Assembly (NCBI GenBank): GCA_965227905.1
Contig: OZ245780.1
Span: 1-40,000, forward strand
Source: Methyloligellaceae bacterium
GTDB taxonomy: Bacteria > Pseudomonadota > Alphaproteobacteria > Rhizobiales > Methyloligellaceae
Length of the DNA stretch: 40,000 bases
Direction of reading: 5' to 3'
The notes beneath the pieces were generated by a model that worked only from the letters and a program-made list of their open reading frames with translations, ran no database searches and was not told the origin of the DNA. The translations under genes were made by a program, and so were the position numbers. Of this stretch, positions 1 to 40,000 are shown one piece after another. Each line of letters opens with the position of its first letter. Within the stretch, counting starts at the first letter, position 1.

Positions 1-1050
1 CACGCGCGGCGCCGGGAACGCGCCGCTGTCCAGTTCGCTTCTCGCCTCCCGGAAATATTTCATGCCGCCGGTGAGCCAGACGGACATGCCGCCCTCGCTG
101 GTCTCGCCCCCGAGGGGGAAACCGGGCCAGACCGACTCGCCGTCGATAACCGGCCCCCGATAGATGCGCTGCATGGCGGCAATCTTCGCATCCTCCAGGC
201 AGGGCGACCGGCTGCCGTCGCAGCGCAGGGAGTCGACGTCGAAATCGCAGGCGGGCGGGTGGATAAGAATGCCGTCCTCGATGCCGTCCAGCGCGTCGCA
301 CTGCGCCAGGTAGGTCTGCGCGATCAGGGCCTGGTCCGCGGGAGTGATCAGCGCCTCTTCCAGGTCCAGCGGGTCGGGGTACTGGGCCTGCGTTATCTGT
401 GTGGCGTTGGCGCCGATGCCCATGGTCCAGTTGTAGGCGGGGGCGCCGGCAACTATGCCGTCGAAGTCCGCGGGGTAGCGCTGGGCCTCCATCAGTGCCT
501 GGCCGCCGCCACGGGAACATCCCATGAAATAGTTGAGCCGGCTGGGCTGTCCGTAGAACGAGGTTATGAGTTGCTTGCTGGCAACCGCCGTCAGGTGCAC
601 CGCCCGGTGGCCGAAATTCTCGACGCGCTCGGGGTTGTCCAGTGCCCAGCTGGCATCGACGGCGTGACCCCGGTGGCCGGTATCGGTGCCGACGGTCGCG
701 TAGCCGGACTGCAGCGCGCCGTAGAAGTACGCGGTGTTGACCACGGAGCCGACGAAGCCCCCGCCGCCTCCCATGACGAACTTGCCGTTCCACGTCAGCG
801 GCAGCAGCAGCTCGAAGTTGATCTCGGTCTCGATGACCCCCGTGACCCGACAGTGCTCCTCGGGGGAGGTCTCCAGGGAGACCCCGAGAATGCGCACATC
901 CGCCGGGGTGTCGAACACCGCGGCCTCACAGCGCGGCTGGGCCGCGAGGTCGACCGCGGGCTGGGGCGGGAACATGTGGTCCTCGAGGGCGCCGGCCCCG
1001 AAGAACAGGGCTCCGCCGATCAGCGCGAGGATGGCAAGGGCGGCGAGCAT
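1..1050 (-). CDS. tannase/feruloyl-esterase family alpha/beta hydrolase (partial; C-terminus runs off the window start, 350 codons visible)
   Basis: Absent from the ORF track because it has no in-window stop. Hand translation of the reverse strand from the ATG at 1050 gives MLAALAILALIGGALFFGAGA (signal-like), then LPLTWNGKFVMGGGGGF, YFMGCSRGGGQALMEAQRYPADFDGIVAGAPA and AQCDALDGIEDGIL. The G-C-S-x-G-G nucleophile elbow and the CDxLDG segment are typical of the tannase/feruloyl esterase family. The 259..1224 + ORF is its antisense shadow. Confidence 0.75.
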   Translation of the reverse strand, partial: MLAALAILALIGGALFFGAGALEDHMFPPQPAVDLAAQPRCEAAVFDTPADVRILGVSLETSPEEHCRVTGVIETEINFELLLPLTWNGKFVMGGGGGFVGSVVNTAYFYGALQSGYATVGTDTGHRGHAVDASWALDNPERVENFGHRAVHLTAVASKQLITSFYGQPSRLNYFMGCSRGGGQALMEAQRYPADFDGIVAGAPAYNWTMGIGANATQITQAQYPDPLDLEEALITPADQALIAQTYLAQCDALDGIEDGILIHPPACDFDVDSLRCDGSRSPCLEDAKIAAMQRIYRGPVIDGESVWPGFPLGGETSEGGMSVWLTGGMKYFREARSELDSGAFPAPRV

Positions 1051-1129
1051 GGCTTGTGGTTGTTATTACCGGAGGGTCACCATAGCCCAAAGCCCTTGCC
1101 GCCGCCAGCGGGCGGGGCGCCGGCCAGGC

Positions 1130-1900
1130 TCAGGCCGCCGCGTGTTCCCGGCCCCGCGCCGCCTCGCGGAAACGCGCCCTGTAGTCCTCGAACTCGGTGC
1201 CCATCCAGCGATCCCACCAGGTGAAGTACAGGCCGTAGTTGCCCCGCCCCCGCTGGTGGTGCAGGTCGTGGTGCGTGACCGTTGTGAACACGTCCAGCGG
1301 TGAGTCCACCCACCAGGCGGGGTGAAACTCCACACCGGAGTGACCCATGGCGTTGCGCACGATCATGATGATGAGGAAGCCGAACAGCACCCACTCGTGC
1401 ACCGGGAAAAAAAATCCGTAGAGCGGTACGAACAGCGCCATCAGCAGCGCCTCCCCGGGTGCGAAGGAGTAGGCCGCCCAGGTGGTCGGCGTGTGCGAGC
1501 GGTGGTGCACCAGGTGGAACAGCCGGAACAGGGGCTTCCAGTGCATCAGCCGGTGCACCCAGTAGAAGTAGGCGTCGTGCAGGACGAGCACCCAGGGCAG
1601 GCTGAGCGCCGTGTACCACAGCGGGTAGATGCTGATGTCGTCGTAGTGCCGGATGTATCCCAGGCGCTCCAGTTCCACCGTCACCAGTGCCACCGAGGCG
1701 TAGACCGCGGTGGTCAGCAGGGAGTAGCCGACCTCCCGGCGCATGTCCGCGGCCTGCGCGCGGCGCGCCTGGATGCGCCTGCGCTCCGAGAAACGGGGGC
1801 AGCAGCCGTACAGCACCAGGGCGACGCCGCCGGCGCCAAAAAGATAGCGAGCGCTATCGAAACCCCATACGAAAATCCAGAATTCAAACAGTTGGGACAT
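1130..1900 (-). CDS. fatty acid hydroxylase / sterol desaturase superfamily membrane protein
   Basis: 256-aa ORF with hydrophobic segments and three His boxes: HDAYFYWVHRLMH, HLVHHRSH and HHDLHHQ. This is the di-iron His-box pattern of the family. Confidence 0.8.
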   Translation of the reverse strand: MSQLFEFWIFVWGFDSARYLFGAGGVALVLYGCCPRFSERRRIQARRAQAADMRREVGYSLLTTAVYASVALVTVELERLGYIRHYDDISIYPLWYTALSLPWVLVLHDAYFYWVHRLMHWKPLFRLFHLVHHRSHTPTTWAAYSFAPGEALLMALFVPLYGFFFPVHEWVLFGFLIIMIVRNAMGHSGVEFHPAWWVDSPLDVFTTVTHHDLHHQRGRGNYGLYFTWWDRWMGTEFEDYRARFREAARGREHAAA

Positions 1901-2007
1901 TGTGTCACCTCCACGTGAGTCGCGTTTGACGTCGAGGCGAATTAAAGGCCCTCAGGGGGTCCCAATGCTTACCGCCACCGAAAAATGCTGGGCGATTTCG
2001 GAATCGG

Positions 2008-3054
2008 TCAGCTTTTTACGGGATTTGCACAGTGCTGCTGGCGGAAGTCGGAGGGGTTGGTGCCGTTTTCGGCGCGAAATGCGCGGTTGAAGGTGGTCAT
2101 CGAGCGGTATCCCGCGTCCATGGCGATGGTCAGGATCGGCACCTGTCGCTCGGCGGGGTCCCGCAAGCGCCGGGTTACCTCCTGCAGCCGGTAGTGATTG
2201 AGGAAGTCGTTGAAGTTGCGGTAGTCCAGCCGCGTGTTGATGAGTTTGCGCAGGCGGTGTTCGGCGATACCCAGGCGGGACGCGAGACTGCGGATGGTCA
2301 GGTCCATCTCCCGGTAGGCCCCCTCTTCGCCCATGGCTGCCAGGAGCCGGTCCAGTTCCGGGTCCGCCGGTGGCTCCGCAGCCGGTGTGCCCGCCGGTGC
2401 CGGTGCCGGCGGCAGCAGGCCCTCTTCGCCCATGAGCAGGGCCGCGCCCAGGAAGACCAGGATACTGGCGATGATGCCCACCGTATTGGCCAGTTCCACC
2501 CAGTCGGGGATCGGCTGGTCGCGCATGATGGACTCCACCAGCGTGACGCCGATGACGTAGCAGCCTGTGATGCCGCACACCGCCAGGCGCATGCGGCGCC
2601 GGGATTCCACGAGGTCCTGCCGCCAGTTGCGCACAACCACGTACAGCGAGTACAGGGCGCCCCCGAGCATGGCCAGCCGTATCGGCGCGCGCAGCCACCG
2701 GGTGTCCAGGCCGAGGCCGTGCTCCAGCGCCAGTTCGGTGTAGCTGGCGCCCAGGTAGAGGGCGCCGAACCAGAGGCTGCGCAGGGCGGGCCCCGGGTGC
2801 TCGTCGAACAGGGCCTGCACGAGCAGCAGGAACAGCAGCACCGAGGCGTCGGAAAACACCACCGCCAGATAGAACAGCGGCCCGCGGCCGAGATCGTGCA
2901 GGACCGGGGCCAGGAGGTAGCCGCACAGGCACAGGCCGAACAGGCCGAGGACCCGCAATGGGTAGTAGTGGCGAAAGCGCAGCCACGCGGTCATCGTCAT
3001 GCCCAGCAGCAGGCCGACCGCGATACCTCGCAAGAGAAACTGGGCTTCTTCCAT
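2008..3054 (-). CDS. AraC-family transcriptional regulator with N-terminal multi-pass membrane domain
   Basis: 348-aa ORF. The N-terminal ~200 aa are hydrophobic helices. The C-terminus (LTIRSLASRLGIAEHRLRKLINTRLDYRNFNDFLNHYRLQEV...ILTIAMDAGYRSMTTFNRAFRAENGTNPSDFR) is a canonical AraC double-HTH. Confidence 0.8.
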   Translation of the reverse strand: MEEAQFLLRGIAVGLLLGMTMTAWLRFRHYYPLRVLGLFGLCLCGYLLAPVLHDLGRGPLFYLAVVFSDASVLLFLLLVQALFDEHPGPALRSLWFGALYLGASYTELALEHGLGLDTRWLRAPIRLAMLGGALYSLYVVVRNWRQDLVESRRRMRLAVCGITGCYVIGVTLVESIMRDQPIPDWVELANTVGIIASILVFLGAALLMGEEGLLPPAPAPAGTPAAEPPADPELDRLLAAMGEEGAYREMDLTIRSLASRLGIAEHRLRKLINTRLDYRNFNDFLNHYRLQEVTRRLRDPAERQVPILTIAMDAGYRSMTTFNRAFRAENGTNPSDFRQQHCANPVKS

Positions 3055-3222
3055 AGCCGCCTACGCTGCTATCGACGGGGCGGCGAGTCAAGCACCGCGT
3101 TGACCCGCCGATCTGCCCCGAAATTGACCGATTCGCGCCACGCTCCTAAGATCAGTCCATGAATAACAATATATTGCGCCGGCCGGCCCTCCTGGCCCTG
3201 CTGGAACACTCGCAACGGCCGC

Positions 3223-3672
3223 GTGGCGCCGCCGGTGCAGCAACCGCTATGCGCTACCGATCAAACCGATCCTACAGAGCCAATCGAAAGTCTTCTTGGC
3301 AACACGCCTGGCGATGCGCTGGAGAGCATGTTCGCGGCACAGATGATCGCCTGCCATGGCGCGGCAATGACCTGCTACGAACGAGCAGCCATCACTGATC
3401 AGCATCTTGCAAGTCGGATGGCGCATTTGAACCTCGGTGCGCGCCTCGGCCGCACCTTCACCGATCTTACCCATGCGCTGAACAAGCATCGCGGACGGGC
3501 CGACCAGAAAGTCACCGTCGAGCACGTCCATGTGGACGGCGAGGTGGGGGCAGGTGCGAAATTGGAGGAACAACCCCATGCAAAGGGAAAACGCCCTGGC
3601 AATGCACGGATCCAAAAAGTGCGGAGCAAAGACGCGCAGCGGGGCGCCCTGCCGGTCGCCGGCGATGGCTAA
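3223..3672 (+). CDS. hypothetical protein (island-associated; uncertain)
   Basis: GTG-initiated 149-aa ORF containing AAQMIACHGAAMTCYERAA...LNKHRGRADQKVTVEHVHV. From memory this resembles N-terminal segments of small alphaproteobacterial mobile-element proteins. Its last ~95 nt overlap the next gene in another frame. Confidence 0.3.
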   Translation: MAPPVQQPLCATDQTDPTEPIESLLGNTPGDALESMFAAQMIACHGAAMTCYERAAITDQHLASRMAHLNLGARLGRTFTDLTHALNKHRGRADQKVTVEHVHVDGEVGAGAKLEEQPHAKGKRPGNARIQKVRSKDAQRGALPVAGDG

Positions 3673-3829
3673 CGGGCGCTGCCGCATGCATGGCGGCGCC
3701 GCAACCGGCGCACCGCTGGGGAATTCCAACGCGTTGACGCATGGACTCTATACGGCGGAGACGAAGGCGTTCCGAGCCGAGACCAGTGCGCTGCTGAGGC
3801 GGGCACGCGCATTGCTTGATGGGCTATGA
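3578..3829 (+). CDS. HGGxSTG-domain protein (small Cys/His-rich protein of alphaproteobacterial mobile regions)
   Basis: The ATG at 3578 is preceded by GGAGGA at 3564-3569. The product reads MQRENALAMHGSKKCGAKTRSGAPCRSPAMANGRCRMHGGAATGAPLGNSNALTHGLYT, showing the CGAxTRSGxPC...GRCRMHGG motif. The ORF track lists a longer alternative start at 3530. Confidence 0.55.
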   Translation: MQRENALAMHGSKKCGAKTRSGAPCRSPAMANGRCRMHGGAATGAPLGNSNALTHGLYTAETKAFRAETSALLRRARALLDGL

Positions 3830-3881
3830 TATCGATAAACGTTTGCCGAAGCTGCGCAGTTTGGGAGGGGACTAGAAAGAC

Positions 3882-4058
3882 ATGGAATTCGGCCGGTGGA
3901 TTTATATCGTCGTGCTTGCCGTCTTCGTCATCGCCGGGCGGAAGTTCATGGATGCCTGGCGCGATGAGACGGACAAGGGCCGCCCGCGGCGGATCCTCTT
4001 TGGCGCTTTGTGCTTCGCCTGCTTCCTGGTGGTGGCGTTTTTCGAGGTTCAGCTTTAG
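3882..4058 (+). CDS. small two-helix membrane protein (58 aa), hypothetical
   Basis: Below the ORF-track size cutoff and found by hand. The ATG at 3882 is preceded by GGGAGGGG (3863-3870). The product is MEFGRWIYIVVLAVFVIAGRKFMDAWRDETDKGRPRRILFGALCFACFLVVAFFEVQL, two hydrophobic helices joined by a basic loop. Confidence 0.4.
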   Translation: MEFGRWIYIVVLAVFVIAGRKFMDAWRDETDKGRPRRILFGALCFACFLVVAFFEVQL

Positions 4059-4099
4059 CAGGAAGTGCCGGCATTGGCTTTTGTGGAGGCGGAACCACT

Positions 4100-4320
4100 G
4101 CGCCCCCTCACCCAACCCACTCCCGCCACGGGAGAGGGCTTTTCGCGCTGGCCGTGCCGCCCCGTCCCTTCTCCCCTCGCCGCACCGTCATTCGTCATTG
4201 CCGGACTTGATCCGGCAATCCATGCGGTGGTGCTGCCTGCAGACACTTCTATCGAATAGGAACGGGCGTTACCCGCGGCGGGATTGCATGGATTGCCGTG
4301 TTGGAGCACGGCAATGACGA
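4100..4320. repeat. intergenic palindromic repeat cluster (RIME/REP-like)
   Basis: Perfect hairpin ATTGCCGGA-cttga-TCCGGCAAT at 4197-4219. Perfect hairpin ATTGCCGTG-ttggag-CACGGCAAT at 4292-4315. A longer-range inverted repeat pairs ccggcaatccatgc (4211-4224) with gcatggattgccgt (4287-4300). A C/T-rich tract (ccccctcacccaacccactcccgcc...tctcccctcgcc) lies upstream. Confidence 0.45.
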
Positions 4321-4376
4321 AATCGAGACTGCTGAATGTTGCAAGTGATGGGGCAGACTGCAGGCGACCGAAGCCG

Positions 4377-4583
4377 TCAAGCCCGGTCGCAGTCGAGCAA
4401 TTCGCCCTTTCTCCTGGCCTCGGTAAAATCCTTGCCGCAGACACCGCAACTATCGAGGCCTTCAATGGCACCAAGACCGCCACAGCTACCGGCGATACGC
4501 CGGTTCGAGACGATGACTCCGACTGCCATTCCGATAACGACCAGCAAAAATACGACAAACGCTACGACAACGGTTTGGATCAT
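4377..4583 (-). CDS. nqrM: (Na+)-NQR maturation protein NqrM
   Basis: 68 aa with a single N-terminal TM helix followed by the Cys motif GSCGGLGAIEGLDSCGVCG. It starts 9 nt downstream of nqrF on the same strand. Confidence 0.75.
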   Translation of the reverse strand: MIQTVVVAFVVFLLVVIGMAVGVIVSNRRIAGSCGGLGAIEGLDSCGVCGKDFTEARRKGELLDCDRA

Positions 4584-4592
4584 CGCAGCACC

Positions 4593-5819
4593 TCAGCCGC
4601 CGAAGTCATCGAGCATGATGTCTTCGCGCTCGACGCCGAGATCAAGGAGCATGTCGATCACCGCGCGGTTCATCATGGGCGGTCCGCACAGATAATATTC
4701 GCAGTCCTCGGGAGCGGGATGGTCCTTGAGATAGTTCTCATACAGCACATTGTGGATGAACCCGGTCTCGCCCTCCCAGTCGTCGCCGGGCTGCGGGTCC
4801 GACAGGGCCACGTGCCAGTCAAAATTGTCGTTCTCTGCAGCCAGACCGTCGAAGTCCTCGACAAAGAACATCTCACGCTTGGAACGCGCGCCATACCAGA
4901 AGCTCATCTTGCGATTCGAATGAAGGCGCTTCAGCTGATCGAAGATGTGGCTGCGCATCGGTGCCATACCGGCGCCGCCACCGACGAAGACCATTTCCTT
5001 TTCCGTTTCCCGGGCAAAGAACTCGCCGAAGGGACCGGAAATCGTCACCTCGTCTCCCGGCTTCAGATTGAAGATATAGCTCGACATGATGCCCGGCGGG
5101 ATCTTGTTGGGATCGGCATGTGGCGGCGGGGTCGCGATGCGCACATTGAGCATGATGATGCCGCGCTCTTCCGGATAGTTGGCCATGGAATAGGCACGCA
5201 CGACTTCTTCGTCGTTCTTGGCCTTGATGTCCCAGATTTTGAAACGATCCCAATCCTCGTGGAAGCGTTCGGCAACGTTGAAATCGTGGAAGTCGACCTC
5301 ATAGGGGGGACATTCGATCTGGATGAATCCGCCGGCACGGAAGTCCACATGCTCGCCTTCGGGCAGCTCAAGAACCAGATTCTTGATGAAGGTCGCGACA
5401 TTGTCGTTCGAGATCACCTTGCAGCGCCATTTCTTGACACCGAAGACCTCGTCCGGAATCTGGATCTTCATGTCCTGCTTGACGGCAACCTGACAGGCCA
5501 ACCGGTCGCCATCACGCGCTTCGCGCTTGGTGATGTGCGAGAGCTCAGTGGGCAGGATCGATCCGCCACCTTCGCTGATCTGAACCCGGCATTGGGCGCA
5601 GGTGCCGCCGCCGCCGCAGGCGGAGGAAACAAAGAGGTTGGCGTCGGCCAGCGCGCCGAGCAGCTTGGAGCCGACCGGTGCCTTGACCTTACGTTCACCA
5701 TTGATCTCGATTTCGACCGCGCCGCTCGAGACAAGCTGCGAACGGGCGAACAGGATCACGGCGACCAGCGAAAGAATAATGGCTGTGAAGAGTGTAACGC
5801 CGAGAGAGAAGTCAACCAT
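4593..5819 (-). CDS. nqrF: Na+-translocating NADH:quinone oxidoreductase subunit F
   Basis: 408 aa with an N-terminal TM helix and the 2Fe-2S ferredoxin motif [22 protein letters not shown]-binding segments are present ([39 protein letters not shown]). Confidence 0.95.
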
Positions 5820-5831
5820 GTGTGGGAAGCC

Positions 5832-6440
5832 TCACAGTTGAATGCCAGAGAAAGACATGAAGGCAAGAGACATGAGTCCGGCCGTCATGAACGTTATGCC
5901 GAGCCCTTGCAGGCCGGCGGGCACATCGGAGTATTTCATCTTTTCGCGCAGGCCGGCGAGGGCCACGATCGCGAGCGCCCATCCGACCCCCGAGCCGATG
6001 CCGTAGACGACGCTCTCGCCGAAATCATAGTCGCGCTCGACCATAAAGAGCGAGCCGCCGAGAATGGCGCAGTTCACAGTGATCAGAGGCAGGAAGATGC
6101 CGAGAGCATTGAACAGCGCGGGGAAGAAACGATCGAGCGTCATCTCCAGGATCTGCACCATGGCGGCGATCACGCCGATATAGCTGATCAGACCGAGAAA
6201 CGTCAGGTCCGTCTCGCCAAGGCCAAGCCACGACAGAGCGCCGGGCTTCAGGATGTATGTCAGAATGAGATTGTTGGCCGGAACCGTGATGACCTGAACC
6301 ACGACCACGGCAATGCCGAGCCCCAGCGCCGTCTCGATCTTTTTGGAGACGGCCAGGAACGTGCACATGCCGAGGAAGAAGGCGAGCGCCAGATTCTCGA
6401 CGAAAACGGCGCGGGCGAAGAGACTGAGATAGACCTCCAT
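5832..6440 (-). CDS. nqrE: Na+-NQR subunit E
   Basis: 202-aa polytopic membrane protein containing [22 protein letters not shown] and [10 protein letters not shown], the characteristic NqrE/RnfA-type motifs. Its position in the operon fits. Confidence 0.95.
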
Positions 6441-7099
6441 CAGCCGTGCTCGCTGACTTGCGCATGCATGATGCGGAAATTGACTTTCTCGAGCTGGTCC
6501 GTCTTCACCGATCTCAGGATCCAGATGAAGCCGCCAATGATGAAGAAGGCACTTGGCGGCAGAAGCAGCAGGCCGTTGGGCTGGTACCAGCCGCCCGTGC
6601 TGATCGGGGCGAGAATCTCAAATCCCAGAAGCGTGCCGGCACCGAACAGCTCGCGGATCGTGCCGACGCCAATCAGGATGGCACTGTAGCCGAGGCCGTT
6701 TCCAAGCCCGTCGAGAAAGGACGGGCCCGGCGGGTTCTGCATGGCGAAGGCTTCCGCCCGGCCCATGACGATGCAGTTGGTGATGATCAGGCCGACGAAG
6801 ACGGAAAGCGTCTTGGAGATCTCGTAGGCATAGGCCTTGAGGATCTGATCCACCACGATGACCAGGGAGGCGATGATGACCATCTGCACGATGATGCGGA
6901 TGCTGCTCGGAATGTGATGCCGGATGGCGCTGATGGAGAGGTTCGAGAATGCGGTCACCGAGGTCAGCGCAATGCACATGATGAGCGAGACTTCGAGAGA
7001 CGACGTCACGGCGAGGGCCGAACAGATGCCGAGCGTCTGCAGAATGACCGGATTGTTTTCGAGCAACGGGTCGGTGACGAGTTTTCTTGCGTCAGCCAT
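6440..7099 (-). CDS. nqrD: Na+-NQR subunit D
   Basis: Contains [21 protein letters not shown] and [14 protein letters not shown] (NqrD/RnfE type). The preferred start is the ATG at 7099 (MADARK...), which overlaps the nqrC stop by 8 nt. The ORF track extends to 7120. Confidence 0.9.
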
Positions 7100-7877
7100 T
7101 CTTCGCCAGCTCCTGCTCAATGTTCTTCAAGAAGGGACCAAATCCGTTTTCACCTGCCCAGTAACGCACGAGATTGTTAACACCCTGCGATGTCAACGTA
7201 GCACCGGCGAGGCCGTCGATTTGATGGGACGCGTTGTCGCCTTCGGTCGCGGCGCTTTTGACGACTGCAATCTTGATATTGCCGTCCTCGTCGTAGAGCA
7301 GTTTGCCCGGCCACTTGGCACGCCAGTTCGGGTTGTCGACCTCGCCGCCGAGACCGGGCGTCTCCGCATGATCGTAGAATTGCAGGCCGACGATTTCCCG
7401 GCCATTGGGCTTCAGTGCAAGATAGCCATAGAGCGTCGACCACAGGCCGTAGCCGTGGACGGGAATGATCACTGTGCTGAATTCTCCCTGGTCGGTCTTG
7501 ACCAGATAGACAGTGGCGTAGTGCGCCTTGCGTTTGATGCTGGCAACGTCTTCGTCGCGCGGCACCGGGTCGCTGAGCTTTGGATCGCGGGCTGCATCCC
7601 GCTGCTCATAGGTGGCCGGGTCGACGGCGTCCGTAAACTTGCCCGTTCGCAGATCGACAACCCGCTGCTCAATCCTCTGGAACAGCGCGTCGATGCTGGC
7701 GCCTTCTTCCATAAGACCAGCGACTTCAAGAATGTTCTGGCGCTTGGCCTGAAGCTTGTTGGCATCCTGAAGCGGGCGCAGGCCGATCGCCGCTGCCGAA
7801 ACGAAAATCGAGCAAACGAGACAGAGGGCAACCGCCACAATGACGATTTTGCGCGGGTCGTCGTTGTTCATGGCCAC
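7092..7877 (-). CDS. nqrC: Na+-NQR subunit C (FMN-binding)
   Basis: 261 aa with an N-terminal TM anchor, [21 protein letters not shown], and the FMN-attachment motif [13 protein letters not shown]. Confidence 0.9.
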
Positions 7878-7910
7878 ACATCCTTTGGCGAACGGACTTC
7901 GGCAATCGGA

Positions 7911-9119
7911 TCAGGCATGGCGCCGCTTCCTTCGCCTGATATTGGCGCTGGTCACGAAATAATCAATCAGCGGGGCGAACACATTGCCGAAGAGGATGGC
8001 CAGCATCATGCCTTCGGGAAAAGCTGGATTGACGACACGGATGAGAACGCACATCACCCCGATCAACGCGCCATACCAGAGACGGCCGGTATTGGTCATG
8101 GCGGCGGATACCGGTTCGGTGACCATATAGACCAGACCGAAGGCGTAGCCGCCCAGCACGATATGCCAGTACCACGGCATGGCGAACATCGGATTGGTGT
8201 CGGAGCCGATCGCATTGAAGACGAGGGTCATGAGAATGGTGCCGATCAGACATCCGACAATCAGCCGCCAGTTCGCGATCCGCGTATAGACCAGAAAGAC
8301 CATGCCGATGAGACAGGCGAGCACCGATGTCTCGCCGAGACTGCCCTGCATGTTGCCAAGAAAGGCGTCCATCCAGGTCAGGTCTATGCCCGAAAGGGCC
8401 GTGTGCCCTTCAGCCGCCGAAATGGCCAGCGAGGTTGCACCGCTATAACCGTCGACAGGCACCCAGACCGCATCCCCCGACAATTGCGCGGGATAGGCGA
8501 AATAGAGAAAGGCGCGTCCCGTCAGAGCCGGATTGAGAATGTTCTTGCCTGTACCGCCGAAAATCTCCTTGCCGATCACGACCCCGAAGATGATGCCGAG
8601 CGCCACCTGCCAGAGCGGTGTCGATGCGGGCAGGATCAGGACATAGAGGATCGAAGTGACAAAGAAGCCCTCATTCACCTCGTGACCGCGGACGACGGCG
8701 AAGATGACCTCGCACATGCCGCCGGCAACCATCGTCACCACATAGATCGGAAAGAAATAGAGGAAGCCGTGCATGAAGCACGCAAACAGATTGTCCGGGC
8801 TGATCCCGATGCCGAACGCGTCGAGGATCCAGCCGCGCCACCCGGCCGCGCTGGCCATGCCAAGTTCCGCGAGGGCCATATTGGCCTGGTAGCCCGTATT
8901 GTAGAGGCCCCAGAAAATGCAGGGGAACGTTGCCAGAAACACATAGACCATCATGCGTTTCAGATCGAGGCTGGCGCGCGCGTGCGGCGCCACCTGGGTC
9001 ACGGTCTTCGGCGAATAGAAGATCGTGTCGACCATCTCGTAGACGGCATAGAATTTTTCGTACTTGCCACCCTTGAGAAACAAGGGCTCGATTGCATCGA
9101 ATTTTTCGCGCAGACCCAT
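7911..9119 (-). CDS. nqrB: Na+-NQR subunit B
   Basis: 402-aa polytopic protein with an N-terminus (FLKGGKYEKFYAVYEMVDTIFYSP) and a YSGATSLA FMN-site segment, both typical of NqrB. Confidence 0.95.
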   Translation of the reverse strand: MGLREKFDAIEPLFLKGGKYEKFYAVYEMVDTIFYSPKTVTQVAPHARASLDLKRMMVYVFLATFPCIFWGLYNTGYQANMALAELGMASAAGWRGWILDAFGIGISPDNLFACFMHGFLYFFPIYVVTMVAGGMCEVIFAVVRGHEVNEGFFVTSILYVLILPASTPLWQVALGIIFGVVIGKEIFGGTGKNILNPALTGRAFLYFAYPAQLSGDAVWVPVDGYSGATSLAISAAEGHTALSGIDLTWMDAFLGNMQGSLGETSVLACLIGMVFLVYTRIANWRLIVGCLIGTILMTLVFNAIGSDTNPMFAMPWYWHIVLGGYAFGLVYMVTEPVSAAMTNTGRLWYGALIGVMCVLIRVVNPAFPEGMMLAILFGNVFAPLIDYFVTSANIRRRKRRHA

Positions 9120-9122
9120 GCG

Positions 9123-10499
9123 TCAGCCTTCCGCTTCGATTTTTTCGAGATTGGCCCGCAAGGCCATGCCGTACTCGTATTTCGAGAGGCAGATATAGGA
9201 GCAAAGCGCCAGATCTTCCTCGTCCAGCTCAAGAGCGCCGAGGGCTTGCGCTTCGTCCGTATCCATCACCAACAGAGCACGCAGCAGCTGGGTTGCGAGG
9301 ATATCGAACGGCATTACGTCTTCGTAGAGACCGACGGGAACCATGGCCCGCGGACTGCCATTGAGATTGGTATGGAAGTCGTATTTCTTGCGTCTCGCGA
9401 ACAGGCTCGAAAGGTGGACGTTGGCGGTGGCGAATTTCCGCATGCTGGGGATGATCCAGCCGAAGGCTTCTCGCTTGCGCCCCTCTTCCATCAAAGTGAT
9501 CTGCTGATGGAACCGCCCGAGATAGGCGAGCGGACCGATAGCCGTGCGCCCGGTCAACACGCTGCCGGAAATGATGCGCACTTCGCCCCCATCAACCTCG
9601 CCGGCGATAAGGTCCTGGGTCGAGGCGCCGACACGAGTACGCAAGAGCCTTGGCTTTGCTGCGGCGGGGCCGGCCAGAGAAATGATTCGCTCGGTCGGCA
9701 GGCGACCCGTCCGGAAGAGCTCACCGATGGCCGTCACGTCCTGGTAGTTGATGGACCAGACGGTTTTCTCGGCATGCACCGGGTCGAGCAGATGAATGTG
9801 GAGCCCTGCCATTCCCGCAGGATGCGGCCCGGTGAAAGACGCCTGCCTGATGTTTTCAGCGTCGATTTCGGGGATTTCGGCTCTGGGATCGGAACAAATA
9901 TAGACCGGTCCGTCGGTGAGCTTGGCAAGGATCCGGGCACCATTCGCGAAATCATCCGGATTGTCGGCAATGACGATGGCAGCATCGGCGGCAAGGGGGC
10001 TTGTGTCCATTGCCGTGATGAAAATCGCTGCCGGCGTCGACTGGGGGTCGGGTGTCTTGGAGTAGGGCCGCGTTCGAAGCGTCGGCCACAATCCGGACTC
10101 GACCAGCGTTTTCCGGACAGTCTCAGGCTTCATGCCGCCGATTTTGGAGGCGGCGCGTTTCGTAAAGGAGACGGCGCCGGCCTTCTGGTCGATTTCGATC
10201 ACGACCGACAACAGTGCCCGGCGGTCACCGCGATTGATTTCACGAACCGTTCCCCCGGCCGGAGCTGTGTGGACGACGTCCGCAAACCGCTTGTCCGCAT
10301 AAAGCGGTTGGCCGAGCTGAACCGTGTCGCCGACGTCGACCAGTATGCGGGGCTTGAGCCCGCGATAATCGGTACCGACGATCGCGCACGACGTGGCATC
10401 GCGTGCATCGCTGATCGCCTGTTCCGGAGCGCCAGTAATCGGAAGGTCGAGCCCTCGCTTTATGGTGAAGGTGTCGCTTGCCATTCCCTGCCTGATCAA
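9123..10499 (-). CDS. nqrA: Na+-NQR subunit A
   Basis: The soluble 458-aa product begins ...[17 protein letters not shown], typical of NqrA, and is the first gene of the operon. The real start may be the ATG at 10484 (MASDTF...), since the ORF-track start at 10499 is TTG. Confidence 0.9.
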
Positions 10500-10622
10500 A
10501 TTGCCGCACCTGGGACGCCTGTCATGGCATTGATTGCCAAGCCTTTACAGACAACCTTTCGCCGCATCCCCAACGAACTGAATATGTGTCCGATTCCCCC
10601 GCATATGCCTACAACGGTCGAC

Positions 10623-11156
10623 TTAACCGACCATTGCCTGCTTGATCTTCAGATTTTCGTATTCCAACTCGTTCAGCCGGTGCTGAACGACATCGCCGAT
10701 GGAAATCAGCCCGCAGAGTTTTTCGTTCTTCAGGACCGGCATATGACGAAACCGACTCGCCGTCATTTTATGCATGACGCTGTCGACCGTATCATCGGGC
10801 ATACAGGTAAAGGGATCGGGCGTCATGACGTCCTTGACCGGGCTTCCAAAGAGGGAAAGACCCTTGGTTTCGACGGAGCGGACAATATCCCGCTCCGAAA
10901 GAATACCAACAGGTTTGCTGTCGCCGGCATGGACGATCAGCAGGACACCGATCTTGCGGCTGTTCAGCTGGCTGATGGCTTCGAGAACGGTTGTCTCGGG
11001 TGTGATCGAGAAGACTTCATTGCCTTTTTGGGCGAGGATCGATGCGACCGTAATACCGGGCTGAGTGGCGCCGAGGGCTGTCGATTCGGTCTGCGAATAG
11101 GTGCGTTTTTGATCTTCATCCTTCTGCATCTGCCCCTGATAAGAAGTCGGTGACAT
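10623..11156 (-). CDS. CBS-pair domain protein
   Basis: Two CBS repeats (VFSITPETTVLEAISQLNSRKIGVLLIV...GILSERDIV and VMTPDPFTCMPDDTVDSVMHKMTASRFRHMPVL...GLISIGDVV). The preferred ATG at 11156 is preceded by GAGGAGGG (complement of 11166-11173). The ORF track extends to 11174. Confidence 0.8.
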   Translation of the reverse strand: MSPTSYQGQMQKDEDQKRTYSQTESTALGATQPGITVASILAQKGNEVFSITPETTVLEAISQLNSRKIGVLLIVHAGDSKPVGILSERDIVRSVETKGLSLFGSPVKDVMTPDPFTCMPDDTVDSVMHKMTASRFRHMPVLKNEKLCGLISIGDVVQHRLNELEYENLKIKQAMVG

Positions 11157-11407
11157 GTCTAAGGCCCTCCTCATCGGATTGCCGCACCCGCCTAAGCATC
11201 GGAACCCATTGGGGTATCGGCAGTCGTTCCCACGTCCAAAGTCGGCATTGCGACAGCCACCAAGTGCGGCTATTTCGACTTTAGCTGACTATTCCCGTCA
11301 TAAAACTAGCCTTTTTTCAATCGTTTTGCATAATCGCCAAAGGGTGTATTCGAGGTCTGATGCTGATAGCGGTCGATTTCGATCGTGCGGCCCGAATCAA
11401 GGAAGAG

Positions 11408-12466
11408 ATGATGCGGCATTTGATTTCACGACGCGATGTCTTGAAAGGGGCGCAAAGCCTGGCGCTGACGACGCCCCTGCTGAGCCTGGTTGGATGCCAG
11501 GAACTGGTCGCCGGTTCGGGTCTTACCGTGATCGACGGCGAGACCATGGGCACGACCTATTCCGTAAAAGTTGCCGATGCGCCGAAAGCGCTTGGCGCCA
11601 AGCGCATGGCGGCGGATATCGATCGGCTCCTGGAGACCGTCAATCAGCAAATGTCGACCTACCGGTCTGATTCGGAGCTTTCGCGCTTCAACAAGGCTGG
11701 CGCCGGGACCTGGATCGACGTGTCGCCGGATACCGCCACGGTCATCGCCGAGGCCGGCCGCCTCAGCGAACTCACAGCAGGTGCTTTCGACACGACGGTC
11801 GGTCCGCTGGTCGATCTGTGGGGTTTCGGTCCTGGAGATGGCTCTAAATCCGTCCCCTCGGAGGCCCAGATCGCGGGCGTTCGTGACAAGATTGGCTATC
11901 GGAATGTTCAGCTCCGTTCGTCAGCCCCTGCGGTCTCCAAAGATCAGGCGGATATCCAGGTCGATCTTTCCGGCATCGCAAAGGGTTTTGGTGTCGACAA
12001 GATTGCCGACTATCTGTTGCAGGCCCGAGCGAAGCACTTTCTTGTCGAGGTTGGCGGCGACATGCGGAGCAGCGGCCTTAATGCGAATGGCAAACCCTGG
12101 CAGATCGGCATCGAGAAGCCGTTGACGGGCCGCGGCGAGCTTCAGCAGATCGTGCCGCTTTCTGGTCAGGCCATGGCGACGTCGGGCGACTACCGGATCT
12201 TCTTCGAGCGCGAAGGCACCCGTTACTCGCATATCGTCAATCCTCAAACCGGCCGTCCCGTTACGCATGCCTTGGCGTCTGTCACCGTCGTCGCGGAAAC
12301 GGCGATGCAGGCGGATGCGTTGTCGACGGCGCTTTTCGTTCTTGGCCCGGATGCCGGGCTTGAGCTGGCGAAAACGCAGAACATCGCGGCCTTCTTCATT
12401 GCGAAGGATGGCGACGATCTCAGAGCGTTTTCGTCACCAGCCTTTGCCGACGTCCTCAAGACCTGA
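11408..12466 (+). CDS. apbE: FAD:protein FMN transferase ApbE (lipoprotein-type signal)
   Basis: MMRHLISRRDVLKGAQSLALTTPLLSLVGC is a Tat/lipobox-like leader. The family motifs MSTYRSDSELSRFN, GIAKGFGVDKIA and ATSGDY are present. AAGGAAGAG lies just upstream of the twin ATGs at 11408/11411. The ORF track starts at 11360. Confidence 0.9.
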   Translation: MMRHLISRRDVLKGAQSLALTTPLLSLVGCQELVAGSGLTVIDGETMGTTYSVKVADAPKALGAKRMAADIDRLLETVNQQMSTYRSDSELSRFNKAGAGTWIDVSPDTATVIAEAGRLSELTAGAFDTTVGPLVDLWGFGPGDGSKSVPSEAQIAGVRDKIGYRNVQLRSSAPAVSKDQADIQVDLSGIAKGFGVDKIADYLLQARAKHFLVEVGGDMRSSGLNANGKPWQIGIEKPLTGRGELQQIVPLSGQAMATSGDYRIFFEREGTRYSHIVNPQTGRPVTHALASVTVVAETAMQADALSTALFVLGPDAGLELAKTQNIAAFFIAKDGDDLRAFSSPAFADVLKT

Positions 12467-12474
12467 CGAACCCG

Positions 12475-14274
12475 CTAGTCGTTCGCCCGCACTTTGACGT
12501 AGGAGCCCGGCGCGTCCTCGATCACTTTCAGCTTGCCGCTGCCGGGCTTGCGCGCGGTGACCATCGGCCCGCCTTTTCGTTTCAGCCAGGGGCCCCAGTC
12601 GGACCACCATGACCCTTCATGGTGCTTCGCCGAAGCCAGCCATTCCTGTGGGTCTTCATTCTTGCTGCGGTTGATCCAGTAGCCGTATTTCTTCTTGGTC
12701 GGCGGATTGACGACACCGGCAATATGGCCCGATGCGCCGAGCACGAAGCGGACCGAGCCCGAAAGCAGATGCGTTGCCGGAAAGCAGGACGCCCATGGTG
12801 CGATGTGGTCTTCCTTGGTGGCCAGGAAGTAGCTGGGAGTCTTGATCTTGCCGATGTCGATCGGAACGCCATCGAGCTGGATATGGCCGGGTTTCCGCAG
12901 GCCGTTTTCGATGTAGAATTTGCGGACATATTCGGAAAGCATCTTGGCAGGCAGGGCAGTCGAGTCGGCATTCCAATAGAGAAGATCGAACGCCATCGGC
13001 TCCTTGCCGCGCAGATAATTGTTCACGACGAACGACCAGATCAGATCGTTCTCGCGCATCATGGAGAAGATGTTCGCAAGCCGCTTGCCTTCCAGATAGC
13101 CGGTATCGGTAATCGAGCCTTCTATCAGGGAGAGCTGCGCATCATCGATGAAGACCGAGATCTCACCGACATCCTCGAAGTCGACCATGGTCGTCAGGAA
13201 TGTCGCTGAGTTGACGCGCTTGTCATTCTTCGCCGCCATGTAGGCCAGGGTCGCCACGCTCAGGATGCCGCCGATACAGAAGCCGAGCAGGTTGATGCTC
13301 TTCTCGCCTGTGGCTTTCTCGATCGCATCGAACGCCGCCAGCGGACCCTCGAGCATGTAGTCTGTCATCGTCTTTTCGGCGAGTGCCTTGGTTGGATTGG
13401 CCCAGGAGATAACGAAGAGTGTATGGCCCTGGTCAACCGCCCACTTGATGAGGCTGTTCTTGGGCTGAAGATCGAGAATGTAGAACTTGTTGATCCAAGG
13501 CGGCACGAACAGGAGCGGTCGTTTGTGGACCTGCTTGGTGGATGGCGCATATTGGATGAGCTGCATCAGGTCGTTCTGGAAGACGACCTTGCCCGGCGTT
13601 GCAGCAACATTCTTCCCGAGCTCGAAGGCGGATTCATCCGTCATCGAGATCTTGAGCTGTCCTTTGCCGCGCTCCAGGTCTCCGAGCATGTTCTTCAGAC
13701 CGCTCAGGAGATTTTCCCCGCCGGTCTCCATCGTCTCGCGAACAACGACCGGATTGGTCAGCGCATAGTTCGTAGGCGACATGGCACTCATGAACTGACG
13801 CGTAAAGAAATCGACTTTCGCCCGTTCCTTTTCATCCAGCCCGTCGACGTCCTGCACCACGGTGCGCACCCATTCCGACGTCAGCAGATAGGACTGTTTG
13901 AGATAGTCGAAGAACGGCTCGTCCTGCCAGGCCTGATCGGCAAACCGGCGATCTCCATTCTCCGGCTTTGCCACAGCACCGGGCTCCAGTCCCGAGGCGC
14001 GGGTCATCATCGTTCGCCAAAGCGCAAAATTACCCTGCCAGAAATCCATGCTCGACCGAGCCGCTGTCATGGGATCGGTCATCATCTTCTGACCGAGCTG
14101 CAGAAAGGCGTTCGACACACCCTCGACATCGAACAGGTTCGTGCCGCGGCCCATCTCGTTCTGCTGCACAAAGGCGTTGACGACCATCTGGCTCTTGGTG
14201 GCCAGGTCCATCCACTCCTTTGCAATCTTCTCAGGGTTGGGAAGGTTCGGCCCGGGGCCTTTCGCATCTGTCAT
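12475..14274 (-). CDS. phaC: class I poly(3-hydroxyalkanoate) synthase
   Basis: ~600 aa with the lipase-box variant LLGFCIGGIL, and WINKFYILDL and DHIAPW segments typical of PhaC. The ATG at 14274 (MTDAKGPG...) is preferred over the GTG at 14310 given in the ORF track. Confidence 0.9.
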   Translation of the reverse strand: MTDAKGPGPNLPNPEKIAKEWMDLATKSQMVVNAFVQQNEMGRGTNLFDVEGVSNAFLQLGQKMMTDPMTAARSSMDFWQGNFALWRTMMTRASGLEPGAVAKPENGDRRFADQAWQDEPFFDYLKQSYLLTSEWVRTVVQDVDGLDEKERAKVDFFTRQFMSAMSPTNYALTNPVVVRETMETGGENLLSGLKNMLGDLERGKGQLKISMTDESAFELGKNVAATPGKVVFQNDLMQLIQYAPSTKQVHKRPLLFVPPWINKFYILDLQPKNSLIKWAVDQGHTLFVISWANPTKALAEKTMTDYMLEGPLAAFDAIEKATGEKSINLLGFCIGGILSVATLAYMAAKNDKRVNSATFLTTMVDFEDVGEISVFIDDAQLSLIEGSITDTGYLEGKRLANIFSMMRENDLIWSFVVNNYLRGKEPMAFDLLYWNADSTALPAKMLSEYVRKFYIENGLRKPGHIQLDGVPIDIGKIKTPSYFLATKEDHIAPWASCFPATHLLSGSVRFVLGASGHIAGVVNPPTKKKYGYWINRSKNEDPQEWLASAKHHEGSWWSDWGPWLKRKGGPMVTARKPGSGKLKVIEDAPGSYVKVRAND

Positions 14275-14426
14275 TGGACCGATTCCATCGTCATTCCACG
14301 CAATACACACATTCTATTCGCCGTCGCCGAGCGAACGACGGGCGGCTTCAGCTCGCAAGCTGACCATAGTCTATGCTGATTTGCAGCGGGACGTTAGTCG
14401 GTTGCAGCGAAAGTCTATGGGTTGGT

Positions 14427-15176
14427 TTATGGCCGCTGAACGGTGGGCTTGCCCATGTCGTGACCCATGGCGCTGTGGTCGACGGCTGCGTGATGGCTGT
14501 GATGTCCGCCAAAAGCCGAAAAGCAGGTATAGACGCCGAACAAAATCACACTCGCGCCCGCAATCTGCCGCATGGCCGGCTTTCGAACCAGGGCCATGAC
14601 ATGCTCGGCGACACCGCCCATCGCAAGCAGTACCGGCAATGTCCCGAGCCCGAAGCCCAGCATGATCAACGCACCCTGCCCCGGCGAGGCTGCCACGATC
14701 GCGAGCGCCAGAGCGGAATAGACCAGGCCGCACGGCAGCCACCCCCAGACCAGACCAAGTCCGAAAGCACGCAGGGGCGTTTCTGCCGGCAGGAAGCGAC
14801 TGCCAATGGGCTGGATTCGTTTCCAGAGGTGGAGCCCGAGTTTCTCAAGCACGGTAATGGCATGCCACCATCCCGCGAGATAGAAGCCCAAGAGGATCAT
14901 CAAAATACCGGCAATCAGGCGTCCGATCGGCGCGATTTCGCCAAGCGTCGTTTCTGCAATAAGCGAGCCTGCAAAGCCGGCCAGAGCGCCCGCGAGGACA
15001 TAGCTCGCGATGCGCCCTGCATTGTAGGAGAGATGATGACCGATCCGCGAAAGCGGCGATCGCCCTGATTGCGGCAAACTTGCGTTGAGAGCACCGACGA
15101 TCCCGCCGCACATGCCGATGCAGTGCGTTGACCCGATAAGGCCAATCGTGAGCGCGGTTATGAAGGGCAGTTCCAT
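14427..15176 (-). CDS. DsbD_2 / TauE-like membrane protein with HCxGMCGG motif and His-rich C-terminal tail
   Basis: 249-aa polytopic protein. The N-terminal helix carries GSTHCIGMCGGIVGA and a later helix carries WLPCGLVY. The C-terminus, GGHHSHHAAVDHSAMGHDMG, is His/Met-rich and looks like a metal-binding tail. It starts 24 nt downstream of the P1B ATPase. Confidence 0.7.
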   Translation of the reverse strand: MELPFITALTIGLIGSTHCIGMCGGIVGALNASLPQSGRSPLSRIGHHLSYNAGRIASYVLAGALAGFAGSLIAETTLGEIAPIGRLIAGILMILLGFYLAGWWHAITVLEKLGLHLWKRIQPIGSRFLPAETPLRAFGLGLVWGWLPCGLVYSALALAIVAASPGQGALIMLGFGLGTLPVLLAMGGVAEHVMALVRKPAMRQIAGASVILFGVYTCFSAFGGHHSHHAAVDHSAMGHDMGKPTVQRP

Positions 15177-15200
15177 TTGGGTTTGCGTTGCCTTTTATCT

Positions 15201-17588
15201 TCAGACCTTGGCGGAGCCGACACTGGCCGGTGTATTGGCGAGCGTCCGGTTCGATGTTTCGACGAGAGCGGCGTCGCCATGAATTCCAAGAGGCCGCGAA
15301 GAATTCCAAACCACGAGCAGACTGCTGGCCGACATCGCCAGGGCGGCAAAGAGCGGATTGAGATGCCCGCTCATGGCGAGAGGAATGGCTGTCGCATTGT
15401 AAAGTAGCGCCCATCCGAGGTTCTGGCGGACCCGGCGGCGCGTCACGGCGATGACATCGAAGGCGTCAAAAATCCGACTAAGCCGGTCGCCCGGAATGAC
15501 GACATCGGCAGCGTCGACCGCGAGTGCCGTCGGTGCACCGAATGCAATGCCGAGATCGGCAGCGGCCAGTGCCGGCGCATCGTTGCTGCCATCGCCAATC
15601 ATGACAACCGTGCCCTCGGACTTCAGGCGCCGGATGACGGCGGCCTTGGCCTCCGGGGGTACACCCGCATAGACCTCGTCCACCCTGTCCTCGTAACCGC
15701 TTGGGTGCTCGGCGCCGGTGAGCAGGACGACGCGTGTGCGGCTGCGAAGCCGGTCGACGACATCCTCCCATTCGGGGCGTGATCGATCCGAAGTGACGAT
15801 CGCGCCATGGACGACCCCGTCCCAGCCGACGAACGAAACAACGCCCTCGCCCTGTTCGACCCTGTCAGTCGAGGCGACAATTCGGTCCGGGATCTCCCAA
15901 CCGAGTGTTGCGAAGAGTGTTCGCGCGCCGACAGCAACATTGTGGCCTTCCACCGTTGCGACAGCCCCGCGGCCTGGATGTATGACGAGGTCGCTGGACG
16001 AAAAGCGGTCATCCAAACGGGCGATAGCCTGGGCGATGGGATGACCCGAGCGGCGCTCGACAGCTGCGGCATATTCGATCACCTGCGGTGCTCCGAAGGT
16101 CTCGACAACCGTCATATCGCCCGTTGACAGCGTTCCGGTTTTGTCGATCGCCACAATGTCGATCTGCCGGACTTTCTCGAAGACATCTGCACTGGTCAGA
16201 ATGATGCCGTGGCGCAGTGCCGTGCTCACCGCTGCAGCAGAGGTCAGCGGAATTGCAAGACCGAAGGTGCACGGGCACGAGACGATCAATGTCGCGAGCC
16301 CCGTCAGCAATGCAAACCCGACTGGCGCACCGAGGAACAGCGATCCTGCCGTCACCAGCGCCGCCAGAACGAGAACGCCAGGGACAAAGACCCGCGCCAG
16401 CCGGTCCGCAAATCCGCGCGCGCCGGCAAGCGAGCTTTGGACGCTCCAGAGGACACGCGAGAGCGTATCCACCTGGCTCGTCGCCAACGGCCCCGCCTCA
16501 AACTCGATCTCTCCTTCGACGACGACTGTTCCGCCCAGCACCTCATCGCCAGGACCGCGCGTGACCGGAAACGGTTCACCGGTCATTAGTGACTCATCGA
16601 CAGCCGCCTCTCCCTTGACGATGGTGCCATTGAGCGGGACAGGCTCATACTGCCAGACGACAATGCGGTCGTTCGGCTTGAGGTCTGCAATGTTCCGTTG
16701 GATCAGTTCGCCATTGTCACGAATGCGGGCGAATGGCGAGCAGACATCCATGAGCTTTGTAAGCTCGTCGGTTGCCTCACCTCGCGCGCCTTGCTCGAAA
16801 TAGCGCCCGACGGTGACCACAGTGACGATAGCAGCGGCGACATCGAAGTAGAGTTCGAGCGAGCCCGCGATCAACTGGCCGACGCTGTAGGCATAAGCAG
16901 CCAGAATGGCGATCGCCAACAAATTGTCCATGTTGAGGACACCCGCCCGAAGGCCGATCCAGGCACCCCGAAAGATCGGAGCCCCGGCATAGGCGATCAG
17001 GATTGTCGTGAGTGCGAAGAGCACGTGCGGAACGGCAAAGAATGCAAGCCAGCGAACCGGCTCCAGGTCTTCGATCGGGACGATCCCCAAATGGGTTGGA
17101 TAATAGAAGGCGAGATAGAGCATCATGATCACGGCGGCGATCGAAGTCGCGGCGGTGACGCGCAGCAAAGACATGCGGTCGTCATGCTCGTCGGGAATAT
17201 CGCTCCGCTGCCGGGCTGTGTAACCGGCCCGGCTCAGGCGCTTCGGCAGCTGGGCTGCGTCGATGCGTTCCGGGTCGTAGATGATCTTCGCGGTCGCGGT
17301 GGCATAGCTGGAGGCCACGGACAGGATGCCGTCGATCCTTTGGGACGTGCGCTCAAACAGAATCTCGCAGGATGAACAATGCATCCCGTCGATCCGCAGG
17401 AAGGCCTCCTCTCCCTCAGGTATCACCTCAGCCTCAGCGGCAGCATCCGACTGTCTGGCGCTTAAGACATCTTCGCCGAAATGCCGATACACTTCCCTGC
17501 ATCCAATGCAGCAGAACGCATGCCCGTCGCCCTCAATCGGCGGGCCCGGGTTCGGCAGCGCACAGAGTTTGCAATCGGTTGCGGGCAT
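15201..17588 (-). CDS. heavy-metal (probably Cu) translocating P1B-type ATPase, FixI/CcoI-like N-terminus
   Basis: Shows the N-terminal Cys cluster CKLCALP...FCCIGCREVY, the HMA motif DGMHCSSCE and the TM metal site SCPCTFGLAIP. Also shows the phosphorylation site DKTGTLS and the hinge GDGSNDAPAL. The ATG at 17588 (MPATDCKLC) is preferred over the TTG at 17606. Confidence 0.9.
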   Translation of the reverse strand: MPATDCKLCALPNPGPPIEGDGHAFCCIGCREVYRHFGEDVLSARQSDAAAEAEVIPEGEEAFLRIDGMHCSSCEILFERTSQRIDGILSVASSYATATAKIIYDPERIDAAQLPKRLSRAGYTARQRSDIPDEHDDRMSLLRVTAATSIAAVIMMLYLAFYYPTHLGIVPIEDLEPVRWLAFFAVPHVLFALTTILIAYAGAPIFRGAWIGLRAGVLNMDNLLAIAILAAYAYSVGQLIAGSLELYFDVAAAIVTVVTVGRYFEQGARGEATDELTKLMDVCSPFARIRDNGELIQRNIADLKPNDRIVVWQYEPVPLNGTIVKGEAAVDESLMTGEPFPVTRGPGDEVLGGTVVVEGEIEFEAGPLATSQVDTLSRVLWSVQSSLAGARGFADRLARVFVPGVLVLAALVTAGSLFLGAPVGFALLTGLATLIVSCPCTFGLAIPLTSAAAVSTALRHGIILTSADVFEKVRQIDIVAIDKTGTLSTGDMTVVETFGAPQVIEYAAAVERRSGHPIAQAIARLDDRFSSSDLVIHPGRGAVATVEGHNVAVGARTLFATLGWEIPDRIVASTDRVEQGEGVVSFVGWDGVVHGAIVTSDRSRPEWEDVVDRLRSRTRVVLLTGAEHPSGYEDRVDEVYAGVPPEAKAAVIRRLKSEGTVVMIGDGSNDAPALAAADLGIAFGAPTALAVDAADVVIPGDRLSRIFDAFDVIAVTRRRVRQNLGWALLYNATAIPLAMSGHLNPLFAALAMSASSLLVVWNSSRPLGIHGDAALVETSNRTLANTPASVGSAKV

Positions 17589-17770
17589 AAGCACTCGACA
17601 AATCAAACAGAACTCAGTCTGTCAGAGTCTGACACATCATCGCGATGCGCATCTTTTTTTTCGTTCGCACCAGTGGTGCAAGGATTCCTATCGATACGGC
17701 CAACACTCTGCTTCACTGCGATACTCAAAGCTCATTCTGTCATGCGGAAATTTACATTCCTAATAATGAC

Positions 17771-17796
17771 AAAAAAATCCCGTTATGAGGGATTTT
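17771..17796 (-). terminator. rho-independent-terminator-like hairpin (orphan)
   Basis: AAATCCC (17775-17781), loop gttatga, GGGATTT (17789-17795). On the minus strand the stem is followed by a run of 7 T (complement of the A-run at 17771-17777). There is no convincing protein gene upstream of it on the minus strand. Confidence 0.35.
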
Positions 17797-18227
17797 CGGC
17801 AATACTGGCTTGATTGAATCTACCTATCTATAAATCGGTGACGGCAAACCTATGCCTGATCCAGCGGGCGAATATGCTTGAGATTCAGAGCTGTATGCCA
17901 GTTCCCGATCCTTGAAGCGAGACGTCGTTTCCCGATGGAGCAATTGCATTGGGTTGCTCGACGCCATGTAGGCGGTTGAGGTAGAATCATATTCCAATAA
18001 ACGATACTTTGGTAGGAGCTGCCTAGAAATTCATCAACCGTGGGCGCCTGGGCGCTGACCGATTCGATCCGCATGAAAAAATCGGATCGGGGCTGCAGCA
18101 CAACCGGCGTCTTCTCGATGGGCCCATCTTGGCAGCGGCAAAAGGTCAAAGGGTGAGAAGATCCGATGATTGCCAATCGGACAAGGCTCTTTCGACCAGC
18201 CTTGTTTCATAGGGGAGGTCATTATTG

Positions 18228-18794
18228 ATGCTGGACTTTATCTACCAGACGGGCTGGGGCGCATTCACGGTCATGCTGTTCTTTCAGCTCCCTTTCGCGT
18301 TGTTCTTCCTCTACGTGGTGTTTCGGAAATCGGCACCCAATTCCGGTTCGGGAACCGCGGCCGAAGGCAAGATCAACGTCCTGAAATATGTCTGGATGGG
18401 CTCAGTCGTCGTCCTCTTCCTCATAGTCAACATCTTAAGCATTCAGTTCATCCCCGCAGTCTCGACCGCGCGCGCGATCGCGTCGGGTGAGCCCATTCTG
18501 GATGTAGACGTTAAGGCAGAGTCCTGGAGTTATGAGATCTCCAAACGGGAGTTCGATGCCGGCACAGCTGTCCGCTTTAATGTCAAGAGCGTCGACACCG
18601 TGCATGGCTTTGCCGTCTACCATCCCAATGGAAAAATTCTTTTCACCATGATGCTTGTCCCCGGCGTCAAGGACTCTTCGCTTGTCTACAAGTTCAAGGA
18701 TCCGGGGGTCTACAAGGTGCGGTGCCTGGAATATTGCGGCATCGCGCATCATGGAATGTTTGACGAGATAATCGTCAAAGAACGCAGCAGCTAA
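18228..18794 (+). CDS. heme-copper oxidase subunit II (CuA cupredoxin, B-family/ba3-like)
   Basis: AGGGGAGG (18211-18218) lies 9 nt before the ATG at 18228. The product has two N-terminal TM helices followed by a cupredoxin domain. The complete CuA motif is present: VHGFAV...CLEYCGIAHHGM (H...CxExCGxxHxxM). Confidence 0.85.
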   Translation: MLDFIYQTGWGAFTVMLFFQLPFALFFLYVVFRKSAPNSGSGTAAEGKINVLKYVWMGSVVVLFLIVNILSIQFIPAVSTARAIASGEPILDVDVKAESWSYEISKREFDAGTAVRFNVKSVDTVHGFAVYHPNGKILFTMMLVPGVKDSSLVYKFKDPGVYKVRCLEYCGIAHHGMFDEIIVKERSS

Positions 18795-18816
18795 CCGGCG
18801 AGGGGAGGACTCCATC

Positions 18817-20352
18817 ATGTTAGCGGCAACAACCGCCATTCAACGCGTGCCGATATTCGGGCGCATGTTCAAGGTCGACACGAGCACCGGGCTCGAGGAG
18901 CTCAATTCCTGGCCGGCCCTCATGGTCATGTCGGCATTCATCTGGTTGTCGATCGCCATCTTCCTCGGCATCGCCATGCCGATCACCCAGATTTTCGGGC
19001 TGGAAACGAACCTCTATTATCAGGCACTGACGGCCCATGGCGCCGCAATGTCCTTTCCGTTCGTCTTCCAGCTCATGGTCGGCGTCGGCCTTCACCGGGC
19101 CGGCGGCTGCCTTGGCAAGCCGGTGACGGGACCTCTGGTCGCGCTCTTCTATATTTTCATGAATGTGGGCGGCCTGCTGTTCGCCGTTGCGGTCTTGGGC
19201 GGACTGAAGATCAGCTATGCCGTCATGTTCCCCCTTCCCGTCGTCGGCGTTGAGACCGGTCAATGGGATCTGTGGACAGTGATCGTCGGCTTCACCGGCA
19301 TCGCGCTGATCCTGATTTCGGTGATCGTGCTCTATCCGGTCCAGGTCATCAAAATGCTGTTCTTCGATGATGCGCGCGAGGAGTTGGTTCTGTCGCCCCG
19401 CACGCTCAAGGACCCGGGCATGCTGGGCATGGCGATGGCGGCTTTCGTGCTGCTGATCATGGGAACGCCTCTCATCATCGTCGCAAGTGCCGTGTTGCTG
19501 GCCCTCTATGGCATTCTGCCCATGGCGGCCGTCACCTGGGCTGTCGATCCGATGGTGTTCCAGTTCGTGTTCTACATCTTTGCGCACAACCTCATGGAGG
19601 CCATGGCGATCATGGTCATCAGTGCGGTCTATGCGACATTGCCGCTATACCTGGCAGACGGGACACGGAAGCTGTACAGCGACCGCATCGCCAATCTTGC
19701 CCTGTGGATCCTGCTGGTGACGTCGGTCACATCCTTCTTCCACCACTTCTTCACGATGTTCCCGGCGTTGCCTGCGGCTTTGTCCTATCACGGCAACATC
19801 ATGAGTTGGGGTACGGGCGTCGGCGCCGCTCTGACGATCTTTACCGTCGTCGCAACGATCTGGAAGCACGGCATTCGGCCCGAGTCCGGCCTGATGGCGG
19901 TCCTCATGGGCTTCGTGCTCTACATCATGGATGGCGTCAGCGCGATCGTGACTTCGACCGTCGCCTGGTCCTTCCAGCTTCACGGCACCATGTGGCAGTC
20001 GGGGCATACGATGGCGGTGCTCATATCCATGAGCATGATGTGGATCGGGGTGTTCATCCACCACTATCCGGTGATGACGGGCCGAACCCTGAGCAAGACG
20101 ATCGGCAGCTGGTTCGTCGGCCTCTATACGGTCGGCGCCATGGGCCTCGCCTATTCGTTCCTGGCCGCCGGCGCCGCCGGAATGCCGCGGCGCTTTGCGG
20201 AGTGGAACCAGGAAGGCTGGATGATGTATGGCTACATGATCCTGTTCTTCGGGATCTGCCTGCTGGCATCCTTCGTCGTGCTCGGTCTCGATCTGAGGCG
20301 CTCACGCGATATCCCTGCAACGGTGCAAGGCCAGCCTGCACCGGCAGAATAG
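18817..20352 (+). CDS. heme-copper oxidoreductase subunit I, divergent B-family-like
   Basis: 511-aa polytopic protein preceded by the RBS GAGGGGAGGA. YYQALTAHGAAM matches the helix II heme His. FYIFAHNLMEAM matches the CuB His. SFFHHFF matches the CuB HH pair. LHGTMWQSGHTMAV is the helix X region. The segment DPMVFQFVFYIFAHNLMEAMAIMVISAVYATLP aligns, from memory, to Thermus ba3 DPLVARTLFWWTGHPIVYFWLLPAYAIIYTILP. Confidence 0.85.
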   Translation: MLAATTAIQRVPIFGRMFKVDTSTGLEELNSWPALMVMSAFIWLSIAIFLGIAMPITQIFGLETNLYYQALTAHGAAMSFPFVFQLMVGVGLHRAGGCLGKPVTGPLVALFYIFMNVGGLLFAVAVLGGLKISYAVMFPLPVVGVETGQWDLWTVIVGFTGIALILISVIVLYPVQVIKMLFFDDAREELVLSPRTLKDPGMLGMAMAAFVLLIMGTPLIIVASAVLLALYGILPMAAVTWAVDPMVFQFVFYIFAHNLMEAMAIMVISAVYATLPLYLADGTRKLYSDRIANLALWILLVTSVTSFFHHFFTMFPALPAALSYHGNIMSWGTGVGAALTIFTVVATIWKHGIRPESGLMAVLMGFVLYIMDGVSAIVTSTVAWSFQLHGTMWQSGHTMAVLISMSMMWIGVFIHHYPVMTGRTLSKTIGSWFVGLYTVGAMGLAYSFLAAGAAGMPRRFAEWNQEGWMMYGYMILFFGICLLASFVVLGLDLRRSRDIPATVQGQPAPAE

Positions 20353-20372
20353 TTTTATAGGATCGGAAACAA

Positions 20373-20405
20373 GGGGCGGGGCCAACTTCTGGCTCCGCCC
20401 TTTTT
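20373..20405 (+). terminator. rho-independent terminator after the oxidase operon
   Basis: GGGGCGGGGCC (20373-20383), loop aacttct, GGCTCCGCCC (20391-20400, one mismatch), followed by TTTTT (20401-20405). It lies 21 nt after the subunit I stop. Confidence 0.6.
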
Positions 20406-20504
20406 CGTGGGAGCGGCGTCCGACGCTCGAACAATTCCCAGGACTATGATTAGGTGTTGCTGACAAGCGCGTCGTCACAAGGACGCTGAGGGAGACAGAA
20501 CGGC

Positions 20505-21122
20505 ATGATCTACGAAATGCGCACCTACAATTGCGTGCCGGGCAAGGCCCCGGAACTGCTTGAGCGCATCGGCGCGGCTTATGAGCACCGCGCGAAATAT
20601 TCCAAGGCGGCAGGCTTCTGGTACACCGATATCGGACCGCTGCATCAGGTCGTGCATATCTGGCCCTATGAGGACCCCGGCGAGCGCCAGCGCATTCGCG
20701 CCGAAGCGTCAAAGGACGAAAACTGGCCGCCTCATGTCTATGACATTCTGGATAACGCCCAGTCAGACATCTATGTGCCCGCACCGTTCTGTCCGGAGCT
20801 CAAAACAGGCGACCTCGGCCCGATCTATGAAATGCGCATCTACACGTTCAAGCCCGGCAGTTTTGCCGAGGTCGTGAAGCGCTGGGAAGAGGCGCTGGAT
20901 GAACGCCAGAAACTCTCGCCGCTGCTTCTCGCAATGATCAGCGAGAATGGGCCGCTTAACCGGTATGTGCATGTCTGGCCCTATGAGAGCCTGCAGCACC
21001 GCAGCGAGATCCGCGCTGAGGCCGAGGCCAAAGGTGTCTGGCCACCTAAGGGGGCGAGGCAGTTTTCGGTCAGGCAGGAGAACAAGATTCTGTTGCCGGC
21101 ATCTTTTTCTCCATTGCAATAG
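20505..21122 (+). CDS. NIPSNAP family protein (two repeats)
   Basis: MIYEMRTYNCVPGK...GPLHQVVHIWPYEDPGERQRIR is repeated as IYEMRIYTFKPGS...GPLNRYVHVWPYESLQHRSEIR. This is the typical NIPSNAP duplicated dimeric alpha-beta barrel pattern. Confidence 0.8.
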   Translation: MIYEMRTYNCVPGKAPELLERIGAAYEHRAKYSKAAGFWYTDIGPLHQVVHIWPYEDPGERQRIRAEASKDENWPPHVYDILDNAQSDIYVPAPFCPELKTGDLGPIYEMRIYTFKPGSFAEVVKRWEEALDERQKLSPLLLAMISENGPLNRYVHVWPYESLQHRSEIRAEAEAKGVWPPKGARQFSVRQENKILLPASFSPLQ

Positions 21123-21370
21123 GGCGGGTGAGGCGATCTTGCTTATGGCAATTCTTCGTATCTTGCTAGCCTTGCAAGCAGTCACTGTACTAAGCGGACA
21201 TACGAACCTGAGCTAAGCGCTGATGCAAACAAAGCTTCGCAGGACGTTCGTCAAGCTGCATGTCAGTGCCCCAGAGAGCTGATCCCGCAGCGGATCTACT
21301 TTCACGTGATAGTTTCGATCGGAGCCGGTGCTACAACTCACGCTAATACGTTTCAATAGAGGGTAATTCC

Positions 21371-22300
21371 ATGGATTTGGAAGAACGATCGAAAAACCTG
21401 GGTCGCCTATGGTGGATCACGGATGCACCATTATTCGTTGACGAGGTCCTCGTTCGTCGGATCCATGACGCGGTGATTTGGCCCGAATTTGAAGAAGAAT
21501 ATGTCGAGAAAACCAAGTTCAGCAAAGTAACAAGGTCCTTGGAAGGTGCGGCTAAGGCGGAGGGCGAAGGCGAGTTCAAGCTTCCCGAATTGATAGAATG
21601 GCTTAGCCCGAAGCTAATAGCGAAATCGGCCTTGGAGGGCAGCGTTGCGCGGATGAGCGAGGACGAATCGAAAAGCGTCGTCAAAGGCAATCCAGTCGTT
21701 AGCAGCGAGCGCAAATTGAATGATTTGGCCGTTGAGTATCTCTCCGAGTTTCCCGAACGCCTCCTGTTCGTGGATGTTCCGGGCGGTCAGTTTTCAAACT
21801 TCCAGGGAGAAGTAACTCGTGAACAGCTCGACAAACTTCTCGATTCCCCGCCACGACCCGTGGTTTTCGTCAACATTCTGCCAGGAGCGCCGCTCTTTCC
21901 AACCGTGGCGGAAATGGAGGCTGGCGAATTTCGACCGATCTTCCCCGCGCTCGATCGGATATTCTTAGCTAGAGAGAATCCAACTCCACGCTATGACGAT
22001 AGAGACAAGGGCAAACGCAGTGCCTATTGGGCAGCAGTTAGCAAAAACTTCGGATCACGCGTAGCCATGCAGGAGTTGGAAAAGGCCTGTGGTCGTGGCC
22101 GGATTGGTTGGATTGACTTCAGAATTCTGTTCGACAACGAAGGATCTACTGGTCACCTGCACGTTGTTCCAGCCGGCAAAGCCCATGCCGGCATCTTCGG
22201 CTATAATTTCGTTCATAGAGGGCACAAATACGGATGTCGAGTGGTGGCGACACTAAAATCGGGTACCGACATGAATGTCCTCGCAATCTACGAGCGCTAA
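21371..22300 (+). CDS. hypothetical protein (309 aa, no family recognised)
   Basis: ATG start with AGAGGG upstream and a clean 309-codon ORF with protein-like composition (e.g. GRIGWIDFRILFDNEGSTGHLHVVPAGKAHAGIFGYNFVHRGHKYGCRVVATL). Its stop lies 3 nt before the start of the HAD gene, suggesting translational coupling. Confidence 0.6.
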   Translation: MDLEERSKNLGRLWWITDAPLFVDEVLVRRIHDAVIWPEFEEEYVEKTKFSKVTRSLEGAAKAEGEGEFKLPELIEWLSPKLIAKSALEGSVARMSEDESKSVVKGNPVVSSERKLNDLAVEYLSEFPERLLFVDVPGGQFSNFQGEVTREQLDKLLDSPPRPVVFVNILPGAPLFPTVAEMEAGEFRPIFPALDRIFLARENPTPRYDDRDKGKRSAYWAAVSKNFGSRVAMQELEKACGRGRIGWIDFRILFDNEGSTGHLHVVPAGKAHAGIFGYNFVHRGHKYGCRVVATLKSGTDMNVLAIYER

Positions 22301-22303
22301 ACC

Positions 22304-23011
22304 ATGACTCACGGATTGCTAGTTACCGATGCCGACAACACACTCTGGGACACAAACAAAGTTTTCGCCGACGCACAGCTCGAAATCCTCGAACAGATCG
22401 AGATTGAAATCGGGGTACCAACTAATCCCCACGATCGCCTCGCATTTGTACGCCAAATCGATCAAGGCATTGCTCAACGACATGAGGCTGGCCTCAATTA
22501 TCCGCCTGAGCTTCTGGTGAAGGCAATTGTCGAGGCGCTTGGCTCTGCGGCACTGGGGGACAAGAAGATCGATGAAATCGTAGCCTCGTATTTCGATGTC
22601 CTTACAAAAACACCAAGACTACGGCACGGGGTTCGCCGGACCCTGAAGTGGCTGACCAAAGCTGATGTAGAGATCATCGTCGCGAGTGAAGGTGACGAAA
22701 CGCGACTGCGCAATAATCTCGACATGCACAAGCTGGACACAATCGTATCGGATTTGGTCATTGGACGAAAAAATCGTGAGTTTTTCAACGGACTCTTCCA
22801 GCGAAGCGGCGATAGCTACCCGAAGGTCTGCGTCGGTGACCAATTGGATCGGGATATCTTGCCGGCGAACGAAGCAGGCTTCAAAACGCTCTATTTCCCC
22901 GGAGGCTTCCGGCCGTCTTGGGAGTTCGATATGGCCGCTCAGGAAACTGATCGTGTGATAAAATCCTACACCGAAGTCAAAGACGCTTTCGCACTTCGCG
23001 ATGCGGCTTGA
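22304..23011 (+). CDS. HAD-superfamily hydrolase/phosphatase
   Basis: Motif I is LLVTDADNTLWDT (DxDxT). Motif II is IIVASEGD. Motif IV is VGDQLDRDILPANEAGF. The alpha-helical cap between motifs I and II is consistent with HAD subfamily I. Confidence 0.75.
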   Translation: MTHGLLVTDADNTLWDTNKVFADAQLEILEQIEIEIGVPTNPHDRLAFVRQIDQGIAQRHEAGLNYPPELLVKAIVEALGSAALGDKKIDEIVASYFDVLTKTPRLRHGVRRTLKWLTKADVEIIVASEGDETRLRNNLDMHKLDTIVSDLVIGRKNREFFNGLFQRSGDSYPKVCVGDQLDRDILPANEAGFKTLYFPGGFRPSWEFDMAAQETDRVIKSYTEVKDAFALRDAA

Positions 23012-23541
23012 TTGTTCGCAAGCTCGAAATTGTTGATCGATGAGTCGGCCCTTCGCCACCAACCGTCGGTTGACAGCCCTGGGAAAAACGAAATGTCCGC
23101 TTTCCTTATTTCAACGGTATTGGTTGGCGTTTCGATGAGCTCGATTGATGAAACCTCAAAAGGAGCGTTAGCCGCTCCCAAAAAACTCTGGTACTTACAC
23201 AAAAAGAGCGCCGCGAGGCATTCGGTCGACGGATCGCCAGGCGTTACTAAAAGCCTGGATAGTCGCTGAGGCTCGTGGGTTTCGAAATAGTTGATCAAAG
23301 GATCGCGATCTCCCAAATGGAAAGTGTGATCGACGCTATTGTCGATCCAGCGATGCCAGTCCGTTTTGAGATCGGCAAAATCGGCAGCAATGTTCGACTC
23401 AGAGTCCAGGGATTGTCCGCCGATGTAAGAAACCCGTGCTTTGACGATCTCGTTGTGTCCATGGGGAATTTGGCACTTTTCCGATCCGCATTGAAGCAGT
23501 CTGTGAGCCACAGAAAAACGTCGGCTGAAAACAATATCCAT
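22966..23541 (-). CDS. QueD / 6-pyruvoyl-tetrahydropterin synthase family protein (long form, 191 aa)
   Basis: FSVAHRLL...EKCQIPHGHNEIVKARV...DFADLKTDW...VDHTFHLG...PSTECLAALFL...IETPTN aligns motif by motif with E. coli QueD. The corresponding QueD segments are FEAAHRL...KCGRLHGHSF...DFAELK...LDHHYLN...PTSEVLA...KETCT. It is the last gene of the minus-strand operon, and its 3' end overlaps the HAD gene by 46 nt. Confidence 0.75.
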   Translation of the reverse strand: MDIVFSRRFSVAHRLLQCGSEKCQIPHGHNEIVKARVSYIGGQSLDSESNIAADFADLKTDWHRWIDNSVDHTFHLGDRDPLINYFETHEPQRLSRLLVTPGDPSTECLAALFLCKYQSFLGAANAPFEVSSIELIETPTNTVEIRKADISFFPGLSTDGWWRRADSSINNFELANNQAASRSAKASLTSV

Positions 23542-23546
23542 GAGTT

Positions 23547-24563
23547 TTAGTTCTTGCCTATAAATGTTCGGCTAACGTCATTGTGATCGGAACCGCCCAG
23601 AAAATCGATGTATTCTTTGCAGTCGAAACGCTGACCGCAGGCTGTGCATTGAGCCTTCAATTCTACAGTGATTGCGCTTCCTGGTGCGAGACGGGACGTT
23701 TCGACCGAGCCCCCTTCGACGTCTTCAGGGTTCGCCTGAAATACCAACTCGGTCGCACGCAATTTCTGGGCTTGCTTTATGGTCCATTCGAGCGCTGCCT
23801 GAGCGATTGTATCATCAACAGGTATCGCCATAAGACGACGCTCATCTGTCTGTTCATTGACAAAAAATAGAACGCAGCGCGCCGGCAGGTTGCCTGTTCG
23901 TTCCTCGAATAGTTTCGCGTAAGCCACTAATTGTCGGGCATAATCCGTCAAATAGGTGCTATCGGCACGCGCTCCTTTGTAATCCCAGATTTCCCATTCA
24001 TTGGGCTGCGCAAACACAGGCGTCTCTTCAGGAACGCCTGTCAGCGTGTCCAAGTCTTGCCAGCGCCAAGAACGATCGTAAGTAAGAGGCTTTTCCTGCT
24101 GGAGAACCAAGTCAAGCACACCGGTCAGCATAAGGCGCTTCTTGCCTGCGAAATCCTGTGCGATCAACTTTCTGACTGTCCGAATTTCGTATTCGACATG
24201 TTTGGCGCCTTCAATTGCCGCACGAACGATTTCGTCCGGCTGGCCGCCAGGAAACAAATTGTTCTGAACACGACCGAGGATTTCTTTTTTCGAAGTAAAC
24301 GCTGTTCTGACACCACGCGCATACAGCACCCTGTAGTGCTTCTCAAGTTGAGCCTGTAGCGCATCCACATCTGGAAACGCGTCAGTCCGGCGCAATTCGT
24401 TCGCCATCCACTCCATGGCGTGGTGGATGAGTCGCCCCTCCATCGCCTGGATTTGTTCATAGGGATGGAAGCCCGCCAGCTTCTCGAAAGACCAAGCGCG
24501 TGGACAACGCCGATGCGCCAGTATATCGCCGGTATACGAAAATTCGAGAACGTCATTGCTCAT
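23547..24563 (-). CDS. PD-(D/E)XK nuclease with Cas4/AddB-type Fe-S cysteine signature
   Basis: 338 aa. An N-terminal Cys (HRRCPRAW) plus the C-terminal CTACGQRFDC (Cx2Cx5C) form the 4-Cys pattern of Cas4/AddB nucleases. The catalytic core is LTGVLDLV...EIWDYKGAR...YARQLVAYAKLF (D...ExK...QxxxY). The start overlaps the helicase stop by 11 nt. Confidence 0.75.
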   Translation of the reverse strand: MSNDVLEFSYTGDILAHRRCPRAWSFEKLAGFHPYEQIQAMEGRLIHHAMEWMANELRRTDAFPDVDALQAQLEKHYRVLYARGVRTAFTSKKEILGRVQNNLFPGGQPDEIVRAAIEGAKHVEYEIRTVRKLIAQDFAGKKRLMLTGVLDLVLQQEKPLTYDRSWRWQDLDTLTGVPEETPVFAQPNEWEIWDYKGARADSTYLTDYARQLVAYAKLFEERTGNLPARCVLFFVNEQTDERRLMAIPVDDTIAQAALEWTIKQAQKLRATELVFQANPEDVEGGSVETSRLAPGSAITVELKAQCTACGQRFDCKEYIDFLGGSDHNDVSRTFIGKN

Positions 24564-26991
24564 GCCATAACCTGACTTCCACGTCTTCTACATCGGGATG
24601 CTCAGTTGGCGACTGAAATTCAAAGAGAGTCTCTAAGGCCGGATTTGGTGCCATAAATGCTTTTTCCGGATCGACTTCTTGCAAGATCGTCAGTGACTTT
24701 TCAGCGCGGGACATCGCGACGTAAGCTTCGCGTTCGCGGTCGGCCATAGCGAGGTCATTGCAGCTAGGATCAGAGGTGGTGACTGACGTATCTGTCAGTT
24801 CGTATCCCACCCTTTGACCACTGAAGAGCTTGGTCCGGAGCACAGGTCCGAACTCGATTTCACGTCCGATGCCCGTAACAATCACATGATCGAACTCAAG
24901 GCCCTTCGACGTGTGGTGTGTCATCAGTATTACTGCGTCCTGCTCGAAGAATTCGACCTCCTGGTCCTCGGGGTCTTCGTTCTGAACGTATCCACCAAAG
25001 TGATGTAGAAGTTCCCAGTATTGTTTCTGCCATTCTACTTTCCCGCTAACACGCTCGGCGTTAAGCGGTTGATCGAGGGACCGCATCGTCAACCTTGTTG
25101 GGGCGATGTTCGCTTCAAGCAATTGGGTAAACAGTGCCTGACGGAAGAGTTCCATTGTGTAACCAGCGCCACGAAAGAGGGGGTCAGCCAACAATCGCGC
25201 CACCAGACCAGCGATCGTTAAGCGTCCGCCAACACTACTCGCAATGAGATCTTCTCGAATCTGATCAAGCAAATCGGTCAGTCGCTTTCGATCAGGCGTC
25301 GGTTGCCCAATTCGCCCCCCTCCGTCCTTTACAAACTTCTTCTGGCAAGCAATGTGATGCCCATTCATAGGAAAATGTGGATCGGCGGAGTAAGCCGCCG
25401 CCCTTTTGGCCGAACAGGCCGCAGGACTACCCTGATAGCAACTGGCCCATACTTCTACCGACCGATTCGACGCACCCACCCGCTGCTTTGTGACTGGATC
25501 GATGAGATACGACAAAAGGCCAAGCAGCATTGAGACGGGGCTATCACTGTCTGTCGCGGTCTTGCTACTTGTGTTGAATACACGCAAGCCTTCGGCTTCC
25601 ATGGCCTGCCGCAAAACAAAGGCTGGCGAAGGACTGGATCTTTGCCCCGCCTTTTCGCGCGCTGAGAACATGATGACAGCGGCGCTTTCCGGCGAATCTT
25701 CGCGGCCTACTGGTTTTGCAGCAAGTTCCTTCGCTGCCGCTTCGCAAACTGCCCTCCAAGGTCCGGCGAGATGCCGAATTGGCTGATCGTGCGCTGTCGA
25801 CTGACTGTTTGACCGTACAGACTTTGGTAAAGCTAGTTGTCTCAGGACGGTCGCATTCTTGAATGCCTGACAAAAATCTACAATCGTCTTTGTACTGCGA
25901 TAATTCGTTTCGAGGGTTTCGGCCCGATAATTGGTTCCGATATCTTCACAGTGAGGCCGCAGCCCGTGGAAACAATCAATATCCGAGCCTCGGAAACGAT
26001 AAAGCGCCTGATCGTCATCGCCTACGACAGTAAGTTTGCAAGTTGGATTTGTGAGCCAAGCTGTATGGATCGCAAACTGGATTGGATTGCTGTCCTGAAA
26101 TTCGTCAACAAAGATATGATCGAAATGATCGATCATATCGGGCTGCGCATGCAGGAAAACCCGCTGAATGGTAGCGAAGTCCACTACCTTGCCATCAGCA
26201 AGCAAATCCTCCCACCGCGCTGCAAGGTCAATAAGGTCAGTGGTAACGCCAGATACGCCCGGCCGCTTATCGACCCCATTCGGTGTTCCAGCTTGTTCAC
26301 AGCGTGGCGTCCACGTCTCGAAATGCTGTGCAATCATTTCGAGCATAACCTTCGTCAAACGCATTCCCGAAAGCGACAGCGTGTTGTCCTCCCACGGCTT
26401 GGTGAATAGCGCGAGAAATTCACCCCTACGCAATAAGCGAGTGACCGGGCCGGTATTGTCTTTGCCTAGCGAGTAATGACTGCGGTTCATCCTCGCAAAA
26501 GTTTCGGCCTGGTCCATCATTGTCCGACCGTCTTCGCGGTAAGCATCATTGTGGTCCACAAGGATCTGTTCACAGAGGCTATGGATAGTGCCGATGTGAA
26601 CGTTGTGGATTTGAGGATCTCGAACCGCGATCCCAAGCTGCTTAGCTTCTCTTTGAAGGGCTTCCGCACGCTCTGAAGCGCGAATGATAAGCTCAGTAGC
26701 CGCGCGCTTCGTGAATGTCGTGACAATAATCCGTCCTGGATTGGCGCCCGCCACCATTAGATCATAGAGCAAACGCCAGACGATCATTTCTGTTTTGCCG
26801 GAACCAGGGCCAGCGAGAATTTGAAGGACGCGATCAGATGAATCAACACCAATAATCCGCCGCTGCACGCCGTCTTCTGGTAAACGGTCTCGGCCATTCG
26901 CCTGCAACACTGCGTCGACCACTGCGAAATATTGCGCCGGTTGAAGTAGTGCGGACTCTGCGAGCGGGTTGCTTGGTGAATTAGTTGTCAT
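24553..26991 (-). CDS. UvrD/Rep/PcrA-type SF1 DNA helicase
   Basis: 812 aa with a full motif set. Motif I is LAGPGSGKTE, Ia is TTFTKRAATEL, II is FVDEFQDSNPIQ and III is VVGDDDQALYRFRGS. Motif IV is TNYRST, V is HHTSKGLEFDHVIV and VI is AYVAMSRAEKSL. Confidence 0.9.
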   Translation of the reverse strand: MTTNSPSNPLAESALLQPAQYFAVVDAVLQANGRDRLPEDGVQRRIIGVDSSDRVLQILAGPGSGKTEMIVWRLLYDLMVAGANPGRIIVTTFTKRAATELIIRASERAEALQREAKQLGIAVRDPQIHNVHIGTIHSLCEQILVDHNDAYREDGRTMMDQAETFARMNRSHYSLGKDNTGPVTRLLRRGEFLALFTKPWEDNTLSLSGMRLTKVMLEMIAQHFETWTPRCEQAGTPNGVDKRPGVSGVTTDLIDLAARWEDLLADGKVVDFATIQRVFLHAQPDMIDHFDHIFVDEFQDSNPIQFAIHTAWLTNPTCKLTVVGDDDQALYRFRGSDIDCFHGLRPHCEDIGTNYRAETLETNYRSTKTIVDFCQAFKNATVLRQLALPKSVRSNSQSTAHDQPIRHLAGPWRAVCEAAAKELAAKPVGREDSPESAAVIMFSAREKAGQRSSPSPAFVLRQAMEAEGLRVFNTSSKTATDSDSPVSMLLGLLSYLIDPVTKQRVGASNRSVEVWASCYQGSPAACSAKRAAAYSADPHFPMNGHHIACQKKFVKDGGGRIGQPTPDRKRLTDLLDQIREDLIASSVGGRLTIAGLVARLLADPLFRGAGYTMELFRQALFTQLLEANIAPTRLTMRSLDQPLNAERVSGKVEWQKQYWELLHHFGGYVQNEDPEDQEVEFFEQDAVILMTHHTSKGLEFDHVIVTGIGREIEFGPVLRTKLFSGQRVGYELTDTSVTTSDPSCNDLAMADREREAYVAMSRAEKSLTILQEVDPEKAFMAPNPALETLFEFQSPTEHPDVEDVEVRLWHEQ

Positions 26992-27020
26992 CCCTGTACG
27001 TCATCCACTAGCAGCAGACA

Positions 27021-28736
27021 TTAGCAATTCGACGCCTTACCTCTGACCAGCGTAAAAAGCTTCCAAGTGTTGTGTGTCCCACGACGCTTGTTTCGATTCG
27101 ATCCGCGGAAAATCAATACGTCGATCCCCGATTTCTTGCAGACTGGGCAAGGGCAATGTTCCCACGGCCGATCTTTGAGAGTGCGCTCATAGCGGGCAGC
27201 GACTTTAGATGGATCCTCGCTAGAACGATCGAGCTTGCTGTCATACTCAATGACTGCAGACAGGGTCGCTCTCAAAGACACTCGGCGTTTCCCATAACCA
27301 TGAAGCGCATCAAGCGCCGCCGCCTCCAGGGCTGCAAGTTTGCAGAGATCGTGCCCCGCCTCTAGAAGGGTATTTCGGGTGCGACCGTCAGAAGTCATCG
27401 GAACGCGGATCGCCGCATACCATGCCCCATTATCTGCGAGATAGTTTTGCTCAGACCGAAGCCATGCTTTGCGGAAATATGTGGCGCTGTCGAAGCTTGT
27501 AACGCCAAGGCTGCGAAACTGTGCCTGTAGCTTTGGCCGAAACACGCCGAAAAGGTGAACGTCGGGTGGGTTCCTGCGTTGCTTTAGCGACGCCATCGTT
27601 GATGAAACGATATCAAAGACGACATCATCGGGAAGCGGGACTAATCCCCCAAGTGCTATGCGTTTATACCCCATAGCGGCATAGAGGTTGGCGTTCTCGA
27701 CATATTGGTCTGTGTTGAGCCCTTGCACCGTTCCGACTGGAACGAAACCCGCCTTGCGACGCTTAGCAGCCGCTAAGAACGCGGCAGCATTTTCTACGGT
27801 GATCTCTATTCGCCGCTGCCGTTCCTGTTTCGACAGCTGCACCTTCTCGTTACCCACGCGAATTGCTGGCACCGGAATGTGGTCAACACTCGCGCCGAAA
27901 TCAAAATTATAGAGATCGTAGAGGCTAGTGGCGTAATCGACGCTAATTGGCGGCTTTTCCTCGTCAACATAGGAGAAGGCGCCACAATCACCGAAGAGAG
28001 CCTGTGTTCGATTGAGCCCGTAGTGAGCTCTGAGGTCGATCGGCCGCATGGTTCGCGCTTCCAGCCCACCGACATATTTTAGCGGTCCTTTAGCTTCGCG
28101 CTTCTGAGCCAGACTGACAAGAATTCCATCGGCAATTTTGTAGGGGCGCATTAGGCGCGCGCAGTGGATGTCTGTTCGTTCGGATTTGGGTCCGGAAAAC
28201 TGATCCGCCACAAAGTCGAATTCAGGATCAATCAGATCATCCCAATCCGGCAGAAAATACTGAAGCCGCCCTTTCGGCTGACTGTTGAAGGCTTGCCGTT
28301 CTGAAGCATTGCTCGACCGGAGATAAGAACCAAGTTGCTGGCGCTTGATACCGATTGGCCCCTTGAAGAGATCCACTTTGCCGGATTGCTCGAGGTATGT
28401 TGTTGGCAGGGCCGCAAGGTAGTCTTTTCCCAGACAAAGATTAATCCGATCATAGGAGTTAAGCCATGACGCCGCTTCCACGCTGATTTCAGGCGCGAGT
28501 TCGCTGGCCCGCTCTGCCGTCATCCGCCTATCATAGTCGGCGATGTCGGTAAGCGCGCCGATCATCCCATATTGGGCGGAGAGCACAGCAACATCGAGAT
28601 CTTTTGGCCAATAATGTGTGCGAAGGCGCGAGCGAAAATCCTGGTAGAGCGGGCCGTCATACCGATGAACGGCTGGCGTTTCCCCTGCTGTTTTTGTCTT
28701 GCGGCTTGAGCAGCCGAGCACCAGTAGTTCCGACAT
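27021..28736 (-). CDS. fusion protein: N-terminal uncharacterised domain (~190 aa) + C-terminal tRNA-guanine-transglycosylase-like (DpdA-like) domain
   Basis: The C-terminal ~370 aa carry TGT/DpdA-like landmarks: LFGDCGAFSY, FGASVDHIP, RIALGGLVP and VTSFDSATY. A terminal Zn motif is also present, CPCPVCKK...GTHN (CxCxxC...H). The N-terminal part (LLVLGCSSRKTKTAGETPAVHRYDGPLYQ...VLSAQYGMIG...ADYDRRMT) was not placed in a named family. The RBS GAGGTG lies 7 nt upstream of the ATG at 28736. Confidence 0.7.
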   Translation of the reverse strand: MSELLVLGCSSRKTKTAGETPAVHRYDGPLYQDFRSRLRTHYWPKDLDVAVLSAQYGMIGALTDIADYDRRMTAERASELAPEISVEAASWLNSYDRINLCLGKDYLAALPTTYLEQSGKVDLFKGPIGIKRQQLGSYLRSSNASERQAFNSQPKGRLQYFLPDWDDLIDPEFDFVADQFSGPKSERTDIHCARLMRPYKIADGILVSLAQKREAKGPLKYVGGLEARTMRPIDLRAHYGLNRTQALFGDCGAFSYVDEEKPPISVDYATSLYDLYNFDFGASVDHIPVPAIRVGNEKVQLSKQERQRRIEITVENAAAFLAAAKRRKAGFVPVGTVQGLNTDQYVENANLYAAMGYKRIALGGLVPLPDDVVFDIVSSTMASLKQRRNPPDVHLFGVFRPKLQAQFRSLGVTSFDSATYFRKAWLRSEQNYLADNGAWYAAIRVPMTSDGRTRNTLLEAGHDLCKLAALEAAALDALHGYGKRRVSLRATLSAVIEYDSKLDRSSEDPSKVAARYERTLKDRPWEHCPCPVCKKSGIDVLIFRGSNRNKRRGTHNTWKLFTLVRGKASNC

Positions 28737-28842
28737 TCAAACACCTCAACATGCAAGTAACGAGAATATATATGATGCAATCTCCTTTTACGAGATCCGA
28801 TCTGCACTACATTAAAACTTTCTGCTAAATGTACGCGCTACT

Positions 28843-29067
28843 TCAGATTGTCGCAGGTACAAATATTCCAACCTCTGATTCGCCGTGCAAACTATTGTCG
28901 TCACCCCAAATGAGCTGCGAACCGAAACATATGCCCGCGATCTGATTTTTGGTTCTGCAGACCACATTGGGCTCAAAACAGCAATCGGGATGAGCCAACA
29001 GCAGGATTCCATGCTGGAAAAATGAAAGATGGCTGTCAAAGCCATAGCGATAGCCAAGGCGCAGCAT
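28843..29067 (-). CDS. hypothetical small protein or 5'-truncated gene remnant
   Basis: The ORF-track version (28843..29418) would overlap the opposite-strand MobC-like gene by >160 nt. It also has no in-frame ATG/GTG/TTG between 29364 and 29067. The only non-overlapping start is the ATG at 29067 (MLRLGYRYGFDSHLSFFQHGILLLAHPDCCFEPNVV...). No family was recognised and there is no clear RBS. Confidence 0.2.
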   Translation of the reverse strand: MLRLGYRYGFDSHLSFFQHGILLLAHPDCCFEPNVVCRTKNQIAGICFGSQLIWGDDNSLHGESEVGIFVPATI

Positions 29068-29228
29068 TTGATTCCGGATGGATACGGCAGCCGCTAGGAC
29101 TCTATTGATCCGAATTGGCGCGCCCGGGAGGAGAAAGTTCGAACGAGATTTTTGACACTCTTGAACAATGGAATAAGCAGTTAAAGGCTGAAAGTATCCA
29201 AATCGAACAGCGCTCCAAGCAAGTTCGT

Positions 29229-29248
29229 GGACCGCACCGCAGCGGTCC
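29229..29248. promoter_or_regulatory. perfect 7-bp inverted repeat immediately upstream of the mobC-like gene (candidate oriT arm or operator)
   Basis: GGACCGC (29229-29235), loop accgca, GCGGTCC (29242-29248), ending 6 nt before the ATG at 29255. MOBQ-type oriTs usually lie next to the mob genes and contain such a repeat, but no nic consensus was recognised. Confidence 0.25.
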
Positions 29249-29254
29249 GTCGAT

Positions 29255-29686
29255 ATGAGTTCTCCCTCGGATTCGGGGGAGCTAAAAGAACAATTCGAAG
29301 CAGCAAACGGCAGCGCAAAACGGTTAAAACGCCGGAAGCGTCCCCCACCACTATCGATCCGCATTTCCGATGAGGAGCGCGCGCAGCTCAAGAAAGACGC
29401 TAAGGGCGGATCGCTCAATGCCTATGTACGTGAACGTTTGTTCAAGAGTCGTGCAAAGCCCAAACTCCCTGTCAAACAACAACAGGCGCTTGTGCGTGCG
29501 TTGAGCCGATTGGGCAAGAGTGGAATTACCCGATTCCTTGAAAACCTGAAGCGTGCCCATGAGGACGGGCGCATTACTTTGTCCGACTTCGGCCTTGGGC
29601 AGCTTGAGAGTATCCTCACGGACTGTGAGGCCGTTCGCCATGATTTGATTGTCGCTCTTGGCGTTGATCCAGCAGACGACGCATGA
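29255..29686 (+). CDS. MobC-like relaxosome accessory protein (ribbon-helix-helix)
   Basis: 143 aa. RKRPPPLSIRISDEERAQLKKDAKGGSLNAYVRERLF is an RHH/MobC-type N-terminal segment. The stop overlaps the relaxase start by 4 nt (ATGA). Confidence 0.6.
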   Translation: MSSPSDSGELKEQFEAANGSAKRLKRRKRPPPLSIRISDEERAQLKKDAKGGSLNAYVRERLFKSRAKPKLPVKQQQALVRALSRLGKSGITRFLENLKRAHEDGRITLSDFGLGQLESILTDCEAVRHDLIVALGVDPADDA

Positions 29687-30987
29687 TTTTGGTCGGCAAC
29701 CAGCGTGGCGGCGGCAAAGACTTGGCGGCTCATTTGATGAAGTCGGAAAACGAAAACGTGGAGGTCTATGACATTCGCGGCTTTGTCGGAAACACGTTGC
29801 GCGCAGCTTTCCAAGAATCCTATGCCATGAGCAAAGGAACCCAGAGGTGCAAGCAGCATTTGTTCTCGCTCAGTTTGTCGCCCCCGATTGACGCCGAAGT
29901 GAGCGTCAATCATTTCCTCTCCGCCATAGAACGCGCTGAGAAACGCCTTGGTCTGTCAGGGCAGCCAAGGGCTATCGTATTTCATGAGAAATTTGGAGAG
30001 GACGGCAGGCTTCGCCGCCATGCCCATTCAGTGTGGTGCAGGATCAATACCGATGAAATGAAATCTGTTCATCTGCCTTTCACCAAAAGAATACTGATGG
30101 ATTTGACGCGCGAGCTTTTCATCGAGCACGGCTGGAAAATGCCGCGCGGATTGTTGAACAAGCAAGACCGCAGTCCGCTCAACTTCACGCTTGCGGAATG
30201 GCAGCAGGCTAAACGTGCCGGGAAAAAACCTCGGGAAGTAAAGCGCATCTTTCAGGACGCATGGGCGTTGTCGGACTCAAAGACCTCCTTCGCCGCCGCC
30301 CTCAAAGAGCAAGGCTATATTTTGGCGCAAGGAGACAGGCGCGGCTTTGTCGCCGTGGACTATCAGGGTGAAAAATTTGCTGTTGCACGCGCTGTTGGCA
30401 TCAAGACCAAACAGGTACGTGCGCGCCTTGGAGAACCGGAAGACCTGCCAAGCATTGAGAAGGCGCAAACCGAGGCTGCTGAAATGATGGCAGAGCGGAT
30501 CAAGGCGTTACAAAGCGATCAGGCAAGCACCTATGTGGAGGAGCATGAGCGGCTCAAGGCAGGCCTCGAAAAGCTCAGGAATCGTCATGCGTCTCAACGC
30601 AGGAGGTTGGCTGATCGACAGGCTGCACACAGGGTCTTGGAAAGGGCAACCAACACGTCACGCCTGAGAACAGGCTTGCTTGGCCTTTGGGACCGTCTAA
30701 CCGGAAGACGACGGAAAATCTTACAGCAGATTTACGATGCAGAGGCAGATGCACACAGGCGCGACAAGCGCGAACGGGACGCAATGCTCAGGCAGCAAGC
30801 CGAATTGCTTGACCTTGCGCAAAGACAACAAGAGGCCGCTCAAGGGAGAAATGCCCAAATTCAAACTGAGCTGTCAGCAGATATCGCCTCTATGTTCGAA
30901 AATGCTGCATCGCGCGAAGACAAAAAACCCAAAAGACGAAGGCGTCAGCAAAGGCGCAGAGAGCAACGACGCGATCCCAACCGCTAA
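29683..30987 (+). CDS. relaxase/mobilisation nuclease (MobA/VirD2-family, MOBQ-like)
   Basis: The N-terminal relaxase domain shows MILVGNQRGGGKDLAAHLMK..., ...HLFSLSLSPP... and the His-cluster RRHAHSVWCRI. The C-terminal half is a coiled-coil-like, Arg/Gln-rich region ending in a basic tail, KKPKRRRRQQRRREQRR. Confidence 0.8.
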   Translation: MILVGNQRGGGKDLAAHLMKSENENVEVYDIRGFVGNTLRAAFQESYAMSKGTQRCKQHLFSLSLSPPIDAEVSVNHFLSAIERAEKRLGLSGQPRAIVFHEKFGEDGRLRRHAHSVWCRINTDEMKSVHLPFTKRILMDLTRELFIEHGWKMPRGLLNKQDRSPLNFTLAEWQQAKRAGKKPREVKRIFQDAWALSDSKTSFAAALKEQGYILAQGDRRGFVAVDYQGEKFAVARAVGIKTKQVRARLGEPEDLPSIEKAQTEAAEMMAERIKALQSDQASTYVEEHERLKAGLEKLRNRHASQRRRLADRQAAHRVLERATNTSRLRTGLLGLWDRLTGRRRKILQQIYDAEADAHRRDKRERDAMLRQQAELLDLAQRQQEAAQGRNAQIQTELSADIASMFENAASREDKKPKRRRRQQRRREQRRDPNR

Positions 30988-31057
30988 TTGCGCGCCCGTT
31001 TAGTTGGGCATCGCCTTGCCTTGCGCAAGCTCTTATATTTCGGGATTTCCTGATCTG

Positions 31058-31186
31058 AATGCCTGATTTTTCGGAGCCACCTCCGCCCGGAAACAGGTGG
31101 CTTCGACAAATCCGGCATGGCCTGATTTTTTGGAAAACCTTCAATAAGAAGACCATACCAAGAAGCCCATCCGATGGATCGGATGG
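31058..31186. repeat. cluster of direct and inverted repeats downstream of the relaxase gene
   Basis: GCCTGATTTTT occurs twice (31061-31071 and 31120-31130). The two copies flank the hairpin GCCACCT-ccgcccggaaac-AGGTGGC (31076-31101). A 20-bp palindrome, CCATCCGAT-gg-ATCGGATGG, lies at 31167-31186. Confidence 0.4.
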
Positions 31187-31441
31187 TCAATCATCCCTGC
31201 ATCAGGGGGCGTTACCCGACTGGGCCGAAACCGCCAAACGCGGGTTCGGTGGAGCTTGGTCCGGACGCTGTCCGGGGCTAGCGCAATAGCACCCGCCCGG
31301 ATGCCATTCATTGCACCCCAAGAAATCTCACTTTGAAGGCAAGCGATGAAGTAGGAGATACCCTCGATGTTTATTCTAGCCATGCTTGGGCTGGCATAGG
31401 TTACATTTGGTCCGTTCGTTGAAGCGGTTTTGGAAATTGTG

Positions 31442-32554
31442 ATGGCAAAGGTAGAAAATGTTTACGCAGGCTTGTTGATCCAATCGGATCGAATACGGCT
31501 CACTTTTGGGTCTGTCAGCTCAGATTCATCGCCCGCACCGGAAGTTGGCCCACGATACGTTGAAGCAGCGTATGGTGGGAACTATGACGCAGAGGCAAAA
31601 TTGACAAAGACAAATCGAGACAAACTGCTTGCCGATTTCGGTGAACGTATTTGCCAGTTTCCGCATGACGTAACAGGAGTTGGTGTCGCGTGCTACGGGC
31701 CGATTATCTCGGTTAGCTTGGAAGACAAGATGCGAGCGAAACGAGGCTACGGGAGAATTTCCGACAAGTCGTCTCACCGCACGCTGGCGGGGTTCGATGT
31801 TTATACCGTGCTAACGGAGGCGTTAGAAGATCATAGACGACGGTTACCAATCGTCATCCAGACGGATGTCAGTTGCGGTGCCGTTCACCAGGCACATATG
31901 CGATCGTTTCGCGGGTTTGGTTTAGAAGGCAATTACCGACGCCATAGATTGCGTGACGTCCTTGCATTCGTCCATCTCGCGGAAGGCGTGGGCGGCAGTT
32001 TCGTCCAGGGCTTCGAACCCTGGATTGGCGCTCTTCATTGCGAGATGGGTTATGTAGCAGCTCAGCCAATTGCTGCAGATTCGTGGGGTAAGAAGATATA
32101 CCCGAAAAGACGGATGAACCAATCACCGGTTTTCATCGAGAGACTTGTTTCGATTTCAAGCGTGCTAGGGCGCAGTGGAGCTAAGACACTTGCAGCCGTG
32201 CCGGTCGAAGATTGGGAATACACATCATCCTATATTGCGCAGCTGTGCTCTGCCATTACGACCATGATCGGACCGCACCAGATCATACTTGGAGGCAGGC
32301 TAGTCGATGAAGCGCGCGATGAAGATGGTTCACCTCTCGACATTGTGGAAATGGTGAAGGAGAGATTTTCGATGTGGTTGGATGCTGGTGAAGGCAAAGG
32401 CAGCTACATTTATTACGGACCGCTGGAAGAAATCGAGAGCTACATTGATGGAATCAGAGGTGTAGACGGTGAGAGCGATCGCGCAGCAAGAAGCATGATG
32501 GCAGGTGCCATCCTGGTTGCGAGCCGCTCCTGTGAGTTAGATGCCCAGACCTAA
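31442..32554 (+). CDS. ROK-family / ASKHA-fold kinase-like protein
   Basis: GVGVACYGPI, IQTDVSCGAV, LAEGVGGSFVQGFEPWIGALHCEMGYV and GPHQIILGGRL parallel the ROK signature blocks (GiGi.GpvD, ndan.aa, G.GiGgg...G...G..G.aGEiGH, P..ivlGGg). The ROK Cys/Zn motif was not seen. The ATG at 31442 is preferred, since the ORF-track start at 31430 is TTG. Confidence 0.55.
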   Translation: MAKVENVYAGLLIQSDRIRLTFGSVSSDSSPAPEVGPRYVEAAYGGNYDAEAKLTKTNRDKLLADFGERICQFPHDVTGVGVACYGPIISVSLEDKMRAKRGYGRISDKSSHRTLAGFDVYTVLTEALEDHRRRLPIVIQTDVSCGAVHQAHMRSFRGFGLEGNYRRHRLRDVLAFVHLAEGVGGSFVQGFEPWIGALHCEMGYVAAQPIAADSWGKKIYPKRRMNQSPVFIERLVSISSVLGRSGAKTLAAVPVEDWEYTSSYIAQLCSAITTMIGPHQIILGGRLVDEARDEDGSPLDIVEMVKERFSMWLDAGEGKGSYIYYGPLEEIESYIDGIRGVDGESDRAARSMMAGAILVASRSCELDAQT

Positions 32555-33575
32555 ACCAACGACGAATGGAAACACTGAGGCACCATCAAATCGGCGCATG
32601 GTAGAGTCTCAAAATCGATCCCCCCTCGTCCGTGCGCCTGGTACCTCACATCCTGTTAAAGCGGAAGTGGACCCTCCCGGCGACGATCGGCTTGAAGAAG
32701 ACATTATCGAATCCCTCAAAGATGCTGTTCAGTTTGCTATAGGCAGGGAGCGTGCAGAAGAGTTTGCTGCCATGGAATTTTTTGGCCGCAGCCTATCACA
32801 TCAACGAAATTCTCTTTGCCTGAATCGTGCCCTTCGTCTAGGCAGCCACCATAGAGCAGATGCAATCATAGAACGCCTGCTGGATGCTGGTCTTGTGCAA
32901 CAACCGACATCTAGTGACCACCCTCAAATAAACATTTCAGGATTCGATAACTGGCATTCAGAGTATTTTTCCAAATTATCACGCGATGAAATTCTTTATT
33001 TGAAATTATTCCATCATTTATATTATTATTATATTAAATATAAAAAATATTTAGAGGAGTCATTGAGGGATCGAATTATTGCAGTATTGGATGAGCTTGG
33101 CACGGATGACCAGCTTCAGGTGGCGTTTGAGGCAGTAACGGCTGTTCGGGACAGCCAGTCATATGCAATATTGGGATGCGCCGACCCGGACGGCATTAAC
33201 TGGTCTAGGGTTCCCCAAGTACCTCTGCCCGATAAGGCCCCCGAACATTACCGGGGGCATCGTGTTGATGGGGACATCATCGCCTTTTTGAATCGCGTCT
33301 ATGGCCCGGCGGGTCCGGATCACCCCACGCGCCCCAATCATCCGGGCTGGCTTGATGGTAAGAGCATGGGGCGAGAAGACTTAGCCCGCCTCGATCCGAA
33401 GGGGCGAAAGCGACTTAAGACGGTCGAGGGCAAGTCGGGTCGCATTCCTGATGACATCCTCAACCTGCCAGACTATGTCACAATTCAAGACCGTCGAGAC
33501 GAACCGGCTGAGAGAGAGCGTAGGGCCACCATTCGCAAAGCCCGAGCGTATCAACGCAGCATGGCTAAGGACTGA
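32541..33575 (+). CDS. hypothetical protein (344 aa) containing an extremely AT-rich, Tyr/Lys-rich internal segment
   Basis: ATG start that overlaps the ROK-like gene by 14 nt. The 344-codon frame is uninterrupted and no family was recognised. The central segment reads LYLKLFHHLYYYYIKYKKYLEE. Confidence 0.5.
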   Translation: MPRPKPTTNGNTEAPSNRRMVESQNRSPLVRAPGTSHPVKAEVDPPGDDRLEEDIIESLKDAVQFAIGRERAEEFAAMEFFGRSLSHQRNSLCLNRALRLGSHHRADAIIERLLDAGLVQQPTSSDHPQINISGFDNWHSEYFSKLSRDEILYLKLFHHLYYYYIKYKKYLEESLRDRIIAVLDELGTDDQLQVAFEAVTAVRDSQSYAILGCADPDGINWSRVPQVPLPDKAPEHYRGHRVDGDIIAFLNRVYGPAGPDHPTRPNHPGWLDGKSMGREDLARLDPKGRKRLKTVEGKSGRIPDDILNLPDYVTIQDRRDEPAERERRATIRKARAYQRSMAKD

Positions 33576-33748
33576 ACTCGACACTGGTGTACCGTTGACA
33601 ATTTTTTCGTATGAGCTAACTTCTCAGAAGCGCGGGGCGAGCCTGCGCAACCATCAGTAGTTTGAGCATACCCAACATGGAGCATCGGCCCGAAAAGGCC
33701 TCGGCCATGAACGCATAAGGTGTGCCTTGAAGAGGAATCCCGAGCGTC

Positions 33749-33958
33749 ATGAAACCCGCAACTCTGTCAGAGACCAGTGCTCGCGCCGTCGAAATCATCG
33801 ACGAGAGCGATCCAGCCAAACCGTACGCCGATATTCACGTCGGCAGCGAGAGTTGGATTCCGCGCGTTTGCGAAACGCTCATCATCGCGTGGGCGTACAA
33901 GACGAACTGCAGCTGCTGCACCCCAGTGCCTGCCCGAACCGAAGACCTGAGCACATAG
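33749..33958 (+). CDS. possible small ORF (69 aa) with Cys-rich C-terminus; very uncertain
   Basis: ATG ORF in the 388-nt gap upstream of the PLP-enzyme gene, ending 10 nt before that gene's ATG. Its C-terminus reads ...AYKTNCSCCTPVPARTEDLST. The RBS is weak or distant (GAGGA ~12 nt upstream), and competing ORFs exist in other frames. Confidence 0.2.
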   Translation: MKPATLSETSARAVEIIDESDPAKPYADIHVGSESWIPRVCETLIIAWAYKTNCSCCTPVPARTEDLST

Positions 33959-33968
33959 GGGTGTGAGC

Positions 33969-35471
33969 ATGAAATACCCAGCTGTCGAAGAATTCATCCA
34001 GTGCCTCCAGTCCGCCGGTAAAACAATGACGACCCAGACGTTTGCGGACGAAGTGTGCGACATCGCTCGGTCTAGCAATGCCGAAACGTTGAATCGGATC
34101 GCAGACGCATTTACCGATCTGGCACGAAAAGGAGATGTATCTCAATCTCTCGGAGTTGAATGGATCGGGTCCGTTGCGCCGGACAGCCCGATCGCAGATA
34201 TCACGGGCAAGATTGCCATCGCCTATGGCGCACGCGCGGCAAGACTTACGATCCAGGGTACATCCCAATGCAATATAGTTGCTGGTTTTGCACTGAAAGC
34301 CGATATCATTCGCAATACACCTGACCGTTCATTGGTTCTTGTCGACCGCGGAGGGCACATGAGCGCCATTGGGGCTATGGCTCTTCCAGAACATGACGTT
34401 CGATGGATGGAACGGCGGTACAACAGCGAACACGGCGTTCAGATCCCGCTTCAGGCGAATGATATTGAGAGCCAGATTGTAGCGTCTGAACACCAAGGGC
34501 GAAGAGTGAAAGCGGTCTTCTTGGTTAGCCCAAGCTACGAAGGCATCTCTGCAAAAATCGAAAACATTGTCAGCGTTTGCAAAAAGCACAATGTCGAAGT
34601 TTGGATTGATGGTGCCTGGGGCGCTTTGTGGGGACTGCACCCCCGGTTCCCTCCGTCGCCAGTCAGTATGGGCGCTTCTTTGGCCACCGTAAGTTTGCAC
34701 AAGAAGGGGCTCGGCACATCTCAATGCGCCGCACTGCTCTTTAACAGCGGTCGATTGCTCACCGCGTATGATCAGGTTCGTCAACTCGGGTTGGAAACCA
34801 CGAGCCCCTATCATCCATCGATAGTACATGTGGAGAGTTGTCTACGGCGAACTCTGAGCGGCGCTGGTTTGGAAGATTGGAATCGAGCTTGTGAGGCGGC
34901 AGAGGAACTCATCGCTCACGTCGATTCTATACCCGGTTGTTATGCATTACGCCGGCAACATGTCGGAACAGATCTGCACAGCGATCCTTGTCACCTGACA
35001 TTCAATGTGCGGCATACGGGTCACACCGGTTACGCCATACTCAATGAATTGCGCAAAAAGCATGGCCTCATCTGTGAAATGGCCACGAGGGACACCGTCT
35101 TGATGCTGGCGGGTCCAGACCTTCCACGATGTCTTGGCAAGTGGAAGAGCGGTTGGTCAGATGTGGTGATGCGGTTGCCGGACGGCAAACCACAAGAAGA
35201 ACTCAGCGTGCCACAGATCAAGCCGGATCTGTGCCTGCCCCTTCACGAAGCCCTTCGCGCTCCGCAAGAGGTTGTCGCGTCAGAGGACGCGATCGGCAGA
35301 ATAAGCGCCATACCACTGGGTGCCTATCCACCAGGCCAGTGCATCTTATTCCCGGGAGAGAGAGTGAACGAGGAGGCGATCGAGTTTCTTCGCGCCGTTG
35401 TGAAGGCCGGTGGTCGCCTGAAAGGGATTTCTGGATCAATAGATAAAGCAGGCATACCGGTCGTCAAATGA
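33969..35471 (+). CDS. PLP-dependent Orn/Lys/Arg decarboxylase-family enzyme (fold type I)
   Basis: AGGGG lies upstream of the ATG at 33969 (the ORF-track start at 33963 is GTG). IQGTSQCNIV is present, as is the PLP-lysine motif TVSLHKKG (SxHK). The C-terminal-domain segment GAYPPGQCILFPGERVNEEAIEFL matches the pYPPGiP...pGE pattern of this family. Confidence 0.8.
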   Translation: MKYPAVEEFIQCLQSAGKTMTTQTFADEVCDIARSSNAETLNRIADAFTDLARKGDVSQSLGVEWIGSVAPDSPIADITGKIAIAYGARAARLTIQGTSQCNIVAGFALKADIIRNTPDRSLVLVDRGGHMSAIGAMALPEHDVRWMERRYNSEHGVQIPLQANDIESQIVASEHQGRRVKAVFLVSPSYEGISAKIENIVSVCKKHNVEVWIDGAWGALWGLHPRFPPSPVSMGASLATVSLHKKGLGTSQCAALLFNSGRLLTAYDQVRQLGLETTSPYHPSIVHVESCLRRTLSGAGLEDWNRACEAAEELIAHVDSIPGCYALRRQHVGTDLHSDPCHLTFNVRHTGHTGYAILNELRKKHGLICEMATRDTVLMLAGPDLPRCLGKWKSGWSDVVMRLPDGKPQEELSVPQIKPDLCLPLHEALRAPQEVVASEDAIGRISAIPLGAYPPGQCILFPGERVNEEAIEFLRAVVKAGGRLKGISGSIDKAGIPVVK

Positions 35472-35513
35472 CTGTTGCTACTATTGGCTATGAAAGAGCA
35501 TAAGGATAAACAC

Positions 35514-36995
35514 ATGAAGAGTCGTACATTCTCCGGTCGCGAAAACACTGAGCGGCACTATCTCTCCAACATTGAAGGCTTGCGACAAGTCGGGGTCGAT
35601 CCCTACCCAGCTGAGGCGTACCTGCCTTCGCATTCTGTTCAGGACGTCCGACAAGTGTCGGCGACGTTAAGTCAGACCGAGCAGAGCGTGCGCCTGGCAG
35701 GCCGTCTTGTCGCTCGTCGCTCGATGGGAAGGGTTAAGTTTTATGATATCCAAGATGGCGCTGATCGGTTGCAGTTGTATCTGTCTGAGAAAGATGTCGA
35801 CCCTCTAGGTTGGCAGATTGCTCAGTTCGTTGATATTGGCGATTTGATTGGTGTCGATGGCGAGGTCTTTACGACGCGAAAGGGTGAGTTGAGCCTTAAA
35901 GTCAGAACTCTCACCATGTTGGGAAAGTGTCTTCGGAGCCCTCCGCTGGGAAAGACCGACTCAGATGGTCTGATGCACCAGCCGTTGTCGGATCGAGGCC
36001 AGTTACGTGCGGACCGACATATCTTGTTGCTTACCGACGAACAATTCAGGAACCGCATGATAAAGCGAGATCAATTGATCAGGGAGATTCGGAGCTATTT
36101 CCAGGAATCTGGTTTCGTCGAAGTTGATACGCCGGTTCTAGGCGGAGCATATGGGGGTGCTGCTGCGCGCCCATTCGTTACACACTCAAAATCGCTCAAG
36201 CAGGAACTCTTCCTTCGTGTTTCCCCCGAGTGCAGTCTTAAGCGGGCCCTTTGTGGAGGGCTCAATCGAGTATTTGAAATCGGTAAGTGCTACCGAAATG
36301 AAGGAATCGATCACAGTCATTCGCCGGAGTTCACCAGTATCGAGTGGTATGAAGCATGGACGTCTTATATCACCCAGATGAAGCGGTTTGAGTCACTGGT
36401 GGCCAGAATGGTCTTGTCCGTTCAGGATAGTTATTGGGTCCGGTTCAGAGGGAAGACATTCGATTTCACTCCACCTTGGCCAAGACTCCGCGTTTCGGAA
36501 GCGGTAGCGGAAGCACTGAATTTGCCGCACAGCGAGTTGACGATCACAAATCTGAATGCGTGGTGGGATAATCAAGAAATAGATGGTGCCAGACCAACGT
36601 CTTGGGGTGAAATGGTGATGGCGATTTTCGAAGAGGTCGTTGAGCCAACACTGATAGGCCCAGTCATGATTATCGACCACCCTGTGGACGTTAGCCCACT
36701 GACCAAACGTCATCGCTCAGACCCCCGGCTTGCTGAGCGTTTCGAGCCATTTGTGGGTGGACTAGAAATCGGAAATGGGTATTCAGAGTTGAATGATCCG
36801 GTCGAACAGCGCGAACGTTTGTCAGCGCAGGATTTGGCACGAGATGATCCGTACGGTTTGGACGAGGCATTTGTTCGTGCAATCGAGAATGGGATGCCAC
36901 AAGCGGGTGGCGCCGGAATGGGTATCGATCGCATCGTCATGATCTTGACTGACGCAGAGCGACTATCTGACGTGATCTTGTTTCCCGCGGCGTAA
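35514..36995 (+). CDS. lysS: class II lysyl-tRNA synthetase paralog (full length, with OB anticodon-binding domain)
   Basis: The OB domain shows VRLAGRLVARRSMGRVKFYDIQDGADRLQLYL, and motif 1 is FVEVDTPVL. GGAAARPFVTHSKSL and LFLRVSPECSLKRALCGGLNRVFEIGKCYRNEGIDHSHSPEFTSIEWY (motif 2) are present. EIGNGYSELNDPVEQRERL and GMPQAGGAGMGIDRIVMIL (motif 3) are also present. The ATG at 35514 has AAGGA 7 nt upstream. The ORF-track TTG at 35475 and the ATG at 35490 are alternatives. Confidence 0.85.
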   Translation: MKSRTFSGRENTERHYLSNIEGLRQVGVDPYPAEAYLPSHSVQDVRQVSATLSQTEQSVRLAGRLVARRSMGRVKFYDIQDGADRLQLYLSEKDVDPLGWQIAQFVDIGDLIGVDGEVFTTRKGELSLKVRTLTMLGKCLRSPPLGKTDSDGLMHQPLSDRGQLRADRHILLLTDEQFRNRMIKRDQLIREIRSYFQESGFVEVDTPVLGGAYGGAAARPFVTHSKSLKQELFLRVSPECSLKRALCGGLNRVFEIGKCYRNEGIDHSHSPEFTSIEWYEAWTSYITQMKRFESLVARMVLSVQDSYWVRFRGKTFDFTPPWPRLRVSEAVAEALNLPHSELTITNLNAWWDNQEIDGARPTSWGEMVMAIFEEVVEPTLIGPVMIIDHPVDVSPLTKRHRSDPRLAERFEPFVGGLEIGNGYSELNDPVEQRERLSAQDLARDDPYGLDEAFVRAIENGMPQAGGAGMGIDRIVMILTDAERLSDVILFPAA

Positions 36996-37219
36996 CACCG
37001 CCCGGCAACGATGTCTGATGAATCAAGCACGATATTGAGCGGCGGCAATTCGCTGTCGCTCAGTCGAGCTTGGCGAGGCACGAGGCTAGCGAAATGGCAA
37101 CTGACCCCTCATCCACAATGTGGGACGATGGCAACATCAGCTCATTATCCCGATTTCGGGATAACTGCACCTTAAGACTGGAACTGCACAATCGAATAAG
37201 CTAGCGTAAAAGATGGAAG

Positions 37220-37933
37220 TTGGTGCCGATCACCAATTTAGAAAAATCGACGATGAATCATCCACTTAAGATTGACGAGTTATTGGGGCCGCTCAACGAT
37301 ATTGAGCGTAAGAATGCACCTGCGAACCTATTCATGGAAGGCGATCAGTCCCTTTTGTGTGACGGGCTCCGTGTCGCTATTGTCGGTTCCCGCAAAGCAA
37401 GTGAAGCAGGTGTTCGGCGCGCACGCGCATTCGTAAAAGCACTTGTTGAACACGACATCACAGTTGTCAGTGGCCTCGCCGAAGGCATTGACACAGTGGC
37501 ACATGAAACAGCGATTGCACTTGGCGGCAAAACTATTGCTGTTCTTGGCACGCCACTCGATAAAGCCTACCCCGCAAAGAATAAGGAACTGCTCGACCTA
37601 ATCAAACGAGAGCACTTAGCAGTCTCGCAGTTCCCGCAGGGCTATCCGCCGAAGCGTGATAACTTTCCGCAGCGCAATCGAACGATGGCGCTAATTTCAG
37701 ATGCGACCGTAATCGTCGAGGCAAGCGAAAAAAGCGGGACACGCCATCAAGGATGGGAAGCAATTCGATTAGGACGGCTTGTATACATAATGCAGAATGT
37801 TGCAGAAGACGAGGCATTGTCCTGGCCTAGCGAAATGATCGATTACGGCGCTCAGGTCCTGAGGCGAGAGGATCTACCAGAAATTCTATATGATATTCCT
37901 AGTTTCACAGCTGGGGGAGTCAGTGCCTTCTGA
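37220..37933 (+). CDS. DprA/Smf-like Rossmann-fold DNA-processing protein (short form)
   Basis: VAIVGSRKASEAGVRRARAFVKALVEHDITVVSGLAEGIDTVAHETAI...TIAVLGTPLDKAYPAKNKEL...FPQRNRTMALISDATVIVEASEKSGT matches the DprA core (GSR...G...SGlA.GID..aH...l...G.tiaVlg.G.d..YP..n..L...F..RNRiia.ls....vvea...SG). The likely start is the ATG at 37253, because the ORF-track start is TTG. Confidence 0.8.
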   Translation: MVPITNLEKSTMNHPLKIDELLGPLNDIERKNAPANLFMEGDQSLLCDGLRVAIVGSRKASEAGVRRARAFVKALVEHDITVVSGLAEGIDTVAHETAIALGGKTIAVLGTPLDKAYPAKNKELLDLIKREHLAVSQFPQGYPPKRDNFPQRNRTMALISDATVIVEASEKSGTRHQGWEAIRLGRLVYIMQNVAEDEALSWPSEMIDYGAQVLRREDLPEILYDIPSFTAGGVSAF

Positions 37934-38549
37934 GATTGAGTACGGCACATTCGCGAATTATTCACCGCGTGGGACCTCAGCACTCTCGGTTAAGTCGCGT
38001 GGCATATGTGGACGGATCAAAGCTGGCAAAACGAGTCAGATAGAACGCGCAATACCTCGTTTGGCCGATCCTGAGTCAGAAGTTCTCAAGCCATTCCTCA
38101 ATCCCGACGTAACGCTGGTCCCTGCCCCACGCAGCGCACCCCTTGCTGATGGGGCACTATGGCCAGCCAGAGTTATTTCGGACATATTGGCAGCGAGCGG
38201 CTATGGCGACGAAGTGATGCCGCTGCTTGAACGCATCAGCGCAGTCAAGAAATCCTCCACCTCGCCCGCCAACGAAAGACCTTTGATCCCCGAACATATC
38301 GAAAGCATGCGGGTCAATGCCGACCTTATTCAGCCTCGGCGGATCACGATTGTCGACGATGTCTTGACCATGGGGCGGACAATGTTCGCGTGCGCCGAGC
38401 TTTTACTCCAAGCTTTTCCGCATGCTGAGGTTCGCGCATTCGCGATCATCAGAACTCAAGGGTTCGTGGATAACATCGATAGGATTTTTGATCCCTCTGT
38501 AGGGACAATCACGGGCTACCCTTCAGGTAAGTCACACCGGGAGCCATAG
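37923..38549 (+). CDS. phosphoribosyltransferase-domain (ComF/PRTase-like) protein
   Basis: The PRPP-binding signature RRITIVDDVLTMGRTMFACAELL is present. The GTG at 37923 is preceded by GGGGGAG and overlaps the DprA-like stop by 11 nt. The ORF track begins at 37890. Confidence 0.75.
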   Translation: MPSEIEYGTFANYSPRGTSALSVKSRGICGRIKAGKTSQIERAIPRLADPESEVLKPFLNPDVTLVPAPRSAPLADGALWPARVISDILAASGYGDEVMPLLERISAVKKSSTSPANERPLIPEHIESMRVNADLIQPRRITIVDDVLTMGRTMFACAELLLQAFPHAEVRAFAIIRTQGFVDNIDRIFDPSVGTITGYPSGKSHREP

Positions 38550-38661
38550 GAAGCGCACCTACGGCAAATAGGAGAGCGCTGTCGCTCCGGAAAAACATCT
38601 GGTGTGCTGGTTGTTGCAAAGCAAAGCTGGGTTCTGATCAGCAAACACACTGCCCAATCAA

Positions 38662-39849
38662 TCAAATCCTCGACGACTCACCTTGGTATTGTGCAAGCAT
38701 GTCGCGAAGTGTATTGCGAACGATGAGCCTGGAGAATTTCTTATAGTTTGAATTCTCTTTTTGCCAACGGCCGGCAGCGATTGAGGTATGAACACCAGCA
38801 GCGGCTGCAACATTTTCCATGTCCTCATTGCTTGCATATTTTTTGCGGAAAATCTTCTTCGCAAATTTCGATGGAATTAGGCAGTTCTTTGCCAAATTGT
38901 CGGCTTCTCTCTCCCTTTCATCATCGCTGTCCAGCTCCAGATCGTCGAAGAACACATGATCAGTCGATAGCAAAAGTTCGTAGTCTCGAACGAGATGAGA
39001 CAGCTCATGCAGTAGAGTGAACCAGAAATTGTCAATCCGATCATAACGAAGCGTTAGGCCAATTACCGGTGTTTCGCGGTTCAAGAGCATTACGGCACCA
39101 TCGAGAAACGTGCCCGGAAGAAGCGGCATGACAACCACGATGATCCCATATTCCGACAACCGTTCAATTGCCAAAACCGGCCCATTGGGTTTGACGCTGA
39201 GCTTGGCGATGGAGATTAGAAACTGCTTATCGATTTTTTTTTGTGAGTACGTGTTTGACGGCGGTCTCTTCATTGCCTTTGTGAGCACTGCGCCTTGCCA
39301 GACCAATAGAGCATGTTCGTCGGTTTTTTCGCTTGCACGCTGCGATCGCGTTTTACGAGGGAGAGCTGCGACTTTCCGCTCGCCGAACGCGTTTTGCAAA
39401 AACTTGCTGAGATGTTCTGTAGAAACATCAATGCCAATTTCACGCAGCTTTGTGAGGACGGGCTGACCCACAATAAAACTGTCGGTGCATTGCGGGTCTT
39501 CCTTCGTCATCAATGACTCATATGGAATTCCGAGTCCTGAATGAAGCGCTCTCATCATATCAACTGTGAGCTTTCGCTTGCCGCTCAGAACTTCAGACAC
39601 CCTTGCACGTGAACCGATAAATGGCTCAAGATCACGCGCTTTTAGGTCCAGTTGTTCCATGCGCAGTTTAATCGCCGCCGTGGGCGATGGCGCGTCGATT
39701 GCAAACGTCTCTCGTTCGTATTTTTCAATGACAGCGGCCAGTACATCAATCTCATCCAAATCTTCTTTACCAGAACCCGACATCATCAGCTCTCTCATTC
39801 GATCTATAGCCGCAGCATGGTCCTGCTCATTCCTAATTGGTTTTATCAT
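38662..39849 (-). CDS. HigA-like XRE-HTH antitoxin fused to ImmA/IrrE-family Zn metallopeptidase
   Basis: The ATG at 39849 (MIKPIRNEQDHAAAIDRMRELM...) has GGGAGG upstream. The HTH is ARDLEPFIGSRARVSEVLSGKRKLTVDMMRALHSGLGI. The C-terminal domain carries the HExxH motif FTLLHELSHLVRD. The ORF track extends to 39912. Confidence 0.75.
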   Translation of the reverse strand: MIKPIRNEQDHAAAIDRMRELMMSGSGKEDLDEIDVLAAVIEKYERETFAIDAPSPTAAIKLRMEQLDLKARDLEPFIGSRARVSEVLSGKRKLTVDMMRALHSGLGIPYESLMTKEDPQCTDSFIVGQPVLTKLREIGIDVSTEHLSKFLQNAFGERKVAALPRKTRSQRASEKTDEHALLVWQGAVLTKAMKRPPSNTYSQKKIDKQFLISIAKLSVKPNGPVLAIERLSEYGIIVVVMPLLPGTFLDGAVMLLNRETPVIGLTLRYDRIDNFWFTLLHELSHLVRDYELLLSTDHVFFDDLELDSDDEREREADNLAKNCLIPSKFAKKIFRKKYASNEDMENVAAAAGVHTSIAAGRWQKENSNYKKFSRLIVRNTLRDMLAQYQGESSRI

Positions 39850-40000
39850 TCGGCGGCCTCCCAATCTGCACCATCTTGAGTATTGGGATGCCGAGCACTT
39901 AGCTTCGTGCAACTTTCCAACAACATTACTCCGCTATCGAAATGAACAATGGATGCGATCCGGATGTTGTTGTTTGCCAGGTGAAAGCTCACTTTCGGCA
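39846..40000 (-). CDS. HigB-like toxin C-terminal fragment (5' end beyond window); tentative
   Basis: Hand translation of the reverse strand gives ...PKVSFHLANNNIRIASIVHFDSGVMLLESCTKLSARHPNTQDGADWEAAE*. The F-x-l-x-N-x-x-R-i pattern resembles the HigB_toxin family core (FnikGNkyRli). The stop overlaps the downstream HigA-like start as ATGA. Confidence 0.35.
   Translation of the reverse strand, partial: PKVSFHLANNNIRIASIVHFDSGVMLLESCTKLSARHPNTQDGADWEAAE

Follow-up and report, generated by a model that had tools for sequence, protein, structure and literature searches.

Positions 18,228 to 20,352 of the window, the stretch of 40,000 nucleotides that was analysed here, hold two adjacent genes for the subunits of a haem-copper oxidoreductase that we assign to the nNOR family. 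Two genes on the opposite strand accompany them across a divergent spacer.

14427..15176, minus strand: DsbD_2-family membrane protein with an HCIGMCGG motif (PF13386, 2.9e-56), downstream of the ATPase gene
15201..17606, minus strand: CcoI/FixI-like Cu(I)-translocating P1B-ATPase (TIGR01511, 383 bits; TIGR01525, 411 bits)
17607..18227, no strand: divergent spacer of 621 bp between the ATPase and subunit II genes
18228..18794, plus strand: nNOR subunit II, 188 aa (open reading frame, homology and CuA ligands)
18817..20352, plus strand: nNOR subunit I, 511 aa, 12-helix haem-copper fold (PF00115, 1.7e-40)

The subunit II gene lies upstream of the subunit I gene, from which it is separated by 22 nt, and both reading frames are intact and preceded by ribosome-binding sites (GGGAGG and GGGGAGGA). 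The start of subunit II is the ATG at 18228, in agreement with the N-termini of its homologues (MLDF...). A TTG at 18225 offers an alternative start; the homologues begin at the ATG. Hydrophobic segments at about residues 10-33 and 50-80 indicate two N-terminal membrane helices; subunit II of the ba3 oxidase has one. Profile matches are to Pfam COX2 (20 bits) and NCBIfam CoxB (60.7 bits). The periplasmic cupredoxin domain contains the full set of CuA ligands, H126, C166, E168 (carbonyl), C170, H174, and M177, encoded at 18603-18605 (H126) and 18723-18758, and the motif C166-L-E168-Y-C170-G-I-A-H174-H-G-M177 has canonical spacing. All of these residues are unchanged across 79 family sequences, which bears out the complete CuA site that the first-pass annotation of this DNA had read in subunit II.

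Predicted metal and haem ligands of subunit I

Subunit I was aligned in three ways: with phmmer against PDB 6koc/2yev, with MAFFT L-INS-i together with 59 haem-copper sequences, and with hhalign, profile against profile, to two sets, one of Tyr-bearing A/B sequences and one of Asn-type sequences. All seven ligand positions were placed identically by the three methods. These positions, with the roles that the alignments predict for them, and a polar stripe delimited by conservation are the following.

19036-19038, plus strand: H74 (helix II), predicted low-spin haem ligand
19585-19587, plus strand: H257, predicted non-haem metal ligand at the CuB His position
19597-19599, plus strand: E261, predicted non-haem metal ligand at the cross-link Tyr position
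19630..19860, plus strand: polar stripe of helices VI and VIII, candidate K-channel-like path
19741-19746, plus strand: H309/H310 (HH pair), predicted non-haem metal ligands
20005-20007, plus strand: H397, predicted high-spin haem ligand
20011-20013, plus strand: M399 (helix X), predicted low-spin haem ligand

The position of the cross-linked Tyr is occupied by Glu261 (H257-N-L-M-E261), and that of the helix-X low-spin haem His by Met399 (H397-T-M399). Six residues before the HH pair, where C-family enzymes carry their Tyr and where the cbb3 CcoN of the same genome has one, subunit I has Ser303. None of the seven ligand positions varies among 81 homologues that share 63-89 % identity, nor do they change in four cluster representatives at only 36-40 % identity. 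Three observations made by eye in the first pass, namely a Glu at the cross-link position, H-T-M instead of H-x-H on helix X, and the lack of a Tyr at the C-family position, are thereby confirmed, the first two by all three alignment methods and by invariance among relatives. An AlphaFold2 model of subunit I (pLDDT 86, pTM 0.88) places the ligand positions in helices spanning residues 64-99, 245-278, 289-314, and 392-421.

That the unusual residues arise from a shifted alignment or a decaying gene, so that the locus would hold an ordinary B-family oxidase or a pseudogene, is extremely improbable. No support for this explanation was found. Agreement of the three alignment methods and conservation of the residues rule out a shift and an ordinary B-family oxidase, and the pseudogene is rejected on the same alignment and conservation evidence: the same residues recur without exception in relatives that share 36-97 % identity, the frames are intact with ribosome-binding sites, the structural model is confident, and the family is carried by at least 138 species-level genomes.

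The first-pass annotation had also stated that subunit I aligns well with B-family (ba3-type) enzymes. This holds only in part, as ba3 is no better a match than the A family: PDB sequence matches in phmmer were to A-family chains only, with ba3 not found at E <= 1, and in a Foldseek search with the model, A-family chains ranked 1-35 and ba3 36. NCBI's pipeline names relatives of subunit I C-family (cbb3) oxidase. Subunit I gave no match to the TIGR00780 ccoN profile, Ser303 stands at the C-family Tyr position, and its partner is a CuA protein and not the cytochrome c subunits; we therefore reject a C-family identity.

Placement in the nNOR family

The combination of Glu, Met, and CuA is that of an already named family, a point that the first pass had missed. 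This rare family, nNOR, is treated by Murali et al. (PNAS 2024; PMC11214002) and was first mentioned in the FIND preprint (bioRxiv 10.1101/592808, 2019). It was described as related to the B family and closest to sNOR, with a CuA subunit and the active-site residues of cNOR/qNOR, to which it is only distantly related (PMC11214002). Further published traits are three His plus a Glu, a His/Met low-spin haem, and a polar stripe on helix VIII, or conserved proton channel, at the location of the B-family K-channel (PMC11214002; FIND preprint). In the window, three His and a Glu are present without the cross-link Tyr (H257, H309, H310, and E261), the alignments put Met in the place of the helix-X His (M399, with H74 kept), and a CuA subunit II is encoded together with subunit I. 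The unusual residues are thus real, yet they are known hallmarks of nNOR, and finding them restates published traits. The earlier reading of an NO-reducing or atypical B-related enzyme with possible His/Met ligation agrees with these published features and is supported to that extent, with NO reduction itself staying a prediction.

Sequence searches and phylogeny set the family apart. When 1.84 billion representatives were searched, scores fell from 715 and 330-284 bits for members to 92 bits for Asn-type enzymes, which were the next-best library matches to subunit I (92-60 bits); no Glu-type (cNOR/qNOR-like) sequence was among the 53 full-length matches inspected. Pairwise phmmer comparison of subunit I with the five other haem-copper subunits of its genome gave a signal too weak for ranking. 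In the phylogenetic tree, the Glu/Met group formed one clade (SH-aLRT 100), which grouped with Asn-type, Asp-type, and B-like sequences (SH-aLRT 92 and 76). An AU test rejected a clade of nNOR and cNOR alone (p 0.008), but nNOR as sister to the whole group of cNOR and the C family was not rejected (p 0.20). We consider it fairly probable that the two genes encode a two-subunit nNOR-family haem-copper oxidoreductase whose predicted activity is most likely NO reduction. Among the newly proposed clades, a 2026 paper gives eNOR as the only one with confirmed activity.

Gene neighbourhood and denitrification context

The ATPase gene is divergent from the reductase genes, and its product combines a Cys cluster at the N-terminus and an HMA domain with the membrane motifs CPC, YN, and MSASS (matches to Pfam HMA, E1-E2_ATPase, and Hydrolase). 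Among 80 nNOR loci of other genomes, a subunit II gene lies alongside subunit I in all 80, and a CcoI-like Cu-ATPase homologue adjoins the pair in 74; the ATPase probably supplies copper for the copper centre(s) of the enzyme. A DsbD_2 gene occurs in 38 of the 80, and its product is probably a metal or thiol handling partner during assembly. Haem O synthase genes are present in 41 loci and FixLJ-like sensor pairs adjoin nNOR in 30, while nir, nor, and nos genes adjoin it in none. None of these four types of neighbour is mentioned in the passages on nNOR of the main texts searched; their counts, together with the co-occurrence with nirS and with other NOR genes described below, are what this analysis adds. 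Since NIPSNAP (20505-21122) and PhaC (12475-14310) recur in 0 and 1 of the 80 loci, respectively, both were rejected as members of the unit. For an FNR/DNR/NnrR box, the 621-bp spacer contains just 2-mismatch matches to TTGAT-N4-ATCAA, which is chance level, and upstream boxes of the FNR/DNR type with at most 1 mismatch were not enriched (4 of 79 loci vs about 1, maximum 5, in random controls). Like the distance from nir, nor, and nos genes, this speaks against a role as NO reductase.

The genome of the window carries a nirS/N/F cluster and nosZ, its own cNOR NorB (G000:C1:2769554-2770903), an sNOR-type enzyme (G000:C1:670231-671670), and aa3 and cbb3 oxidases. A full nirS-family match is present in 18 of 20 other nNOR genomes vs 33 of 200 sampled genomes of the order to which the genome of the window belongs, and the ecology of nNOR fits denitrification. 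Genes for cNOR or qNOR seemed at first to be absent from 13 of 21 nNOR genomes, of which 12 carry nirS. We dropped the idea that some denitrifiers rely on nNOR alone for NO reduction, since each of these 12 has another COX1 gene of about 210-235 bits. Those read in 10 of the genomes are all Gln-type (eNOR-like). A distance of 3-24 kb separates the gene from a nirS-family gene in 11 of the 12, whereas nNOR lies elsewhere. Each nNOR genome with nirS that was examined also has cNOR, qNOR-like, or eNOR-type genes, so that nNOR always shares its candidacy as NO reductase there.

These patterns bear on an explanation that we think rather unlikely, in which an nNOR-family protein has a physiological reaction other than respiratory NO reduction. 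It could act in NO dismutation, on N2O, peroxide, or peroxynitrite, or as a high-affinity NO scavenger or sensor-like sink at the oxic-anoxic transition. Another putative NO reductase accompanies nNOR in all nirS carriers examined, and the genome of the window already has a cNOR and an sNOR-type enzyme. Redundancy alone, however, proves little because several NOR families per genome are common (PMC11214002). Also in favour of this explanation are the separation from nir, nor, and nos genes at all 80 loci, the adjoining FixLJ-like sensor pairs, and the dedicated Cu-ATPase and haem O synthase, unlike the cofactors of cNOR (haems b and c plus iron). NO dismutation or N2O reduction has also been proposed for other Tyr-less families (PMC11214002). 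Nothing positive points to any one alternative substrate, and the ligand set is the same as in proven NO reductases, which speaks against this explanation.

Proposed mechanism and comparison with known haem-copper systems

Gene structure, the ligand positions and their invariance, family placement, conserved neighbours, and co-occurrence with nirS are observations; which metal and haems are present, what donates the electrons, how protons enter, and the reduction of NO itself are inferred, as follows. The overall reaction would be 2 NO + 2 e- + 2 H+ -> N2O + H2O. CuA of subunit II would be reduced on the periplasmic side by cytochrome c or by a cupredoxin, and from CuA electrons would pass to a low-spin haem bound by His74 and Met399; His/Met ligation has a published estimate of a potential ~150 mV above that of bis-His. 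The low-spin haem would in turn reduce a binuclear site, where a high-spin haem with His397 as its proximal ligand is paired with a non-haem metal held by His257, His309, His310, and Glu261. Assembly of the copper centres is probably assisted by the Cu-ATPase and the DsbD_2 protein.

Protons may be carried from the cytoplasm by the polar stripe on helices VI and VIII (Y272, Y324, S330, T333, T340, T343, and T347), in which case NO reduction would be electrogenic. Y272, Y324, S330, and T347 do not vary, and at T333, T340, and T343 only conservative changes occur, the relatives at 36-40 % identity included. The stripe is a candidate path, and its position is analogous to that of the published nNOR 'conserved proton channel'. 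Helix IX also contains an invariant Asp372, for which we have no explanation.

Without a His-Tyr cofactor, the binuclear site could deliver two electrons and not four, which would suit the reduction of NO and not of O2. This bears on the possibility of an unusual terminal oxidase, in which O2 reduction proceeds in spite of the missing cofactor and the fourth electron comes, for example, from the high-potential His/Met haem or CuA. CuA with two haems and a three-His metal site, the K-channel-like stripe, a CcoI-like Cu-ATPase as for cbb3 oxidase assembly, the oxidase-typical haem O synthase neighbour, and FixLJ-like regulators would all be in keeping with such an enzyme. We nevertheless consider it improbable. 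Both known cross-link positions lack a Tyr (helix VI has Glu261 and helix VII has Ser303), the remaining invariant Tyr residues are far from H257 in sequence, the Tyr-less eNOR showed no O2 reduction (PMC11214002), and oxidases of the aa3 and cbb3 types are already encoded in the genome.

Within the nNOR assignment, a dedicated Cu-ATPase at nearly all loci means that the non-haem metal might be copper rather than iron. We tentatively suggest, as an unlikely possibility, that nNOR contains copper (a CuB held by three His and a Glu) and haem O, takes its protons from the cytoplasm, and does not simply repeat cNOR chemistry on a B-type scaffold. It would then be an energy-conserving NO reductase, or the catalyst of a different reaction, that works beside the main NOR of nirS denitrifiers and is controlled at low oxygen by FixLJ-type regulators. 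Compatible with this suggestion are the conserved Cu-ATPase (74 of 80 loci), the haem O synthase (41 of 80), the helix-VIII stripe, and Asp372.

Nitric oxide reductases produce N2O, a strong greenhouse gas. The locus belongs to a complete, single-contig genome in which nNOR, cNOR, an sNOR-type enzyme, nirS, and nosZ occur together, which provides useful background for asking why three putative NO reductases are kept. If active, nNOR would be valuable to bioenergetics, since it joins a cNOR-like metal site to electron entry through CuA, a haem with predicted His/Met ligation, and a proton path that may start in the cytoplasm, and could therefore test the coupling of NO reduction to energy conservation. 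The neighbouring Cu-ATPase, haem O synthase, and FixLJ-like pair give concrete hypotheses on cofactors and regulation.

Compared with cNOR and qNOR (for example, Pseudomonas aeruginosa NorBC), nNOR shares the helix-VI H-x3-E and the HH pair, which make up the FeB ligand set, and the absence of the cross-link Tyr. cNOR differs in having a cytochrome c subunit (NorC) in place of a CuA subunit, a bis-His low-spin haem (H-G-H, in contrast to H-T-M), and a second Glu four residues further on (HLWVEATWE), and it falls with the C family (SH-aLRT 100), apart from the nNOR clade. It also has no cytoplasmic proton channel (PMC11214002). The CuA cupredoxin partner, H-T-M on helix X, and the separate clade lead us to reject a cNOR identity.

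The nearest sequence relatives of nNOR are the Asn-type sNOR enzymes (hhalign E 7e-36), which are likewise Tyr-less and, as is probable for nNOR, related to the B family, but carry Asn and not Glu in place of the Tyr (PMC8756737, Table A4) and keep the canonical H-F-H on helix X. Thermus thermophilus ba3 (PDB 1EHK/1XME) resembles the nNOR model in the fold of subunit I (Foldseek TM-score 0.70-0.76), and nNOR in its CuA subunit II and in a single K-type channel region, a candidate one in nNOR. In ba3 the motif that ends in the cross-linked Tyr is G-H-P-x-V-Y, and helix X carries H-F-H, where nNOR reads A-H-N-L-M-E and H-T-M; because these motifs are replaced we reject a B-family O2 reductase of the ba3 type.

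The eNOR of Rhodothermus marinus is B-related, as nNOR probably is, and similarly Tyr-less, with a CuA subunit and haem-modifying genes nearby. It differs in a Gln at the Tyr position (PMC8756737), and some of its members have a His/Lys low-spin haem (PMC11214002). Its operons often include CtaA, in contrast to nNOR loci, which have haem O synthase instead. NO is reduced by eNOR but O2 is not (PMC11214002), which shows that enzymes of this branch can be NO reductases without being O2 reductases.

Locus architecture and predicted metal ligands

The two nNOR genes are in the same direction, separated by 22 nt, with strong ribosome-binding sites (GGGAGG and GGGGAGGA) 5' of both. A spacer of 621 bp lies between the subunit II gene and a copper ATPase gene on the opposite strand.

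Genes of the nNOR locus (window coordinates, strand, product)
14427-15176, minus strand: DsbD_2-family membrane protein (profile match)
15201-17606, minus strand: Cu(I) P1B-type ATPase with a FixI/CcoI-style N-terminal Cys cluster and an HMA domain
18225/18228-18794, plus strand: nNOR subunit II, open reading frame of 188 aa from the ATG
18817-20352, plus strand: nNOR subunit I, open reading frame of 511 aa

The spacer contains a terminator-like hairpin with a T-run (17773-17797, minus strand), with no convincing gene upstream; such sites occur at chance frequency. In the region 21371-40000, downstream of the NIPSNAP gene and outside the reductase unit, G+C is lower (about 0.50-0.54, compared with about 0.57-0.61 before it).

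The similarity of the subunit II protein to cytochrome oxidase subunit II is weak (Pfam COX2, 20 bits; NCBIfam CoxB, 60.7 bits), and it contains two hydrophobic stretches. The complete CuA site read in the first-pass annotation was confirmed: the canonical pattern H126 ... C166-x-E168-x-C170-G-x-x-H174-x-x-M177 is present, and none of these residues varies across 79 family sequences.

Subunit I matches COX1 (PF00115, 1.7e-40, 139.6 bits) and scores far below all NCBIfam oxidase cut-offs. Its register was determined by phmmer alignment to the structures of aa3-600 quinol oxidase (6koc) and caa3 (2yev), by MAFFT L-INS-i alignment to 59 haem-copper sequences, among them the five paralogues from the same genome, and by hhalign profile-profile comparison, which gave E = 8e-35 for a Tyr-bearing A/B set and E = 7e-36 for an Asn-type set. 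These independent methods gave the same register, so that the substitutions first noticed by eye, Glu for the cross-linked Tyr and H-T-M for H-x-H in helix X, both stand. A-H257-N-L-M-E261 lies over G-H-P-x-V-Y, placing Glu261 at the Tyr position; F-F-H309-H310 lies over the HH pair, T-A-H74-G over the helix-II His, and G-H397-T-M399 over H-x-H, placing Met399 at the position of the low-spin haem His. The C-family position six residues before the HH pair, also read initially as lacking a Tyr, is Ser303 here and Tyr in the cbb3 CcoN of the same genome. L-H389-G-T, eight residues upstream of G-H397-T-M399, aligns with the H-(D/N)-T motif kept by the other families and does not fall on a haem ligand. 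No substitution of H74, H257, E261, H309, H310, H397, or M399 occurs in 81 homologues (63-89 % identity) or in four cluster representatives sharing 36-40 % identity; the unusual residues are far from chance occurrences. Asp372 (19930-19932), standing where the A-family helix-IX F-T-V-G-G has its first Gly, is also invariant, even in the 36-40 % identity relatives, and may place another carboxylate close to the catalytic haem.

Family placement and distribution

A search of 1.84 billion cluster representatives recovered a small, sharply bounded family: a single cluster scoring 715 bits, a further four full-length clusters scoring 330-284 bits, and shorter fragments. The next full-length matches reach only 92 bits and carry G-H-(T/S)-x-x-N, H-H-L-Y-M-D, and H-F-H, the motifs of the Asn-type enzymes called sNOR (Table A4, PMC8756737). 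Maximum-likelihood analysis groups the Glu/Met sequences in a single clade (SH-aLRT 100) on a long stem, positioned among Asn-type, Asp-type, and B-like Tyr-bearing sequences and separate from both the A family and the cNOR plus C-family group. This deep placement is only moderately supported: the AU test rejects a clade of nNOR and cNOR alone (p 0.008) and is compatible with nNOR as sister to the whole cNOR plus C-family group (p 0.20). The nNOR passages of Murali et al. 2024 (PMC11214002) describe a B-family-related enzyme encoded with a CuA-subunit homologue and having cNOR/qNOR-type active-site residues, His/Met ligation of its low-spin haem, and a conserved proton channel, and the FIND preprint (bioRxiv 10.1101/592808) presents nNOR and sNOR as close relatives. 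Because the published description has exactly this combination, we assign the locus, by sequence, to the nNOR family, which according to a 2026 paper is still without a biochemical test.

Of 185,579 species genomes covered by a pattern scan, 138 encode a relative; most of these are Alpha-, Beta-, and Gammaproteobacteria. Cultured carriers include Sedimenticola selenatireducens, Maritimibacter fusiformis, Pelomicrobium sp. G1, and Sulfuritalea hydrogenivorans; the complete genome of Candidatus Desulfobacillus denitrificans also encodes it. A 99 % identical gene is present in a Methyloligellaceae MAG, and the gene was found in none of five sampled genomes of the window's own family. Its sporadic occurrence within the order (2 of 200 other sampled genomes) suggests horizontal spread. 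One Hyphomicrobiales MAG has two identical nNOR loci on a 2.7-Mb contig (L021 and L038; G003/G023:C3:20254-21777 and 2463845-2465368), which include the ATPase and DsbD_2 genes, with an IclR-type regulator inserted between ATPase and subunit II.

Conserved neighbours and co-occurring denitrification genes

Genes recurring at 80 fetched nNOR loci
Subunit II: 80/80
CcoI-like Cu-ATPase: 74/80 (absences fall on short contigs)
Haem O synthase (TIGR01473, 331 bits): 41/80
DsbD_2 protein: 38/80
FixL/FixJ-like two-component pair: 30/80

Judging by these neighbours, one of the sites may hold a prenylated haem, and the enzyme may have its own copper supply and be controlled by low oxygen. Apart from subunit II, they are unmentioned in the main-text nNOR passages of the published work. 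The NIPSNAP and PhaC genes were rejected as conserved partners (0 and 1 of the 80 loci, respectively), and no nir, nor, or nos gene recurs beside nNOR at these loci. FNR/DNR-type boxes are not enriched in the window's spacer or the upstream regions of 79 loci.

The window's genome, complete as a single 6.18-Mb contig (G000:C1), has a nirS/nirN/nirF cluster and clade I nosZ, with no nirK above cut-off. It encodes six haem-copper subunits I (aa3, cbb3, cNOR NorB, a divergent cbb3-like protein, an Asn-type sNOR, and nNOR), three of which are putative NO reductases: a canonical cNOR (motif HLWVEATWE; 2769554-2770903), the sNOR-like protein (L005; 670231-671670), and nNOR. The sNOR-like protein reads F-G-H-V-F-I-N and HHLLQD and has an intact H-F-H. 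The divergent cbb3-like subunit (L004, 473 aa; 1734790-1736211) reaches 225 bits with the ccoN profile, whose cut-off is 583; its helix-VI Tyr position is Gly, and it carries the motif HHYLY. Its gene and the nirS cluster (1.679-1.690 Mb) are about 45 kb apart.

Full-length nirS-family matches are present in 18 of 20 other nNOR genomes, compared with a base rate of 33/200 in the window's order, an indication rather than a statistic because related genomes are not independent. Among 21 nNOR genomes, nNOR is never the sole candidate NO reductase of a nirS carrier: cNOR is present in six and a qNOR-like gene in two, and a further COX1 gene (~210-235 bits) occurs in all 12 other genomes with nirS, in 11 of them 3-24 kb from a nirS-family gene. 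The 10 readable genes (the frames of L096 and L103 are unreadable) have the eNOR signature, G-H-S-S-Q-Q, in which Gln replaces the Tyr. Given this constant co-occurrence with another NOR, a specialised or different role for nNOR is possible. Some nNOR genomes also contain ORFs of ~460-505 aa whose similarity to COX1 is weak (26-68 bits; L109, L110, L112-L115; e.g., G007:C1:2188893-2190110); they keep G-G-H-T-L-Q-F and P-A-H-Y-H-G, lack the HH pair, and look like an uncharacterised subunit-I-like protein. Those in G007, G010, and G013 (L109, L110, L114) are within ~10 kb of an eNOR-type gene or nirS, and those in G014 and G015 (L113, L112) adjoin an A-family oxidase gene.

Predicted catalysis and comparison with known enzymes

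In the predicted NO-reducing reaction, electrons would enter at CuA and pass through the His74/Met399 haem to the high-spin haem (His397), beside which His257, His309, His310, and Glu261 would hold a non-haem metal; 2 NO would be converted to N2O at this site. The conserved polar stripe on helices VI and VIII (Y272, Y324, S330, T333, T340, T343, and T347) may serve as the route for cytoplasmic protons, as proposed for the nNOR family. The metal is predicted to be iron; because the Cu-ATPase is ever-present, copper is possible.

The observed features are real, strongly conserved, and biochemically interesting, yet already published as the hallmarks of a named family; the increment here consists of the neighbourhood statistics, the pattern of co-occurrence, and a complete genome with three different putative NO reductases. 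That there is no redox-active Tyr speaks against O2 reduction by four electrons; eNOR, also lacking this Tyr, does not reduce O2.

Follow-up and report, generated by a model that had tools for sequence, protein, structure and literature searches.

What kind of system is encoded where a TGT/DpdA-type base-exchange enzyme lies in one operon with a helicase, a nuclease and a QueD-like enzyme? The window analyzed here, a 40,000-nt stretch of DNA from a Methyloligellaceae bacterium, contains four packed minus-strand ORFs at positions 22966-28736 (571, 812, 338 and 191 aa in the ORF list), which the original prediction took for a candidate undescribed deazapurine- or pterin-linked DNA modification or defence system. 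The junctions that it gave (a 29-nt gap between the fusion and helicase genes, an 11-nt overlap between the helicase and nuclease genes, and a 5-nt gap between the nuclease and QueD-like genes) and the motifs that it named are exact in the ORFs and their translations, and the family assignments of the four products score far above chance. The limits of the unit, however, were drawn too narrowly: two plus-strand genes, for a HAD-family hydrolase and a 309-aa protein, belong to it as well, and the mobile unit comprises six genes (21369-28736). Its features are as follows.

21371..22300, plus strand: 309-aa protein, partner of the HAD gene (conserved neighbourhood)
22304..23011, plus strand: HAD-family hydrolase, convergent with the QueD-like gene (HAD Pfam matches)
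22966..23541, minus strand: QueD-like CPH4 synthase paralogue, 191 aa, accessory preQ0-supply gene (PTPS)
23547..24563, minus strand: RecB-family PD-(D/E)XK nuclease with a Cas4/AddB-type four-Cys Fe-S site, 338 aa (PDDEXK_1)
24553..26991, minus strand: SF1A UvrD-type helicase, 812 aa, with residues ~380-675 left without assignment (PF00580, UvrD_C)
27021-28736, minus strand: fusion protein gene, 571 aa (ORF list)
27051..28274, minus strand: DpdA (DNA-guanine transglycosylase) domain, residues 155-562 of the fusion (NCBIfam, PADLOC, 7UI4)
28272..28736, minus strand: DUF6884 domain (DpdC-type, YaaA-like fold), residues 1-155 of the fusion (motifs, AF2 model)

No tRNA genes were found in the window, and no Rfam families, including preQ1 riboswitches, in 20500-31500.

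The C-terminal part of the 571-aa protein, previously described as TGT-like, is a genuine DpdA. It scores 343.3 bits (E=1.7e-102) against the NCBIfam DpdA equivalog NF041059, whose cut-off is 200, with residues 158-560 aligned to model positions 1-399 of 406, and the PADLOC DpdA model gives the 571-aa protein 325 bits. Its sequence matches 7UI4 over the full length (E=5e-70). An alignment-based AF2 model of the fusion protein (pLDDT 92.2) folds the DpdA part as the expected TGT TIM-barrel, and Foldseek returns 7UI4 as the top match (E=5.8e-34, TM 0.85). The motifs GDCGAFSY, LGGLVPLP, TSFDSATY and CPCPVC...H are all present in the translation. Mapping onto the description of S. Montevideo DpdA in PMC10164549 equates D250, D285 and D416 with the catalytic D95, D130 and D256, and all three are invariant in the homolog alignment. 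Two of the Zn ligands, C528 and C530, show no variation; the other two, C533 and H555, are conserved to at least 90%, as is Gln338, which stands in place of DpdA His181 as it does in tRNA-guanine transglycosylases. The fusion protein is ~50% identical across phyla, unusually high for a defence gene, and in its full-length form is absent from 50,697 phage genomes.

The original prediction called this protein a fusion, correctly for its DpdA part, but left the N-terminal ~155 aa unidentified and reported that no DpdC was recognised. The latter statement was wrong, since the N-terminal DUF6884 domain carries the signature motifs C9SSRK13 (CxxxK) and L52SAQYG57 (LSAxxG), which are invariant or nearly so in 114 aligned sequences and recur in authentic DpdC as TCTN(R/G)K or TCTSRK and as SAG(L/Y)G. 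DpdC is itself a member of the DUF6884 family (PMC11888242). The similarity is remote: the window domain scores 22.7 bits against Pfam DUF6884 (PF21818; gathering score 30), matches the PADLOC DpdC model only at E=0.038, and aligns with DpdC in hhalign at E of about 1e-3 and a probability of 16-23%; a PDB sequence search with the domain profile gave no match. Stand-alone orthologs encoded by separate genes reach 39-55 bits against DUF6884, most homologs carry PF21818 by precomputed annotation, and the N-terminal part of the AF2 model resembles phage DUF6884/YaaA proteins (E down to 1e-9, TM up to 0.68). The DUF6884-type and DpdA parts are separate genes of one operon in three loci (L074, L075 and L077). 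We conclude that the 571-aa protein is a DpdC-like::DpdA fusion. Its ~155-aa domain aligns only with the N-terminal ~140 residues of DpdC (~300 aa) and is half the DpdC length, the C-terminal half of the full-length architecture being absent. DpdC converts dPreQ0-DNA to dADG-DNA (PMC10164549); because the fused domain is both remote from DpdC and half as long, dPreQ0 or another derivative is a possible product here.

For the next two genes, the intact SF1 motifs and the Fe-S PD-(D/E)XK site on which the first assignments were based are present in the translations. The helicase scores 138 bits against PF00580 (UvrD-helicase) and 47 bits against UvrD_C, and its motifs AGPGSGKT, DEFQD, VGDDDQALYRFRG, NYRS, SKGLEFD and YVAMSRA are all intact. 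Among 66 family members, conservation reaches at least 90% at the Walker A, DExQ, III, IV, V and VI residues, and in 51 of 66 loci the gene immediately follows that of the fusion, both being on one strand. Since all SF1A motifs are present and the scores against the UvrD, PcrA, Rep, AddA and RecB equivalogs are far too low (best 120 bits, against cut-offs of 650-1700), we place it in a separate SF1A subfamily. The nuclease (47 bits against PDDEXK_1) has the residues C20...C306xxC309x5C315, D151, D194-Y-K196 and Q211xxxY215; the four cysteines are 97% conserved, and the remaining positions at least 90%, among 69 members. A DpdA gene adjoins the nuclease gene in all six sampled members of this subfamily (6/6), and a PDB sequence search with the nuclease gave no match. 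It was rejected as a Cas4 (21 bits against the TIGR00372 cut-off of 65, and 21-22 bits for Cas4 models overall); the likeness is limited to the four-Cys Fe-S site and the RecB nuclease motifs, and no cas genes were matched among the window genes scanned. Gabija was also rejected, as GajB models matched only partially (at most 113 bits, residues ~257-381) and GajA had no match, and so were DRT and Druantia, with partial or low scores and absent partner genes.

The genes recur elsewhere in the same order, as the original prediction required of a real system. Among 60 loci with full flanks, from ~20 phyla, the fusion is accompanied by the UvrD-type helicase and the Fe-S nuclease in 54, the pair usually being directly downstream; overall, at least 76 species-level genomes from ~20 phyla carry the fusion form. 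The predicted departure from the canonical layout is also borne out: three DpdB queries found no DpdB in any of the 79 fusion loci, no DpdD-K restriction genes lie in the window, and no window gene matches the DndB Pfam model. Canonical DpdA depends on the DpdB ATPase, for which a helicase-like role was proposed by the authors of PMC10164549. This counts against reading the locus as a restriction-modification system; the helicase might supply the missing DpdB function. The locus could instead be a machine for modification only, in which the helicase, possibly with the nuclease, takes over from DpdB and uses ATP to open DNA for the fused DpdA; the mark would then serve as an epigenetic signal, protect the island or host from other nucleases, or label self for a restriction module elsewhere. 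We regard this as possible but doubtful. The absence of DpdB from all 79 fusion loci fits it, and in one locus (L068) the trio of fusion, helicase and nuclease adjoins DpdD/K/J, as a DpdABC-type modification module would. However, phage DpdAs are active without DpdB (PMC10516641), and the same helicase-nuclease cassette accompanies unfused DpdA+DpdB(+DpdC) modules in two loci (L088 and L091), at the usual place of dpdD-K, so the helicase is not merely a DpdB substitute. Moreover, the Fe-S nuclease is conserved and intact without having an obvious part in base exchange. The cassette has also been exchanged between islands that share 76-90% identity in their remaining five genes, the helicases being only 27% identical and the nucleases barely alignable; that the fusion did not co-vary argues against a tight writer-helper complex, and the exchange suggests that the modules communicate via DNA without a co-adapted interface. 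A HerA pair takes the place of the helicase and nuclease in some loci, or occurs beside them. L068 is the only fusion locus with DpdD/K/J homologs, which would be redundant there if the trio restricts by itself.

The QueD-like gene, originally counted as a core member, is an accessory: QueD occurs in 9 of the 60 well-flanked loci, QueC or the YhhQ transporter can stand in its place, and preQ0 supply genes (QueC, QueD, YhhQ) adjoin 22 of the 60. The window protein scores 65 bits against PTPS and 52.3 bits against the QueD equivalog TIGR03367 (cut-off 89.25). It has the active-site motif C23QIPH27GH29, and its H13, C23, H27, H29, D71, H72 and E137 align with ordinary QueDs; it also contains an insertion of ~20 aa, is extended by 45 aa at the C-terminus, and found no match in a PDB sequence search. 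Nothing points to the pterin-linked modification first considered, as all accessory genes indicate preQ0. The recurrence of genes for preQ0 synthesis or import implies that the system consumes preQ0. This bears on another explanation, that the locus defends against phages with 7-deazaguanine DNA, the TGT-like domain recognising or excising the modified base and the helicase-nuclease degrading the damaged genome. Glycosylase-based defences against such phages are known (bioRxiv 10.1101/2025.10.29.685425), a DUF6884 member binds abasic lesions (PMC11701544), and the transglycosylase reaction has an abasic-like covalent intermediate; yet the linkage to QueC, QueD and YhhQ, the DpdA equivalog score and the full base-exchange active site speak against it, and we consider it improbable.

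The two plus-strand genes lead to the same family of systems. The HAD gene overlaps the 3′ end of the QueD-like gene by 46 nt, and its product resembles the HAD protein of the Sinorhizobium dpdB-A-B-queE-D-C-VUT cluster (37% identity, E=4e-51). HAD genes occur in the canonical Dpd clusters L083, L084 and L091 and in the fusion loci L085, L087 and L089. The 309-aa protein has no match in Pfam, NCBIfam or PADLOC and belongs to a small family (31 clusters), a homolog in L086 being 33% identical (E=3e-46); its gene adjoins the core in 10 fusion loci, and homologs precede HAD in canonical clusters L083 and L084. The 298-aa protein that precedes HAD in the Sinorhizobium cluster is PycTM-like and not a homolog. 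Both the HAD and 309-aa genes are accessories of DpdA systems. Comparison of islands showed that the DNA block common to the window and L005 takes in the HAD gene, and that the unit transfers as a block between unrelated flanks.

The island that carries the locus is mobilizable and low in GC, with NikA and a relaxase, and the window contains the known defence genes ShosTA and PD-Lambda-2_B, in keeping with the predicted location among defence-like genes; sister loci have Type IIG R-M, Hma, TIR-SIR2, integrases and relaxases. This setting and the movement of the unit as a block weigh against a housekeeping role in DNA repair or recombination, in which AddAB-like end processing would be joined to a base-exchange enzyme for damaged guanines. 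Such a role has some appeal, as the helicase and Fe-S RecB-type nuclease resemble AddAB/AdnAB, the YaaA and YfjM relatives have been connected with DNA lesions and oxidative stress, conservation of the fusion is high, and some fusion loci are chromosomal, among housekeeping genes and adjoining purine genes or MutM; the last two points also count against the restriction-modification reading. However, the system is scattered sporadically over ~20 phyla, on islands that also bear integrases, relaxases and defence genes, and the link to preQ0 genes is left unexplained. We think a housekeeping role very improbable.

Taken together, we give about even chances that the locus, a six-gene mobile unit, encodes a minimal restriction-modification system of the Dpd type; it is a widespread short form of the bacterial Dpd system that has apparently gone undescribed. 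The fused enzyme probably writes a 7-deazaguanine mark in the cell's own DNA, and the helicase-nuclease probably destroys DNA that is unmarked. By homology, the DpdA domain would replace guanine of duplex DNA with preQ0 via a covalent Asp416-deoxyribose intermediate, Asp250 serving as the general acid/base; this chemistry has been demonstrated only for Salmonella DpdA and is read here from conserved residues. The shortened DpdC domain would next act on the inserted base, most likely hydrating the nitrile of dPreQ0 to the amide dADG by means of the invariant Cys9 and Lys13. PreQ0 would come from the host queuosine pathway, boosted by the QueD paralogue, or in sister loci by QueC or the YhhQ importer. 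The helicase and nuclease may then act as an ATP-driven translocating nuclease that degrades unmarked DNA. No mark-reading domain was recognised in the system proteins; the helicase-nuclease may be brought to the DNA by fusion protein that occupies unmodified target sites. It is also conceivable, if unlikely, that this is not an ordinary R-M pair, with the DUF6884 product being other than dADG or the fusion being both writer and sensor. In the latter case, fusion protein stalled or covalently trapped at unmodified guanines of invading DNA would load the helicase-nuclease, making the base-exchange enzyme the detector of non-self. Another possibility is that the marks are Chi-like stop signals for an AddAB-like degrader.

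The claim of an undescribed system stands in part. Searches of the accessible literature turned up no account of the arrangement, with earlier mention of the fusion possible in the founding Dpd papers, and neither the helicase nor the nuclease has a model of its own in PADLOC-DB v2; the system is nevertheless a variant of Dpd and not a separate kind. The GATOR-GC rule demands dpdA+dpdB (PMC11888242), and pipelines that use it, or that require the full dpd set, would miss the fusion form. The two unnamed accessory genes, HAD and 309-aa, are shared with canonical Dpd clusters, and the CxxxK motif of the DUF6884/DpdC family now has a testable catalytic assignment. The sequences further suggest that DpdB is not needed for DpdA-type base exchange once DpdA is joined to a DpdC-type domain.

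Canonical Dpd takes eleven genes, with a restriction half that is still poorly understood; the writing and reading of 7-deazaguanine marks would be much easier to study in the three-gene core found here. With the dpdA-K systems of Salmonella Montevideo and other bacteria it shares the DpdA catalytic residues and fold, a DpdC-family (DUF6884) module, the linkage to QueC, QueD and YhhQ, the HAD and 309-aa accessories and carriage on genomic islands. It differs in having a DpdC-type module of half length that forms one protein with DpdA, no DpdB, and a UvrD-type helicase and Fe-S nuclease cassette where DpdD-K stand. Phage DpdA cassettes (DpdA1-4 with FolE/QueD/QueE/QueC) likewise have a DpdB-free DpdA linked to preQ0 synthesis genes. 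In contrast, the window protein is a bacterial-type DpdA, at equivalog level, and is coupled to a helicase-nuclease instead of a full preQ0 pathway; the phage cassettes counter host restriction, whereas the window system appears to be a host defence. AddAB/AdnAB and Cas4 offer the closest parallel to the effector pair, with an SF1A UvrD-type motor and a RecB-family nuclease bearing the C...Cx2Cx5C Fe-S site, but here motor and nuclease are separate small proteins, far under the AddA/RecB/Cas4 cut-offs, and are dedicated to DpdA loci with no CRISPR or recombination-gene context. Finally, BRC systems with TGT/GNAT modules, which comprise PglZ, a BrxC-like ATPase, a STAND NTPase and HerA with TGT being optional (PMC12839542), also combine a DpdA-like TGT lacking DpdB and DpdC with a different effector set, and HerA-type translocases are also found in a variant of the window system. 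Unlike BRC, the invariant core here is DpdA fused to a DpdC-type domain, partnered by a UvrD-type helicase and a PD-(D/E)XK nuclease.

Four closely packed ORFs had been predicted to form an operon, and the ORF listing confirmed both their coordinates and their junctions:

27021-28736, minus strand: fusion protein, 571 aa (ORF listing; DpdA equivalog NF041059, 343 bits, cut-off 200)
24553-26991, minus strand: UvrD-type helicase, 812 aa (UvrD-helicase PF00580, 138 bits)
23547-24563, minus strand: PD-(D/E)XK nuclease, 338 aa (PDDEXK_1, 47 bits)
22966-23541, minus strand: QueD-like protein, 191 aa (PTPS, 65 bits)

In order of transcription, 29 nt separate the first gene from the second, the second and third overlap by 11 nt, and 5 nt separate the third from the fourth. 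All motifs quoted in the original prediction were found in the four translations, and profile searches upheld the family assignments far above chance. From near position 21000 onward GC content is lower (~0.52, against ~0.59 before) and does not recover within the window, and a NikA-like protein and a MobA/VirD2 relaxase are encoded at 29255-30987; because of these features, calling the region a mobilizable island is reasonable.

The DpdA of Salmonella Montevideo, whose structure is solved, aligns over its full length with residues 155-562 of the fusion (7UI4, E=5e-70); the roles of its catalytic and binding residues were taken from PMC10164549. Asp95, Asp130 and Asp256 of the Salmonella enzyme correspond in this alignment to D250, D285 and D416 of the fusion, and Gly206-207 to G363-364; the zinc ligands are C528, C530, C533 and H555. 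These mapped catalytic, glycine and zinc residues are invariant or nearly so in a 114-sequence alignment. At the position of His181 in Salmonella DpdA the fusion has a nearly invariant Gln338, as tRNA-guanine transglycosylases typically do. An alignment-based AlphaFold model of the fusion (pLDDT 92.2, pTM 0.90) returned 7UI4 as its top PDB match (E=5.8e-34, TM 0.85).

The first ~155 residues give a weak match to Pfam DUF6884 (22.7 bits), a family defined by CxxxK and LSAxxG motifs (PMC11701544). Both motifs are present (C9xxxK13 and L52SAxxG57) and are invariant or nearly so across the same 114 sequences, and the modeled N-terminal part resembles free-standing phage proteins of DUF6884/YaaA-like type (E as low as 1e-9, TM as high as 0.68). 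DpdC was originally filed as DUF328/YaaA (PMC5699537; PMC12839542), and the domain detected in dpdC is Pfam DUF6884 (PMC11888242). Authentic DpdCs from an Enterobacter and a Sinorhizobium plasmid, scoring 470 and 287 bits on the PADLOC DpdC models, likewise match DUF6884 at 23.6 and 29 bits and cross-match the DUF6884-type model PDC-M57A. These two proteins, when translated in frame from upstream, and the DpdC of comparison locus L088 carry TCTNGK, TCTNRK or TCTSRK followed by SAGLG or SAGYG. The relationship is remote (hhalign E ~1e-3, probability 16-23%), and the fused domain spans the N-terminal half of DpdC only. In three further loci, L074 (a Thermoplasmata archaeon), L075 and L077, a ~150-aa DUF6884 module and a ~418-aa DpdA are encoded separately within one operon that also holds the helicase and nuclease, in the order DUF6884, UvrD, PDDEXK, DpdA in L077; the two modules scanned, those of L074 and L077, scored 50-55 bits. 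By its motifs, the 571-aa protein is thus a putative DpdC-like::DpdA fusion. The original prediction had recognized no DpdC in the window; the shared motifs, the comparison with authentic DpdC and the separate-gene forms show that it was mistaken.

Two side observations concern this family. In two plasmid records (L081, 11076-11927, and L082, 6065-6886) the annotated DpdC lacks about the first 36 residues of the PADLOC DpdC models; its start is probably placed too far downstream, since the in-frame upstream sequence holds the conserved TCTNxK (CxxxK) motif. Stand-alone DUF6884 proteins of Burkholderia phages KS14, FLC10 and CEP1 are ~30% identical to the N-terminal domain of the fusion, among them:

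HM461982.1, 5937-6359: phage stand-alone DUF6884, ~30% identity
LC667452.1, 23286-23741: phage stand-alone DUF6884, ~30% identity

Because the DpdA part found no match in those phage records, DUF6884 enzymes appear to act outside DpdA systems too.

Fusions of this architecture are common, with more than 1000 matching protein clusters; nearly all of the best 120 are full length. A scan of one genome per species yielded 76 distinct fusion loci in ~20 phyla plus one archaeon; we called and clustered the ORFs in all loci and annotated the recurrent clusters. Cultured carriers include Pelotomaculum terephthalicicum JT, Ammonifex thiophilus SR, Desulfothermobacter acidiphilus 3408-1, Planctomycetales bacterium 10988 and Syntrophus gentianae. 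Co-occurrence was counted in the 60 loci with at least 5 kb on both sides. A UvrD-type helicase and a PD-(D/E)XK nuclease were both present in 54/60, a figure that rises to 56/60 when loci with a HerA ATPase and its 644-aa partner are counted in; in 51 of 66 loci the gene immediately after the fusion, in the same orientation, is the helicase. One or more genes for preQ0 supply accompanied the fusion in 22/60 (QueC in 11, QueD in nine, the Vut_1/YhhQ transporter in seven). Neither DpdB nor QueE was found near any of 79 fusion loci. The predicted co-occurrence of four families across genomes therefore holds for fusion, helicase and nuclease and fails for QueD, which is an accessory gene rather than a core member. 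The HerA ATPase (PADLOC HerA, 259 bits) and its partner, which has no Pfam or PADLOC match, follow the fusion gene in ten loci, either between fusion and UvrD (L014, L021, L022, L027, L030, L037) or in place of the UvrD/PDDEXK pair (L038, L061, L062, L066). In a Dehalococcoidia locus (L068, 9158-21663), YhhQ, fusion, UvrD, PDDEXK and QueC are followed at once by DpdD, DpdK and DpdJ homologs; either the compact and canonical Dpd systems have been combined into a hybrid here, or a single writer serves two effector modules.

The closest relative of the window locus, L005 from Marinicaulis sp., helped to delimit the unit. Its DNA similarity is limited to 21369-23541 and 27063-28736; the stretch separating the two blocks is unmatched, as are the flanks. 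Because similarity is confined to these two blocks and the flanks are unlike, the transferred unit is six genes: the four predicted genes do belong, and two had been left out. One of these two encodes a HAD hydrolase (22304-23011), the other a 309-aa protein to which no family could be assigned (21371-22300); both recur elsewhere. The HAD protein is 37% identical (E=4e-51) to the one ending a Sinorhizobium dpdB-dpdA-dpdB-queE-queD-queC-VUT cluster; 309-aa homologs followed by HAD lie inside canonical Dpd clusters L083 and L084, between the preQ0 genes and DpdE/F/G/H; and the pair adjoins other fusion systems (L085, L086). The arrangement was located as follows:

window, 21371-23011: ~310-aa protein and HAD
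L083, 9001-10814: ~310-aa protein and HAD
L084, 9001-10781: ~310-aa protein and HAD
L091, 9165-10954: 336-aa ORF and HAD, candidate pair assigned by its matching position

The two are general accessory genes of DpdA systems, for which we found no name in Dpd nomenclature. In L082 and L089 a PycTM-like membrane protein takes the place of the ~310-aa protein as HAD partner. The QueD-like protein has an insertion and a C-terminal tail but retains all QueD catalytic and zinc residues.

Between the window and L005, protein identity is 90% for the fusion, 76% for the QueD-like protein, 77% for HAD and 81% for the 309-aa protein, whereas the helicases are 27% identical and the nucleases barely alignable; segment 23542-27062 has been swapped wholesale against L005 11675-15598, with no DNA similarity left. 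Conversely, the L011 fusion is just 52% identical to that of the window, yet its cassette matches (46% for the helicase, 54% for the nuclease). It follows that helicase and nuclease form an exchangeable cassette whose variation does not track that of the writer. In 69 nuclease sequences, conservation is 97% for the four cysteines and at least 90% for D151, D194-Y-K196 and Q211xxxY215, and every SF1A motif of the helicase is conserved among 66; from these residues both enzymes look active. The window's nuclease subfamily comprises 381 clusters, and in all six sampled members a DpdA gene adjoins: four have the fusion (L086, L087, L089, L090) and two (L088, L091) have unfused DpdA and DpdB modules bearing preQ0 genes, with DpdC also in L088. 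In these two the cassette stands where dpdD-K normally sits, and since DpdB is present beside it, the helicase cannot be merely a DpdB replacement.

The surroundings had been taken to favor immunity, and the neighboring genes indeed support a defense role:

37220-38549, plus strand: ShosTA defense system (profile scores: ShosA 241 bits, ShosT 74 bits)
38662-39912, minus strand: PD-Lambda-2_B homolog (381 bits, Peptidase_M78), at the window edge

Sister loci carry type IIG R-M, HmaA, TIR-SIR2, integrases and a TrwC relaxase. Partner genes of the PD-Lambda-2_B homolog would fall beyond the window. Between relaxase and ShosTA, a plus-strand cluster (31430-36995) encodes a ROK-like protein, a 344-aa protein, a PLP-dependent OKR_DC_1 decarboxylase and a class II LysRS-like tRNA-synt_2 protein, none with a PADLOC match.

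We propose a mechanism based on the protein families, conserved catalytic residues and gene linkage described here, with the Salmonella DpdA/B/C experiments (PMC10164549) as the basis, by homology, for the DpdA-domain chemistry. The DpdA domain would exchange G for preQ0 via an Asp416-linked covalent intermediate, the DUF6884 domain may turn dPreQ0 in DNA into dADG using Cys9 and Lys13, and the helicase-nuclease would degrade DNA without the mark. Given the defense neighbors and the intact nuclease, the cassette is best read as having a restriction or effector role. Three points tell against this: the DpdD/K/J homologs beside the trio in L068, the lack of any recognized mark-reader domain and the dispensability of DpdB in the fused form only. 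That fusion and cassette serve modification only seems rather improbable; DpdB coexists with the cassette in L088 and L091.

PADLOC-DB v2 has no dedicated model for the window helicase or nuclease, and no full-length fusion was found in 72,556 plasmids or 50,697 phage genomes. We found no description of the arrangement in the accessible literature, although three key Dpd papers may mention it; the system has probably been overlooked because its carriers are mostly uncultured lineages. Relative to known families, the nuclease falls under the Cas4 equivalog threshold, the helicase under those of UvrD/AddA/RecB and the QueD-like protein under that of QueD. The writer is a DpdA family member and the system a variant of Dpd. 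As predicted, its layout is not the canonical dpdA-K one: canonical Dpd has eleven genes, including DpdB and DpdD-K, whereas the window system has a three-gene core with neither, and offers a far smaller model of a system that is still poorly understood.

Follow-up and report, generated by a model that had tools for sequence, protein, structure and literature searches.

Why should an intact class II lysyl-tRNA synthetase (LysRS) lie directly behind a PLP-dependent decarboxylase in a low-GC island, and which of the surrounding genes belong with the two? The question is raised by a 40,000-nucleotide stretch of DNA from a Methyloligellaceae bacterium (contig OZ245780.1, positions 1 to 40,000), referred to here as the window. 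A sequence-only reading had described a cluster of four to five co-directional genes in it. All of these are present, on the plus strand and at the positions it gave:

31430 or 31442-32554, plus strand: ROK-fold gene (Pfam ROK and AlphaFold2 model)
32541-33575, plus strand: unknown protein of 344 aa, or 325 aa from the alternative start at 32598 (open reading frame)
33749-33958, plus strand: small ORF of 69 aa with a CTPV motif (independent gene caller)
33969-35471, plus strand: PLP decarboxylase of 500 aa, short form (OKR_DC_1 and OKR_DC_1_C)
35514-36995, plus strand: class II LysRS of 493 aa (PRK00484, TIGR00499)

Neither of the first two genes belongs to the conserved unit. They overlap by 14 nt and form an operon-like pair; in none of the 10 other independent loci does either stand beside the LysRS, and the ROK-like neighbour is specific to the window. 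The ROK-like protein scores 28.3 bits against Pfam ROK (cutoff 22.9) and its AlphaFold2 model (pLDDT 88) matches ROK sugar kinases (1xc3, TMt 0.80), with the canonical phosphate-1 ATP motif missing. The 344-aa protein, which the gene caller starts at 32598 instead of 32541, is a near-orphan with one homologue among 5.8 billion proteins. It had no match in Pfam, NCBIfam, PADLOC or the PDB, and its single-sequence AlphaFold2 model has a pLDDT of 40.

What recurs is the peptide ORF, the PLP decarboxylase and the class II LysRS, which together constitute a mobile-element cassette. Peptide and decarboxylase are paired in 11 loci and the LysRS directly follows the decarboxylase in nine of the ten loci with a visible downstream side, with gaps of 4-132 nt (window included in both counts). 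Decarboxylase and LysRS co-evolve, their pairwise identity matrices being correlated over nine loci with r=0.83 (Mantel p=0.0014). Of the cluster originally described, the last three genes thus stand as a joint unit, the possible small ORF in the gap of about 390 nt being real, and the co-conservation of neighbours on which the accessory interpretation depended is found for the decarboxylase. The cassette is rare and occurs in mobile or variable regions of soil bacteria, Bradyrhizobium strains among them.

The LysRS is intact, as had been proposed. Its likely start, ATG 35514, is preceded by AAGGA and lies 42 nt 3' of the decarboxylase stop. The protein passes the NCBIfam equivalog cutoffs (PRK00484, 494 bits, cutoff 468; TIGR00499, 430.5 bits, cutoff 427.6) and retains every residue that does not vary among housekeeping LysRS, whether for catalysis, in the lysine pocket or for anticodon binding. 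An identical 493-aa protein has been recorded in two places, a 129-kb contig and a 6.18-Mb NCBI genome. Such a fully canonical enzyme could be a plain housekeeping LysRS with incidental neighbours, and one relative of 50% identity (P0028, locus L091) does stand alone among housekeeping-type genes on an alphaproteobacterial chromosome. Several observations make this the least likely of the explanations we considered. The gene is located in a low-GC island (GC 0.52 versus 0.60-0.68), where its neighbours include a relaxase and defence genes; the relatives closest to it (53-61% identity) group in a clade separate from housekeeping LysRS (about 40%) and sit in mobile or variable regions themselves; and the adjacency and co-evolution with the decarboxylase recur across loci. 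Further, Bradyrhizobium carries the cassette, and a 2006 survey listing most alphaproteobacteria with a class I LysRS mentions a Bradyrhizobium LysRS1 (PMC1475646). The window LysRS therefore looks like an accessory copy, in agreement with the earlier interpretation.

The decarboxylase, whose likely start at ATG 33969 is preceded by an AGGGG ribosome-binding site, matches Pfam OKR_DC_1 (E=1.8e-15) and OKR_DC_1_C and conserves the full set of PLP-site residues seen in E. coli CadA (T220, S221, H245, D330, W333, S364, H366, K367). Its family is rare, with five relatives at 38-39% identity, and the subfamily is the set defined by the upstream peptide. In profile comparisons with the PDB, the best solved relatives are lysine decarboxylases (LdcA, 6.4e-40; LdcI/LdcC, 2.1e-37), followed by ornithine decarboxylase (3.7e-34) and AdiA (2.8e-31). 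The substrate would thus probably be lysine, although lysine, ornithine and arginine decarboxylases score close together, which counts against a firm assignment.

By analogy, the cassette most likely follows a known pattern, not mentioned in the sequence-only reading, in which an amino-acid decarboxylase is accompanied by an additional synthetase for the amino acid that the enzyme consumes. The reading we prefer, tentatively and at somewhat less than an even chance, has the decarboxylase using up lysine and the LysRS sustaining the charging of tRNA-Lys; the peptide would serve in cis as a leader or else be a partner of the enzyme. The decarboxylase would strip the alpha-carboxyl group from lysine, or from a basic amino acid closely resembling it, to yield cadaverine or a similar diamine. 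The accumulating amine would inhibit LysRS competitively, and the co-transcribed, fully functional synthetase would have a protective role, maintaining tRNA-Lys charging during lysine drain and amine build-up. So equipped, the cassette could operate in any new host, including alphaproteobacteria with a class I LysRS. The host of the window is itself an alphaproteobacterium, its PhaC being closest to that of Azospirillum (56%), and a class I LysRS is the rule for most of this class (PMC1475646).

The closest parallel is in E. coli, where cadC, cadB, cadA, dtpC and lysU all lie on one strand and, as in the cassette, an OKR_DC_1 decarboxylase is encoded upstream of a second, class II LysRS. According to Brevet (1995), as cited in PMC5078493, LysU is less sensitive to cadaverine than LysS, and this tolerance provides a direct rationale for pairing decarboxylase and LysRS. 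The differences are considerable. The E. coli decarboxylase is a 715-aa form with a wing domain, in contrast to the 500-aa short form of the cassette; decarboxylase and lysU do not form a tight operon, because dtpC separates them; the region encodes the CadB antiporter and the CadC pH/lysine sensor, both missing from the cassette; and it is chromosomal and non-mobile and has no upstream CTP(L/V) peptide, whereas the cassette is on mobile DNA and has one.

A second parallel is provided by the amine clusters of lactic acid bacteria. A cognate aminoacyl-tRNA synthetase (aaRS) gene adjoining tyrosine and histidine decarboxylase operons is reported as a general feature, with the synthetases in clades of their own (PMC3315439). 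In tyrS-tdcA-tyrP and hdcA-hisS, as in the cassette, an aaRS paralogue stands beside a decarboxylase for the same amino acid and co-evolves with it, often on transferable islands (PMC3315439). These clusters differ from the cassette in amino acid, aaRS class and decarboxylase families, always carry an antiporter, and lack a leader peptide. Their aaRS genes are under the control of a T-box leader RNA, whereas an Rfam search found no T-box at the cassette. Neither an amino-acid/amine antiporter nor a pH sensor accompanies the cassette, yet to our knowledge every characterised biogenic-amine cluster has one or the other. New relative to the known pairings are thus the missing antiporter, the conserved micro-peptide, the mobile carrier and the varying upstream partners, among which a large P-loop NTPase is frequent. 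The alternatives, a natural product, defence, tRNA-dependent transfer or Ap4A, are less probable than this pairing of decarboxylase and LysRS.

Valanimycin-type pathways co-encode an amino-acid decarboxylase and a class II aaRS paralogue for a small molecule, and extra aaRS copies are established self-resistance genes; the cassette resembles both kinds of cluster. It could accordingly serve a lysine-derived small molecule or antimetabolite, for which the decarboxylase would provide or tailor a building block and the variable neighbours would finish it, the LysRS being a product-insensitive self-resistance copy. We consider this rather unlikely, but two loci speak for it and against lysine drain. 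In L096, on the Mesorhizobium plasmid pMspAR10a, peptide and decarboxylase occur without LysRS in a cluster with an NRPS condensation domain, a KamA-family aminomutase, two ATP-grasp ligases, PanD, a MATE exporter and an Xaa-Pro peptidase. IS elements flank and interrupt this locus, however, and the adjacency may therefore be mosaic. In L002, a LysRS of the same clade is combined with a LysA-like fold-III decarboxylase (297.0 bits, cutoff 297.9), a B3/4 domain protein that might act in editing, and an amino-acid hydroxylase resembling GntB, a gene set that looks like one for making lysine or an analogue and not for draining lysine. A PALP enzyme in L094 and radical SAM enzymes and ABC transporters near L013 and L006 also favour a small-molecule pathway. 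Yet each locus has its own accessory enzymes, with no enzyme conserved alongside the core; unlike valanimycin-type clusters, the cassette has no transferase or conserved tailoring enzyme and is usually without biosynthetic neighbours. In five loci a large NTPase is all that lies upstream, and the window has no recognisable biosynthetic enzyme except the ROK-fold protein without its phosphate-1 motif. The earlier proposal of a lysine-derived small-molecule pathway with a resistance or activating LysRS came closest in placing a resistance-type LysRS beside a lysine-consuming enzyme, but the elaborate natural product is unneeded: cadaverine alone would suffice, as in cadBA-lysU.

The upstream NTPase bears on another possibility. 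Proteins of 1087-1178 aa with Walker A and B motifs are encoded co-directionally upstream of the cassette in L004, L008, L009, L010 and L012, an XRE-HTH protein takes this place in two loci, and the ROK-like gene with the orphan does so in the window; the upstream genes are interchangeable, probably with a regulatory or sensory role. In a conflict system against phages or mobile elements, a sensor such as this NTPase would trigger lysine depletion, amine build-up or an Ap4A-type LysRS signal, with the LysRS as effector or protection. The window cassette does lie in a mobilisable island (NikA and relaxase in the flank), between a DpdA/helicase module (DpdA, 343 bits) and Shosta (ShosA 3.6e-72, ShosT 3.1e-21) with a PD-Lambda-2_B-like gene. 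Caspase-like genes occur near L092 and L010, and the peptide-then-enzyme order with its ATGA overlap resembles an antitoxin-toxin layout. We nevertheless regard a conflict system as improbable. PADLOC has no defence model for any of the four genes tested, nor for the large NTPase, which lacks any significant family match and might be a regulator of transcription; the surroundings of the other loci are not defence-rich; a search for copies on phage or viral contigs found none; and translation of the phage, no less than of the host, would be rescued by a LysRS that is fully canonical. The Ap4A or immunity role suggested earlier from gene position is weakened likewise, as that position is found in one window only.

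The peptide is one of the features separating the cassette from the known pairings. In the 10 other loci, a short ORF with the motif h-h-x-x-L-[LI]...R..CTP[LVG] ends at or overlaps the decarboxylase start. The codons for C, T, P and L vary synonymously at their third positions across loci, and the peptide itself is therefore under selection, in line with a duplication of the motif in L094. The window ORF contains ...TLII...CTPV, 12 codons ahead of its stop; the window as a whole, 80,000 positions in six frames, has CTP[LVG] only three times. When the peptides of the other loci were combined into a profile, the window ORF received no significant score from it; this ORF is probably a divergent member of the leader-peptide family conserved upstream of this decarboxylase subfamily.

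One could imagine its invariant Cys-Thr-Pro as an acceptor in tRNA-dependent lysyl transfer, with the LysRS feeding Lys-tRNA to a non-ribosomal acceptor (peptide, lipid or small molecule). LysRS domains dedicated to such a task exist, as in LysX, whose model reaches 413 bits on the window LysRS, yet under its cutoff; the B3/4 domain protein of L002 would also fit. This transfer, already among the earlier proposals, is very unlikely: the window encodes no transferase of the Fem, MprF, Aat, CDPS or LanB-PEARL type, none of the loci has one as a conserved gene, and in L096 the peptide stays with the decarboxylase where LysRS is missing.

Under the lysine-drain reading, the peptide would be translationally coupled to the decarboxylase and most likely act as a cis-regulatory leader of the nascent-peptide type; alternatively, it may be a small partner or inhibitor of the enzyme. 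The precedent is the leader peptide SpeFL (10.1101/604074), whose ORF precedes speF, a gene for an enzyme of the OKR_DC_1 family. As in the cassette, a short ORF with a conserved segment and a variable remainder directly precedes the decarboxylase. SpeFL is an ornithine-sensing arrest peptide, speF encoding an ornithine decarboxylase, and has no sequence similarity to the cassette peptide. The overlap of the peptide stop with the decarboxylase start argues for translational coupling and not for Rho-dependent attenuation as in SpeFL. Unlike in SpeFL, the motif is not at the stop but 12-14 codons ahead of it in seven of the nine loci measured (18 in L092, 23 in L013). It speaks against an arrest peptide that pairing of the CTP codons with the Shine-Dalgarno sequence of the decarboxylase is clear only in the window and in L010.

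All genes that the sequence-only reading had placed between 31.4 and 37.0 kb on the forward strand of the window are present. They follow directly on two mobilisation genes:

29255-30987, forward strand: NikA-like and MobA/VirD2 relaxase genes, sharing 4 nt and immediately preceding the cluster
31430/31442-32554, forward strand: ROK-like gene (Pfam ROK, 28.3 bits, cutoff 22.9)
32541-33575, forward strand: ORF of 344 aa, overlapping the ROK-like gene by 14 nt
33749-33958, forward strand: small ORF (...TLIIAWAYKTNCSCCTPVPARTEDLST) with a CTP motif 12 codons before the stop
33969-35471, forward strand: OKR_DC_1 decarboxylase (Pfam match), ribosome-binding site AGGGG
35514-36995, forward strand: class II LysRS (NCBIfam lysS cutoffs passed), ribosome-binding site AAGGA

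The last three of these form the cassette. Its decarboxylase matches the Pfam families OKR_DC_1 with 57.1 bits (gathering 27) and OKR_DC_1_C with 31.5 bits (gathering 24.2); the NCBIfam matches span the C-terminal part only. The PLP-binding features are present, comprising the lysine of the S-x-H-K motif, the stacking histidine and the aspartate that binds the pyridine nitrogen, and every PLP-site residue of E. coli CadA is kept. The equivalents of CadA K367, H366, S364, H245, D330 and W333 are conserved in the window enzyme and in nine relatives. Judged by these residues and scores, the protein is predicted to be a member of the Orn/Lys/Arg decarboxylase family (Pfam OKR_DC_1). A comparison of its profile with solved structures placed lysine decarboxylases first, with LdcA at 6.4e-40 and LdcI/LdcC at 2.1e-37; enzymes for ornithine and arginine came behind them, the lead over the other solved matches being only a few orders of magnitude in E-value. 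Neither a genome-contig search with three decarboxylases nor a search of viral contigs with the decarboxylase alignment yielded a match.

The LysRS scored 494.4 bits against PRK00484 (cutoff 468) and 430.5 bits against TIGR00499 (cutoff 427.6). It had been described as intact, and this is borne out: the window protein and its clade keep the catalytic, lysine-binding and anticodon-binding positions that are at least 85% conserved among 64 housekeeping LysRS. These positions cover the arginines of class II motifs 2 and 3, the Glu/Tyr/Asn/Glu residues of the lysine pocket and the anticodon-binding Arg/Phe/Gln of the OB-fold; among the kept residues are R261, E263, H269, E277, Y279, E411, E418, N421, E425, G466/468/470 and R473, as well as R64, R69, F76 and Q87. 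An alignment to solved LysRS gave the same residue picture, and the protein thereby appears to be a member of the class II lysyl-tRNA synthetase family (lysS).

The nearest relatives of the window LysRS (P0002-P0023) share 53-61% identity with it, a second tier shares 45-51% and housekeeping LysRS about 40%; both tiers of relatives cluster separately from housekeeping LysRS. One relative of 50% identity (P0028, at locus L091) is a lone LysRS amid housekeeping-type genes, so that association with a decarboxylase is true of a sub-clade of these LysRS and not of all relatives. When genome contigs were searched with an alignment of the LysRS clade, the matches listed were mainly housekeeping LysRS at 36-42% identity. 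The plasmid collection contained no LysRS of the window clade; in the phage collection all LysRS were of the housekeeping type and the decarboxylases only distant ones. The closest relative (P0002, 61% identity) is an entry of eukprot, a collection of eukaryotic proteomes, where it probably reflects bacterial contamination or transfer.

From the neighbourhoods of LysRS relatives, a metagenome scan and a plasmid search, we obtained 10 further independent loci. The recurring arrangement consists of a same-subfamily decarboxylase (30-39% identity) and, directly after it, the LysRS, with gaps of 4-132 nt. This order is found in Bradyrhizobium sp. i1.15.2 (L008) and in the metagenome loci L004/5/11, L006/7, L009, L010, L013, L092/93 and L094; in L012, the contig end falls within the decarboxylase. 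Megablast of window positions 29-39 kb against plasmids gave no match, and the plasmid collection held one locus with peptide and decarboxylase, from Mesorhizobium. Across nine loci, the pairwise identities of the decarboxylases and of the LysRS are correlated (Pearson r=0.83, Mantel p=0.0014), and we therefore infer that both genes were inherited as a unit. That the window LysRS is the housekeeping enzyme of its host is hardly credible, as this is contradicted by its island context and by its co-evolving partner. The proposal of an accessory cluster holds in part: the LysRS looks accessory and shares its conservation with the decarboxylase, but neither the ROK-like nor the 344-aa gene belongs to the unit, as both are missing from all 10 other loci.

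An AlphaFold2 model of the ROK-like protein, computed from 16 relatives, reached a pLDDT of 88, and Foldseek searches with it matched the B. subtilis fructokinase (1xc3/3lm9) with an E-value of about 1e-16 and a TMt of 0.80; the modelled protein is accordingly predicted to have the ROK/ASKHA fold. A PDB sequence search with it gave no useful match. The family is small: 176 representatives were found at E<=1e-3, and of these 14 reached E<=1e-30. At the N-terminal hairpin, where the phosphate-1 motif DxGGT would be located, it has the consensus IYAGxLV, with no Asp and no Gly-Gly-Thr, and the zinc-binding CxCG motif is absent from the 16-sequence alignment. Since these kinase motifs are missing, kinase activity of the family is doubtful. 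The 344-aa protein has one homologue among 5.8 billion proteins and no family or structure match, including in a PDB sequence search; viral contigs searched with it gave no match, and its single-sequence AlphaFold2 model (pLDDT 40) was unusable.

Every decarboxylase of the subfamily is preceded by a short ORF of 46 to about 100 aa that runs up to the decarboxylase start, and in most loci its stop codon and the start codon overlap as ATGA. The N-terminal part of the peptide is variable, and the conserved segment consists of a hydrophobic patch followed by basic residues and Cys-Thr-Pro-(Leu/Val). The distance from Cys-Thr-Pro to the stop is 12-14 codons in seven of the nine loci measured, 18 in L092 and 23 in L013. 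In L094 (6150-6452), the segment occurs twice in tandem within one leader ORF, as ...LFEVLSDRVERHSICTPG... and ...LFEILFDGIERRSMCTPV... The motif codons vary synonymously at their third positions (TGC/TGT, ACC/ACG/ACT, CCA/CCT/CCG/CCC, CTC/CTG/TTG), and selection therefore acts on the peptide and not on the RNA alone, which rules out a purely RNA-level feature. Classical attenuation via lysine codons was also rejected, as the peptide has no conserved lysine codons.

The window ORF was not retrieved or scored by a profile of the other leader peptides. Within the window, CTP[LVG] occurs only 3 times among some 80,000 six-frame positions, and the chance expectation of the motif at the right place in this ORF is roughly 0.002; on the strength of motif and position, we count it as a putative divergent member of the leader-peptide family. 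Neither the peptide nor a LysRS occurs in any of 80 metagenome loci with remoter decarboxylases (25-30% identity), and the 70-odd remoter OKR_DC_1 loci of the same scan lack the peptide, which is specific to the subfamily. The Mesorhizobium plasmid locus (L096) has peptide and decarboxylase, with an IS5 element at the place expected for the LysRS; as the LysRS is missing here, the peptide goes with the decarboxylase rather than with the LysRS. RNA folding of window positions 33917-33965 predicted pairing of the Cys-Thr-Pro codons (UGCACCCC) with the Shine-Dalgarno region of the decarboxylase (GGGGUGUG), a pairing also predicted in L010 and not in most other loci.

For decades, amino-acid decarboxylases have been known to be paired with a cognate synthetase, namely in lysU-cadA, tyrS-tdcA and hisS-hdcA, and we know of no experiment that has settled the reason for the synthetase in them. 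The E. coli K-12 genes cadC, cadB, cadA, dtpC and lysU all lie on one strand. Cadaverine, the product of CadA, is a competitive inhibitor of LysRS, to which LysU is less sensitive than LysS, according to the passage of PMC5078493 that cites Brevet et al. 1995. The tyrosine and histidine decarboxylase operons of lactic acid bacteria are described as having, as a general feature, a cognate aaRS gene at their side; such decarboxylase-linked aaRS fall into clades of their own and evolve together with the decarboxylase (PMC3315439).

The cassette resembles the cad, tdc and hdc systems in its probably cognate pairing of decarboxylase and aaRS, in the distinct aaRS clade and in the co-evolution of the two. 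It differs from them in that the window encodes no transporter from 31.4 to 37.0 kb and no antiporter is conserved beside the cassette in other loci, and in that it has no T-box or CadC-type control. For these reasons it is not a member of the cad/tdc/hdc clusters, and the lack of an antiporter or pH sensor also means that it is not a classical acid-resistance cluster. Rfam at gathering score and a tRNA scan found no RNA family and no tRNA gene in the window, and promoter and terminator scans did not rise above shuffled expectation.

The explanation we tentatively prefer, though we would not put it at even chances, is that the cassette couples a lysine drain to protection of the host's translation. 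The decarboxylase would consume lysine, and the LysRS would shield tRNA-Lys charging from the loss of substrate and from product inhibition. Most alphaproteobacteria use the unrelated class I LysRS (PMC1475646), and it is on transfer into such hosts that protection would matter most. The peptide may be a nascent-peptide regulator, for which the nearest analogue would be SpeFL, the arrest peptide that senses ornithine and precedes the gene of the OKR_DC_1 enzyme SpeF (10.1101/604074); this role fits the place of the segment, in most loci some 12-14 codons ahead of the stop, as well as the variable N-terminus and the translational coupling. As in arrest leaders, the ORF is short, lies directly 5' of a gene and has a C-proximal segment selected at the amino-acid level. 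On a par with this, the peptide may be a small inhibitory or stabilising partner, similar to an antizyme or antitoxin.

The surroundings of the cassette vary between loci. In L006 and L013, the neighbours are radical SAM enzymes and ABC transporters, and in L094 a PALP enzyme; the radical SAM gene of L013 was considered as a lysine aminomutase and rejected, as it is NirJ/SPASM-like. The plasmid locus L096 (Mesorhizobium sp. AR10 plasmid pMspAR10a, NZ_CP080523.1, 19614-38870), in which the IS5 element follows the decarboxylase, carries PanD, a long ORF that joins an NRPS condensation domain to a KamA-family aminomutase, two ATP-grasp ligases, a MATE exporter, an Xaa-Pro peptidase and a regulator of the RpiR type. 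A variant operon without leader peptide is found in L002 (7105-11818). Its LysRS (57% identity) is preceded by a GntB-like membrane di-iron amino-acid hydroxylase and a stand-alone B3/4 (PheRS-beta-type) domain protein, and followed by a LysA-like fold-III decarboxylase (297.0 bits, cutoff 297.9). Such a gene set hints that lysine or one of its analogues is processed here, perhaps together with trans-editing.

The last two loci favour the proposal that the cassette belongs to a pathway for a lysine-derived product, with a resistant LysRS. The LysA-like enzyme and hydroxylase of L002 look like synthesis of lysine or an analogue and the surroundings of L096 like a small-peptide biosynthetic cluster, but the tailoring genes differ at every locus and are missing from most, and we consider this origin unlikely. 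Lysyl transfer from tRNA, also raised in the sequence-only reading, is very improbable: no Pfam or NCBIfam domain of the Fem, MprF/LysX, Aat, CDPS or PEARL/LanB transferases is present in the window cluster, and none is conserved in related loci. Ap4A signalling has no specific support.

In five loci, a large NTPase of 1087-1178 aa is encoded on the same strand directly upstream (L004, 3833-7096; L008, 5216-8752; L009, 5303-8656; L010, 746-4240; and L012). It carries a Walker A (GPHLSGKKT) and a Walker B-like motif, and had no significant Pfam or other family, PADLOC or PDB match; we infer that it is STAND-like. The ROK-like and 344-aa proteins of the window were considered as its homologues, and BLAST found no homology. 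Divergent XRE-HTH proteins of 515-577 aa, homologous to each other, lie upstream in L002 and L094, and a caspase/FGE-sulfatase fusion neighbours the cassette in L092. Most loci are near integrases, resolvases, transposases, a terminase small subunit or a relaxase.

The window cassette lies within a block of GC 0.50-0.54 that starts near 21 kb. The flank before it (GC 0.57-0.68) contains phaC, ccoN, a copper ATPase and apbE; its PhaC is most similar (56%) to Azospirillum, which marks the host as an alphaproteobacterium. The entire right half of the window has the look of a mobilisable island that became integrated. The location of the cassette, together with the large NTPase that recurs and the caspase-like genes nearby, would speak for a system of defence or conflict, as had been proposed from the flanking genes. 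In searches with PADLOC-DB 2.0, the flanking Shosta, DpdA and PD-Lambda-2_B genes match models, but the ROK-like, 344-aa, decarboxylase and LysRS proteins do not, nor do the large NTPases; defence genes are not enriched at the other loci, known ones being prominent in the window only, and there is no obvious means by which a canonical LysRS would discriminate against phage. We regard the immune interpretation as unsupported and improbable. A similarly low probability attaches to a mobile, peptide-gated conflict or regulatory module, in which the CTP(L/V) micro-peptide would act as nascent-chain sensor or labile inhibitor gating an enzyme that depletes lysine, with a large STAND-like NTPase in control of the gating at many loci, and the module would bring its own LysRS for action in any host; control of the lysine and tRNA-Lys supply would then serve immunity or addiction. 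For annotation, a LysRS inside a defence island is by itself no evidence of an immune role.

With three tightly linked genes and no transporter, the cassette is the most compact form of the decarboxylase-synthetase pairing. Three of its features were not found described in the literature searched: a decarboxylase subfamily that comes with a conserved CTP(L/V) micro-peptide, carriage by mobile elements across distant soil bacteria, and frequent linkage to a large P-loop NTPase. Because so compact a cassette spread horizontally into hosts that mostly have a class I LysRS, the role of the paired synthetase should be easy to test, through any harm done by the decarboxylase without its LysRS and any insensitivity of the LysRS to the amine product. 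The conserved micro-peptide, under amino-acid-level selection and a constant partner of the decarboxylase subfamily, could be a metabolite-sensing leader or a bacterial antizyme-like factor.

The window also holds modules of separate interest. A DpdA-like DNA transglycosylase of 571 aa (NCBIfam DpdA, 343 bits) with an N-terminal DUF6884 extension is encoded within 23547-28736 on the reverse strand, together with a UvrD-like helicase (24553-26991) and a Cas4/PD-(D/E)XK-like protein (23547-24563) on the same strand, forming a compact Dpd-like module that lacks the long series of dpd genes normally seen. At 37220-38549 on the forward strand lies a complete Shosta pair, with ShosA (DprA-like, E=3.6e-72) and ShosT (PRTase-like, E=3.1e-21) overlapping by 44 nt, and is adjoined by a PD-Lambda-2_B-like HTH/M78 peptidase gene (38662-39912, reverse strand, E=1.4e-114). 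Just past the window end, the longer contig that contains it (L001) carries Multi_ubiq and ThiF (E1-like) genes.
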